Assembly (NCBI RefSeq): GCF_963676685.1
Contig: NC_092348.1
Coordinates: 59,830,001-59,894,000 of the forward strand
Length of the DNA stretch: 64,000 nt
Source of the DNA: Mytilus edulis
Lineage: Eukaryota
Reading direction: 5' to 3'
The notes under the pieces are model-generated. The model ran no database searches. It worked only from the letters and a program-made list of their open reading frames with translations, and had not been told where the DNA came from. Each line of letters begins with the position of its first letter. The stretch's first letter is position 1. Below are positions 1-64,000 of the stretch, piece by piece. A program made the position numbers and the translations under genes.

Positions 1-594
1 CATATTTCTCTATTCTTTATATTTTTGACAATTATTTTCTTATCATTACATTTAAACACCATTATTCTAGCTATTTTATTTATTTCTTAGTCCATTGTCT
101 CTATTATTTATATTTTTTGTCCACTATTCTCAATTCCATAATCCCCCATCAACGGCCTCTAGTTAATGTCACCTTAATATATAGTCTTCACAAATAAGCA
201 AAATTAACACCTTATAGGCTCTAATGGCAAACCAATTGAAGGCTTTTTAAAATATCCAAGTTTGATTGTGAAATTGCGGAAATTTTTAAAATTTGATCAA
301 GCAAAATACATTATCGTCCTCGTAGTTCGTAAAATACTGGCAGATGGACCTTGGTCATCAATTCTAATAATCTTGGATCTACCTTTCTAAACTTAAAAGT
401 AATAAAGTTCACGCACCCATATTGTTCTGATTGCTAAAGACTTTTGCATCCGTCGACATTATCTTCGATTAAAGTAGTATTGATCTGACAACCGCTGTGC
501 ATGTATACTTTAACGACCTTTAAATGAATGACAAATGACAACATTGTCATTTTTTGAATGACAATTTAACAGTGTGGGGAAAGATGAATTGAAT

Positions 595-1065
595 ACACTT
601 TTGTTTTTCGTTTTTTGTTTTTGTGAAATCAAAAATGAAAAATGAAAACACTTTCATTTTTCGATTTTAGTTTTTAGTTTTTGAGAATCAAAAATGAAAA
701 ATGAAAATACTTTTGTTTTTCCGATTTTAGATTTTGAGAATCAAAAATGAAAATACTTTTGTTTTTTCGATTTTTGTTTTGTGAAATCAAAAATGAAAAA
801 TGAAAACACTTTCATTTTTCGATTTTAGTTTTTAGTTTTTGAGAATCAAAAATGAAAAATGAAAATACTTTTGTTTTTCCGATTTTAGATTTTGAGAATC
901 AAAAATGAAAATACTTTTGTTTTTTCGATTTTTGTTTTGTGAAATCAAAAATGAAAAACGAAAACACTTTTGTTTTTCATTTTGGTTTTTAAGAAATCAA
1001 AAACAAAAAATGAAAACACGTTCGTTTTTTGTTTTTTGTTTATGATATTTCAAAACGAAAAACGA
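595..1065. repeat. AT-rich tandem array of ~53-bp hairpin-like monomers with a 158-bp higher-order period
   Basis: ttgtgaaatcaaaaatgaaaaa recurs at 621, 779 and 937; monomers alternate T-rich and A-rich complementary halves. Confidence 0.85.
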
Positions 1066-1644
1066 ATGGACGCAGATATACACGGACCCACGTGTTGCTT
1101 GTTTCTGAATCCTGATATTGTATGTGGATATAAAAAATACTTGAACTGTTCATAATAAAAATATTGTTTACACCAACTCTGTGATACGATTGAAGGAGAA
1201 GTCACGCATACGTAAATATATAAAGGCGTTATGGATTGTGTTTTGGCACATGTTAAAAGCATGTGTTGTGCTCCAAATTGTTGTAATATTGTAATATAGT
1301 CTGTCAAAATAGATTTTAGCACTTTGGCAGCAGTAGACAAAATTAAATTAAAAAAAGCTACTGTTGTAATAAGTTTTTTTTTATTAAACTATTTATTCAA
1401 ATTTTCCCACGTGCAGTTTATGCATTTCGTATATCACATGTGTAGCAGGATTTGCTTACATTTTCGGTGGACCCTTTTGTTTTTCAGTCTTTAGTTTATT
1501 TTGTTACCAATCGCGTTGTCAGTTTATTTTCGATTTATGAGTTTGAATGTCTCGTCGGTATCTTTCTTCTATGTTTTATATGATTGATAGAATAGGTAGG
1601 TTCTGTAAAATTTTGGTTAAGTTTTAGGCGTATTTTGCGCAACT

Positions 1645-2312
1645 GTTTACACCACTGGGTTGGTGCCACTGCTGGTGGACGTTTCGTCCCCGAGGGAATC
1701 GCCAGCCCAGTTGTCAGCGATTCGGTGTTGACATGAATATCAATTACTAGTTTATGGTAAAAAAAAATTTATAAATTAAATGTTTGCAAAGTTAAAAAAT
1801 TAGGACTTTCTTAAACCACGCATAGATAACCTACGACGTATTTGGCATAACTGTTTTGGAATTTTAGGTCCTCAATACTGTTCAACTTCATACTTGTTTC
1901 ACTTTTTAACTAATTTGATCTGATCGTCCCTAATGATTCTTATGTAGACGAAACGCGTGTCGTATTAAATTATAATCCTGGTAACTTTGATAACTTGTTA
2001 CAGTTGATTAAAGGTTACTAAGCAATGCAACTTATAGAAGATAAAGAATAAAAACATGAACAAATTATAATATTTACACATGATATGTTCATAATTATAA
2101 ATTAACTGTGAACAAAACTTTGATTTTTTTTAATACTACGGCTTTTCTACATCAGGAATAAATTACCTTTAATAGCTGTATTTGGCTAAACTTTTAGGAA
2201 CCTCAATGCTCTTCAACTTCGTATTTTTTTGGCCTTTTTAACATTTTTCGATCCGAGGGTCACTGACGAAACGCGCGTCTGGCGTTCATATAAAATTTCA
2301 ATCCTGGTATCT
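1645..2312 (+). mobile_element. Retrozyme-like repeat, about two tandem degenerate units
   Basis: Same family as 3400-3700 and 4810-5580. Decayed hammerheads at ~1925-1963 (CUAAUGA) and ~2256-2286 (stem II deleted), about 318 nt apart. Confidence 0.65.
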
Positions 2313-2318
2313 ATTTAA

Positions 2319-3255
2319 GAAATAATTCATGAAAGCCATAGATTGTTGGAAATTTACACATGGCCTGGGCCGTGATATTCGAATTTTATCCTGAGCGTTA
2401 GCGAGGGATAAAATTAACGAATATCACGGCCCAGGCCATGTGTAAATTTCCAACAATCTATGGCTTCCATGAATTATTTCGATTCTAATAGGACAAATAC
2501 GGTCATTAAAAAACTGAAGCGAGGGTGGGTATGCTGTTTATGTGGCTGTTCTTTTTTACTCCCTGTTAGATAAAGCTCAAATATCTTTATAAATATGTAA
2601 CTTGCGTAGGTTATTTCGAGAATAACTGCTAGAAAAAAACTTTTTAATTCTTTAAGTTCTCAAACCCAACATTTGCTATTTTTAATTTACATGTTTTTCT
2701 CGTAAGCTTCCGTCAAATCAAAAGTTGACATTTTGTAACTAAGGAGCCGCCATGTTGACTTGCTGAAATTAGTAAATATGCAAATAATGCAATAGAATAG
2801 AAAATAAAACAAAACCTACCTCAAAAAATCAGTTTTAATACAATATCATACGAATTCCGATGGTTCATGTAACAGAAAACTTTCAAGTTTAGCGGTTTCA
2901 TTTGTATGACGTCATGTTTTGAAATGACTTAAATGCGACAAAAAGATTAATAGACTTTCGCGGAATTTTATTTAATTTTTATTTTGTTGATTTCTCCGAG
3001 CTCTTGTGCATTACTTCTTTTTATTATGCATACGAATAAGAATAAAAGTTATTTTGTCTTTTTTAATTGCACTTTTAAAAACAATAAAATCGGCAAAGGA
3101 TCTGCAAATAGGTTCCAATACATGTAGACTTACGTGGGAAGTATATTGTAACAGCCATTATTATGCATATCTCTGAGTCTGCGCTAAGTATATGTTATCG
3201 AGAATTTTATCACAGTGTTGTTTACAAAGCTAAAGAAGCACGTCATATTAGAATA
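2319..3255. mobile_element. Non-autonomous element with a 160-bp terminal hairpin and a short IR-bounded body
   Basis: Near-perfect palindrome 2319-2480; body bounded by attctaata (2482) and tattagaat (3247-3255); no TSD seen. Confidence 0.6.
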
Positions 3256-3399
3256 TAAGTTTATTAATAAGTGAGCAATGATTCCACAATCAGAAATTTC
3301 CTTTTTAACTATAGAATTTTATACACGTCAAATGTTCAAAAGTACGAACTTGAGTCCTGCAAATTAATCTTTTAAATTTGCGCAAATCGTTACCTTTAA

Positions 3400-3700
3400 A
3401 AAGTTATCAAAGGTACCAGTATTATAATTTAATACGCCAGACGCGCGTTTCGTCTACATAAGACTCATCAGTGACGCTCTGATCAAAATAGTTATAAAGC
3501 CAAACAAGTACAAAGTTGAAGAGCAATGAGGACATAAAATTCAAAAAAGTTGTGCCAAATACGTCTAAGGTAATCTATTCCTGGGATAAAAAAAATCCTT
3601 AGTTTTTTCGAAAAATTCAAAGTTTTGTAAACAGGAAATTGACCATATAATTGATAATCATGTCAACACTGAAGTGCTGACTACTGGGCTGGTGATACCC
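3400..3700 (-). mobile_element. Retrozyme-like repeat unit carrying the best-preserved hammerhead
   Basis: Collinear with 4810-5140 and reverse-complementary to 1690-1995; contains the hammerhead at 3434-3477. Confidence 0.7.
3434..3477 (-). ncRNA. Type I hammerhead ribozyme, intact core, in a retrozyme-like repeat
   Basis: The minus strand reads GCGUCA-CUGAUGA-GUC(UUAUGUA)GAC-GAAAC-GCGC-GUC^UGGCGU: complete catalytic core, 3-bp stem II, minimal palindromic stem III, GUC cleavage triplet and 6-bp stem I. Confidence 0.85.
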
Positions 3701-4809
3701 TTAACCTTTAACCCATACCTTTTTTTTAACAGTCCGTATTATTTAGAATAAAATATGTATGTGTGTTTCCCTACTAAATATTTACTTTGTACTTCATTTA
3801 AAACACAATGATAATTATTTTTAAGTTACTAGGTATTATTACGTATATGAAAACATTGATAATTTACCTGATGTCTTCTGATAAATATGTTGGGAACTTT
3901 TGGTTATATATTGTCAAATATCAATAGCATATCAATACAATATCACAATAATATACCTCACAGAAAGAAGACAATGCATAAATTAAAAAAAAAACATAAT
4001 TTGATATTAATAAGATGCTTTTTTTCTGAAATGCTTAATCTGATTAAATTAATTATTCGTATAAATCATATAAATATTATTGCAATTTAACAAATCATAC
4101 AAGGCATTTCATTGCCTTTAACTATTTCACACAAAAAAAAAATATATCTATAAATTATTACATTAATATTAATCCCCTTGAGAAAATGCATGTACATAAT
4201 TAACCTTATTCCTATTAAGTGTACCTTGTACATCATATTACTAGATTTGTTTACAACTTTTGTTTTCGATCAAGACCATTGATTAACTAGAAAATCATTC
4301 TATTGACGCCTTCGAGCTACATCGTTATTCTAAATAATGGGATTCCCCCTTTTGTACCGGTGTTGTACGCAAACCTGAAAGTTTACATAATGTACATGTT
4401 TGTCAAATATTATTAATAAGTAACAACTTATTGATAATATACATTTTTAAAACAAACAGGAATAACCATGGAAAGCGTAAGTGTCTTATATATGATTTGT
4501 AGATTTATATTTTAGTCTGGGAAACAATATATTTTTAATTACTAGTTGTTAAAACTTGCTTTCCGTACAGCAAATACTTATAGTGTTTAACCTTGTGCTA
4601 GTAGATCTATGCCTTGTGTCGATCTGATATATGAAGCCCTTTTCAACATGTTTGTTCTTGCTTATGTTGTGTTATTATATCAATGTTTAATAAAGGAGAG
4701 GGTTGAGCGCCGGCAATCACGCCACTTCCATGTGTCCCGGTCTTAAGTCCGGAGCCTGTTAATTAGTGATTGTCGTTAGTTTCTGACATTGGTTTTTCAT
4801 TAAAAAAAA

Positions 4810-5580
4810 TAGTTATCAAAAGTACAAAGATTATAATTTAGCACGCAAGACACGCGTTTCGTCAACATATGACTCGTCAGTAACGCTCAGATCAAAATAG
4901 TTATAAAGCCAAACAAGAACAAAGTTGAAAAGCATTGACGACCCAAAATGCCAAAAAGTTGTGTCAATACGGCTAAGGTAATCTATTCCTGGGATAAGAA
5001 AATCCTTAGTTTTTCGAAAAATTTATAAAAATTACCATACAATTGATATTCATGTCATCACCAGAAGTGATGACTAGTGGGCTGGTGATACCCTCGGGGA
5101 CGAAACGTCAACCAGCAGTGGCATCGACCCAGTGGTGTAAAAAGTTATCAAAGGTACCAGGATTATATTTCAATACGCCAGACGCACGTTTCGTCTACAT
5201 AAGTATAAAAAAGAAAATGTGGTCTGATTGCCAATGAGACAACTCTCCACAAGAGACCAAAATGACACAGCAATTAACAACTATAGGTAACCGTACGGTC
5301 GTTAACAATGAGCAACCACTGAATTACAGCCTTCTGACTTGGGACAGGCACATACTTACATAATGTGGCGGGGTAAAACATGTTAGCGGGATCCCAAACC
5401 TCCATTAACCTGGGTCAGTGGTATAACAGTACAACACAAGCACGAACTATAAAAATCAGTTGAAAAAGGCTTAACTCATCAGATGGACAAAAATATTACC
5501 CATTAGCGACGCTCAGATCAAAATAGTTATAAAGTCAAACAAGTACAAAGTTGAAGAGCATTGAGGACCCAAAATGCCAT
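4810..5580 (-). mobile_element. Tandem retrozyme-like units; the second hammerhead is split by a SINE-like insertion
   Basis: The unit start agttatcaaa..gtac recurs at 4811 and 5142. The hammerhead half at 5175-5203 is followed by the insert (~5204-5495), and the repeat resumes at ~5498 (cattagcgacgctcagatc). Confidence 0.65.
4843..4886 (-). ncRNA. Type I hammerhead ribozyme, intact core
   Basis: The minus strand reads GCGUUA-CUGACGA-GUCA(UAUGU)UGAC-GAAAC-GCGU-GUC^UUGCGU. A next copy starts at 5175, giving a 332-nt monomer. Confidence 0.75.
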
Positions 5581-6207
5581 AGCCATATTTTGTCAAATAT
5601 CTCTTTTAACACGGTACTCCTTTTCAATATGTTACTCGTCCGAGCTTATGTTTTAGTGATATGTTGGGTTGTTTTTTTTTGCATTATGAGACAAGGATGT
5701 CCTCTGCTTTATCTTATCTATAAGGAAACTTATCATTTGAACGTACTTTACTTACTTTGTTAAATAAATCTTGTGCAGTGCTTTTGAATTAAATATTTCA
5801 AAGTGCATTGCATGAATAAAACTGTTTGTACCTTTATATTCTTAAGGTAATAAAATAAGATTTTGAAATAGGCTTAAATACAAAGTGAGACAATTGATGT
5901 ATACAAAATTTGACTCGGCGACATATATATAATTGAAAAGTAAAAAGAATCATTTTTTATGGATGAATCATTGATCAGTTATTACATTTACCTAGCAGCC
6001 CTAGTTGTTACAGCATAAAATTATGTAATTTTTAACCTATATCCTGTTTCTCTCTCGGTTTGAAATGTAAATGCACGTTGTAAAAATAGAAACATAAAAT
6101 AACCTAAATGTTAATGTTCAAGTGATTAAAACAACTACAATCACTGTCACTTTACATTGTTTACATTTTCTTGAGACTAGAAACATGTTGTAACCATCGT
6201 TTACAAT

Positions 6208-9200
6208 ATGGATAATGTAAGTATTTAGTACACTGCATAATTGTTAGATGAATTATTATACGTAGTCTGCATGATTCTCGGATTTGAGTCTGACGTTTTC
6301 TATGCATTTATAACTCTTTATTTGATTTAATCAATATGAAAATAAAAAGACGAAAAAAGCTTTAAATATTAAGATTATAGAAAGATTGATTGGGAAATTG
6401 TCGGGGAACAGGATAACGCCTTCGTTAAGGCTCAATACTCGACGAATTAGTAGATCTGGAATGTTTTAGTGTTAAGTGTTTACCTTTTGTCCAATGAACC
6501 ATGAAATTAAGGTCAAATTAAAATAAAACGAGCCAGTCGGACATGCTCGACTTTCAATCATTCCATACACCAAATACAGTTGACCGATTTCTTATAGTAC
6601 TTAAAGTATCTGAATCAGTGCTTGCTTTTGCACAAATTGACATTTTATTTGTGCAATACAAATAAGGCAATGAGACAACTGTTCACTAAAGTTCGAATGA
6701 AGTGGATGAAATCCATCATAGACAATCGTACACCCTTTAAAAACCTTTTCCTTATAGTCGGCTTAAAACGGTTCCAACATGTAAAAAAAACTTTTATTTA
6801 GACAATACAATTCTAAGAAAACTAACGGAATCTCACTCAGGATGTGCACGTCTATTTTGACCCTCTGAGATGCGCAATTGACCACGCAACTTTAACCTTT
6901 ATCACTAATTCATGAAACGTTATCGATGTTTGGTGAACACTACCTTAGTAATAAGTAGACCTTGCACAAGGTCATGTTTTTCTCTGACTGTTTATGACGT
7001 CTTTACAATAAATTTATTGGATGTTGGATGTGTACGGATTGATAATTTAGTCTTAGGTGCATGACTTTTTTATAAGTTGTTAGTAGCTTAGAACTAGCTA
7101 TCAGTTAACTGTGAGTACTCTCAGATCTGTACCTAGTGTCTTTTTGTTGCTGAGATGTACATGTACCCGGCCACGTCCACTTGTATTTTTGTCCATCTGA
7201 TAAGTCAAGCCTTTTTCAACTAATTTGTATAGTCCGTTCTTATGTTGTACTGGTATACCACTGTCCCAGGTTAGGGGAGGGTTTGGATCCCACTTACATG
7301 TTTTACCCCCGACACATTATGTATGTATGTGCCTGTCCCAAGTTCGGAGCCTGTAATTCAGTGGTTGTCGTTTGTTTATGTGCTACATATTTGTTTTTCG
7401 TTCATTTTTATACATAAATAAGGCCGTTAGTTTTCTCGTTTGAATTGTTTTACATTGTCATTTCGGGGTCTTTTATAGCTGACTATGCGATGTGGGCTTA
7501 GCTCATTGTTGAAGACTGTACGGTGACCTATAGTTGTTAATTTCTGTGTCGATTTGGTCTTTTGTGGAGAGTTGTCTCATTGGCAATCATACCACATCTT
7601 CTTTTTTATATATACTTGCAACGAACCAAAAATATACCAAATACAGTTATCTTATTCCTAATAATAAATGACTATTTCACTTTTAAAGAAAATAGTTGTT
7701 ATTCAAGCAGTCATTGAAACATGAAAACGAGGCTACGGATAATGGACGAATGGCAGACGGAAACGTCGTATCTGCACAAGATACCGGCATGGTTTGAAGC
7801 ATCTTCAGAAATTTAAAGCTTTGTACAAATAGTTTACGAGTCGTCGCCGCCGCCGGATGGTAATATCTATATCTCACATAATTAAAACAAAAATAAAATT
7901 GAGTTCACATTAAGGTTGAAAACCAGATGAACTCTAAACAAAAATAAGACAATTTACAGCCGATTACTTATTCATGTCGTCAAAATTTAATTTAATAGGA
8001 TATCCAACAGCATTTTGTTTTTTATTGTGTGATCCTTCGTAGGGTTGCATATTGAAATGTTATCTCTTGAAATGAAATAATTCGGTTAATCTACTGTTCA
8101 GCTGAACACCGGCAGCAAAGTTGTTTTTACATATGTCATAAATTAGAACAAAATAATGTAAAATTACGTTGGTTTTATAATCTCCAGGCAGTTTTGCTGA
8201 CTTAAATGAAACGTTTGTGAAGTACTGCGCCAATCCCGATAAACAGAAAATTGGCAATGAAAATGTCAGTAAAATCTGAATTTTGTACTCAATTATTAAT
8301 GTTGATCAGTTCCAATACACTAATAAGCTTATTCAAAGACAGATTGTTTGTTTATCCAATTATTTTAAAGGCTATTAAAATACTAAGAACTAGGAACTTC
8401 AAAAATTAATTAGTACAAAACTACAACTTCTACATGTACACTGTAAATGACATATTTATTGAAAAATTGTGTTGCGGTCGTATTTGTAGCTAACACTATA
8501 ATTAGTAGGCGTTCTCTTTATATACATATAATTAAATCTTCTTTCTTGTTAAAGATAATTTTGAAATTCTTGCTTAAGTAAATCATTCATAAAAGCAGTA
8601 ATTTAAAGTAGATTTTGAAAACCAACAGAATGTTTCATGAGAACTTTTCGAAATGGTGTGAACCTTTTCATTTGTAATCAAAATGACTCATAACTGCGAA
8701 CATAGGTTTTTTTAAATTATGAATACCATAAAATTACGATTGTCTGTATATATAATATATGATACCTGTACCACTTGCAAGCTCAATGGGAATATTGCCT
8801 TGTCCATTTTTGTCTATAAGTGTCAAAACTGAAGAATTGAGAAATTTTTAGATTAATACATATTTCAATAATTTTAATATTCTAAGGAATTTTAAAGGTT
8901 ATTTAATAAAATTCGTTATGTATAGTAATTTCTTTTGGGAAAATAATCCTTTTGTCCTTAGAACAGCTTCAATGCACCAGAAGTCTATTTTCGCTGTAAA
9001 ATGGAAACCAAAATCGTCAGTGCCAATTCCTTCAAACCATGATCAATTGGTCTTATTTTTCATCATAAAATGTGAAGCATTGTTGTTCAGTTGTAATTCT
9101 GTAAGGGTAATTACCCATTTTAATTGTAAACAAACAAAGTAAACAAATTATAAATCGATCATCATAAGTAAATTAAAGCATGCGCATCACCGTAGAGTGA

Positions 9201-12200
9201 GTACACCAAACGTTATTAAGATGACAAGGTGAAGGTCATTTCATCACCTATTTGTTTGATATAATTGTTCACATCTAAGTTGACATTAATTGTAATTGTA
9301 CATGCCCCTACTTCCTCCTTAAATTATCTGAATTTTTTTATACTTTGATCAATATGTAATTGTGTAACTGATTATTTTATTTGTTTGTCTCAATAACAAA
9401 AATAGATAAACAGATAGGTCAAAGTACGATCTTCCAAACGGAGCCTTCGATTTGGCTCACACCGAAAAGCAAGCTATTAAGGGCCACAAAAATGACTGTG
9501 TAAAACCTTTCAAACAAGAAATCCCCGGTCTAGTATATCATTAAAAATCGTTGCTAGTATATTGCTTCTATATTAATTATATATTCCACCAACAAACCTA
9601 CAGATCACTTCTAACCTCCCTAAAATCTGTCGGAATCTGTCAGTAGAACTGTTCCAGGACAGTGTGTAAAAGTGTCATCCTGACACCTTTTAAACAGTTC
9701 TAGCTAGAACAGTTTTAAACTAGAACCGATTTGGTCAGTTCTACCTAGAACTGATTTAGACAGTTCTACCTAGAACTGATCCCGAAAGTTCTACCCTATG
9801 AACTGACCAAATCTTTTAGAATAGTTCTACGATTAGGACTGATTTGGTCAGTTATACGGCTAGAACTGATTTAGTCAGTTCTATCCATAGAATAGTTTTA
9901 AGAATTAACTCTTTGTCTTAAATATAAATCAGTCAAAAGACTATAATATATATTAAAAATATATTAAACTGAATGGTAACCAGTGAGATGCTCTAACTGC
10001 AGGGCCTTATTTTAGAACTGTTCTACAATCTGACAGTTTTGGTCAGATCTACTGCTTGAACTGATTTGGTCAGTTCTGCTGACAGTTCTACGACTATAAT
10101 TGACTTAGTATGTGCCTGTCCAAAGTCAGGAGCCTGTAATTCAGTGGTTGTCGTTTGTTTATGTGCTACATATTTGTTTTTCGTTCATTTTTTTTTATAT
10201 GAATAAGGCTGTTAGTTTTCTCGTTTGAATTGTTTTACATTGTCATTTCGGGGCCTTTTATAGCTGACTATGCGGTTTGGGCTTTGCTTATTGTTGAAGG
10301 CCGTACGGTGACCTATAGCTGTTACTTTCTGTGTCATTTTGGTCTCTTGTGGACGGTTGTCTCATTGGCAATCTTACCACATCTTCTTTTTTATAATTAG
10401 ACAGTTCTACCTAGAATAGTTTTAGACAGTTATACTGACAGTTTGACGGCTAGAACAGTTTAATTCAGTTCTGCTGACAGTTCAATGGCTAGAACTGTTT
10501 TGGTCAGTTCTGCTGACAGTTTTTCGACTAGAACTGATTTAGACAGTTCTACCTAGAACAGTTTTAGACAGTTATACCCTAGAACTGTTCTTGACAGTTC
10601 TACCTAGAACTGATTATGTCAGTTCTACCTAGAACTGATTATGTCAGTTCTACCTAGAACTGTTTCTGATAGTTCTACTTAGAATAGTTCTTGGGTAGAA
10701 CTGTTCTGGGAAAAACTGTTCTAGGACAGTTTAGAACAGTTCTATGACAAATTATTCTGACAGTTCTAATGAGAGGTTAGAACTTATCTTCACAGTATGG
10801 AACTTAGATCAGGTTATTTTAAGACCCCAAAAAAAGACCCTCCGTGACACATAACTTTTCAGCATGGACAATAAATTGAAACATAAGCAAACACCAGTAC
10901 ATGTCAAGTTGCCTGAGGGAGTTGTAACCTTAATTTTGTGCGAAGCAACAATCCTATTACAATAACCTTTCAGGTCATGATTTAAGGCTAACGAATTTCT
11001 GTTATTTAAAAATAAATTATTTTTAATTGTCTTGAGTTTTAAGTTTAAAGTGTTTTACCTCTTACACAGAGTGGTTGTTATTTTGACATTTCTTTATTTT
11101 TCATCTAAGGAATAATTTATGTATAAAGCAGCTATAAGATTTCTACATTTTGATTGGTTGGAGGATGGTAATCACATACACAATAACTTAATTGCTTCAT
11201 AGTTCTGCATTAACATGCAAATGAAGAAAGGTAGTGTACAGCATGCATGTGAAACGTTTTCCTCCTGTCAAAGGTCATAAAATATTGAAGCTACAATGAT
11301 ACATTGTTGTTTGCATACTGTCCAGTGGCGAATATATCACGCACCTTCAGGACGAATACATTACCCATTACAAGTAATAGAATAGGTAGGTATTGAACGG
11401 TAGCTTTACCGGAATGAAGGGGAAATATCTCATTGCCATAGGAAAATGAGGTTAATATGTTCGATGTGAGTAGAAATAGGGCTCTTCACGGTTAGTTCGG
11501 CCATATTGGATAGGGGGCAGATTTTCATAATGGAGGTAAAATGGTGTGAAAAATACGGGAAAACATCATTAAAACTTAAGAGTTGCTTGGAAACATGCAT
11601 AGGATTTCCAATACTTTCATACTTTTTCCGCCTCTTTCAAAAAAATCTGCCCCTTTCCAATATGGCCGAACTAACCGTGAAGAGCCCTATTGTGCCTTGC
11701 AACAGGACACATACGGATTCGTCAGAGAGATGTCAGACACCAGTCAAAAAGTACGATCCTATCACAAACTAGTTGGCATTAGTGAGATAACAAACTGAAT
11801 CCATTAGTTTTTCATTAGTCATGTAAGCAGATTCTTATGTTTATTACATTAATAGATTACTTTTTCTTTAATAAAAGGTTTCAGACACGACAGCTACAGA
11901 TAAAACAGTTATTTCAAAAAAGAATGCTTTTAAAAACCATGAAAAGGAAGATAGTCAAGAATTTGACCCGTGGGCGATCAGCACAAAAGAAACTGATGAT
12001 GGAGTGAACTGGAAAGGTCAGTCTTTTTATGAGATAAATAGATGGTACGGGGATTTTTTTTTGTTTTAGTAAAATTACATATTAAAAGATAAACTTTCAA
12101 CGCCATGATAAAAAACGAAGTACAAAATAAAAGATAAATCAGTCCCTACCACACTGCACACAGAAAACTAAAGAATTGGCACCACGAACTGATCACTTGT

Positions 12201-15200
12201 GCACTCAAAAAGTAATCATACCATGCTTAACTAGTGGCACCCGTATTTGTGATCATGGTTAGTACACATTAGCAATGTCTTTTTTTCTTATGCTTATAAT
12301 AGAAAGTTCTTGACTTGAGTCATTTTTGGATTTCAAATGAAATGCACGAAAAGAACAGAAATATTGTAAAAAATAACTTACAAAAACACGACAAATTAAA
12401 GTAGAATAAACTTTGTCATTTAAACACTGATACATTTGAAAATAACTCTTCATAAATACCAGATTTAGAACTGAGACATGTGTATCGCCTACATATTTTA
12501 AAGTCTCATCGGTGGCGCTTGATACAAAATAATTGGAATGCCAAATCGAGCAGAAATTTAAAATAAATCGCATCCGTAATCAGATAGCCAAACAGACCTT
12601 TGTTTACATCATAACAACTTGGTCAGTGCTGTTTTTGGTGGTTTGCTAGTCTCAAGGGAACATTTCGTCCAGAAAGAACTGCCTCAGTATTTATAATCAA
12701 ACAATATATTTCGATTGCAAATTTTCAGATAATAAGTATGAAATCCTTCTGTCAAAGATGACCGGAGACGAGTTGTCCATTTATATTATAACACTTATTT
12801 ATTCTGCTCCCACACTTTTTTCACTCATATATAATGCCAGAGGAAATTCAAAGTTTCCAGAAATGCTTATTTTTGTTCACGAAATATGCATCATATGCGA
12901 ATATTTGATATTAATTCTTCTGTATAATATTTCTAACTTTCATCTACTATGTATTGCACATTTATCTTGCAGTAATTTGACATTGATGTTTGTTGTTTGT
13001 TTGTTTGTTTCAGATATGACAGTATGTAACAGATTTATTTATCTAATAACTGTGCTGTTGAAGATTATTCTCATCTTTGGATTTTTATACCTCTTCATAT
13101 GTGCACTTGGGTTCCTTAGTAATGCCTTCAAGTTAGTCGGAGGTAATGTATTATAAATCTAAAATTCAAATGTTATTTCTTTTTTTTAAAAGAATGAAAA
13201 CGCTTTGTTAGTCCTTATTAAAATGTCTTACTCTGTTATGATTTGTAATCTAAGATCTAAGATCTGATATATTTTTTAATGTAAATTTTCTAATAGAAAT
13301 AATGACATTGCAATCCTCGTGGGTTTTGGTCCTCAGATTGTATAAAAGTGATAGCGAGAAAGAAAATGATATAGCCTTGTAGAAAATGCTAAGATAATAC
13401 AACCAGAAAGTTCCTGACTAGAGAAAAACATATGAAAACATGTGACGGCATTAGATAATGTTAAGACCTCTTAACTCGCCCCTTTTGGTTCTCAGATAAT
13501 GGAATGGCAGATGTACATTGAAGATCGTACAAAAATGACTCTAAAACTCTTAAAGACCGCAGTCATTGAAAAAATAAACACGGATCAAAATCGGATAAAA
13601 CAAACACTAGAAATACCGTATCAACGAATTTCCTAAAGCAAAACACATCCACTAGTACGAATGGCAAAGGTTAAATTTACTTTAGAAAAGGAGTTTAGAG
13701 GGAAAAAAACTTATGTGAAAGGCTGCTATTGACGATAAAATTTCGATTTTCTTCTGTAGCAATATTTAACTATTCAAGTTGTTTCAATTTTTTCATAGCA
13801 GTATATGTGTAGCTTGTCGAAAACCTTTGCATTTCATTGTTTATATTTTTAAATTTTCATTCTTATAGGTAAAGCTGCTGGAAAAGTTTTCCGAGAAAAC
13901 GACATACTAACGAATCCTGTCGCTGGACTTATGATCGGTGTATTGGTGACAGTTCTTTTACAAAGTTCTTCAACTACGACATCGATAATAATCACAATGG
14001 TAGGGTCTGAAAGTAAGTAAATATATTATCATATTTTTGTAGATATAAATTGCAATGTAACAGATGGGAACCATGCATGCATTTTTTTGTAAGGGAACAA
14101 CCATTTCACTTCAAGGGAGGGTTATGGGTTTTTTTTTCTAAAAAATATTCTGATCCCAAATTTGATGGAAAAAAATATCTGGCCAAGCAGATGAAAAATA
14201 ATAATGTACTGAATCCCGATTTCCCCCATACCTGACAATGTTAGATATTGAAAACAATAATTTTATTGATAGCGGTGTAAAACTTTTCTGACTCAGACAA
14301 AAAATCATACCCCACCCCCTCACCCATTTTTCAAGTTAAATGGTGCTTTCTAAGTTATCAATTATACGGAAATGAACCCTGAAATTTAAAACAAACAAAA
14401 TATTTGAACCTAGTAGAATAAATATTGTTTTCTTATCGTTTCAGTAATTCCAATAAAAACCGCCATACCAATGGTAATGGGAGCAAATATCGGAACATCA
14501 GTGACAAATACCCTTGTTTCATTGGCACAATCTAGTGACAGAGAGGTATTCCGAAAGGCTTTTGGCGGCGCAACAGTACACGATATGTTTAACTGGTTGA
14601 CTGTTATTGTATTGCTTCCTATTGAATCGACTGTTCACTACCTATATCATTTAACGGGAGCTATTGTGCGAAGTTTAGAGCTTTCGAAATCTGGAAAGAA
14701 GAAAGATTTGCTGAAAGTTATTACAAAACCATTTACTGGTCTTATTGTTAAGGTAACTATTGCTCTTTGAAAAGTACAATTCAATCACAATGAAATCATT
14801 TTCTTAAAACGATGAAAGGTTTTAAAACGACAACAATAATGAACAACTTGAATTATTGATATTGGATCACAGCGAAGAGTTAAATTTTATCTAACCGAGC
14901 TGTTCAGTAGTTTGTTTTGTCTTGCCTGTCCTGGAACAGGTTCTCTTGTGCAAACTTAATTTGATTGTTTTCCATTATTTTATATTGTAATATTGCGTTG
15001 TTTTTCCCAAGTAGTTACATTTAAATGAATATGTTCTGAGCAATCATGTATTATACATGGTCATGTATATATATATGGCGTCGCAGACGCTAGAACCACA
15101 TTCAACATAATTACATTTTTGTACTCTAATTTTCCAGTAGCAGTCTAATTTTTCAACTTTCGACTCGGTCGAAAAACTTTTTGAATAATTGTTCTCATTC

Positions 15201-18200
15201 GAATGAAATGTTTGCCACTGTACGTAAAGCCAAGCCAAATCAATCACACGCACAACATATCGCTTTAGCGTATTAAGATTAACCTGTTCGAACTGATACT
15301 TTTTATATTAAATATAGGTGGACAAACACGTAATTACAAATATAGCATTGAACAAAGAGGGTGCCGAAGAGGGTTCAGTATTAAAAAGATGGTGTAAGTC
15401 TGTACATATCCCGTACAACAGTACTGTGAGTCACCATGAAGAGTACAGTAAGTATTTTTTTTCAATTGTGTATAATTGCGTCACAAGGGGGCTTCATGTT
15501 AAAAAAAAAAGCATGAATATATTTTGTGTGATTGCCAATCAGACAATTATCCACCAGAGACCAATTGACGAAAATACACTAGTTTTGACTAAATATGAGA
15601 GTGGGAAAAAAGTACTGGTTGATATCAATGAAAAATTCAACAAGATGACGGATTTCACACTAAAAAAGATATTAATATAAAGCGCAAAAATATGATCAGA
15701 GTTGTTGTTTAACCATTTTCGGTTCATCTATCACATTGCAGGCAAATGGAGGATAGATAAACCCATTTGCACGCTTCAACAGTACCGCTTAACCTTTTTA
15801 TTATGACTTATTTGCAGCCTCTATAAACATACTCAAGCTCTAAATGATAATGTATACTATAGTTCAGCGACATGGGACTGCGCTAAACTGAAAAACATAA
15901 AAATGAACCAAAATCTAAAAGAACACAAGACTAACAAAGGCTAGAGGTTCCTCACTTTGGACAGGCGCAAAAAAAAAAAACCATGAAGAACATACAAAAC
16001 CCTTGTTTATATCTTATTTAATGATTTGGTCAGTATGATTTAATTGACTTTCTTCTGGTACCTTAACTCATTTAGATTCTACATTAATTGAACAGCTAGA
16101 AACAGCGGGAACTAGATACACTTTAGGAATAATGGCTAACAGTAACACGTCTTTCATTAAATGGGAAACAAATGAGACACTAATAAAGAAGATAAATGTA
16201 GAAAGATGTAAGTAATACGTTATAATAGTTTAACCTTAAAAGTACCTCCCTCCAACCATTCATACAGAGTCTTGAAAAGGCCCTTCATTTCTGTTTTCTT
16301 TCATATTTGAGGCAATTTTTCCCTATTCTATAGTTTGCCAATAATTCTTTATATTAAAGTACCACATTATTCTCTGTTCTTTATTTGTTGAAGCCGTTTT
16401 TTTCCATTCTTTAATATTTTTACCTAATTTTTTGCAATATTGGCCCATTATTATTTATTTTGCAAACCACATCGAGACGCTCTGAAAAGACCTAAGTCTG
16501 GTCACGATAAGAAAGTTAGTTGTATCCTATAAACTAATTTCAATTTAAAAGATGGCAACGGTAAGGAGATACACAAATTGTAAATATATATGCATTCGAG
16601 TTACTGTAAACACCAAGGGTAACTGGTAGTTAGAAATATGGACACTTTGGTCTTTTTCCGACCTGCAATAAAACTCGTGCGTCCATTAACTGTATGTGTG
16701 TGATTTATAAAGTCACAGAAACGTACGGTCAGAATGGGGACATTTACTTCGATGCCTTCTGTAGATGAAACCACGCTTTCTGCACAGTAAAAAAAACACC
16801 CACAAGCAATGATTTCTCATCCTGAACAAGCTTGAAATAACTACAACTGGATTTCGATTAAGCAAAAATCAAACGAATTATTTAATGTCTTTCGAGTTAG
16901 TGCTTTTTAGATTTTCTAAACAAAACTTCTTCTTTGGACAATAAATTCATGTACTAATATATTTTATTTTTGCATATTTCAAACTTATCAGCCAAATATG
17001 GTTAGACTGGTGATAATTTATATTTTCTTTTTCATGTAGGTCATAACTTGTTTGCTCAGACGGATCTATCAGATTCAACCATTGGAGCATTACTTCTTGT
17101 AATATCTCTCTTTGTTATTGCTGTGGCACTGATATTTATGGTCAAACTCTTGAATTCACTGCTTAAAGGATCTGTAGCCAAAGTCGTAAAAAAGTTCATC
17201 AATTCTGATTTTCCAGGGTTGTTCAAATATCTTACTGGATATGTTGCTATCCTTATAGGAACAGGTTTGTAAAATTACGTTAGTGTATTATACAGATACA
17301 TGTTATTATAATTAAATTGATAATATAACTGTGCATCTATGGATTTCTTGTTTAAGGTGGTACCGTTTAAATTTCATAACATTTTAACAAAATATTTACT
17401 TTGACTCTTTGACAAAAATTTGAACCAAGCATTTTATCGAAAAATAGGTTAGATAAACACTAATTTTGATCATTGAGAACCTTAATAGTTCCTTAACCAT
17501 ACAACGTGATTATTTTTTTAGCTGGTTTTACAGTACTTATCTCCCTGTAGTTTTAGATACCACCTTATCAATCTAAATATATAGTCCTGAAATCTTGCAA
17601 AATTGTTTTTCTCAGTTTTTGATAGGTATAAAATAAAGAGATGTTGGAAGATTGCAAATGAGACCATATAGCATAGACGTGCATTTTTTAATCGGCAATT
17701 ATAAGATAATTAATTACTGCTAATATGTTCATGCCCCCGCCGTTTTGATCCAAAATGTATGTCGGTTTTTGACGCGTACCACGTCGGTTTAAATCTTGTT
17801 GACTTCAAAGCGATGAACGAATTATTCAGAAAAGTGTTCTAAAATATGCTAACATGCTAACCTTTTTATACGATTATATTTTTTTTTAACTATTTTACAG
17901 GAACAACGATGATTATCCAGAGTAGCTCCGTGTTTACATCTATACTTACCCCGTTGGTTGGTGTTGGAGTTGTTTCCCTTGATCGTATGCTTCCTTTGAC
18001 TCTTGGTGCTAATATCGGAACTTGTCTGACAGGCATATTAGCTGCATTAGCCAATCCGGCAAAAGCGATACCGAATGCTCTCCAAGTTGCACTCTGTCAT
18101 TTATTTTTCAACATTTCCGGAGTTCTTTTGTTTTATCCGATTCCAATTACAAGAAAGGCACCAATAAACTTAGCTAAAGGCCTGGGTAATATTACAGCAA

Positions 18201-18550
18201 AGTATCGATGGTTTCCGATCTGCTATTTAATACTTGTTTTCGTTGCCCTTCCGGGATTGATTTTTGTGTTATCATTAGCAGGAACGGTACCTTTTGCTGT
18301 TGTCGGTTCAATTATACTATTATTCTTAGTGTGCCTTATTGTCATAAACATTGCACAAAAGTATTGCCGCAGCAGGCTGCCAAGTTGTTTGAGGAATTGG
18401 GACTTTTTGCCATTGTGTTTTCGTTCCTTAAAACCAATTGACAAGCTAATTTCCAGTGTAATTGGAATATTCGTATGCTGTAGAAACCAAGAAAAGGAAA
18501 CAGACATGTCCGAAAAAGGTTCCAATAACAAAGCATTCACAATTTTGTAA
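6208..18550 (+). CDS. SLC34A2: Sodium-dependent phosphate transport protein 2 (SLC34/NaPi-IIb-like), copy A, intact, about 648 aa
   Basis: Phase-consistent GT-AG exons: 6208-6216 (MDN; alternative 4468-4476 MES), 7711-7791, 11878-12016, 13014-13142, 13869-14012, 14445-14752, 15318-15447, 16076-16207, 17040-17264, 17901-18550 (1947 nt, open). It has both QSSS repeats ([20 protein letters not shown]), GANIGT twice, [10 protein letters not shown], a Cys-rich tail and a C-terminal TIL. The first two small exons are less certain. The symbol is a family-level best match, not proven orthology. Confidence 0.93.
6960..7610 (+). mobile_element. Abundant SINE-like repeat with a Deu/Nin-like central segment
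   Basis: tgtgcctgtcccaag..ggagcctgtaattcagtggttgtcg and the 3' end ggagagttgtctcattggcaatcataccacatcttcttttttata. Partial or related copies at ~5204-5495(-), 10109-10395, 18645-18840, 42300-42370(-), 58055-58230, 60680-60950 and 63310-63425(-). Confidence 0.7.
9602..10789. mobile_element. Foldback-type element built from AGAACTG/CAGTTCT repeats, with a nested SINE-like insert
   Basis: Imperfect terminal IR agatcacttctaacctc / gaggttagaacttatct; many ~25-bp tagaactgatttagacagttctacc units; insert at ~10109-10395 flanked by ttag. Confidence 0.7.
11475..11691. mobile_element. MITE with ~50-bp TIRs
   Basis: aatagggctcttcacggttagttcggccatattgga... and its reverse complement ending ...ccgtgaagagccctatt. 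Confidence 0.85.
14093..14350. mobile_element. Degenerate Tourist/Harbinger-like MITE in an intron of copy A
   Basis: gggaacaaccatttcacttcaa ... ttcaagttaaatggtgctttc, flanked by taa; ends related to 26610-26889. Confidence 0.5.
17356..17564. mobile_element. Short MITE in an intron of copy A
   Basis: Ends ggtggta / taccacc flanked by ttaa and ttat. Confidence 0.45.
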
Positions 18551-20121
18551 TTTGAACACGTACATTTATGAAAACGTTAACAACATCACAGCATTTTCTG
18601 TTTTGTTTGTTGTATACGTACGTGGTTGAAATATGAACGTTTTTATATAGATTACACTGCTGGTTTTGTCGTTTGAATTGTTGCACACTAGTATTTTTGG
18701 GGACTTTATGGCTTTCTGTTAGTTGTGAGCCAAGGCTCCGCGTTGAAGACCGTACCTTGAACTATAATGGTTTACTTTTATAAATTGTTACTTGGATGGA
18801 GAGTTGTCTTATTGGCACTCATACCACATCTTCCTATATCTAAATATTGATATTATAAAATATACCTTTTGAATCTACTTTCTTGATAGCATTTATGCAA
18901 TATGTTAAAGGATTAAATGCCTTTTTAAGGGAATTTATTGGTGTATTAACTCGACCAATTCACTCACAAACAAATAAAAGTCCTTTTATGATATGTTTAA
19001 AATTGGAGATCGGGAATATAGTTTTCCACACTCATTACCTCTATCACACGTAAATTGTGTGTCACATTTATGTCATTGAATAGGTCAATGTCATTGAAAA
19101 GGTCTAGCGCATGAATATATTTGTTGGGTAACGCAAAAATATGTACTCTATGAAACTGATTTACTATCTGATAAAAAGTAAACTGCAAAAACTCTTATTA
19201 ACATTCAAACGAATGTTGTGTATTATTTTATTTAATGATTAACGTGCAGCAAGAACGTATAACTAACAAATTGATGGAGAAATCTCGAAGCGGCGGTTCC
19301 CGCTGAAGCTTTCTGCAGATCTCGTGTTTTCTCGCGATTCGCGGCACTTCTCGGATTTTATCAAGACGGTGTCGGGAGTTTCCTATCCTTCTAATATACG
19401 TCCTTGCGTGCAGTGAAAATAAATTTGGTAACGTCGGTGTTATTACTACTGTTATCTTGTTTACATTGGTTACGAAAAGAAGTTCGGTCAGCGTCGTCTA
19501 TCGAAAAAAAAAAAAGTCAAGCTCAACTACCGGAAGTTCTCTCGACCAATCATATCAACGTATTTACTAATATTGCAAATCATATAAGAATTATAACGAT
19601 ATAAATTGAAATACAACTTGCACTTGGGTAGTAGAGATAACTCTCGTTATGTCGAATCACTTAGGATTAAAGAAATCAAGCTAAAAATTCGAGATGTAAG
19701 GAGAAAATATGTATACTTATTTCGGTTGAGGATCCACATACTCTGTTCGGGTTATCTAGAATTTTGACTTAAATGAGTTCATGATAACGTGAGTCGGTTA
19801 TAGTTTTGTAGAATTTTTGTTCATTTCTATTACATTGATTGCACTGCTGGTGCATGGACTCTCAAAATCCTAGAGATTATACTCCGTTAAGTCGTCAATG
19901 AAACAGAGATAGTCGTGTTTATCATGAAAATCGTAAATGATTATCATTATCTCCATTATGACCATATGGTGGTGAAATATTTAATTTCAATTTTGTTTTC
20001 ATGACGAAACTAGGGCATCATATATCTGACTCTTTGTACATTTCTCCTGGTAATGCGGCAATATATATATATTTATAATACCATCTTGTCAATATATGTC
20101 TGAACGATTTATTGATCAGTC

Positions 20122-21488
20122 TATATGTTGTGTACAAGTTATCATTTTGTACAAATTATAATTTGTACAAAAATATTGTACAAATTATAATTTGTATTTT
20201 GACTTTGTACAAATTGTAATTTGTACAAAAAGTGCTTGTACAAATTACAATTTGTACAAAAACGGGCACAAAATCACTTATAACTTGTACAATAATTTAT
20301 CATATGGATTTTTGTGAAAAAAGCATTGATACACATTATTGAATTGCTATTAAATGACCTCACAGTACATCTAAGTTACAAAATTCAAAAGCAGTTCTTT
20401 ATCATTCGTTTAAGCAGGTGATGTAGTGATATATGGAATCGGGTATTGCACAACATTTTTTGACTCTCAAATCGATGACAACCTGTTTTACAGGCAAATT
20501 TAAACTGCTTAGACAAATAAATGTCTCAGAAAGAAAGCGAGATTAAACCCACGATTTGGTTAGGAATATGACTTGGCTAAAGTCAGGAATATGTCAGTTG
20601 TTTTGTGTCGTTTTTTATCATTTTTTTTCAACAAGGTTCTTTGTTTTATTGATATCTATGACTGTGCATAAAACTTAACGGAAATCAGTTGAGGCAATAC
20701 AACTTATGCAGAACAGACAGACGGACTTTTATTTTTATAAGAAAACTAGTTGGTGTAGTATTATAAAATCATCAGACCCAATGGCATTGAACCATTTATC
20801 TTTTCACAAACAAAATTGAAGTGAAATAAGTCAGGTAAATCCAATCTTTTTATGTTCCAATTACAAATATAAATCATCTCTTGTTTAAAGAAATCTTTGA
20901 TTGTTTCCTTGGACTTTTTGAAATAACGAATAAGTGACAACAAATCTTTCGAGATCATTTTCACGATCTTTCACGATCCATAATATCAAATTTTACAAAT
21001 ATACTCGTTTTTGCAAAGTTTCTGAATTTAAAAAAAAAATCTAAATAGCGACAAGAACTAATTATAAAGTACTATTGAATGATACTTTTTTCTAAAGGAA
21101 TAGTGGTTTATGTTTTAAAAATTTGAAAAAATCGTATTTGTATACTTTTTTTCTCTCAAAAATTTCGAAAATCTATCTGCCTTTTGTAGTTGTTTGAAAC
21201 GGTATATTTTGTTAATAAGGTTTAATGTGTGGTCAGTGAATTACAGTTCTATCCTGTGAATCAATGCATTTTTCACCAAAATTCATATTTAAAAATGTTG
21301 TACAAGTTATAAGTGAATTTTTGTCAAATTTTGTACAAATTGTAATTTGTACAGGCACTTTTTGTACAAATTATAATTTGTTTGTACAAATTATAATTTG
21401 TACAAAGGCAAAATACAAATTATAATTTGTACAATATTTTTGTACAAATTATAATTTGTACAAAATGATAACTTGTACACAACATATA
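20122..21488. mobile_element. Foldback-like element with ~170-bp TIRs made of TGTACA palindromic repeats
   Basis: tatatgttgtgtacaagttatcattttgtacaaattataatttgtac... at the left and its reverse complement ending ...gataacttgtacacaacatata at the right. Confidence 0.85.
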
Positions 21489-22606
21489 TACATGTTCATA
21501 GACAACAAACATTCTGGTTATTTCGATGTAAAATTCGATGTAAAATGTACCTATATAACTCTACATTGTACTTTTAGATTAGAGGTGAAAATGTAGATAA
21601 AACTCTTTTTTGTATCTTTTTGTAATAAACTTTTTATTTTATGTGTTGTTATTTGTAATCTTTCTTAATTAGTTGTGGTTGTCACTTAACCCCACCACCA
21701 CCGTTTTAAACATAGTAATAGGCTTCGCCGATCCGTAACACATTATACGTTGTTTTCATCTTAGATAAAAATTAATGACACTCTTGTTGGCGGCATTCAT
21801 GTTTACCAGAATTATTTTTCGATGTGTGAAAGTGGCCTTAACGCACCGGCATTTTTCTTGGATGATTTTTTTTACAATAATCTATGGATATATTTTGTTC
21901 AGCTCGGCTTTAGTTGTGTGCTGGATGCTTTGACATTACGACTTGTCATTATTATTGCGTTTCTTGTTAACTTAAAATACACCATGTTTCCTCGGACTCT
22001 CTTTATGTCTACCGTTAGTCCTGTCCAGTCTTTTGGGTTATTATAAAAGAAAAAGCAGAGACACATGTCGCTGCGATGTTCCTTTATTTTCTCAACATAA
22101 TGAAGTCGATAATGGAATGCGGTGTGGGACAATTGAGTTAGGCCGCTTTGTACAAATATTAAGAACTTTATTCTTGGAACGTTATTAACTCTTGAAGATT
22201 TGTTCATCTAAGTGTACAATGCAGAAATTTGCTCGCATCATGTAGTAACAAACTGAAATTTCATTCATATTGAAAGTGGAACTTGTCGTTGCTATACCTA
22301 CATGTAAAAGTAAAACCAAAGAGCTGCAAAGGGATAAATTAAAAACAAAGTCCTATAGAAAAACAAGGGATATGGGGTATCCATCCATGATTTAAAATCA
22401 GTAAATGCACAACAAAATAACATACAAAAACCAAAGGAATAGCGATTTTATTGCCACTCTTCAAAGTCACAGTGAGACCTAAACACTGAGCACAAAAACT
22501 CTCATCTCACTGCAATGTATGTTTTAATAACATTAATTATGACAAATCTTTGAAAGATAGCATCTGTCGATATAGAGTTTCAATCGGTAGTTGACAATAA
22601 CGTATT

Positions 22607-25600
22607 TTATTGGCGTCCGTATAAGCAATGCATGGTTGCTGTTTTATCAAATGCTGAATCGTCAGATTCTGTACCATCCATGTAAAACTGCACCTGAAAA
22701 GATATATAGATAGACACAATTTTCGAACTTGTGCTAAGTGTTCTTAAAGTGTTGGGGCTATATTGTAATCCCCCGGGTCGGGTCCATCCGTTCGTAAGTC
22801 AATTTAACACCATGATGCGTGCAACTTATTTTTGACAATTCACTTTTAACACACGATATTTGTCAGATAAGTGTATACGTGTGATGGATGAACGAATAAA
22901 GAAAGAAACCAAGAAAGAAACTAACGAACGAACGAACGAACGAACGAACGAATGTTCTAGCAAACGAAAGAATGATGAACTTACTTACGGACGGACCGAC
23001 AGATCTACAGAAGACAACGACGATGATGATGATGGCTATATAACGCTCAAAGGCAAATTAAATGCATTTTCAAGGAAAAATAAGTTATTGTGAACCCTCC
23101 ATTGAACAATACAGACAAACTAATCTGAATGTTGAACTTGCTTTTACACAAGGTAGCCGTCCAAAAGAAGACACGTTACCATACCCGGGCGTTATATTTT
23201 AACTTTGTTCTTACTCCTTAATGCAGCATGCTTAGCGGATAGGCAGTAAAAAAATAATTTTGTATGACCTTGCTGAGGATCGAACCCATTACTTCCTACT
23301 CCCGGGGCGAGAACACTAAGTCTACCATGTATCACCGAAACGGTATGCCACACAATGTTCAATATCAATCAGTTAACTAATTCATAACCTAAAGATTTGA
23401 ATCAATACAAATCTAACTGAATGACTGAACAAGGACATGGGAAATTTTGCATCTTATTTCAAACGTAAAATATTGATCCAATTAATAAATGATGTATTAT
23501 AAAGCATTTCAAAGCATATTTGGCACTCAGCATATATGTATTTTGCAATGTTTTCCAACCCATTTAATTAGAGGCAAAACAGATAAATATACAAAACTTT
23601 AAATATGAAAGAAAAAAATATAAAGTAGTATAGTTTTTCTTAGGTATTTGAATCTACAACATTAAAACTAAAATTTGGGATTTTTTTCATCGTTGAAAGC
23701 ATACTAGCGGCTTCTAGTTATTTAAAAAAAAAGTTGTTACATTGTCGCCACTCCCATCACTCATTCTCAATTATGTTCTACTCTCTTTCCAATTATAACA
23801 AACATTGTACCCCGTATTTCCAATTATTCATAAACCTGTAATACATAGACAATAACTGATAAGTGTCTTTAAATGACAGTTGTATGACGTTATGCACGAT
23901 ATTGAGTCTCAAATGGTAACGTAAAATTTTTACGTTTTACGGCGATTACCGATTATTTGAGATAAGTTTTGTATTTCGCTTGCAATTTTTTTTTTGTACA
24001 TCAATATGTTGTACTGAATATGCACGAGTAATATTTCCCAATGAAAGTAACGTAAGCAACAAACAACAAAATATATCGTATTTTAGTAATGCATAAACTA
24101 TATGAAATGAGAAGATATATATACGGTATGATGAGTGCCAATGAGACAACTCTCTACCATGTTCACACATTCAGCTGAAGACGGGTTCGCAAAAAAAAGA
24201 ATCTAGAATGGTCGCTCAAGGTGAATAATTATCTTTTGTAACATAACAACTAATTTCAACAGTAAAAAACAAATAACAAAACATTGTCCAATTTGAAACA
24301 GAAGTGTACGAGCTGCCCTACGCTTCAGACTTGACATTAACTAAACATGCATGCTGAAATAGACATGTTTGATTTTGTTACACAATCATACACATTCAAG
24401 TTTTGAAATCGATAATTGTCATCGTAGAAAAGACTGCTGTTCATGTGTGCATGTTATCAAAAGGAAAGGTGTAATCATTATTGCTCTAAATGTTTGAAAA
24501 CAAACAGAACGTATATATAAGTAATCGTTAATTCGCATAAGGTCAAACAATACGTCATTGGAATGCGACTCCAATACACATTCTGAGGTCACGCAGGTTC
24601 ATACAATACTCAGTCCGGCAGTGGACAGAGCTTTAAAGCGATACCTTTATAACATACAGATACAGCATACCGATATCTGTAGGGTTGAATCTGTAAAGTA
24701 GGACACCCAATTGCAGAATAAATATATATATACTGACCATTTCAGAATTCAAAAATGAATGCAGTTTCACAAATTTGTCATTTTCTTTACTTGCTTCTAA
24801 ACATAATGTTTCTAGATGACGATTAGGATTCTCAGTCAGATCGTCAAGCAATAGTCCTGAAAAAATATATTCCATTAACATATATATCTAGACTCATCTC
24901 GAGAATCAATTATAACAATTAAATTAACTAACCAATACATGTATATCTAATCATTTTTAAAGTACTAGAAGTAAGCTATTTTGTGAAACGGTGTCTTTTT
25001 TTCTTAAATACTCGAACACGCATTTTTAAATTTCTGCAGACCTTTGTTCACAACATTTGCCATTCTGTATATATAATCATTATGATTATTCATAATAGTG
25101 CTGACAAAAATATTTGGAGATGGTAATGGCTTCAAACCTTGTGTTATTGAAGTAAGGTTGTTTTTATTGACTGATGTTATTTTCGTAAGTCATGGTCTAC
25201 TCGAGTTCTATGCACGTGTTGTTACTACTTTTCATAAAAAAAAATGGAAAACAACACGTTTAATAATTTCTTGCGTCCGAAGCGCTTTTCTGGATTTACA
25301 TTCATCAGGAACGCTCAAAGCCAAACATTTTAAAATCCGAAGACAGATAAGTATCGAAAATCGTTGAAGAGCTATATGTCAAAAATACCTAAAATAAATA
25401 GCCATATTCATCTAAGGCCAACTTTGCCTGAGGGAGTTGAAACCTTAGTTTCATAATACTTTCAAAATTTATTAACGGACAATTTTAGTAAACTTTGTTA
25501 AATGTGTCCCATTGCTGTATTCCTTACAGGTAGATGATGGATAGATGTGTGGATGGCGAGCTGTTTAACGTCCAAGGCCATAAAAAAAAAAAGAATAGGT

Positions 25601-28600
25601 GTGTTTGCCCAAACCCTACCTACCCAGAAAAAAGCTGCCTACTCAAAATCTTTTATTGTCCTGATTTGAAGAAGTTTTTTTTTTAATCGGATAGCCATGA
25701 AGACTTATAAACCATAGATACTGCAATTTTTATTTTTTTTTGCGGAAAAAAGAAAGAAAATGCATACCTACATACCCAATGTCTCAACCTTAGGGTAGGG
25801 TTTGGGCAAACCTAAATATATTTAATTGTGGCCCAGTGGTAAACTTTATGCATATGCATGACGAAAACGAGATGTGATATGAATATAAATCATGTTTTGT
25901 ACTAGACAGACACGCTGAGTAGAAAGATATACCAAAGAATACATACTAGATATGATCCTGATAAAAGTTGCATCAACTTTGCTTTTCTATAAAAAAAATA
26001 CATTTACCTTGCAAACGTGACATGAGATCATTATCTGGAGAATTTGAATCATGCTTTTCCTGGAGTTTTCTAACCATTTTCTTTATAATCTCATCTGTGA
26101 TATTGAAGCAATTCTTCTTCGAGGCTGCCAGCAAGTAGTTTACATATTCAATTGGTACATCCTGACTTTGACTGGACGACCATTCAGAATAGAAAAGGAT
26201 GGCTTCTTTGTCCGCCCTATATGGTAAAACACATAATATGTTTTATATCAATTCAAATTAGCGTATTTCAGCAAGAAACTTAAAGCGAAATTATGTTCCT
26301 CTTGCTATGTTGATGTTACAAAATTTTCCTCCATGCTTGGGTTGCATAAATTTGCGGTTGGGTGTGTGTGAGCTTTTGTTATTTTTTTTGTCTTGACTTT
26401 TAGATGAGTACGTTAAATGCACTTTCTTTTGTTTTCTAATTTATCAAGTATGGGAGATGTTTTTTTTCATAAATTATTTATGATATATTATACACAATAT
26501 AAATTCTGCTTTGTGCATTTTGAACTAAGTTACTCCATAGAAATCAACTGAAACAAATGAAGCTTTTAATAATCGTTTTACACAGAAGTTTAAAGTATTT
26601 TAATTCTAAGGGAGCTACCATTTTATTTTTATGGGGGGGGCTAGGATGAAAAATTTTGTCCTGCATTTTTTTTTAGTTGTAATCTCTGTCCTGCCTTTTT
26701 ATTTTTCACTCTATTCGGTCCTGCCTTTTTTTTATTAGTTTATCCTGACTTTTTTTACCTAAATTGTCATCCTGCCTTTTTTTTTTGCAAAGTGTCTCAT
26801 CCTGCCTTTTTTTTAACTCAAAACTCCTGTCCTGCCTATTTTTTTCAAATTTCATCCTAGCCCCCCATAAAAATCAAATGGTAGCTCCCTAATGAACATA
26901 TACTAGAACTTCACTTGTGCTACGGTTAGGTGTAGTAATTTCTATCAAGCTCGTACAATTCATTTTATTTCTGTGAAATAAATAAAATAATTTAAAAAAA
27001 ATCTCCTGGTGATTTTACTGGTAAGCACATATTTGATAGACGACAACAAATATATGAGAGTAAAACTATCAATAATGCGGGGTTTTATTTGCTGACGAGA
27101 TATTTGTGTTACTGACAAGGAACACAGATGTTGATCCAGGATTTTAAAAAGTAGCGGGCCATCAAACTTGAAAAAAATTGAAGATAAGCGTTAAAAAGTC
27201 TGAATTAGCTATAAATGATTATATAAAAAGGGGGAGGGTGAGCACCACCCACTAAATCCGCCACTGGAACAGATTGATACGGTAAGAAGACTATATGTAT
27301 ATACTAAGTTCCTTGACTTGTCGTATAGTGCATTTTGATGTGGCTCTATTTGTGACTTTAATGTTGCAGTTAGCAGAACAGTAGTATTAAAACAATAAGA
27401 TAAGGACTCCTTACTTATATATGAAGCATATTTTCAAGCTTTCATTATTCATCAATCTTGACATGTTACTATACAATGCAAGAAGACCTCTTAATAAAAG
27501 AAAAGGGTATAAAACACGAGATTAAGGAAATTTATTTGATATGTAACTTCTTTCTCGTTATGTAGGAGGGAACGTGATTATGCTTATACGGTCTATAAAA
27601 TCAAAAACCTCTGAAGCTGTGAAAATTGTCCTGGTTCTTTATCATAGGTGATATCTGCTCTAGATCTGTTGGAAATTGGTAGTGGCGACAGATTAGATGT
27701 ATCTTTCTGTGGTTCAAATACTAAAAAAGAAACGATTATTCATGTAATTTAAATGCTGATTTACTGATGTGGTTAAAATGTATTTTATTTGTTAAATCAA
27801 GATAGTTTTTTTAATTATTTTTTTCACGTTTATATTTGTTTGTTTGTTTTGTTATTCAAAGCTTTAGATAACTTTTTAAGTTAACACTACCAGAACTCCG
27901 TCATAAGATTTCAATCTGAGCTATGTTCATAGTGACATATAATATCTAAGAATTCGAATACAAGCTTTTATACTAAGCATGAGTGCTGCATGGTGCACCT
28001 GGAAACTAAATTTAAATTAACTTTCCGCAAAATATTTTTTCGTAAACAAAAAACAAAATACTTGACAACGTCAGAATTCCACAGTAAATAAATCGATTAA
28101 TACGTGCAAATAGGTAGATTAATTCTATCAAAATAAATTTATCCAAATCTTTGAATTACATAACAAGCAAATATATATATACGTTGATCTTGGTTTAACA
28201 GACAAATAAGTTAAATTACGCAGTTTTAATGTGGTACTTGTTTATCACATTCAAGATAACTTGGTAATCATGTATACATGTACCTTCCCGGACATATCTT
28301 TTGAAACTGTACTCGATTTGTTTTGTTTTTACACTTTATGACTCAATTGAAAACAAAGAAGCACATATATATTTAAGAGAGGCAAAAGTAATAAAGAAGT
28401 ATTCAAAATCATACGTCGACAATACACTGCCAGAATCATTGCAAAAAAAAAGACCAAAAGTCAAATAACAGTGCACAAAACACAACATTAAAAAATAGAC
28501 TTAACAACACAAAATCCACCAGAAACCTGGGGGTCTCAGGTGTTGTGAAAGGGTAAGCAGATCCTAGATTCAAGATAAATATCTAAGGGGTTAAATTGGA

Positions 28601-31600
28601 GGTCACAAGAATACGGATTCAATGAGTTCGAAGTATTCATTTGCAAGTGAATAATTTATCATCGATGTTTTTTTACTTATTTTGACAAATTTGAATCATA
28701 CTGGCTTTTAAAAGCGAATTCCTATTTCACTTCATTTTCATTTATAATTGAACAAAAAAAAATCTTATTCTATATCTCGTAGCTATAGTGCCCGTTTAAC
28801 CCAATACAATTCTACAGAAAGTAACACTTTAAATTTTGTATATTAATCAGTCGCTCTTAATATTGAAGTAGGTTTCAACCGTTCAGTTCAGTTCATTTTA
28901 AATTTGTGTATGATCCTATCTTAATAGTCGATCAACATAGGTATTGTGTTAAAATAAATGTTCTGAAATAGAACTACTGACTGGCACTATTAACTTAGAA
29001 GGAAAAAAGAAAATGCTCATAGGCGCTTTTTATCGACCACCTGATAAAACAGATGACACCTACCTGAATAAAATGAAAGACGAAATAAATAACATCAGAT
29101 CAAAACATCAAAAAGACATATTCCTTATTGGTGGCGATTTCAACTTACCCGATATCAACTGGGCAGAACAAACTATAGACCATAGACAGTATCCTACCAG
29201 AACCAACCAGGCATTCTTGGAACTTGTAGCTGACAACGGGCTAGAACAAATTGTGGACTTCCCAACACGAAAAGAGAATACCCTAGATTTATTGCTTACA
29301 TCTCATCCTTCATTTAAATTAAGATGCAAACCATTACCATCAATAGGAAACAGCGACCATGACATCGTCCTCCTAGATATGGCTTGTAAACCACTTAAAC
29401 CTAAACCAGTCAGAAGAAAAATATTTCTATGGAAAAAAGCGGAAATACATAATATAAAGGAAGATCTACAAAACTTTATAACTACCTTCAAAAACATCAA
29501 AGATAGAAGCGTTGAGTCTTTATGGCAGGCATTTAAAACAGCTGTACAAACCACCATAGAGAAAAGAGTACCAACGAAAATGACCCTTGGAAGAAACACT
29601 CATCCATGGATCAATACAACCATTAGACGCAAAATAAACCAAAAGCAGAAAGCACACAAGAAGGCGAGAAAAACTAAAAAGAAAAGAGACAAGGATAGGT
29701 ATAAAAGACTACAACAAGAAGTGCAGTGGGAGGTCCGTCAAGCCAACAAGAAGTATATGGAAGAGGTCAGTTCAGACTATAGAGATAATGCAAAGAAATT
29801 CTGGTCTTATATCAAGAGCAAAGGTCAGGAATGGACAGGAGTGGCACCGCTAAAAAACAAAATGGGATTTCTGCAAAGTGATAACAAGAGTAAAGCTGAC
29901 ATTTTAAACGACCAATTCCAGTCAGTATTTACCAAAGAAAACCTAAATAACTTTCCAGATAAAGGTAAAAGTCCATACTCCACCATGAAGGACATAAAAA
30001 TTAGTACCAACGGAGTCCACAAATTATTAAAAAACCTGAAACCGCATAAAGCTACTGGTCCCGATTCAATACCAGCCTTTATACTGAAAGCAGCAGCAGA
30101 ACAACTTGCTCCTATACTCACAGACCTATATCAAACATCATTGAACACTGGTGAAGTCCCGCAAGATTGGAGAGATGCCAATGTAGTTCCACTTTTTAAA
30201 AAAGACGAAAGGCACCTAGCATCTAACTACAGACCAGTATCTCTAACTTCCATCACATGTAAGGTCTTAGAACATATTGTACATAGCAACATCATGGACC
30301 ACTTTGACAAAAATAAAATACTAACTGATGCACAACACGGATTCCGCAAAAGACGATCATGCGAATCCCAACTAATCGTAACCATCAACGACATTGCATC
30401 GAAATTAAAAAGTAGCGGCCAAGTAGACATCATCCTGCTTGACTTTGCAAAAGCATTTGACAAGGTACCACATCACCGCCTCCTACACAAGTTGGAATAC
30501 TACGGCGTCAACCCCAAAACCAATAAATGGATTCGCTCCTTCCTACATAACAGAAAACAGAGCGTGATATTAGAGGGTGCCGTCTCTTCACAAGTACCAG
30601 TACTCTCTGGTGTACCCCAAGGCACAGTCCTTGGTCCATTACTGTTCCTGGCCTACATTAATGACATGCCAGAAACAGCATCTACATCAGAGACCAAATT
30701 GTTCGCGGATGACAGCCTTCTCTTTCGTACCATCACCAACCAAGCTGACAGTGAACTTCTACAAAAGGACTTAACAGCATTGGAAGACTGGGAAAACAAA
30801 TGGCAGATGAGTTTTAATGCCAAAAAATGCCTTGTCATTAGAATATCCCCCAAAAATAGACCAGTGATACAAACATCGTACCATCTTCACGGTCATACTC
30901 TAGACACAGAGGAAGCAAGTAAATATCTTGGAGTAACCATCAGCAACAACCTAACATGGGATAAACACATAGACAATACAGTAGGCAAAGGAAACAGAAC
31001 GTTGGGGTTTATACGTAGAAACCTCAAAGGCTGTACAAAACCTGTAAAAGCAGCTGCATATGTGTCCATGGTAAGACCTGCAGTGGAATATGCAAGCACA
31101 GTATGGGACCCAACCGCCCAAAATAAAATCAAGGCAATTGAACAGGTGCAGAAAAGAGCAGCACGATTTGTGAATAACAACTACACAGACCGAACACCTG
31201 GCTGTGTCACAAATATGGTTAAAAATCTAAAGTGGGAAAGCCTCGAAGAACGGAGGAAAACAAATAGATTGTGCATGCTATTCAAGATCCAGCATGAACT
31301 TATAGATATAGACCGTCACCAATATTTGACCCCGAATGATAACCGGACCAGAGGTAAAAACCGCTTCTTCCAAGAAAGAACAAGTACAGACACCTATGGC
31401 CAATCTTTCTTCCCGAGGACAATCAGGGACTGGAACAACCTACCAACAACAGTTACAGCGACCAACACCGTTGAGGGATTCAGAGCTGCCCTGAAGGCAT
31501 GCTCTGAAAGGAAGTAGGAAAACCAGTTGTAAATAATTTTAATTGTATATTTTTTTTTGCGAACGTTTTAAATGTAATTTGTAAATAGCCAAGAGAAATC

Positions 31601-33505
31601 TTTCTGTGTTGCCCGACACTGCGTAAAGTTTTCGCGCGGAACCATTAACATTCAGCAATGAATCCGGTTCCTTACCTGGAAGAAGAAGAAGAAGAAGAAA
31701 TAAAAAAAACTCACCAATTTAAATGAGAGATGCCGATGCAAAATTAATTTCCTTTTAATGGTTATCAAACTTAAAATTTCAAACTGCTATTTTCAGCACT
31801 TTTGGCTATACCGTTTTGTCAGTTTTTATTTGTGCTGTTGTTAGAAGAAGAAGCTCCGATCATCACCAGGAAAACTGGGTTGCGTTCAACATCGTAGCAC
31901 CAGTTAAATAATGTGACGTAGATTTATAATTATTGAACGTGTAGCTAGCCTAGCTGCTATCAATATCTATGTAACAGCTAGGCTAGCTACGCGTTCAACA
32001 GTCATAAATCTACGTAGCACTACGTAGCATTATCTAGCTGCTACGATGTTGAACGCAATCCTGGAAATCTTAGTCAATAATGTTAAAATCGAATCCACCT
32101 ACCACGTGTTGAATTGGAACTCACAACCTCAGTGTTGCAGGAGTTTGTACTAAATAGTTTAAAGGTCGTCTTTTGGTCTTTAACAATGAGCAAAACCCAT
32201 ATGGTACAAAAGGCTGTAATAGGCGCACAGATTTTTGCAGTTTGAAAACTTTTTTTTTTTTATAAGTTTGTATTTAAGTATTTGCAAAGATAATCACTTC
32301 TCGGGGAATTTTAACACTTTCAGTAATGATGATCAGGTTCATCAAAAGGAATTGAAAAATATGACAAACACAAAACATATTCTAAGTAAGTATGTAGGTT
32401 TATATATACAAGTTTTAAAATATGGCACGAACTAGATAGTGTAATTTTCAAATTCATTTTATGTCTAAGAAATAGTTAATTGAATTTTACTAAGATAAAG
32501 TAAGTTTTGAAAACTGTTCAAGACATCCACTCATTTAAGTCACTATAGGCAATTGTATGGATTAAAATAAAAAAATAGAAGGATATATATCTGCTGGACA
32601 ACAATGATGTGACTTAAACTGTGGACATGTATAAGATTGGACCGTATGAAATGAAATACATGTATTTTGTTGCTTTTACTCTCATCTGCTGACTAGGGAA
32701 AAAATCAAAATACAGGAAGTTTCACATATATTGTATTAATATAACCGGAAGAAAAGTGACTTTAGGAACTTTTACAATAATTCGCAAAGTGCTTTACATG
32801 AACTCTCGTTTTGAATTGAATATCCATATGAACTCTCGTTTTGATTTGAATATTAATATGAACTCTCGTTTTAAATTGAATATTTCCCATTTTAGTTTTA
32901 AGTTGAATATTTCTTGTTGTAAATGTTTCTTTATTCTTAAATATAATGTTTCTTATTTCAAATATCCAGAGATTATAGAGTTACTATTTTACAACTTAAT
33001 CCGATGGCTGTCAAAAGTGTGAGAGATAATACATGTATCTAACACTCGAACTACAAAAGCAATTATCGCTATTTTATAAAGTTTAGCCGCAGGACAATAA
33101 TCCACCTTTCTATGTGCTCATATTTTTCTTTACTCAGAGTAAATTTTGGTGTGTAAAAACGACCAAATTTGTCATTTCCTTGCGATGAATCGTACAAGTC
33201 CGACTCCTAGTACAAAGCAAGGTTGATTTATATCTCATTCGTGTGTAATCGTCTTGAGTATGCGTGTAATATTACCCACTGGATGTTAAACAACCACCAC
33301 ACAATCAATAATAAATTTCAACTTGTGATTTCGGAAAGAAACACTTAGCGTGTTTGACCTTTTACGATAAATATATAAAAATAATGCATTGTTTTAAGAA
33401 CAAAGAGAAAACATTATTTACATAATCTTACAAACCTCTTTCATTATCAAGATGAATCTTAAATGGATTTTTCAAAAATCTTTCATAACGTTCGTACACT
33501 TCCAT
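22607..33505 (-). CDS. Uncharacterised 7-exon gene, about 241 aa, possible divergent RGS-homology domain
   Basis: Phase-compatible GT-AG exons 33505-33432, 28333-28284, 27720-27609, 27489-27415, 26216-26008, 24856-24738, 22693-22607 give 726 nt with no internal stop: MEVYERYERFLKNPFKIHLDNERGF...GLLALYSNMSRLMNNESLKICFIYKADKEAILFYSEW...EYVNYLLAASKKNCFNITDEIIKKMVRKL...PDNDLMSRLQGLLLDDL...KLHSFLNSEMVQFYMDGTESDDSAFDKTATMHCLYGRQ*. The 50-nt exon is the weakest; an alternative donor at 33435 can skip it in frame. Confidence 0.72.
23150..23345 (-). mobile_element. tRNA-derived SINE, Meta-domain-like, degenerate
   Basis: Minus-strand B-box GGTTCGATCC (~23277-23286) next to ctttgttcttactccttaatgcagcatgcttagcgga, recalled as MetaSINE-like. 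Confidence 0.55.
25273..25314 (-). ncRNA. Hammerhead ribozyme motif of a second repeat family
   Basis: The minus strand reads GCGUUC-CUGAUGA-AUGUAAAUCCA-GAAA-AGCGCU-UC^GGACGC: 6-bp stem I, palindromic stem III region, poor stem II. It lies in a repeat at ~25250-25500. Confidence 0.6.
25576..25833. mobile_element. MITE with GGCCA termini
   Basis: ggccataa...gtttgcccaaaccctacc / gggtagggtttgggcaaac...ttgtggcc; near 3-bp TSD caa/cag. Confidence 0.7.
26610..26889. mobile_element. Tourist/PIF-Harbinger-type MITE
   Basis: TIR gggagctaccattt / aaatggtagctccc, exact TAA TSD, and about seven internal tcctgccttttt-like repeats. Confidence 0.85.
28971..31699 (+). mobile_element. 5'-truncated CR1-clade non-LTR retrotransposon (LINE), recent insertion
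   Basis: Uninterrupted ORF2, then a short 3' UTR with a stem-loop (ggaacc 31638-31643 / ggttcc 31666-31671) and a (GAA)n tail at ~31679-31699. Candidate TSD GAAATA at 28965-28970 and 31697-31702. It sits antisense in an intron of the minus-strand gene. Confidence 0.9.
29013..31517 (+). CDS. LINE ORF2: C-terminal part of an AP endonuclease plus reverse transcriptase
   Basis: 834 aa open frame. Endonuclease motifs: FYRPP, GGDFNLPDINW, TLDLLLT, SDHD. RT motifs: NYRPVSLTS, QHGFRK, LDFAKAFDKVPH, GVPQGTVLGPLLF, LFADD, KYLGV. C-terminal SFFPRTIRDWNNLP is typical of CR1-like elements. The frame is already open upstream of the ATG, so it is N-terminally truncated. Confidence 0.93.
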   Translation: MLIGAFYRPPDKTDDTYLNKMKDEINNIRSKHQKDIFLIGGDFNLPDINWAEQTIDHRQYPTRTNQAFLELVADNGLEQIVDFPTRKENTLDLLLTSHPSFKLRCKPLPSIGNSDHDIVLLDMACKPLKPKPVRRKIFLWKKAEIHNIKEDLQNFITTFKNIKDRSVESLWQAFKTAVQTTIEKRVPTKMTLGRNTHPWINTTIRRKINQKQKAHKKARKTKKKRDKDRYKRLQQEVQWEVRQANKKYMEEVSSDYRDNAKKFWSYIKSKGQEWTGVAPLKNKMGFLQSDNKSKADILNDQFQSVFTKENLNNFPDKGKSPYSTMKDIKISTNGVHKLLKNLKPHKATGPDSIPAFILKAAAEQLAPILTDLYQTSLNTGEVPQDWRDANVVPLFKKDERHLASNYRPVSLTSITCKVLEHIVHSNIMDHFDKNKILTDAQHGFRKRRSCESQLIVTINDIASKLKSSGQVDIILLDFAKAFDKVPHHRLLHKLEYYGVNPKTNKWIRSFLHNRKQSVILEGAVSSQVPVLSGVPQGTVLGPLLFLAYINDMPETASTSETKLFADDSLLFRTITNQADSELLQKDLTALEDWENKWQMSFNAKKCLVIRISPKNRPVIQTSYHLHGHTLDTEEASKYLGVTISNNLTWDKHIDNTVGKGNRTLGFIRRNLKGCTKPVKAAAYVSMVRPAVEYASTVWDPTAQNKIKAIEQVQKRAARFVNNNYTDRTPGCVTNMVKNLKWESLEERRKTNRLCMLFKIQHELIDIDRHQYLTPNDNRTRGKNRFFQERTSTDTYGQSFFPRTIRDWNNLPTTVTATNTVEGFRAALKACSERK
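31875..32063. mobile_element. Palindromic (hairpin) MITE
   Basis: ttgcgttcaacatcgtagca ... tgctacgatgttgaacgcaa, with inner arms gtagctagcctagctg / cagctaggctagctac. Confidence 0.8.
32798..32885. repeat. Three-copy 30-bp tandem repeat
   Basis: atgaactctcgtttt..attgaatat at 32798, 32828 and 32858. Confidence 0.8.
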
Positions 33506-34749
33506 TTTGTCTCTTTTCAGTCTGAATCCAAAATGTAAAGAAATGACGATTTATAGACTTGAGAACTATTCAGTGAACTTTTAATTACAAATCTGTTTGT
33601 ATCAGACTGAACACTTTTTAATATCGAAAAAAATACATTTGCACAATATATAGTAATATACATACTCATTTTTGCAAAATATATTTTTTATAAAAAGAAA
33701 TAAAAAATATTTCAGATATAAATTAAAATTATAAAAAAAAATTTGTAGTTCAACTTTTCACTTGCGTTGATGTTATTTTTTTTAGGAATATAAAGTTCAA
33801 CCTTTCTATCTTTTTCGAAAGGAAAAGTATATCCAAATATACCGAGTGGTAAATTGAATTATAGTGTATATTTTTCCATATTCCATTTATTTGTTATTCC
33901 TCAATACAAATGTATATGTTCCGCATTTAAAGTTGTTTGAGTACATGTAACAGAAAATGAAATGGTCATATAGTTCAAACTTGTTATTGTATCCTGTTAA
34001 ATAAATTTGTCAACATCTAATAAATTTCAAACCATATTTTGATATTTAAAGAAAATAATTAATTTATTCTTAATTTTGATGCATAAAAATATCTCTGTAT
34101 CATTACTACTGCAAATACGTTTTATAAAAATACAGATTATTTGATATTTTTCTGTCGAAATATGTCTTATATAGAACTAAAATATTACACAAACTACGCA
34201 TTTAAATTGTCTGTAAGTTTTAAAAAAAAATGTAGATCCGGTCCCTCTCTGCACATACTTCACCCATTGGTGATCACGCTGACACTTATGATAGTATGAC
34301 TACATATTCCTACGCAACACTCGCATTCACTTGTGATATTTTCAGAAGTTCAAAAAGATGTCAGGACAAGTCATTTTGACATATTGACCTTACGATTGAG
34401 TCGTTGGAATAAAAATCAAACAAAGAAAAAAACAGCGTTTGTCACGTGTTAGATGTGTCAATAACCTCAGCGTTGGGAAATATAAAAAAAACTTTTAATC
34501 ATAGTTTCTTGTGTATATTTGGCAGCCTAGTATGACCAACATTATCACTGAACTAGTATACATTTTTGTTTAGGATCCAGCTGAGAGACACCTCTGGGTG
34601 CGGGAGTGTCTCGCTCCATTGAAGACCAATTGGTGGCCTTCGGCTGTGGTCTGCTCTTTTGTCGGGTTGTTGTCTTCGACGCATTCCCCATTTCCATTCT
34701 CAATTTTACTATTGCACATAGTTTTACACACCTTTACCCATTTATAGAA

Positions 34750-35875
34750 CGGAGTGTCTATTCGTCCGGCTAGCCGATATTTAAAAATCTCTATTTGTCC
34801 GGCCTTCCGTTTCCGGATGCGCAAATCTTTAATACCAATAAAAGTTTCATGTGGCGCTGAAAGTGTCCCGGATGAGGTGTCGGATAACAAACGCGCGTAT
34901 GCAATGGAAGTTTTGAGAATTGGAGATCGTGATTTTTATTTAAAGATGTCATAAAGAAAACTAGAGAGAATGTGATTGCTTTATTCATTAGTGACTCCAG
35001 AACAATAGCGTATATAGTGTACATGTAAACAGAGAGGAATAAAGCCTGACATGAAACTGAAATTGCTGATTTACCCCATGGAGGCAAAACGCATTCGGAT
35101 AATGACTAAATCAAATAACTAGGGCTAATTATTTCTAAGTTCTACTACAACGATTGAACATGCACTGATCTACCTCGATTTGACCTGAATAGGATACTAG
35201 TATCAGCGGCCTGGTTGGGGTAACCCTCTTTTTTATTCTGTTCAACTCAATAAACATTTTTTTACTATATTTTTCTATCGCAAACTCAATCTTACTTTTT
35301 GTGAAGGTTACACGTACCTATACCGTTCTCTCTTATTTCCTATGAGTTAAAAAAAAAAAAAAAAAACATTTCAAACGACATGATTTGAACCAAACTCAGT
35401 CAAGAAAACAATAAATTCAGAATCTCCTTTCGGAATCATAGATGTTCATTGAAGGCAATAATTAACCTTACATGAAATTCATATAGGTAGAACAAATAAA
35501 AAGATGAGTCCTTTTTGCCCCTCCCCCAAACTCCTTTAGAATAAACACATCAGAATAAAATATATACTTTGTAGTATATTCATTTTGCATTTTGATTTGT
35601 TTTAGTGAATGAATGGAAATTATTTGCACAATTTTTTGCCAAGACTATAAGTGACTAATTCAAAAGTGTATTTGCTGCATAGATGTTGATATACGATTTA
35701 GACAATATTTCTCATAACTATACTCAGCGTGTATTTCCTTAAATCACGTTGTTATATCTACACCATTATATTTTGGCCGGACAAATAGCAAAACACCGTA
35801 AAAATGCTATTTTTCCGGCTTGCCGGATGAATAGACATTTTTGACTTTTTGTCAACCGGACGAAAAGCCACTGCC
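34750..35875. mobile_element. Non-autonomous Mutator (MULE)-like element
   Basis: 9-bp TSD TTTATAGAA at 34741-34749 and 35876-35884; imperfect TIR cggagtgtctattcgtccgg / ccggacgaaaagccactgcc; repeated ctatt.gtccgg subterminal motifs. Confidence 0.75.
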
Positions 35876-36389
35876 TTTATAGAAACCATCGAAAGAAGAA
35901 AAATATTTTAGGTCCATATTACGCGAAAGTTTGATTTACATTATGACTTAATTAACATTCTTAAACCATTCGTTCGAAATATATCTACTTAGAATATTTA
36001 CATTAAACAATGTAAACAATTGAATGTAGAAAGTAAACTTTTTATAGAATGCAAAACTAAAGTACATTCAACAAGAAAAAGAAATAGAAGAAATTGGACT
36101 CATCAATCTTGCTTTCTTTACTAAAAGTTAACCGAAGAAATGTTTAGAAACAAAAAGAATAAAACAAAGACTAGGAATTTTAGTTTCAATCGAATATCTA
36201 AAGAAAAAAAAAGTTAGAATTTTATTAAAATTATATTTAAAATCAAGTTACAGAACGCCACTTCTGACATGTCTGATATAGAAATAATCAATATTTTCTA
36301 ACTTGAATACATTAAACAAAGTAAAACAATGCGTATCACTCACACATTGTTGATAATATAAAGGAATTTCATGCGACTACAAGGTAGGC

Positions 36390-37945
36390 CTGTAACGTTT
36401 ATTCATACCAAAGACAAAGAATGATTAAAAATGAAATATTGGTATTGTGTTCCTTGAGTTCCTATATTTTACTAGACTAATCAAAGTCTCACGACAACAA
36501 GACCGGAAGAAGAAAGTAGAGTTTTGTGTTCTGCGCAGATCCGGAAATTAAAAAACACGACAAAAAAAAATTGAACGATTTTGAGTTCATTAGTACGAAA
36601 TTTTCCCGATTTTTTTTTTTGAATTTTCTACTGTAATAGGGGACTTCGTCCCCATAATATGAGACAGGCATTACCTGTAAATGGGGACGAAGTCTGTATG
36701 AATTATTTTTTTGTAACTTAAATATTGTTTTAAAAAAAAAAGAAACGGAAATACCGTAACGTTTCCGATTTTGGTTCTGTTGTTAGGGATTTAGTTGTGA
36801 CGTTTATTTAAATTATGACGTCATATGCAATGTAAACAAAGAAACGCTATCATAAGGTAACGTTTTTTCATATCAAGGAATTATTAAAAATGAAATTGGT
36901 ATTGCGTGTTCCTTCCTATTTTATACTAGACTGATCAAAAAGTTTCATACAAACGAGACCGGAAAAAGGAAGTACATTGTACATTTCTGCGCAGGTCCGG
37001 GATTTCAAAACACGACAAAAAAAATTTGAACGATTTTGAGTTCATTAGTACAATGAAAAATTCGGGAAATTTTCCCGTATTTTTTTTTTTTATTGAATTT
37101 TCTACTGTTATTAGGGACTCCGTCCCCATAATATGAGGCAGGCATAACCTGTGAATGGGGACGAAGTCTGTATGTATTCTTTTTTTACTTCAAACATGTT
37201 AATAAAGGATACGGAAATACCGTAACGTTCCCGATTTTGGTTCTGTTGTTAGGGATTTAGCTGTGACGTTCTTTAAGTTATGACGTCATATTCAATGTAA
37301 ACAAAAGAAACGCTTCCATCAGGTAACGTTTTTTTCAAATCAAACAATTATTAAAAATGAAACTGTATTGAGTTCCAATCTTATATTTTACTAGACTGAT
37401 AAATATATTTTTTTCAAAGTCTCATGAAAACAAGACAGATTTCTGCGCAAATGCGGGGAAAACCGGAACAGGAACTAGATCTGAAAAAAAAGTTAACGAT
37501 TTTCAGTTCATTAGTAGAATGAAAAATTCGGGAAATTTTCCCGATTTTTTTTTTTTTTTATTTATTGATTTTTCTACCGTAATTGGGGACTTCGTCCCCA
37601 TATTACTTTTTACATTTTTGTTCAATCCAGAAAATACTGATATTTATAATTTTGTAAATACATATAACATTTTGAAATAATATGAGGCAGGCATAACCTG
37701 TGAATGGGGACGAAGTCTGTATGTATTATTTTCTTAATTCAATTATGAAACCGAAATACCGTACGTAACGTTCCCGATTTTGGTTCTGTTGTTAGGGAAT
37801 TAGCTGTAACGTTCTTTAAGTTATGACGTCATATTCGATGTAAACAAAAGAAACGCTTTCATCAGGTAACGTAACGTTTTTTTTCATATCAAACAATTAT
37901 TAAAATTGAATTTGTATTGAGATCCAATCTTATGTTTTACTAGAC
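36390..37945. repeat. Tandem array of ~470-540-bp units, about 3.2 copies
   Basis: Each unit has gacttcgtccccat...atggggacgaagtc, ttttggttctgttgttaggga and TGACGTCA (36816, 37281, 37824). Confidence 0.85.
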
Positions 37946-39541
37946 TTGATACAACAAATTCTGATATAAAGTTATCAATCACGACCACGGCCGACACTCG
38001 GCTAACCGAGAGATAGGTCGGTTAATCTATATTGAGTATGCGGCTATATCGGCGGTTGGTCTGTTAATCGGGTTGGTTATACGTCTGTTAAGAGTAAAAC
38101 GCACAATTTTAATATTAAAATCTATTTAATATACAGATTTTAGGTACATTATAAGAATCAAATCAAAAAAAGAAAAGTGTCTGACAAAATGATATTTATC
38201 ATAGAACATTTTCCAACTGTAAAAACATTTCATAGTCTGCGCAATTTTCAGTAAAACTAAAAGGCGTCGCGCAAGTATGTAGTATTTATGCTTATACGCA
38301 TAGCAATTTTTGTAATGAAAGGCGAAAAAAACAATTTTAGATATCATTTAAAGGACACAAAATCGTACTTTGGTTCTAAAATATGAATTGGAATTAGTAA
38401 ATATTTCATAATTGTAATATAACGTGAGTAATACCACGTTTTAGTGAATATTATGGGAATAAAGTCTGTTAATGGGTTGGACAATTGAAATTGTGTCAGT
38501 TAAGAGTTATTTAGCCACGGCAATTGTTGTGTTACCTTTATATTTTCCCTTTGAAAAAGTTAAGAATGAGATGCTCTTGAGTAAAATGACAATACGCTGC
38601 AACAGTATCCTTCTAGTAAGAACATTTTGATTTTGACTTCCTTTGCATTTTATTAAGGGGTGTGTCACTTCAATATATGGATATGGATTGCCTGCTGGAA
38701 TATGCATGAATCTATTATTAACGTTTTCTTCAGCCTTAATTTTTGTGTCTGTTCAAAGTAGCACGTTCTCAAATCCGTCCGAAAGTGTCTTTCTAATACA
38801 ACACAGGGTACATATAACGTGTTGTCGTTCTCATATGCACATGATATTTGTCACTGGACGTTAAACTCTAAATCGTCAACATCATCCGATTGGTTCTTTT
38901 CTTCTATTACTGAATCATCTGTTGTTTACAAATCAGTCTAAAGAAGTAAATGGAAAGGAGCGAATGCAGCTACATTTGGTTATCTTAAGTTTTAATTAAT
39001 TTTATTCCGTTTAATTCCTTTCTACATAAGTACAGAGGAGAACTGCAGTTGTCTGCATGTAAACTTTTAGCATTTATTACCAATATGAGTACATAGCAAT
39101 CCGTTACTGTTTCAACACCCAGGGGTGTTTCATGTCTTTATTCTCAAACAGTTATTATTTTTTTCTATCTTTTTTTATTAATGCATCACTTCCTACTGTC
39201 CTTTTCTATTATTCTATATATATTCTGTGTTTCCAATCAGATTCTCGTGTATACAATGAGGGTCCGGATTGGGGGTGCTGTTTATTTCTATATTCTTTAA
39301 ATTGTCTGTTACTTTTCTCTACATTTTATTTTTATCTTACTCATTATTATTTCTTTATTCTTTATATATTCTAGCATCCCAATATATTTTACTTACTGAT
39401 GTTTAGTTACATTACGACGTTTATCTCTGATTTATATACTGGTTAATACCAATTTAGATACAAATGAGTGTCATTCATGACAACCTTAACAGAATCCACA
39501 TGATATATGCGACCATTCTTGGATGAAATCAATATGTATAG

Positions 39542-39674
39542 ATTATAACATGCCCTTTTCTATGTTAGCCCTGGTATCATCCTGAGACTCCCATATCGGC
39601 CTCGAGGCTTTAGCCGAGGGCCGATATGGGTCGAGGGATGATACCAGGGCAAATATGGAAAAATATGTTATAAT
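39542..39674. repeat. Long hairpin with a CGAG-stem-loop-CGAG tip
   Basis: gccctggtatcatcc..cccatatcggcct cgag gc ttta gc cgag ggccgatatggg..ggatgataccagggc. Confidence 0.8.
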
Positions 39675-39807
39675 TTTTAAGCTATTTTTCACATATTTAA
39701 GTGTTGCATAAAAGAGGGAAAAAAGTTCAATTATAACAATTTAATGAAACATAACAGGTAAATCTTAAAAAATTATCCGTATCCGTAACAAATATGTGAT
39801 AAGATAT

Positions 39808-40663
39808 AAATAACACATAGCTGAGAGGGTGATAGAGCAGATTGGGTCCCGAGAAAACATTGTCAACCGCGGCGAAGCCAAGGTTAACAATGTTTTTTTC
39901 GAGGGATACCGATCTGCTCTATCACCCTCTCAGCTATGTGATATTTGATTTATTATAATGAATGTCCTATCATCATTTTCTTTAACAGATGAGTTTTATT
40001 ATAAAGTATTTTCTATGTAGTCACGTACTTGACAGCGTAACGGGTATTTGAAAAATCATCAGAAGTGAAAAAAATAGACAATAGTAGTGCATTAACTTGA
40101 CATTTAAACGATACAACTTGAAGGATTAGGCCCGAAACGAGATAAAAGCTCTGCTATCAAGAAAAAAAATATTTTCAATTGTTGTTATTTTGTTATTGTT
40201 ATTTATTTTATTTAAATTTTGGGTAAATACCCCTTTCAAAAGGCCTCATATCTGGCTGAGAAATATACATCACAATGAACATGATGAAATGTACATCACC
40301 AGTTGAAACCCATCGATGGTGAACGAATGCGTTTAATATCAACAATAAGCATAACACACAATGATTTATAGGTTTTAAAATAAAAATATTAACAAGTGAA
40401 ATACGTTTTTCCAACAATTGTAAAAGAAATAAGTTTGAGTCGTTCCACGCTTCGTTGTATAGTAAATTAGAACTTTAAGAATTGTCTATAAAATAACTTG
40501 ATGTAGATTCAATTCATTGTCGTTTAAACTGCCGATTTTTGATTGGTCTAGCCGAGAGGGTGACATTCTAAAAAATTGTCACCCGCTCAGCCATGTGATA
40601 GAGTAAATTAACACCTTCGTATTAGGCAATCAAAATATGGCATTTTAACATGATGTATAATAA
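39808..40663. mobile_element. Hairpin-ended non-autonomous element
   Basis: Palindrome 39808-39946 with a gcgaagc tip; body bounded by ttattata (39950) and tataataa (40656). A related fragment lies at ~62865-62935. Confidence 0.6.
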
Positions 40664-40743
40664 TACTTTGATATTACACTTTTTTATATCAGTTTTCAAT
40701 ATTCATGCCCTAAATTCATTGTTCATGTCAGTGTTTCCGTATT

Positions 40744-41128
40744 AATTACACCTTATGTAAGAATCCGGGGTTTTGATTGGTTAATAGCCAGTGTATTTTT
40801 CACCAATTTACTGTTATCAAATGAATATCGTTCATTTTTAACGCCGCCGGGGTATTTGCTAAAAGGATATGCCTTTTTTACCCTCTCTGCCGTGGTATTT
40901 GCCAAAAAATACTCTATCCGACTGGACGCTTGTAACGTCACGATCATCAATGCGTTTTAGTACATTAACATTCGGTGTAATTAAACAGATATATCATGTT
41001 ATTGAGGGGTATTTGCGAAAAATACCAGTCTTGAGAATGAATTTCCCTCGCCTTACGGCTCGTGAAATTTAACATTCTCTCGACTGGTATTTTTCGCAAA
41101 TACCCCTCCTTAACATGATATATCTGTT
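40744..41128. mobile_element. Hairpin-ended non-autonomous element, opposite orientation
   Basis: Body bounded by taattacacc / ggtgtaatta (~40744-40983), then a 145-bp palindrome 40984-41128 whose tip reads cgag-cc-gtaa-gg-cgag on the minus strand. Confidence 0.65.
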
Positions 41129-42109
41129 CAATATTATGTTTCATTGCTCATGTGTTGTTTCCGTATATTTTAGCCACTCGTCTTGAGCCTACCCATTTGA
41201 TCCGATAACACCCCATACAGCAATAAAATTATACTTTTATTGCCATTCATAACTCTTAACAGACCAATTAACAGACCGGGTTTTATACATCCGACCCATT
41301 AACAGACCAGGTTTTAAATAAAGATTTATTTATGTCACCAAAATACAGATTTTTGTGTAGATTTTTCACACAATGATATCAATTTGGTTGACATACATAA
41401 TGCCTGTCTTTGTTCGATGTTCAAAATATCGCATGCAAGTAAATTCAACCAACGTGTCTTTTTGTGTACATTTTGTGTGTGTAAAATGTGTATAAATTTA
41501 TTGATGAGTAACACGCCTTTTCATTTTATAGATCGTACATCGAAGCTAGAAAAATAAAAATTACACCACTGGATTCAGTACATTGAATTGTTTTGTTAGA
41601 CATGAATAATTTTTATGATACACATATATTTAAAAAGTTATACAATGAAACATGCAGAATTTCCAATGATTTCCTCGATAACACCTGATTAACAGACTTT
41701 AGCCAACCCGATTAACAGACCCACCGCCGATATAGCCACATACTCAATATAGATTAACCGACCAATCTCTCGGTTAGCCGAGTGTCGGTCGTGACGACGG
41801 TAAGTGATTTGGTGTGATTTTTTCCTTGGAGATAAAATTATTTAATCCTAATCACTCATTTTAAGTTTATCTACCTCTATATGCACCCAAGAAAAAAGTG
41901 CTAGTGTTTAATATCAAAAACAAATATAGAAATATGGAATTAGATAACCAAAATATACTTTTATTAATTTAATGATGCCAAATTTGACAACGGATGCGAT
42001 ATATTTTTATTTCCTTACAGGTCGTTCTGAGATTTGAAAAATAGCACGTTTCCGAATCTGTCAGTGTTTACCTTGACCTTTAAGACGAAATGTTATTAAG
42101 ATCTGAAAG

Positions 42110-42117
42110 TATATAAA
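42110..42117 (+). promoter_or_regulatory. Candidate TATA box of SLC34 copy B
   Basis: TATATAAA about 70 nt upstream of the ATG at 42187; weak evidence in AT-rich DNA. Confidence 0.35.
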
Positions 42118-42186
42118 CAGTCAATTCAGTTATAAATATGCATTTCCAAAAAGGAAGTTTCTTGTTAAGCAAGAAGAACGACAATA

Positions 42187-45100
42187 ATGGATTACGAAAT
42201 AAAACAGGTAACTAGATTTTTTTATTTTAATCTTTTGCTATGATCTAGAATTACATAAGACATATGCATATAATAATTAAAAAAGAAGGTACGGTATGCA
42301 TCATGCCAATGAGACAACTCTCCACAAGAGAACAAATGACACAGCAATTAACAGCTAAAGGTCACCGTCAGTCTGTTTGTAAAAGAAATGAGAAAATAAG
42401 ACGATAGTTAAATTATATATCAATAAAACAAGCTTTTCATCGGACATATATTCGTCCTTTCTAGAGTATATTTAGGAAGAATTTAGTAATGTGCACGTGT
42501 ATCATTATGATAGACGTATTATTCGTCTGTTCAAACATTGTCCTTATTTTTTTATTGTCTACTCATCACTGCTCATGATTGTCTGTATTTGATTTCTTTT
42601 GGCCATGGAATTGTAAATTTACTTAATTTTCAAATCTTTGTATTAACACATATATGACCATGAAAAGAAGTTTACGAGAAAAAAAATCAATTTAAGGTTC
42701 CAAAGGTAGTTGTAGAGGTAGATTCAAATGGGAATGTGTCAGATGAAACAAAGGAAGAACATATTGACCCTTGGGCTGTCAGTACTAAAGAAACCGATGA
42801 TGGACCAGAATGGAAAGGTCAGTGCTTTATTTTCAGTCAGAATACCTCTATACATATTTAGTGTAATTTCTTTAAACTTGTTTAAACACATTGTACCTTT
42901 GAGAATTGAAGGGGTTATTATTATTGTTTGCTAACATAATCAACCAGTAAAGGAAAATAACAAGTTATGATGTGGTGCGTCCAAATCGCTTTTCATCAAC
43001 AAATAAAGATCAGAAATGTTTATAAATATGTATGCTTATACTGTGCTAAGAGTTGAACTTTGACAGTATTATTTATTGTTTTAGATATGACAGGCAAAGA
43101 CAGGACAATTTACCTCATGACCGTCTTGATCAAAATTGCATTCATTTTTGGATTTTTATACCTATTTATTTGTGCACTTGGTTTCCTTGGAGATGCATTT
43201 CAGTTAGTTGGAGGTATGTCATGCATGTACATGCATGCGTAAAATATTTTTTAATTTAGAATTTTAGTAAAATGCATTACTAGTTTATATTTATATATAG
43301 CTCTTATATCATTTATTGTTCCACATCAATTTTCTGTACATTTTAATTTTCACAACCAATTGTGATAAAGTATCTTCTATTTGAAAATATATAATTTGAG
43401 ACCTTTTACAACATCATATAATAAACTGTTGAGTATATGATATATAAGATCTTTAATATATTGCAGGGAAAACAGCAGGAAAGGTTTTCAGAGAGAACAA
43501 AATTCTTACCAACCCAGTAGCTGGTTTGATGATGGGAGTTCTGGTTACTGTTTTGTTACAGAGTTCATCCACTACAACGTCCATTATTATTACTATGGTA
43601 GGATCTGATAGTAAGTTTTGTTAAGGTTCTAAATAACACGATCATTACTTTTAAAATCATTCTGAATGTTCAAAGTCCTACAAAGTAAAATAACAAAAAT
43701 ATCGAACTTCGAGGAAAATTCTAAACCGAAAGTCCCAAATCAAATGGTAAAATCAAAGCTTAAACACATCAAACGAATGGATCATATCAACTGTCATATT
43801 CCTGACTAGGTTAAGGCATTCTCTTGTCTATAAAATGGTGGATTGTACCTTGTTTTATAGCTAGCTGAGAAAAGAAAGAACGAAAGAAAGTTTTCCTTGT
43901 GCAGGATAAAAACATTTTTGATTGACTTGTTTGATGCAAGCCATTAAACGTTTGCGTTGAAATGGAATATGGTCGATATGGCCATTTCATGTAAAGTTAC
44001 TGTTTATGAAATTTAAGAATTGCCTGAAATGATTTTCTTTTATTTCCGTAGACATAGATAGTTGTATTAGGCACAACTTCTTTTTTGAATTGGATTCTTA
44101 ACTGTTTCGGACGACATTAATAAATCTGATGTAGATAAAATGATTGTCAGATGTACCACATTATAATACTAATATCTACAGTTAAAATATACATGAAAGT
44201 TCAAACATAGGAACTTTAAACTTAATCTTTTCAGGCTCTGTATAAAATGCTTGCCATGGCAATTCAGTAAGAATTCATGTATTGCATTTTAGTTATTCCA
44301 ATTAAGACTGCAATTCCTATGGTAATGGGAGCCAATATTGGAACCTCAGTTACAAATACCATAGTTTCATTGACCCAGTCCGGAGATCGAGAGGAGTTCC
44401 GGAAGGCGTTTGGTGGCGCTACAGTACACGACATGTTTAATTGGTTGTCTGTAATAATCCTTCTACCAATAGAAATAGCGTTTCATTATTTATATCACCT
44501 GACAAGCACCATTGTTGGAAGTTTACATTTAACAGAATCTGGAAAGAAAAAAGACATGTTGAAAATTATAACAAGACCGTTTACAGAGGTCATTGTTAAG
44601 GTAATATCATGATACAGATTGTCCTTAACAAGCATCAAATATTTTCCACTGGAAATTCAGCAATCAACAATCAATAAATCATCATTTATATTAAAATTTG
44701 AATAAGAAAGAAATTATATTTACGTATTATATATCTAGGATTGATTTTGTTTGCTAATCTTCCAGTGGAAGTATTTAATGCGTTTCCAGGACTAAAACAA
44801 TTGAGCAATGCCTGTAAAAGTTAGGTTCTCTGATGTGGGATTCCCAGAAAATAGGGCTAGAAATTCAGACGGTAACTGTAAAAATAAGTATTTTGCATCA
44901 ATTATCCGATCTTTTATTGTTCAACAATCGTTTACCGATGTTCAAATTCATCATTCAGTTAATAAGAAGGATAGAGTTTATAAACAAAATCTGGTGGAAT
45001 CGCATGAACCCAAATATAATATTATAAGTGCTTCGGCAGGTTCAGAGTCCCCTGATATGCATACAGACTATCAAATTGGTTGAACTGTCGCAACATTTGT

Positions 45101-48100
45101 GTAGAGTTGATTTCAGTTCTTCTTCGTCAAACATCAATTGGAGAAGTTTTGTGTTAGGAGCACACCACTGCTGATGATTTCCGCCCCATGAACGTGCATG
45201 AGCGTAATGTATCGATTTAATAAATAACAGGTTTTACTTTTCCAGGTAAACAAACATGTAATCACAGACATTGCATTGAATGAAAATGGCGCATCAGACC
45301 GTTCGGTGTTACATCGTTGGTGCAAACAGATTAAGCAGCCCTTCAATACCACGATAGACCATCATAGTATTTACAGTAAGTGTATTTATTCTGTTTCTTT
45401 CAGTTAGTGTTATAACTAAAAGCTAATTTAACCCTAAAATATCTTCTCAACTATAACCAAGAATTGTATATACGGAGCTCACGCACATATAAAAATGAGC
45501 GTGTTCACATTAAAAATAACAATCAACCAGATAATTGATATTTATCAGTATTTCTTGAATATAATTTTATCATCGTTGTTATTTTTTGAGAAGAGTGAAA
45601 AGGTACAGATAGTTTCAATAAATAAATTGGCCCTCGAAGCTTCTTGTGATTACTTTGACAGTTTTACAAATGCTACTTTAATGAGTGTCTGGATTGAGTT
45701 TATAGAAATGATAATAATGTAATAAATATATAAAGACTGAAAAATGGCCAAATAAGAAGACAAATATTAAAGGATTCTTAAAAAAAAAGTTGAAAAGAAA
45801 TAAAGAAAAGAGAATAATTGGCAAACGAAATGAAAAAAAATGATGATAATAGAGGGGGAGGACAGGGGTAAGGGAGACAGGAGAAAGGGGTATGAGAAAG
45901 GGGAAAGGGGGTAGGAGAAAGGAGAGGAAGGCTGGGAGAAAGGAGAAAAAGTTGGAGAAAGGAGAACAAATAAAATATCTCTCCTTTTAAAAAAATTTCT
46001 AATATTTCAAGAAAAAATATCTCAAATCAGATGTTTTATTCTAATGGGAGAAAGGATAACGGGGTAGGAGAAAGGAGAAGAGGGATGGGAGAAGGGTACC
46101 CCCTGTCCTCCCCCTCATAATAGCATAAAAAGTAAGAATACAGAAATGAGGACTCCTTCCAGACACCATTAAGTTTTTGAAATATATTTGTCTTATTTGT
46201 TGCTGTATGTGTTTTTGTTTTATTGAGACTTTACAATTATTTTCAGATTCAACAATAGTTCGTCAGTTGAAAAGACAAGATATTAATTATACTTTAGAAG
46301 GCTTTAACACAAACAATTCTTTTATCGATTGGAAAAGTGACGAGACACTAATGAAGACAATCAACGTAGAAAGATGTAAGTTTCAACTTTAAAGAAATGT
46401 ATGACACGTGTATTATCTAGAGAAATTGACAACGTCGTCACAGATAAAATTGCGATAAACAGATTATCATTGGTCATCTCAACTCGATTGCTTTTCTAAC
46501 TTTCGACGATCCGGATCATGCGAGAAAATCAATCTTGTTGAAATGCTCATCGATAATCTATAAGTACAAAAACACAAGAACCCTACCAAAAACCGGGGAT
46601 GATCTGTGGAGTTCTGGCAGAGTAAAAAGATCCTGCTTTACATGTGGCACCCGTCGTGTTACTTATGTTAGAACAAACTGGGTGAATAGTATAAACTTGT
46701 TGGGTTATATTTATGGACGTAGCTACACTTGGAACATTTCCGGCATCATTTTTCTCATTTTACTCTAAATTGTTTGACTTAATATGAAAAATGAGATATG
46801 GTATGATTGCAAATGAGACATCTTATCACCCGAGTAAAACACAATACCGTATGGTTAGTAATAAAAGGCCCCGACATCAAAATGTGAAATAGTTCAAACG
46901 GGGAAGCTAACTGATTAATTCATAACATTCAATATATGCGAACTAGCCTGTTGTTATGGTCACAATATAAACTGTAAACTCATAGCATTGACAGTATTAT
47001 AAAACATTGTCAAATAAAACATCTGAGGTACCATATTTTATACACAATTGTATGTACAATCTGGACGAAACACGTATCAGTTTTGAAAATGATCTCATTT
47101 TCAATATTATGTTTCATTTTATGGTAAAGCAAAGTTTTTACATAACTGAGATGTACTGAACTACTGATAATATTCAACATCTCCTTGAGTTAAGTTAAGT
47201 TTGTTTTCGGTTTTGTTTTTATCCATCTAGAATGACGGTTTTTGAAATAATTTCTATTGTTTGTCAGAAATGCTATTATTTTTGTAGGTGACAATTTGTT
47301 TGCCAAAACAGACTTGTCTGATTCCACTATCGGAATACTTCTTTTGCTTATTTCCCTTGGATTAATCGTGATATCTCTGATCCTTATGGTGAAACTGCTT
47401 AATTCACTCCTAAAGGGCTCAGTTGCTAAAATTGTCAAGAAGATCATCAACTCAGATTTCCCTGGAGCGTTTAAACATCTGACAGGATATGTTGCAATAA
47501 TCGTTGGAACAGGTTTGTTATGATAATTCCTTTCTCTATTAGTATTTATATATTTATGTCTATTTTCTCCGCCATTAGAAGACACATATACAAACATTAT
47601 ATAACTGCACGCGTTTGTAAAAATGTGTTTTTTTTTCTTATAACCATAGAAAATTTTAACTTGAGAATTTGCTTTAACCTGTACGATGTATCTAGTTTAT
47701 TATTAAAGACCGAATATTTATATAAGCTTTTTTCGTAGTTGTCAATAGTTTTTCTGGACGCAAACAAAAACCATAAAGAAAACATGATAAAACATAAACA
47801 AACATTCATGGGATTTGTAAAAAATGTGAACAAAACAGGGTGTCTACAATACTTTAACAAGATACACCATGGACCTTTTCAAAATTTATCTGCTAATGCT
47901 TGGAATTATCAAATTTGGTCAGTTTTTTCATCATGTTATTTTTCACTCCAACTTAATCTTGATATTCCTTTTTTCAGGAATGACGATTCTTGTCCAGAGT
48001 AGTTCTGTATTCACGTCAACGTTAACTCCTTTAGTTGGAGTAGGAGTTGTTAGCCTTGACAGGATGTACCCTCTGACTCTTGGTTCAAACATTGGAACTT

Positions 48101-48651
48101 GTATTACTGGAATACTTGCTGCGCTTGCAAGTCCAGCAAAGGCTATACCGCACGCACTACAGATTGCACTGTGTCATTTATTTTTTAATCTCTCGGGAAT
48201 ACTTTTGTTTTATCCTATACCCATTACAAGAAAAGCGCCAATCAACCTTGCAAAAAAGCTTGGAAATATCACTGCAAAATATCGTTGGTTCTCTGTCGTA
48301 TATTTAATTATGATGTTCTTGGCTCTTCCGGGCTTCATTTTTGGACTATCTCTCGCAGGAACGTTACCATTTGCTATTATTGGCTCAATAATGTTATTTC
48401 TTATACTTTGTATTTGTATAATTAACTGTTGCCAATCAAAATGCAACAATTGTTTGCCGTCAATTTTGAAAAATTGGAACTTTTTGCCGTTGTGCTGCCA
48501 TTCTTTTAAACCATTAGACAAAGTGATAAGAATAGTTTTTGGAGTATGTAGATGTTGTAAAAAAGAAATAGAAAATACAGTTTCTAAAAAAGAAGATGAT
48601 CCAACCTTTTCTGATCACAGTTATGACAACACAGCATTTACAGTATTGTAG
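42187..48651 (+). CDS. SLC34A2: Sodium-dependent phosphate transport protein 2 (SLC34/NaPi-IIb-like), copy B, intact, about 626 aa
   Basis: Exons 42187-42207, 42697-42817, 43085-43213, 43467-43610, 44293-44600, 45246-45375, 46247-46375, 47288-47512, 47978-48651 (1881 nt, open). Intron phases match copy A and most exon sizes are the same (129, 144, 308, 130, 225). It has two QSSS motifs, [22 protein letters not shown] and a C-terminal TVL. Confidence 0.93.
45852..46116. mobile_element. Purine-rich MITE in an intron of copy B
   Basis: TIR gagggggaggacaggggta / tacccctgtcctccccctc; ataata on both flanks; internal ggagaaagg repeats. Confidence 0.8.
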
Positions 48652-48893
48652 AATAAGCAGGACTTATATATATCATGTGATGCTCTGAAATTAAATCTGT
48701 TTAAGAACGGTTTACATGACAGACGTGACGGAAATTCGTTGAACACCAACAGTCAGTCATACAGTACGTTGTTCACTCGATTCCTTTCCACATGAATGAG
48801 ATTCATGTAGGCAGCTATAAATCTCGATATGAACTCGTTACTTCTAAGTAGTATGATGGCGTTGTGTTAAAGACAATGTCTGCATTTATTAAC

Positions 48894-48993
48894 NNNNNNN
48901 NNNNNNNNNNNNNNNNNNNNNNNNNNNNNNNNNNNNNNNNNNNNNNNNNNNNNNNNNNNNNNNNNNNNNNNNNNNNNNNNNNNNNNNNNNNNN
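48894..48993. other. Assembly gap (100 N)
   Basis: Run of exactly 100 N, a typical placeholder for a scaffold join of unknown size. Confidence 0.99.
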
Positions 48994-49342
48994 CAAAATC
49001 TAGTTCAGAATTCAAATTCAGAAGAGATATTGATTGTCGATATTAATATCTGGGCAGAACAATTGTTACCGTTTATGTTGTTGTTAACTTCTACTTCATT
49101 TTCTCTAGTGGATAATTGTCTCATTGACGTTCATACCACATCTTCTTACTTTTAAGGTAGTTTATGCACTGTAATATTATTTCATCAGTTTCGATACTGG
49201 ATTCACTAAAAACTCTGCCAATAATTAACCCAATTCAACATGTAATAATCTTAGCTATACTTTGCAAAGCCTTTCAAAATATTTTGCCCCAATGCTCTTC
49301 AAATTCGTACTTTACTTGGCCTTTAAAACTTTTATGATTAGA

Positions 49343-49386
49343 ATGTCACTGGTGAGTCTTTTGAAGACGAAACGCGCGTCTGGCGT
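49343..49386 (+). ncRNA. Hammerhead ribozyme motif with an A6G core change, probably impaired
   Basis: AUGUCA-CUGGUGA-GUCUU(UUG)AAGAC-GAAAC-GCGC-GUC^UGGCGU within a repeat copy at ~49285-49545. Confidence 0.6.
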
Positions 49387-52300
49387 AAATAGAAAATTTC
49401 ATCCTGGTAACTATGGTTTATTTCTATGGTGACTTTATTTAAAGCCACTGAATCGATGCCACAGCTATTGAAGGTTTTCTCTTTTATGGTAGTACTAGCC
49501 TAGTGGTAAGCATTTCTGTGTTGACATGATTATCATTGAAATGGTCAGTTATATTTGAATTTTTTAGATACAAAGAATTTATTTTTTATTTGTTATTTTG
49601 TCTGATATTGTTTTTGTGTCTTATCGTTTGTAGATTTAATTCTATTTTTAATTTTCTATTCGTATGTAAAAGTAAAAATAATTAATCACCGCGTTCATTG
49701 TATGATTTTAGTTTAAAGCAACCATGGCACATAATTTATTTGTTTGACACAGTTTGATTTGGAAAAAAACAGACATAGTTATAAAGTGCAGTTAGTTGCA
49801 CAATTATAAACACAATTTTATATTGATATTCTTGTAATTGTTATAACATACATCAAATAACATAATTATAAACCGAATCTCTAACTTTTAGAAATTTAAC
49901 TGTGACGTCACTTTTTTGTAGCTTTGATACATTGTGTGACACACAGTTCGTAATTCTATTATGCTGTTACTGTGTACTGTCCTAAATCTATTTAAGGTAT
50001 TCGTTTTTATTCTCTGGTTAACATGTCGAAATGTACTATTATATCATTGATTCTCTGTACTGCATTTTTTTGTACTGTACTCCTGTCATGTAATGTTGTT
50101 TTTTAAGAGGTATATTTAACATTGCCATAAAGCGCGACGTTTGGCTAGCCAGAAAACCAGGTTCATCCCACCATTTCTTTTACTTAAATTTCTAAACAAA
50201 GTATAAGAAACGCGCGTCTATTGTACAATTTGTTGAATATTGTATCTGTGATGGGTTTATTTATAATAATATTATTTTTAGCACAAAAAAATACCGAAGT
50301 TTAGGTTTCAAAAAAGGCATATTACCCATTCTTTCACAGTGAATTATCCTTCAAGATCGTCTTGTTTCGACATCTATCATAAGGTGATGTAAAAGGAACG
50401 AAGATCTACAATTTAAGCCAATTGCTTTTTTATTAATAAAAACACGTCCGGTTAGATTTGGAACGTTAAATCAGAGTCCGTTTAGAGATAGTACAACGCT
50501 TTGTGTACGATTGGAATTCTCGCAACAATTCTTGAAGTGTCTTTAGGTGACCTGTTGCAAGTAAATAGTTTTTTTCCCTATCCAATTCCTCTTCATTTTC
50601 CAGTGACAATCTAAAATTCCCCGGCCTGCATTCCGAACGGCTTTTACAACAGGACCTACCTATTGTATTTTTTTTAATTTGTTCTTCTCCTGAACATTTT
50701 GCCCCTGTACGTTAAGCAATCAACAGTCAACAAATGAATCAATGTATCGAAAATATTCGATATTGTGAAATACTTTATCATTTTCATAAGTGTCATTGCA
50801 TATCATTTTAGTAAGGATTAAGTTAATTTTTGTTTGTACAAATTGTAATCAAGATACAACTTTTGATTGGAATAGATCGTATGCAAAAATATTTCTACAA
50901 TTGTCTCATTAATATATTGTTGTCTAAATTTCACTTAAAACAAAATTCTATGTTTTGTAGTTGTAAGTAATACACAATAAAAGTATAAGTTTTACAAGTT
51001 AAAAATTATACATGATCCATTGATGTATGAAAGCATTTTCTGCATTACGTCATACTTACATTAATAGTTTGTACCGGAATGAGAATACTTTTGTATTAAT
51101 TTCGAATAAAGTTATATATTTCGGACAAATTTTCGAGTATATGGCGACCAATAAACATAACAGGATACATAAACTATTTTAATATGTTAGCACAAACGTT
51201 ATTTTTGGCAACATGTCGTCATTCTATTCAGAACTAGTAACTTCATAGTAAAATTGGCAACTGCGTGCGAAAATATAAATTCTTTTGACACGAAACTCTT
51301 ATCTAAAACTACGTGCAGTTTAAAGAGTTACACAGAATACAATGTTCACATGAATTCTATAACACTGTGAATGCTGAATCTGAAATGGTTTGTTCGGCTA
51401 TTTTAGAGACTGAATTTTCTGTTTCTTTGTTACAACATTTGCATACTCCGAAAAGTGTTTTCATCACTTTGTCTAATGAATTGAAAGAATGGCAGCACAA
51501 CGGTAAACAGTTCCAATTTTTCAAAACTTGAGGCAAACAACTTTTGCATTTTGATTGGCAACAGTTTATGATACAAATACTAAGTATAGAAAATAATATC
51601 ATTGAGCCAATAATTGAAAATGGCAGCGTTCCCGAAAGAGATAAACCAAAAATGAAACATGGAAGAACAAGGAACATCACTATCAAATATACGACTGAAA
51701 ACCAGTGCAGTGATATTTCCCAGCTTTTTCTCAAGATTAATTGGCGCTTTTCTTGTAATCGGTATAGGATAAAATAAAAATGAGGTGAAAAAATAAATGA
51801 CAAAGTGTAATTTGAAGTGCGTATGGTATAGCATTAGCAGGACTTGCGAGAGCAGCAAGTATTCCTGAAATACATGTTCCAATATTTGCACCAAGAGTGA
51901 GGGGATACATCCGATCAAGGCTTACAACTCCAACTCCAACTAACGGCGTTAACGTTGATGTGAATACAGAGCTACTCTGGACAGAAATCGTCATTCCTGA
52001 AAAGAAAGTCAAAAAATTATTGAAGCGAAAAGAACAAACATATGATTATATCAGTTTATTACATAGCATTTTTCATATCGCATGTATTATCAGTCATAGG
52101 TTCAATATCAGCTCAAGAGCCACGATATGAAAAATGACATGTTATGACCTTTTTATCATATGCTTCAACAATTGAGAAAACAACAGATTCATTAATTGAT
52201 CCTTTTACGTGTTTCCTAAATAGAAGTTTAAAGAGTGAAAAGTTCACGAACGTCGGACCCCAAATTTAGAACATTCGATATGAATTTTTTTTTATCATAT

Positions 52301-53592
52301 GCCTCAACAGAGAAGAAACATATTTCAATATGGACGAATCGACAAAAATATACATAATGAACACTGTTTGGATAATTATCACCCGAACCAAACTATTTTT
52401 TTCAAATTATCACATGGTAAGATTAGAGCATATTCGTGGAATAAATATTTGTATTTCTCTGCACAATATTCGCTGCCGAGTAATGTTATTTAACCATCTT
52501 GAAATTAATTACCTTGTGTATATTAACGATAAAATAACATAATCAATATATATTATCAAGAGATTATTTTGGTTTATAATATAAATCTTTGAAATATCAT
52601 TTACTTAATAACATGTTAATAATGTCTTGATTTTTAATCTGGAATAAATGCATTCAGTATCTTTCATTGTTCTGAATCCACAGGTAAAATTATGTCACCT
52701 GTATTAGTCATACCAATGAAATTTCATTATTCCAAATACGAATAAAAATTGAACTATCGGGGAATACAATTGAATTATTACACATAATAGATGTTTTACA
52801 ATATATTGATTTGATATCAAGCGGACAGGTAGAGTTTATCAGAATAGATATAAGTTGCTTATGTTACTAACGAAAAGTCACTTCTATAGCTCTTAATTGG
52901 CTATTATCTATTACTTCTCTTTGTATGTTAATTGAATTATCTCCATCAAAAAAATAATTGAGTTGCAACTGAACTTGTACACTACAGTTTAATATATTTT
53001 TTTCGGAACATTTTTGTACCAAGTCAGGAATATGGTAGGTTTTTTTCACTTGTTTTGATGTTTGAAAGACTTGGTTTTGTCCGTTTTAATCGACTATCTC
53101 CTTTTGGAATTTGCTTCGGGGTTTAGTATTTTGTTATATCATTTTTATTCTGAATATCATATATTGTGTTTATTTCTTCAATACATATGTGTTCGATTAT
53201 GTATTGTAACTTGGAACATAACTTTTCATTAATAAACAAACCTGTTCCAATAAGTATTGCAACATATCCTGTCAAATGTTTAAATACTCCGGGGAAATCT
53301 GAGTTGATGATATGTTTTACGATTTTAGCCACTGAACCTTTTTAGAGTGAACTTAACAGTTTCACCAAACTGACCAAATATACCACTATAAATCTTAGTG
53401 AAATCAACAGTAAGTCTGAGTAGTTCAATATTTGAATCATACAAGTCTGTTTTGGAAAACAAATTGTCACCTGCAAAAAGGTTAAATTCTTTTTTACAAA
53501 TTTAGATATAAGGATAAGTCATCATTACTCAATGAGAAACTTATATAAATAATACCGTTATATTAATAAAAATTGTCTTGAACAGTATCGCA

Positions 53593-54062
53593 TTTTTGTG
53601 CCCCACCTACGATAGTAGAGGGGCATTATGTTTTCTGGTCTGTGCGTCCGTTCGTCTGTTCGTTCGTCCGTTCGTTTGTCCGTCTGTCCCGCTTCAGGTT
53701 AAAGTTTTTGGTCAAGGTAGTTTTTGATGAAGCTGAAGTCCAATCAACTTGAAACTTAGTACATATGCTCCTTATGATATCATCTTTCTAATTTTAAAGA
53801 CCAATTATACTTTTGACCCCAATTTCACGGTCCACTGAACATAGAAAATGAAAGTGCGAGTTTCAGGTTAAAGTTTTTGGTCAAGGTAGTTTTTGATGAA
53901 GTTGAAGTCCAATCAACTTGAAACTTAGTACAAACGTTCCCTATGATATGATCTTTCTAATTTTAATGCCTAATTATATTTTTTACCCATTTTAACGGTC
54001 CATTGAACATGGAAAATGATAGTGCGAGTGGGGCATCCGTGTACTTTGGACACATTCTTGTT
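53593..54062 (+). mobile_element. Helentron-associated non-autonomous element (HINE/DINE-1-like)
   Basis: T-rich flanks, subterminal IR tgccccac / gtggggca, 5' hairpin, TTCG/TCCG microsatellite, two 169-bp core repeats (53693, 53862) and a small 3' hairpin gtgt..acac. Confidence 0.8.
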
Positions 54063-55859
54063 TGTATATGTGATCAGTAAACTCAACACTTTCACATTTC
54101 CAAATATATCAAATATTAACTTAAGAATTTTTCAAACTTTATATGAATGGTAATTGTATTTTATGAAAACATATTTACTTTATCATCAATCATTAAATAT
54201 CACTTATGATACATATTTGGTAGTGTTAATACCTTCAATAGTATAATCTATCTCGTGTCTTTTCAACTGGTCAACAATTGTTATATCTAAAATAAAATTT
54301 TACCGTATTCTCATTTTTAAACGAAACTATATCGCAATTATATTTTTTATCTGCAGAAAAATCAAGCAAATAAACCAAAAAATATATGTCTATCACCGAA
54401 GAGTCTGAACTAATGGTTTTCATGTCTATAATTTTGAATATTCAAATTTGTAATTATTGATCTCTATTTTATAATGCCTTTATCCATTATTTCATAATCT
54501 ATATATTTTACCACCAACTTATTCCTTAATGTGTTGCACGATTGATTTATTTGCTTCGATTAATATTTTGTTATCTATACTGTTAACTTTTCCCAATGCC
54601 TGATAGATGAATCTCTTTTAAAATCTTAAAAATCAGCACAAGAAGCTTGGTTTAAACCTTAATTGATCAATAAGTGATCAAGTCACTTTTGTCGTTTATC
54701 GAAGTCACATGCTGTCATAGGATCGGATATAAACTATGTATTTAACGTTTTGCTTAGTATAGAGAAGAAAAAGAAAGTTTTATTCAGAAAAAGTGATGCA
54801 AGGCATAGATAAATATATCAGTCCATTACCATCATTTCAGAACTCATTTTAAAACAGCAGTATGAGAATCATAATATACGAGTAAACTCCTATCAAAATT
54901 CACTCAAGCAATGGAAGGTTGCAGTCTTAGGTATAGACAAATATCTTAAGGTAATTCAAGGTGTAAGTTAAAAAAAAAAAACGTTGATGAAAGGAAAAGA
55001 ATTTTACACAATTGTTATTATATTCCAAGGTATAAATAAAAGTGAAAGATAAAAAAAACACGATTATACAACACAATGACCAAGAACGCCAAACAGACAA
55101 ACATCAGTCCACAACACACAACTATGGAGTATGCAGGATACAAAAAACGGACAGTGAACTCAGATGAATAATAAGCTGTTCTTGCTTCTGTAGTGAAATT
55201 CTTGTGCATAGCATGAGGTAATTTACTAGTATTATTTAAATTGTTGGCCCTTCTATATTTTACTTACCTTAACACGTGAATATATTCCGAGCTTTCCTGG
55301 AGAAAGTTAATTACTATTTGCACACTTTCAAAATTGTCTTAATACAAGCACCTATAATAGTGTTAAGTAAAAACATAATATATTTGTTCTTATCCAAGTA
55401 TAAAAACTCATGTAAACATACTGAAATTACTATGATGGTCTGTCGTGGCATTGTATGGCTGCTTTATTTGTCTGCACCAACGATATAACATCGAACGGTT
55501 TGCAGCACCGTTTTCATTCAATGCTATGTCTGTGATAATATGCTTATTAATCTAGAAAGAAGTATTAAAAACTTTGTACAAATTACAGTTGCCCCTCATT
55601 GTAATTCATGAGGTAGACAAATCCGGCCAACGAATTGATCTATAACTATTTTCAACAACTACATGAATAAATTTATTTCAACTTTACCATCCTTGTGTTT
55701 AACCAATTATTGTAACACTTACGTTCTGGTATTATACGCAAAAGGCAAAAAGTAAATTGCATAAGATTCCATTACAATGACCAGTCTATATCAAAATCTA
55801 GTGTACAAGGTAAATTTGGTTGGGAGAAATTGACATTTTTATGTTCATTGTTTAAATAA

Positions 55860-56100
55860 CGACAAATAATGGCAACAGTAGTATACCGCTGTTCAAAATT
55901 CATAAATCGATAGAGAAAATACAAATCCGGGTTACAAACTAAAACTGAGGGAAACGTATCAAATATAAGAGAAATGTAACACACACAGAAACGAACTATA
56001 ATGTAACAATGGCCATTTTCCTGACTTGGTACAGGGCATTTTATGAAAAAAGGGTGGGTTGAACCTGGTTTTGTGGCATGCCAAACCTCCCGCTTATTAC
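55860..56100 (-). mobile_element. SINE-like repeat with a Deu/Nin-like segment
   Basis: Minus-strand aaaaccaggttcaacccacc...tgccctgtaccaagtcaggaa; related fragments at ~50120-50175 and ~43780-43860. Confidence 0.5.
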
Positions 56101-57032
56101 ACAATTATCAGCAATTTTTTTTTGCAAAAATTACAAATAAAAAAATCTTCATTGGTCTAGTCTATTTGCAATTTAATGCATTATAATGTTGAGATTTCAA
56201 CAGTCACCAACTTGTTTGATCTTGTTCATCAAATTGGTCTATTTTGCACGTTTATAGTTGGACACATAACACATAACTTTGGTCCCCAGTATTATATTAA
56301 TTTGGAATACTAGTATACAAATCAAGGTAATAAAAGAACAATGTGTGGTCTTTTGTTTATGATTACCTGGACAACGAGCTCTGTAAAGGGTCTTGTTATT
56401 AATTTTAGTAGGTCCTTCTTCTTGCCAGATTCTGTTGAATGTAAGCTTGTAACAATGGCGTTTGTCAGATGATATAAATAATGAAATGCTATTTCTATTG
56501 GTAGAAGGATTATAACAGACAACCAGTTAAACATATCTAGCACTGTTGCACCACCAAATGCCTTCCGGAACTTTTCTCGATCATTCGACTGTGTCAATGA
56601 AACTATGGTATTCGTAACTGATGTTCCAATATTTGCTCCCATTACCATTGGTATAGCGGTCTTCATTGGAATAACTTAAATAAAATACATAAACTCTTAT
56701 TCAATCACTGTAGTAAGCATTCATAAGAGATGTTGAAGATATCAAAATGACATTCACACTCATAAGTTCATCAATAACAGTATACAAACTAAACATATAT
56801 AAACTAGAGACTGTGTAACCTGAACCCCACCAAAATCAGTCTATGATCCCAGGCACTCCGACAGAGTTAATAGATCCTGCTCTATATGTTGCTGTTGTAC
56901 TCGCGTACACTCTATGATCATTCTAATTTGGAGATGCCACGTTACAGGAAAATGAGACGGGGTTTGGGTTACAACAATTAGAAGATATCCGTTGTCATCT
57001 GTGAAACATATATCACATAAAGGTCAATAGGC

Positions 57033-57255
57033 TCATGATAGTGTCCGTGCAATTTTTAAAGGAATGACTTCAACTTTACCACGTGAAACCTTTTGTACCA
57101 TCAACTCTCTGGCAAGGAAATCATAATAGTAAATACAGCCTCTGAAATATCGTATCAACTGGGAGATATATACTTCATATGCAGACTCTGTTAGATTGAT
57201 GCTACATAGAAATAGAAGCATTATGTTTGGAAAGCTGAAATCATCCGTTTTAGCT
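57033..57255 (-). mobile_element. Penelope-like retroelement RT/thumb fragment, decayed
   Basis: Translates as KTDDFSFP..LFLCSIN..SAYEVYISQLIRYFRGC..Y.DFL, resembling the KRDDFNF...SNIP..PAYGVYISQLIRY.RAC motif of Penelope-like elements. Confidence 0.7.
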
Positions 57256-59239
57256 TCATGTTTGGTTCTTTACAGTGAAATGCAGTGAAGTTTAGCATTT
57301 GATAGTTCATTAATAACATTCTGGCGTATCATAAACAAACAACTTGTAACGTCTCATTTCATTGGCCGAAAGATTCAAATACAACAACAATGTAGTCAGT
57401 GTGCACGTGAATTGACACACTTGACCGACAATGGAATGTACTATATGTTACTACGAACGTAAAAACAAGGATTTGTTTAGTTTACAAACCTTTGGTCAAA
57501 AGAATTAAATAAATCTTTTGTTAACTTCAAATAGTGGGGTCGAAATATTATACTGATATTTTGTATAAGTAATATTCTAAGTTCTTTATGCATGCAGCAA
57601 CTCAATTATCGTGTATCGCATAATGAGAAATATAAGGATAAAATAAAATGCATGTGCCGCTTTTATACGGATGAATATATGAACCACTTTTAATTTCTTT
57701 CATACTGACGATAGGTTATAATCCTAACAATGCCGTAGTCACTTATAATAAGTATCTCATAATACCATTACAATAATTGATGATGGGTTGCACTGACATT
57801 CCTCTTTTATCATTTTCATGCTATAAAACATACACACAGTAGCTAAGCGTACCATAAACGGAGGAAAATTGTCCCCCAAAATAGAAACAAAATAACTTTA
57901 ATCGTATCATTTGTGCACCTGAATGAAATCAGTGAAGGCATATTGTTGTAATAAATTGAAATGTAACATCGGCGAAGATTATTTCTTTTGCATGTGTTGA
58001 ACAAAATAATAAATTAATACTTGCGAGAAATGTCGTAGTTTATAAGGAACAATTCTCGTTTGAATTGTTTTACATTGTCATTTCGGGGCCTTTTATGGCT
58101 GACTTTGCGGTATGGGCTTTGCTCATTATTGAAAGCCGTACGGTGATTTATAGTTGTTAATTTCTGTGTTATTTTGGTCTCTTGTGGAGAGTTGTCTCAT
58201 TGGCAATCATACCACATCTTCTTTTATATATGTATTTATAGTATACAAGCTAGGTATACTCCCACAGTTAAGATTTGTCACTTTTTAAGAACACATCCGT
58301 AAAAAAACGGACGCCCACCGGACAGAAGGAATCAGAAGGGCAATCATACCACATCTTCTTTTTTTAAATATAAATGTACTGTTTTCGATTTTAAATGGAT
58401 GAACATTTAATTTTTAATTTTATACTGTAAGAATAGAGCTGCATAACATTGCTGAACTATTCGCTAAAGTACATGTAGTATGTATTCGTATTTGGAGTCA
58501 ATCAAAAACATATGTGGATTGAGTTTCTTTTTTAATTTTTCATTGAGCTTTTGGTGTCGTCCCTTGATCCAGAGGACAAATTTGAATTAAATATTTCGAT
58601 GTGAAAACTGTTAAGATTTTAAAGTTTAAAATTTTACTATTAATTGCAGAAAATTATAAAACCTATGAATTTCACATGCAGATTTATAAAAGCTAGAATT
58701 GTGATTGCATAATCAAGAACACAATCATGTACGCAAATACGACGATGGAAGCTTTAAACGACCTTGACCAGCTACGTGAATATTGATCAGTCCATTCAAC
58801 GTTATAGTACGCGTGTTCTAGTTTCACAGGTGTGAGGTCGAAGGTTTGAATTGACCAATGAAAATGATCGTTCCTTAAAGAGAATATCTAATAAAGTTTG
58901 TTTGACTGATTACGTCGCAATACCTTTCGCTAAGCTTTACCGCATATGAATATAACGACCCTCGTTGGCAATGGATTTGTAAAAATTTGATTTGATAGAT
59001 TTGTTTAACCAAGAAAGCCACCATCGTTGAGTAAATCAGGGAGACGAAATCATCTGTTTAGTGTAATATTAAGTTATAAGATAAAATTAGCTATCTTCAA
59101 TCTCCATAAGAAGCTAAGGCTTATCTACCTCAGGAATAAATTACCTAAGCTGTATTTGGCAAAACTTTTAGGAATGTTTGGTCCTCAATGCTCTTCAACT
59201 ACGTACTTTTTTTTGCCTTTTTAACATTTTTTTATTCGA

Positions 59240-59283
59240 GTGTCACTGATGAGTCTTTTGTAAACGAAACGCGCGTCTGACGT
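59240..59283 (+). ncRNA. Type I hammerhead ribozyme, core intact, weakened stem II
   Basis: GUGUCA-CUGAUGA-GUCUUUUGUAAAC-GAAAC-GCGC-GUC^UGACGU inside a repeat copy at ~59115-59325. Confidence 0.7.
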
Positions 59284-59795
59284 AAATTTAAAATTTCAAT
59301 CCTGATACCTATGAAGAGTTTATTTACCCTTACTTTTACAAGCCTGATAGGATTTAGTTAGTAGTTAGATGAAATTCTATAAAAATTAACAAATTAAGAA
59401 TTTGTTTAGTTGTCACTGTTTAACATTGCATATTACTAGCATCAATATATTCTTACATCGATTGCATCGAATAAATCATCAAATATGTCTTTCATCTGCT
59501 TATGGGAAGCTTTTTTTCAAAATTGATATACTAAATTTTAAATGAGTTATCTTCATTAATTTTGAATCAAAACAAAACTTACTATCAGATCCTACCATAG
59601 TGATAATTATCGACGTTGTAGTGGAGGAACTTTGTAAAAAAAAAGTAACCAGAAGTCCCGTCATCAAACCAGCTACCGGGTTGGTGAGAATTTTGTTCTC
59701 TCTGAAAACCTTTCCTGCTGTTTTTCCTGCAAGCTATACAGGTCATATGCCTTGTTTCTATCAGTGTTATTTTAATTCAGTTAAGCAAAAATTAC

Positions 59796-62700
59796 CTTCT
59801 CTATATTTCCTAGGCAGGAACTTCATTGTCCAGTCACATGTTATTATGGCATCCTCGTTTGTCATTTGTTGTACAATGTCAGATCTGGCTTGCTCCTGAT
59901 TCCTGGATCGTATGTCGTGAGATTTCCATCTCCTTATGGCTATAATAGATTCATCTACCTAAAAAAAAATACACAAAAATGTGTTTAAACAACTTGTTGA
60001 AAGACCTTCATTATAAATAACGATACAAAATCTTGCCAAATGACATTAACAGTAATTTATGGTTCATGACGATAAAATATACACTTTATTTTAGACAATA
60101 AAAAGTATATGATTTTGATGAATCAAGTTAACTTTTTTTCTGATGATGGTAATAATTATTTTATCAGACATCTGACAAATCACGATAAGGATATTTTGAC
60201 GAATCATGGTAAATTTAAATCAATTTGACTAACTTTGAAATATAATGGAATACAAAATGAATCAATTGAAAAAAGAGATACTTTTATTGTTTTCACATTT
60301 TTGGTATCATTGTAAAATCAAAGTTATACTTTTTTCAAGGTTATATTATCTTTTATCTTACCATATACATTGTTGCCTCTTTGTTCTGCCATGGATGCTC
60401 CTCAGCTTTTTTCTTGATGGTATTGAGACTCAATTCTAAACTTTCACAATCTTCACAAAGCTTAGTATGTTGATAATTACATTCTGAAGTATAATTTGGT
60501 TCAGAGGGACTGCTTAGAGCATATTATGTGCAGTGGTCAATAACCAAACTTTCTCTTGAAATATGTGACTAAAATTATTTAAAATTAGAGTAATTATAAC
60601 ATTTCATTTCTTTATCAACATATAAAATAAAACTAAAAAAACAAGATTTATCTATTGCCTCAAAAGTTCTTATATAGAAACTGATGTACAGTAGTTGTCC
60701 TTTGTTTGTGTAATTTATAGAATATACATGTTTCTCGTTTCTCGTTTTTTTTTATATAGATTAGACTGTTGGTTTTCCGATTGGATGGTTTTACACTTGT
60801 AATTTTGGGGCCCTTTATAGCTTGTTGTTCGGTGTGAGCCAAGGCTCCGTGTTGAAGGCCGTACCTTGACCTATAATTGTTTACTTTTATAAACTGTTAT
60901 TTGGATGGAGAGTTGTCTCATTAGCACTCATACCACATCTTCCTATACCTATAAAAAATGTTTAAAATATAAGTATTGTAGTAATAAACCAATTTTCTAG
61001 ATGTTCCAGACATTGCATAGATATTTTAAAACTCATGGTTACCTTTAATTACTTATACATCTACTTTACTTCAACTCTGGTGGATAGTTGTCTCATTGGC
61101 AATCATACCGCATTTTGTTTTAAAATCTTATGAGGTACTGTATTGTAATTGATCCATTTTTAATTCATTTGTAATCCTAGTTATTCAGAAACTTATTTCA
61201 AACTAACCTTCAACCCTGCTTTAAGATATGTTTTCGCCTTTTGTAGGCCTAATAACAAGCACTTTACTTCTTCAGTTGGCAACTCTAGTCTTTTGATGAC
61301 TTTGTCAAGTTCATCAAAACCTTTACATCCTTCCATGATGAAATTATCAAGACCCTCAACACTTTTTCTGACCACAGCTGAGCATTCATCAAGTATTTTG
61401 TACAGTGTTCTGCTCCCTACAAAACATTGAATAAGAATTCATTTCATTTCAATTTCTGAAAAAGCATCCTGATATTATAATTGTAAAATATAAGCTAAAA
61501 TCATGGTGGTAATTTGCATGGTATTGACTTAAATATGTAATTGTTTAACAGCTGACTTTTTTGGGTCATTATTGAAGGATGCACGGTGACCTTTAGTTGT
61601 TTACATCAATCAATGTCATATGAACATAATGGATAGTTGTCTCATTTGAAACCAGACCAAATCTTTCTATTTTACATAAAAATTGTGGATATGCCCATGT
61701 ACTATGTACAATATTTAGTACATTATCTTTATGGGGAAACACCTTTAAATCAACTGATACATATATTGGTAATAGGCAAATTTCAAACTACAAAAATGCC
61801 AATTCAAAGTTAAGTCCATTGATACCAAAGTCTGGTCCACCATATACACTTACTTATTTTATTTTTGGTAGAAATTGCCATTACATATATATGTTAACTC
61901 ACACATATTTCTCTTTCAACACTTATTAACAATACCAAGAGTTTCATTACAGTTACATGTACAAGGTTATGTATTGCATTCCAAATCTGGACCAATATGT
62001 TTTTCTTTGTCTCAATCTGTGTTATGTTTTTTTTTCACATACAGTAAATTGCATATCAACGTCCTATTTCTTCAAATAATTAAAGTAGGGTATTACTGTT
62101 GATAATTTCGAAACAATAGATTTCAAAACAATAGAATTATGTTCACAGATCACTTATAATAATAGACAAGATAATAAAAAAAAAGCTAACAATTATCTCA
62201 AGTGCTTTTATATAATTGGCTTAATTATGAATTTCACATGAATTTCACAAGTCCATTTGAATAACAAATTGCTTACCAAGAAGTTTAACATTCTCCTCGT
62301 TGCATAATGCTACATACTGAGAAATAATGGAGGAAGGTGTAAGACTTCGTATAACAGTTGGTATTATAATGACCTCTCCTGTTTCCGTTTTCAATGTTTT
62401 CTCACCAAAGGGTTGATCTTTAACTATCTGTCCGGACGTTATAAAGTCAATAAAATGATCTAACTGGCTTACATTATACTTTTCACTTGACAGCTTTTTG
62501 GTTGTAACTGGTTCCCCTACACCGAATTGCTCAATATGCTCTTTTGCTTGGTTAAATTTGTAACGAGTCAATCTAGGTATAAGCTGAAAATTGAAAAGAG
62601 TGGGAAAATATAAACATTTGCATAAACTGTACAATTTAATCTAAATCCAATACCACAGATCATTGCTTCAATGCTTTTAAAAATCATTTTAATTGAGAAT

Positions 62701-63906
62701 AATTATTTTTAGAATAAAAATTTCTCCTTGAAGCAAGTTCTGAATCTTCAATTAAAAATAGAATGCTTATTTTTTTTGTAAATTCATTGGGGTGTAAGAG
62801 TGTTGAATAAAATACATTTTTATAAAGCGCGGCGCTTTATAAAAATGTACTTTAGTCAACTTTTTTGACAATGTTTTTTCTCAGCCTCAGGATAACAATC
62901 TGCTCTATCCCTCTCTCAGCTATCTGTTATTTATATAATGAAAATGTTGGGTTTTTAAAAAAGAATACAATAAATATTGCAAATACAATAACCTATACAC
63001 AGTCATGCAGGCATATTTTTCACATTTTTTTCTATGACTTTCATCTTAATTCTATATATAAAAAAACCAGTCTTTTTGGTCAAAAATTAGATAAAGGCAA
63101 TACTGTACATTCAGAAATAGAATTGTGTGCATTTATTATTGCAATTTTTGAAGATTAAAATTTAAACCGAACTGTGAGATTAATAATAGCAGTTTTTGGA
63201 AAATCTACATACTGATATATAAATGTATCAAGCTCAGAATGGAATGTCTCTTATAGCTGATATTCATTCTGTCCAATAGATAAAAATATTGCAATAATTT
63301 ATAATATATGGTGGTATGATTGCCAATGAGACAACTGTCCACAAGAGACCAACATGACACAGACATTAACAACTATAGGTCACCGTACGGCCTTCAACAA
63401 TTAGCAAAGCCCATACCGCATAGTCCGCAAAGTTCATTCTACTTTTAAATATTTTTAAATCTTACCTTTTTTACATCTTGTAATTCCTTGTCTTTAACAA
63501 TGGTTGTCAGAATCTGTCGCTGAAATGTCCATGAATCAGCCCTTTGTAAATTTCAACTAGTGTTTCAAGTGTAGCATTTTCCTCCATTGTTTTTGTAGAC
63601 ATATCATTAAAAACTGCTTTTTTTATATAAAATCCTCTTCCCGAGGACATATTGTCGAAAGCATCAGTTCCATGCATTGTTTGGCCTTGCTGATATAGCG
63701 TTGTTGGGTTCTGGTGCTGGAATCTCTTATGTAAGCATTCAATTCTTTAACAGGACTAACACCAGAGATAGAAAGAAACTTGATAAGGGACTCAAGTTTA
63801 AGTGAATTTGACACAGAATTCTGATGTCAGACTGTGACAACTGAGAGCCTGTTTCCTGGCTGACCTGAAATTCACTATCAGTATCATCCAAAGCAGATGG
63901 TGTAAC
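59796..63906 (-). pseudogene. Spliced, decayed DNA-transposase gene, N-terminal part (probably Sola3-like)
   Basis: Exons 63906-63466 (three apparent frameshifts), 62583-62277, 61416-61208, 60568-60362 (TAA at 60526-60524) and 59958-59796 have compatible phases. Motifs ADSWTFQRQIL, QLDHFIDFITS..IVKDQPFGEKTLK, CSAVVRKSVEGLD, DHC.YALS..C..H.KLCEDC and WKSH.IRSRNQ..AR..DWTMKFLPRKYRE resemble the DWAMKFLP-type transposases of invertebrates. The Sola3 assignment is from memory of the family. Confidence 0.72.
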
Positions 63907-64000
63907 CTACAAAATAATATTTTAAGAGCCAGTCTGCCATAAAACCATGCAAAATCTCAAATTTCGTCCAAATTGGTAGTTATAACTGGGCAACATAATA

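Follow-up and report, generated by a model that had tools for sequence, protein, structure and literature searches.

Does a transposase exon that can be spliced in frame to exons of a phosphate transporter mark a new fusion gene? This question is raised by the window, a 64,000-nucleotide stretch of Mytilus edulis DNA, in which a transposase exon (59958-59796, minus strand) ends in YRE-G followed by gtaatt, in phase 1, and ttgcag opens exon 4 of an SLC34 gene at 59726, also in phase 1. In all likelihood, the locus consists of an internal, TIR-less piece of a Sola3-like transposon that occupies part of intron 3 of a disabled SLC34 paralogue, its in-frame donor being a probable coincidence of phase, and no working fusion protein is made.

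The junction and its open reading frame

The preliminary description placed a phase-1 donor and a phase-1 acceptor 69 nt apart and proposed a 278-aa frame from ATG 60370 to TAA 54204. Both were borne out by reading the exon ends. The frame joins 60370-60362, 59958-59796, 59726-59583, 56674-56367, 55551-55422, and 54286-54204, which amounts to 837 nt, or 278 codons and a TAA, each of the 5 introns having AG/GT. The estimate that such an agreement of phases arises by chance in about one case in three also stands. The sequence removed at the junction is of mixed origin:

59727..59795, minus strand: composite 69-nt "intron", made up of 44 nt of transposon intron (59795-59752) and, from SLC34 intron 3, the final 25 nt with the acceptor

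A close DNA relative of the transposon piece (G000:C4:47351250-47355483, hereafter the C4 twin) has the identical donor and the next 44 nt of intron, and the donor is thus the transposon's own. The ATG at 60370 corresponds to an internal Met of the transposases P0001 and P0005. Three AUGs precede it in the same exon (60522, 60482, and 60392), the last of which starts an out-of-frame ORF of 12 codons that runs over 60370. The 278-aa product contains only part of repeat 1, with one QSSS motif and a Leu at His184. In the available text of a study on SLC34, His220 is a Na2 ligand and phosphate is bound between both QSSS motifs (10.64898/2026.05.25.727688). Judged by its translation, the chimera would lack two features of a functional transporter, the pair of inverted QSSS repeats and this Na2 ligand. 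BLASTP of 158 family proteins against 143 SLC34 proteins gave no hit (0) for a protein with both parts.

An internal piece of a Sola3-like transposon

The piece, its exons, and one end of an element nested in it are given below; extended positions continue the numbering past the window edge.

59752..64000, on to extended 71933 (L011:7933), minus strand: internal piece of a DDD transposon, Sola3-like, lying within intron 3 of SLC34 copy 3
63906-63463, minus strand: transposase exon, frameshifted
62278..62583, minus strand: transposase exon, open
61208..61416, minus strand: transposase exon, open
60362..60568, minus strand: transposase exon with a premature TAA, contains ATG 60370
59796..59958, minus strand: transposase exon with the first catalytic Asp (DWTMK; DWAMK in the family) and the phase-1 donor
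63926..64000, unstranded: one end of the nested element, TTAA plus a TIR of ~29 bp starting GAGCC

The piece comprises ~4.2 kb of element sequence, nested insertions not counted, and encodes residues 164-616 of a 1044-aa DDD transposase (P0005). The C4 twin matches it at 86-96%, and the homology stops at 59752 and 71933. The twin runs on into the catalytic core, whereas the downstream half of the transposase is missing from the piece, in agreement with the earlier statement that the rest of the transposase is absent at the junction. Equally confirmed was the damage upstream, namely the stop in the exon starting at 60568 and the frameshifts at 63906-63463. Only the first of the three catalytic Asp residues is present; its counterpart D61 is near-invariant in the family alignment (A2). 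The exon at the junction is the best-kept one, with 98% identity to P0005 compared with 86-94% for most others; this exon also belongs to the catalytic core. The amino-acid identity of 86-98% to the intact-looking P0005 indicates that the piece is young.

We found no TIR match and no target duplication at either end of the piece, and the termini of its own subfamily were not found within 40 kb around the C4 twin. Clear homology to an empty site was not detected either: the rebuilt empty intron scored 30.5 against intron 3 of SLC34 copy 2, and shuffled sequences scored 5.0 +/- 9.5 with a maximum of 35.5. The preliminary description had suggested looking beyond 64000 for a TIR with TTAA belonging to this transposon. 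The TTAA and TIR at the window edge belong instead to the nested element, a separate family, and we rejected this TIR as an end of the element that carries the Sola3-like transposase. The nested element measures 5749 bp (other end at extended 69674, L011:5674), is absent from the C4 twin, and gave no transposase match. Its TTAA+TIR 15-mer occurs 164 times exactly in G000, compared with 1 match for the reversed control, and many of these matches are paired, facing, and ~5.7 kb apart.

The assignment to a Sola3-like family, which had been proposed for these exons, is supported; it was made through general features of the group. Sola3 elements, the subject of work by Bao and co-workers in 2009, reportedly have a DDD catalytic triad in an RNase H-like fold, are said to duplicate a TTAA target, and are said to have TIRs with 5'-GAG...CTC-3' termini. 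The mussel family resembles them in its intron-containing transposase of ~1000 aa, its near-invariant DDD triad (D61, D145, and D183 of P0002, with a conservation of 90% or more among 97 sequences), and its RNase H-like fold. The fold model (pLDDT 88) matched Mos1 and integrases with E 6e-5, mariner Mos1 being the best match; a model of full-length P0005 from a 5-sequence alignment (pLDDT 32) was discarded. Furthermore, related elements are 12-13 kb long and have short TIRs flanked by TTAA. The TTAA duplication was seen in the relatives C7d/C6d (32% protein identity), in C9c, and in the nested element. In contrast to Sola3, the piece has neither TIRs nor a target duplication and only the first Asp. 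The termini of related subfamilies vary: C7d/C6d and the nested element have GAG, C9c has GTG, and the closer C1a/C7a subfamily is TAT-like.

According to the available text of two studies, Sola has no Pfam family (PMC5751038) and Sola3 is recorded from bivalves (PMC10294476). The absence of a Pfam match extends to the mussel family, since P0005 and the 97 family members gave no hit. The string "Sola3" did not occur in the searched part of the PMC3985635 supplement, and we found no literature text that gives Sola3 termini. A PDB sequence search with A2 matched only the C-terminal C2H2 finger, and the ESM Atlas returned unnamed eukaryotic clusters, with DUF7869 on 12% of one of them, which is a lead only. 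In the records examined, the family is labelled "uncharacterized", and intact-looking members and spliced RNA contigs exist. Kolobok, for which the available part of PMC9587614 gives a C/DxxH signature and RR termini, was rejected because the near-invariant columns from D145 to D183 include no C/DxxH; taken by themselves, GA termini would be compatible with RR. PiggyBac (DDE_Tnp_1_7) was rejected as neither P0005 nor the 97 members had a PF13843 hit.

The host, a disabled third SLC34 copy

Three SLC34 paralogues lie in tandem, and copy 3 hosts the transposon piece.

11941..18547, plus strand: SLC34 copy 1, apparently intact, serving as outgroup
42187..48651, plus strand: SLC34 copy 2, 9 exons, 626 aa, intact
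Extended 73304-73284, 72999-72880, and 72387-72259 (L011:9304-8259), minus strand: copy 3 exons 1-3, past the window edge
59583..59726, minus strand: copy 3 exon 4, open, first QSSS motif
56367..56674, minus strand: copy 3 exon 5, open, carries H184L
55422..55551, minus strand: copy 3 exon 6, open
54204..54286, minus strand: copy 3 exon 7 to a premature TAA, in a stretch with 1-bp and 6-bp deletions
53236..53470, minus strand: copy 3 exon 8, frameshift and in-register stop
51357..51995, minus strand: copy 3 exon 9, two 8-bp deletions

Exons 3-9 of copy 1 match P0143 at 96-100%. The translation of copy 2 is identical to P0130, contains two PF02690 stretches (Pfam), and can be aligned over residues 31-600 to the solved SLC34A2; as the nearest paralogue, copy 2 was our standard of comparison for copy 3. 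The preliminary description took SLC34 exons 1-3 to be absent and to have been removed by a deletion accompanying the insertion. They are instead present 8-9 kb past the window edge, in order, on the same strand, and collinear with exons 4-9, and no SLC34 exon was thus deleted. Exon 2 has a 1-bp deletion and exon 3 a TGA stop. In total, 7 disabling lesions are spread over exons 2, 3, 7, 8, and 9, and copy 3 is a pseudogene on both sides of the transposase/SLC34 junction.

Given the density of lesions elsewhere and exon lengths entered by hand, lesion-free exons 4-6 have a probability of ~0.06 by a binomial and ~0.10 by a Poisson calculation. Whether their open frame exceeds chance is borderline, and dN/dS gave it no support. 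On the copy-3 branch we counted 21 non-synonymous and 13 synonymous changes in exons 4-6 (omega 0.48) and 41 and 26, respectively, in exons 3, 8, and 9 (omega 0.48; Fisher p=1.0), whereas the copy-2 branch had 8 and 20 in exons 4-6 (omega 0.12; p=0.012). Exons 4-6 are thus under no constraint beyond that of the broken exons; the test covered the SLC34 exons, the 57 codons of the transposase part being too few. In exon 4, 2 of the 4 private amino-acid changes are at conserved columns, and conserved residues beside QSSS are lost. H184L in exon 5 is the loss of the equivalent of human His220, matched by its offset from QSSS.

Orthologue models from two other Mytilus species (P0012 and P0009, 256-257 aa) have exon 3 joined to exon 4 and contain no transposase; being gene models, they are silent on the presence of the piece in their introns. 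The N-terminus of P0012 (MEYETPR) is that of copy 3 itself. Exons 4-5 are open in both models, which end after exon 5 or 6, i.e., before exon 7. They share H184L with copy 3, M. californianus included, whereas the exon-3 stop is seen in this genome alone, P0012 and P0009 having C and S at this site.

Transcripts, order of events, and competing readings

Some of the region 59400-60600 is present in sequencing runs of 20 of 24 rows (14 studies, shares of 0.07-0.77), and RNA contigs were compared for 4 runs of the 7 RNA-type rows. They contain spliced exons of the transposase family that differ from the window at 61328 (4/4 runs), 62474, and 62485 (3/4 each) and agree there with the C4 twin or intact proteins; at the three sites checked, the transcripts thus carry alleles of other transposon copies. 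The 59796-59726 junction was not among the 15 of 155 joints listed for the four contig sets; such contigs drop rare forms and cannot prove absence. X17 record 19 departs from the window sequence exactly at 59752. X16 record 10 extends 243 nt beyond the transposase exon with exon 4 uncovered (bin depth 1.56, compared with 3.57 expected if covered). X16 record 9 has 8 differences in 148 positions over exon 4 (12 in 144 for copy 2), and copy 3 may therefore be transcribed in some animals. Not displayed are 14 letters upstream of exon 4 in X16 record 9 and 18 after the transposase exon in X15 record 3. RNA depth was zero in the exon-4 bin in X15 and X18 and, in all four runs, in the bin with most of exon 6.

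Our reading builds on the observed position and breakpoints of the piece, the lesions on both sides, and the equal dN/dS of open and broken exons. Copy 3 would have lost constraint first, because the orthologues with models that end after exon 5 or 6 also have H184L, and the intron of copy 3 would thus have tolerated the piece. The piece probably came in as an internal fragment in a single step, for example copied in during break repair. We modestly favour this over a full insertion later trimmed at both ends, because exons only 25 and ~326 nt away survive. A related TTAA element would then have jumped into the piece. If the old SLC34 promoter still fires, its transcript could be spliced by way of the transposon exons to exon 4. 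Such chimeric RNA is possible, but the frameshifts, stops, and AUGs upstream, together with the early stop in exon 7 (of 9 exons), would make it non-productive, and it is predicted to undergo nonsense-mediated decay.

That the insertion killed an intact copy 3 and the other lesions followed is very unlikely. The omega of copy 3 implies some time under constraint and the exon-3 stop is private to this genome, but the piece is young, M. californianus also has H184L, and neither orthologue model reaches exon 7.

It is very unlikely that RNA driven by the old SLC34 promoter, or begun within the piece, is spliced from the transposase exon to exons 4-7 and that its translation from ATG 60370 yields a 278-aa membrane protein, part transposase and half transporter. 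This would be a fusion gene at its birth within a pseudogene, the donor being a Sola-type transposase and the host a transporter. A functional fusion expressed from this ATG, with exons 4-6 kept open by selection, is highly improbable. The canonical, phase-matched splice sites, the open 278-codon frame, and the lesions that avoid exons 4-6 all speak for it, as does the splice site from the transposon, which is found in known fusions as far as the available text goes (10.1101/2020.05.07.082677). It is contradicted by an omega equal to that of dead exons, the residues lost next to QSSS and at His184, the AUGs before ATG 60370, a transposase part with one of three catalytic Asp residues, and the lack of a fused protein among those compared and of the joint among those listed. 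The creation of a chimera by exon capture, as first proposed, was thus unsupported. An assembly error at 59727-59795 is highly implausible: the junction is known from the assembly alone, in a repeat-rich genome with an N gap at 48894-48993, but SLC34 exons 1-9 remain collinear on either side of the piece, a single intron contains both breakpoints, no N occurs between 48994 and 124000, and diverged alleles and nested insertions of its own mark the piece.

The locus illustrates how, in a window that ends short of the first exons, an intronic transposon fragment in a pseudogene can look like a fusion gene. As a by-product of some use, the analysis also brought out a mussel family of Sola3-like elements with introns. 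Compared with other SLC34 (NaPi-II) sodium-phosphate cotransporters (PF02690), copies 1 and 2 are complete, whereas copy 3 is an unprocessed pseudogene whose chimeric frame is without TM1 and the entire repeat 2. Host-transposase fusions are described, in the available text of 10.1101/2020.05.07.082677, as DNA transposons that lie in a host-gene intron on the same strand and contribute a splice site in frame with host exons; RNA support was demanded for every junction and purifying selection was shown. If the mussel fusion were expressed and selected, transposase capture, catalogued there for vertebrate transcription factors, would extend to a mollusc membrane transporter. The orthologue models P0012 and P0009 have no transposase part, and no fused protein was present among those compared. 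On paper, the locus shares with published fusions an intronic, same-strand transposon with a phase-compatible splice site. It differs in that its host gene is dead and the transposon offers a donor to a membrane transporter, whereas the published fusions have an acceptor behind a regulatory domain; in 8 of 9 published cases, as given in that text, the transposon provides the acceptor. Purifying selection operates there, whereas here omega is 0.48, equal to that of the broken exons.

Structure of the SLC34 locus and of the junction

Three SLC34 paralogues lie within the window (G000:C5:59830001-59894000). To these we added 60 kb fetched beyond it and numbered on from 64001, where exons 1 to 3 of copy 3 were found, in order.

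SLC34 copies and outlying exons of copy 3
About 11.9-18.5 kb, + strand: SLC34 copy 1, window
42187-48651, + strand: SLC34 copy 2 with nine exons, encoding the same 626 aa as Mytilus record P0130
Exons 1-9 across the window edge, - strand: SLC34 copy 3, disrupted
73304-73284, - strand: copy 3 exon 1, beyond the window
72999-72880, - strand: copy 3 exon 2, beyond the window
72387-72259, - strand: copy 3 exon 3, beyond the window

The transposase exons thus sit within intron 3 of copy 3. The preliminary description had considered SLC34 exons 1 to 3 absent at the junction; the search that it proposed past 64000 recovered all three, collinear, and an insertion accompanied by deletion of SLC34 sequence at the junction is therefore rejected. 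An assembly gap of 100 N (48894-48993) separates the 3' ends of copies 2 and 3.

The junction itself reads as first described. Exon 59958-59796 ends in a phase-1 gtaatt donor, and after 69 nt SLC34 exon 4 opens at 59726, also in phase 1. The six-exon chimeric model likewise held: its 837 nt make up 278 codons closed by the TAA at 54206-54204, with GT-AG at every intron. Pfam identified SLC34 exons 4 and 5 as Na/Pi cotransporter and gave no convincing match for five upstream frames. Three AUGs precede ATG 60370 within the same exon, and one of them starts an out-of-frame ORF that overlaps it. Since the inserted piece spans residues 164-616 of the transposase-family protein P0005, this alignment indicates that the YRE-G donor is native to the transposon and that ATG 60370 is an internal methionine.

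Decay of copy 3 and transcript evidence

Comparison with copy 2 revealed that copy 3 is dead.

Lesions of SLC34 copy 3 relative to copy 2
Exon 2: 1-bp deletion
Exon 3: TGA
Exon 7: deletions leading to TAA
Exon 8: frameshift and in-register stop
Exon 9: two 8-bp deletions

Exons 4-6 are open, and the chance that all seven lesions fall outside them is about 0.06-0.10, which is the best point in favor of the chimera as initially read. Branch counts were obtained by simple parsimony with copy 1 as outgroup, with no multiple-hit correction and with exons 1, 2, and 7 excluded. On the copy-3 branch, exons 4-6 accumulated 21 non-synonymous and 13 synonymous changes (omega 0.48), compared with 41 and 26 in exons 3, 8, and 9 (omega 0.48; Fisher p=1.0), whereas the copy-2 branch showed 8 and 20 in exons 4-6 (omega 0.12; p=0.012 versus copy 3). 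Among 50 SLC34 proteins, columns with 90% conservation or more are hit by three changes in exons 4-5 of copy 3, V119F, L120F, and H184L, none of which copy 2 has. Position His184 is equivalent to human His220, a Na2 ligand, and phosphate is bound between the two QSSS motifs, one in each repeat (10.64898/2026.05.25.727688).

In the orthologue models P0012 (M. galloprovincialis) and P0009 (M. californianus), exon 3 is spliced straight to exon 4 with no transposase intervening; both models stop at 256-257 aa and have H184L among the residues that they share with copy 3. Because H184L and the truncation are common to these models, the decay of copy 3 likely began before the young piece entered. 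Across three Mytilus genomes, the open or modelled part of the third SLC34 copy covers its first half only, at 256-278 aa (P0009, P0012, and window 54204-59726). An old, common loss of the second SLC34 repeat is likely, and a half-transporter role may exist in M. californianus, where the model has exons 1-5 open.

Four sets of RNA contigs, each from a different study, were aligned to 51300-64000. Multi-exon transposase contigs occurred in all four runs (depth 4-9), differing from the window at 61328 in 4/4 runs and at 62474 and 62485 in 3/4. At these positions the contig letters are those of intact proteins or of a second genomic copy on contig C4, so that the transcripts likely derive from other family copies. 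Of 155 joints from the four sets, 15 were listed, and the 59796-59726 joint was not one of them. Record 10 of set X16 continues for 243 letters beyond the junction exon and leaves exon 4 uncovered. Record 9 of the same set speaks against the present reading: it covers exon 4 with 8/148 differences, so some transcription of copy 3 may occur. No protein with both transposase and SLC34 parts was present among those fetched. A transcript from the old SLC34 promoter may splice through to exon 4; low-level chimeric RNA of this kind appears rather doubtful, and any such RNA would be non-productive. Host-transposase fusion genes are recognized by purifying selection and by RNA that confirms the junction (10.1101/2020.05.07.082677). 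Set against that description, the transposase-transporter chimera initially proposed is not established as such a gene.

Origin of the inserted piece

A DNA search of the genome retrieved a single close twin of the piece (C4:47351250-47355483), 86-96% identical in eight blocks. The homology starts mid-exon at 71933 and stops at 59752, 44 nt inside the transposon's own intron, whereas the twin, itself broken, runs on at both sides (residues 2-753 of the family protein). The window exons closely match database proteins P0001, P0005, and P0008 (949-1044 aa; M. galloprovincialis and M. edulis), with 86-98% identity to P0005 over most blocks. No TIR or target duplication was found at the ends of the piece. 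Record 19 of RNA set X17 follows the window through a retained intron to exactly 59752 and continues with 608 letters that did not align here, which independently supports this breakpoint.

The preliminary description proposed to look for a TTAA-flanked TIR past 64000. A TTAA-flanked GAGCC TIR lies at 63926, inside the window, and it ends a nested element rather than the piece.

Nested element
Window 63926 to L011:5674 (DNA beyond 64000): 5749 bp, TTAA target duplication, GAGCCAGTCTG TIRs

This element has no transposase match and is not in the C4 twin. Exact TTAA-plus-TIR matches numbered 164 in the genome versus 1 for the control, and the family of approximately 80 copies, many about 5.7 kb long, is likely a young non-autonomous Sola3-like one. 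The likeliest course is that intron 3 of the SLC34 duplicate, by then in decay, took in part of the interior of a Sola3-like element, oriented like the gene, and that the nested non-autonomous element landed in this piece later.

Other repeats of the region include short fold-back palindromes (39542-39674, 39799-39956, 40980-41132, and 62802-62860), a similarity between 39804-39866 and 62865-62936, and a degenerate tandem array (36392-37970). Two adjacent long inverted repeats (L012-L013, extended 80289-85399), one of 1052 bp (99.4%) and one of 791 bp (100%), represent either a foldback element of recent origin or an error of assembly.

The transposon family

The junction exon had 83 matches in the M. 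edulis genome among 107 candidates scored, and 20 kb was fetched around ten of the 83. Element C7d/C6d (12.3 kb; 32% protein identity to P0001) ends in TTAA/GAG...CTC/TTAA, C9c has 28-bp TIRs beginning TTAA/GTG, and C1a/C7a have 18-20-bp TIRs adjoining TTAA. In related subfamilies (L037-L040, L047-L050) the termini next to TTAA are TAT-like or GTG rather than GAG; the terminal sequence therefore varies inside the group. Two 12.3-kb elements (L051-L052, G000:C7:73473560-73485838, and its C6 twin, L053-L054) are 97-99% identical. They carry GAG TIRs and TTAA duplications, their transposase frame is open for 585 codons, and they are candidates for recently active Sola3-like transposons. Adjoining a truncated family member, L035:4412-6739 holds long ORFs of 400 and 326 codons that resemble another, EnSpm/CACTA-like transposase.

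Across 97 aligned sequences (P0002 plus 96 of 150 search hits, picked by core coverage and moderate length), residues D61, D145, and D183 each reach 90% conservation or more. The transposase model (pLDDT 88) matched mariner Mos1 and retroviral integrases in structure comparison (best E 6e-5). Alignment and model together indicate a DDD cut-and-paste transposase. On the basis of the TTAA target, GAG ends, and DDD residues, all features of Sola3, the family is provisionally labelled Sola3-like. Sola elements are without Pfam domains (PMC5751038) and Sola3 is present in bivalves (PMC10294476). Kolobok and piggyBac likewise have TTAA as their target (PMC9587614).
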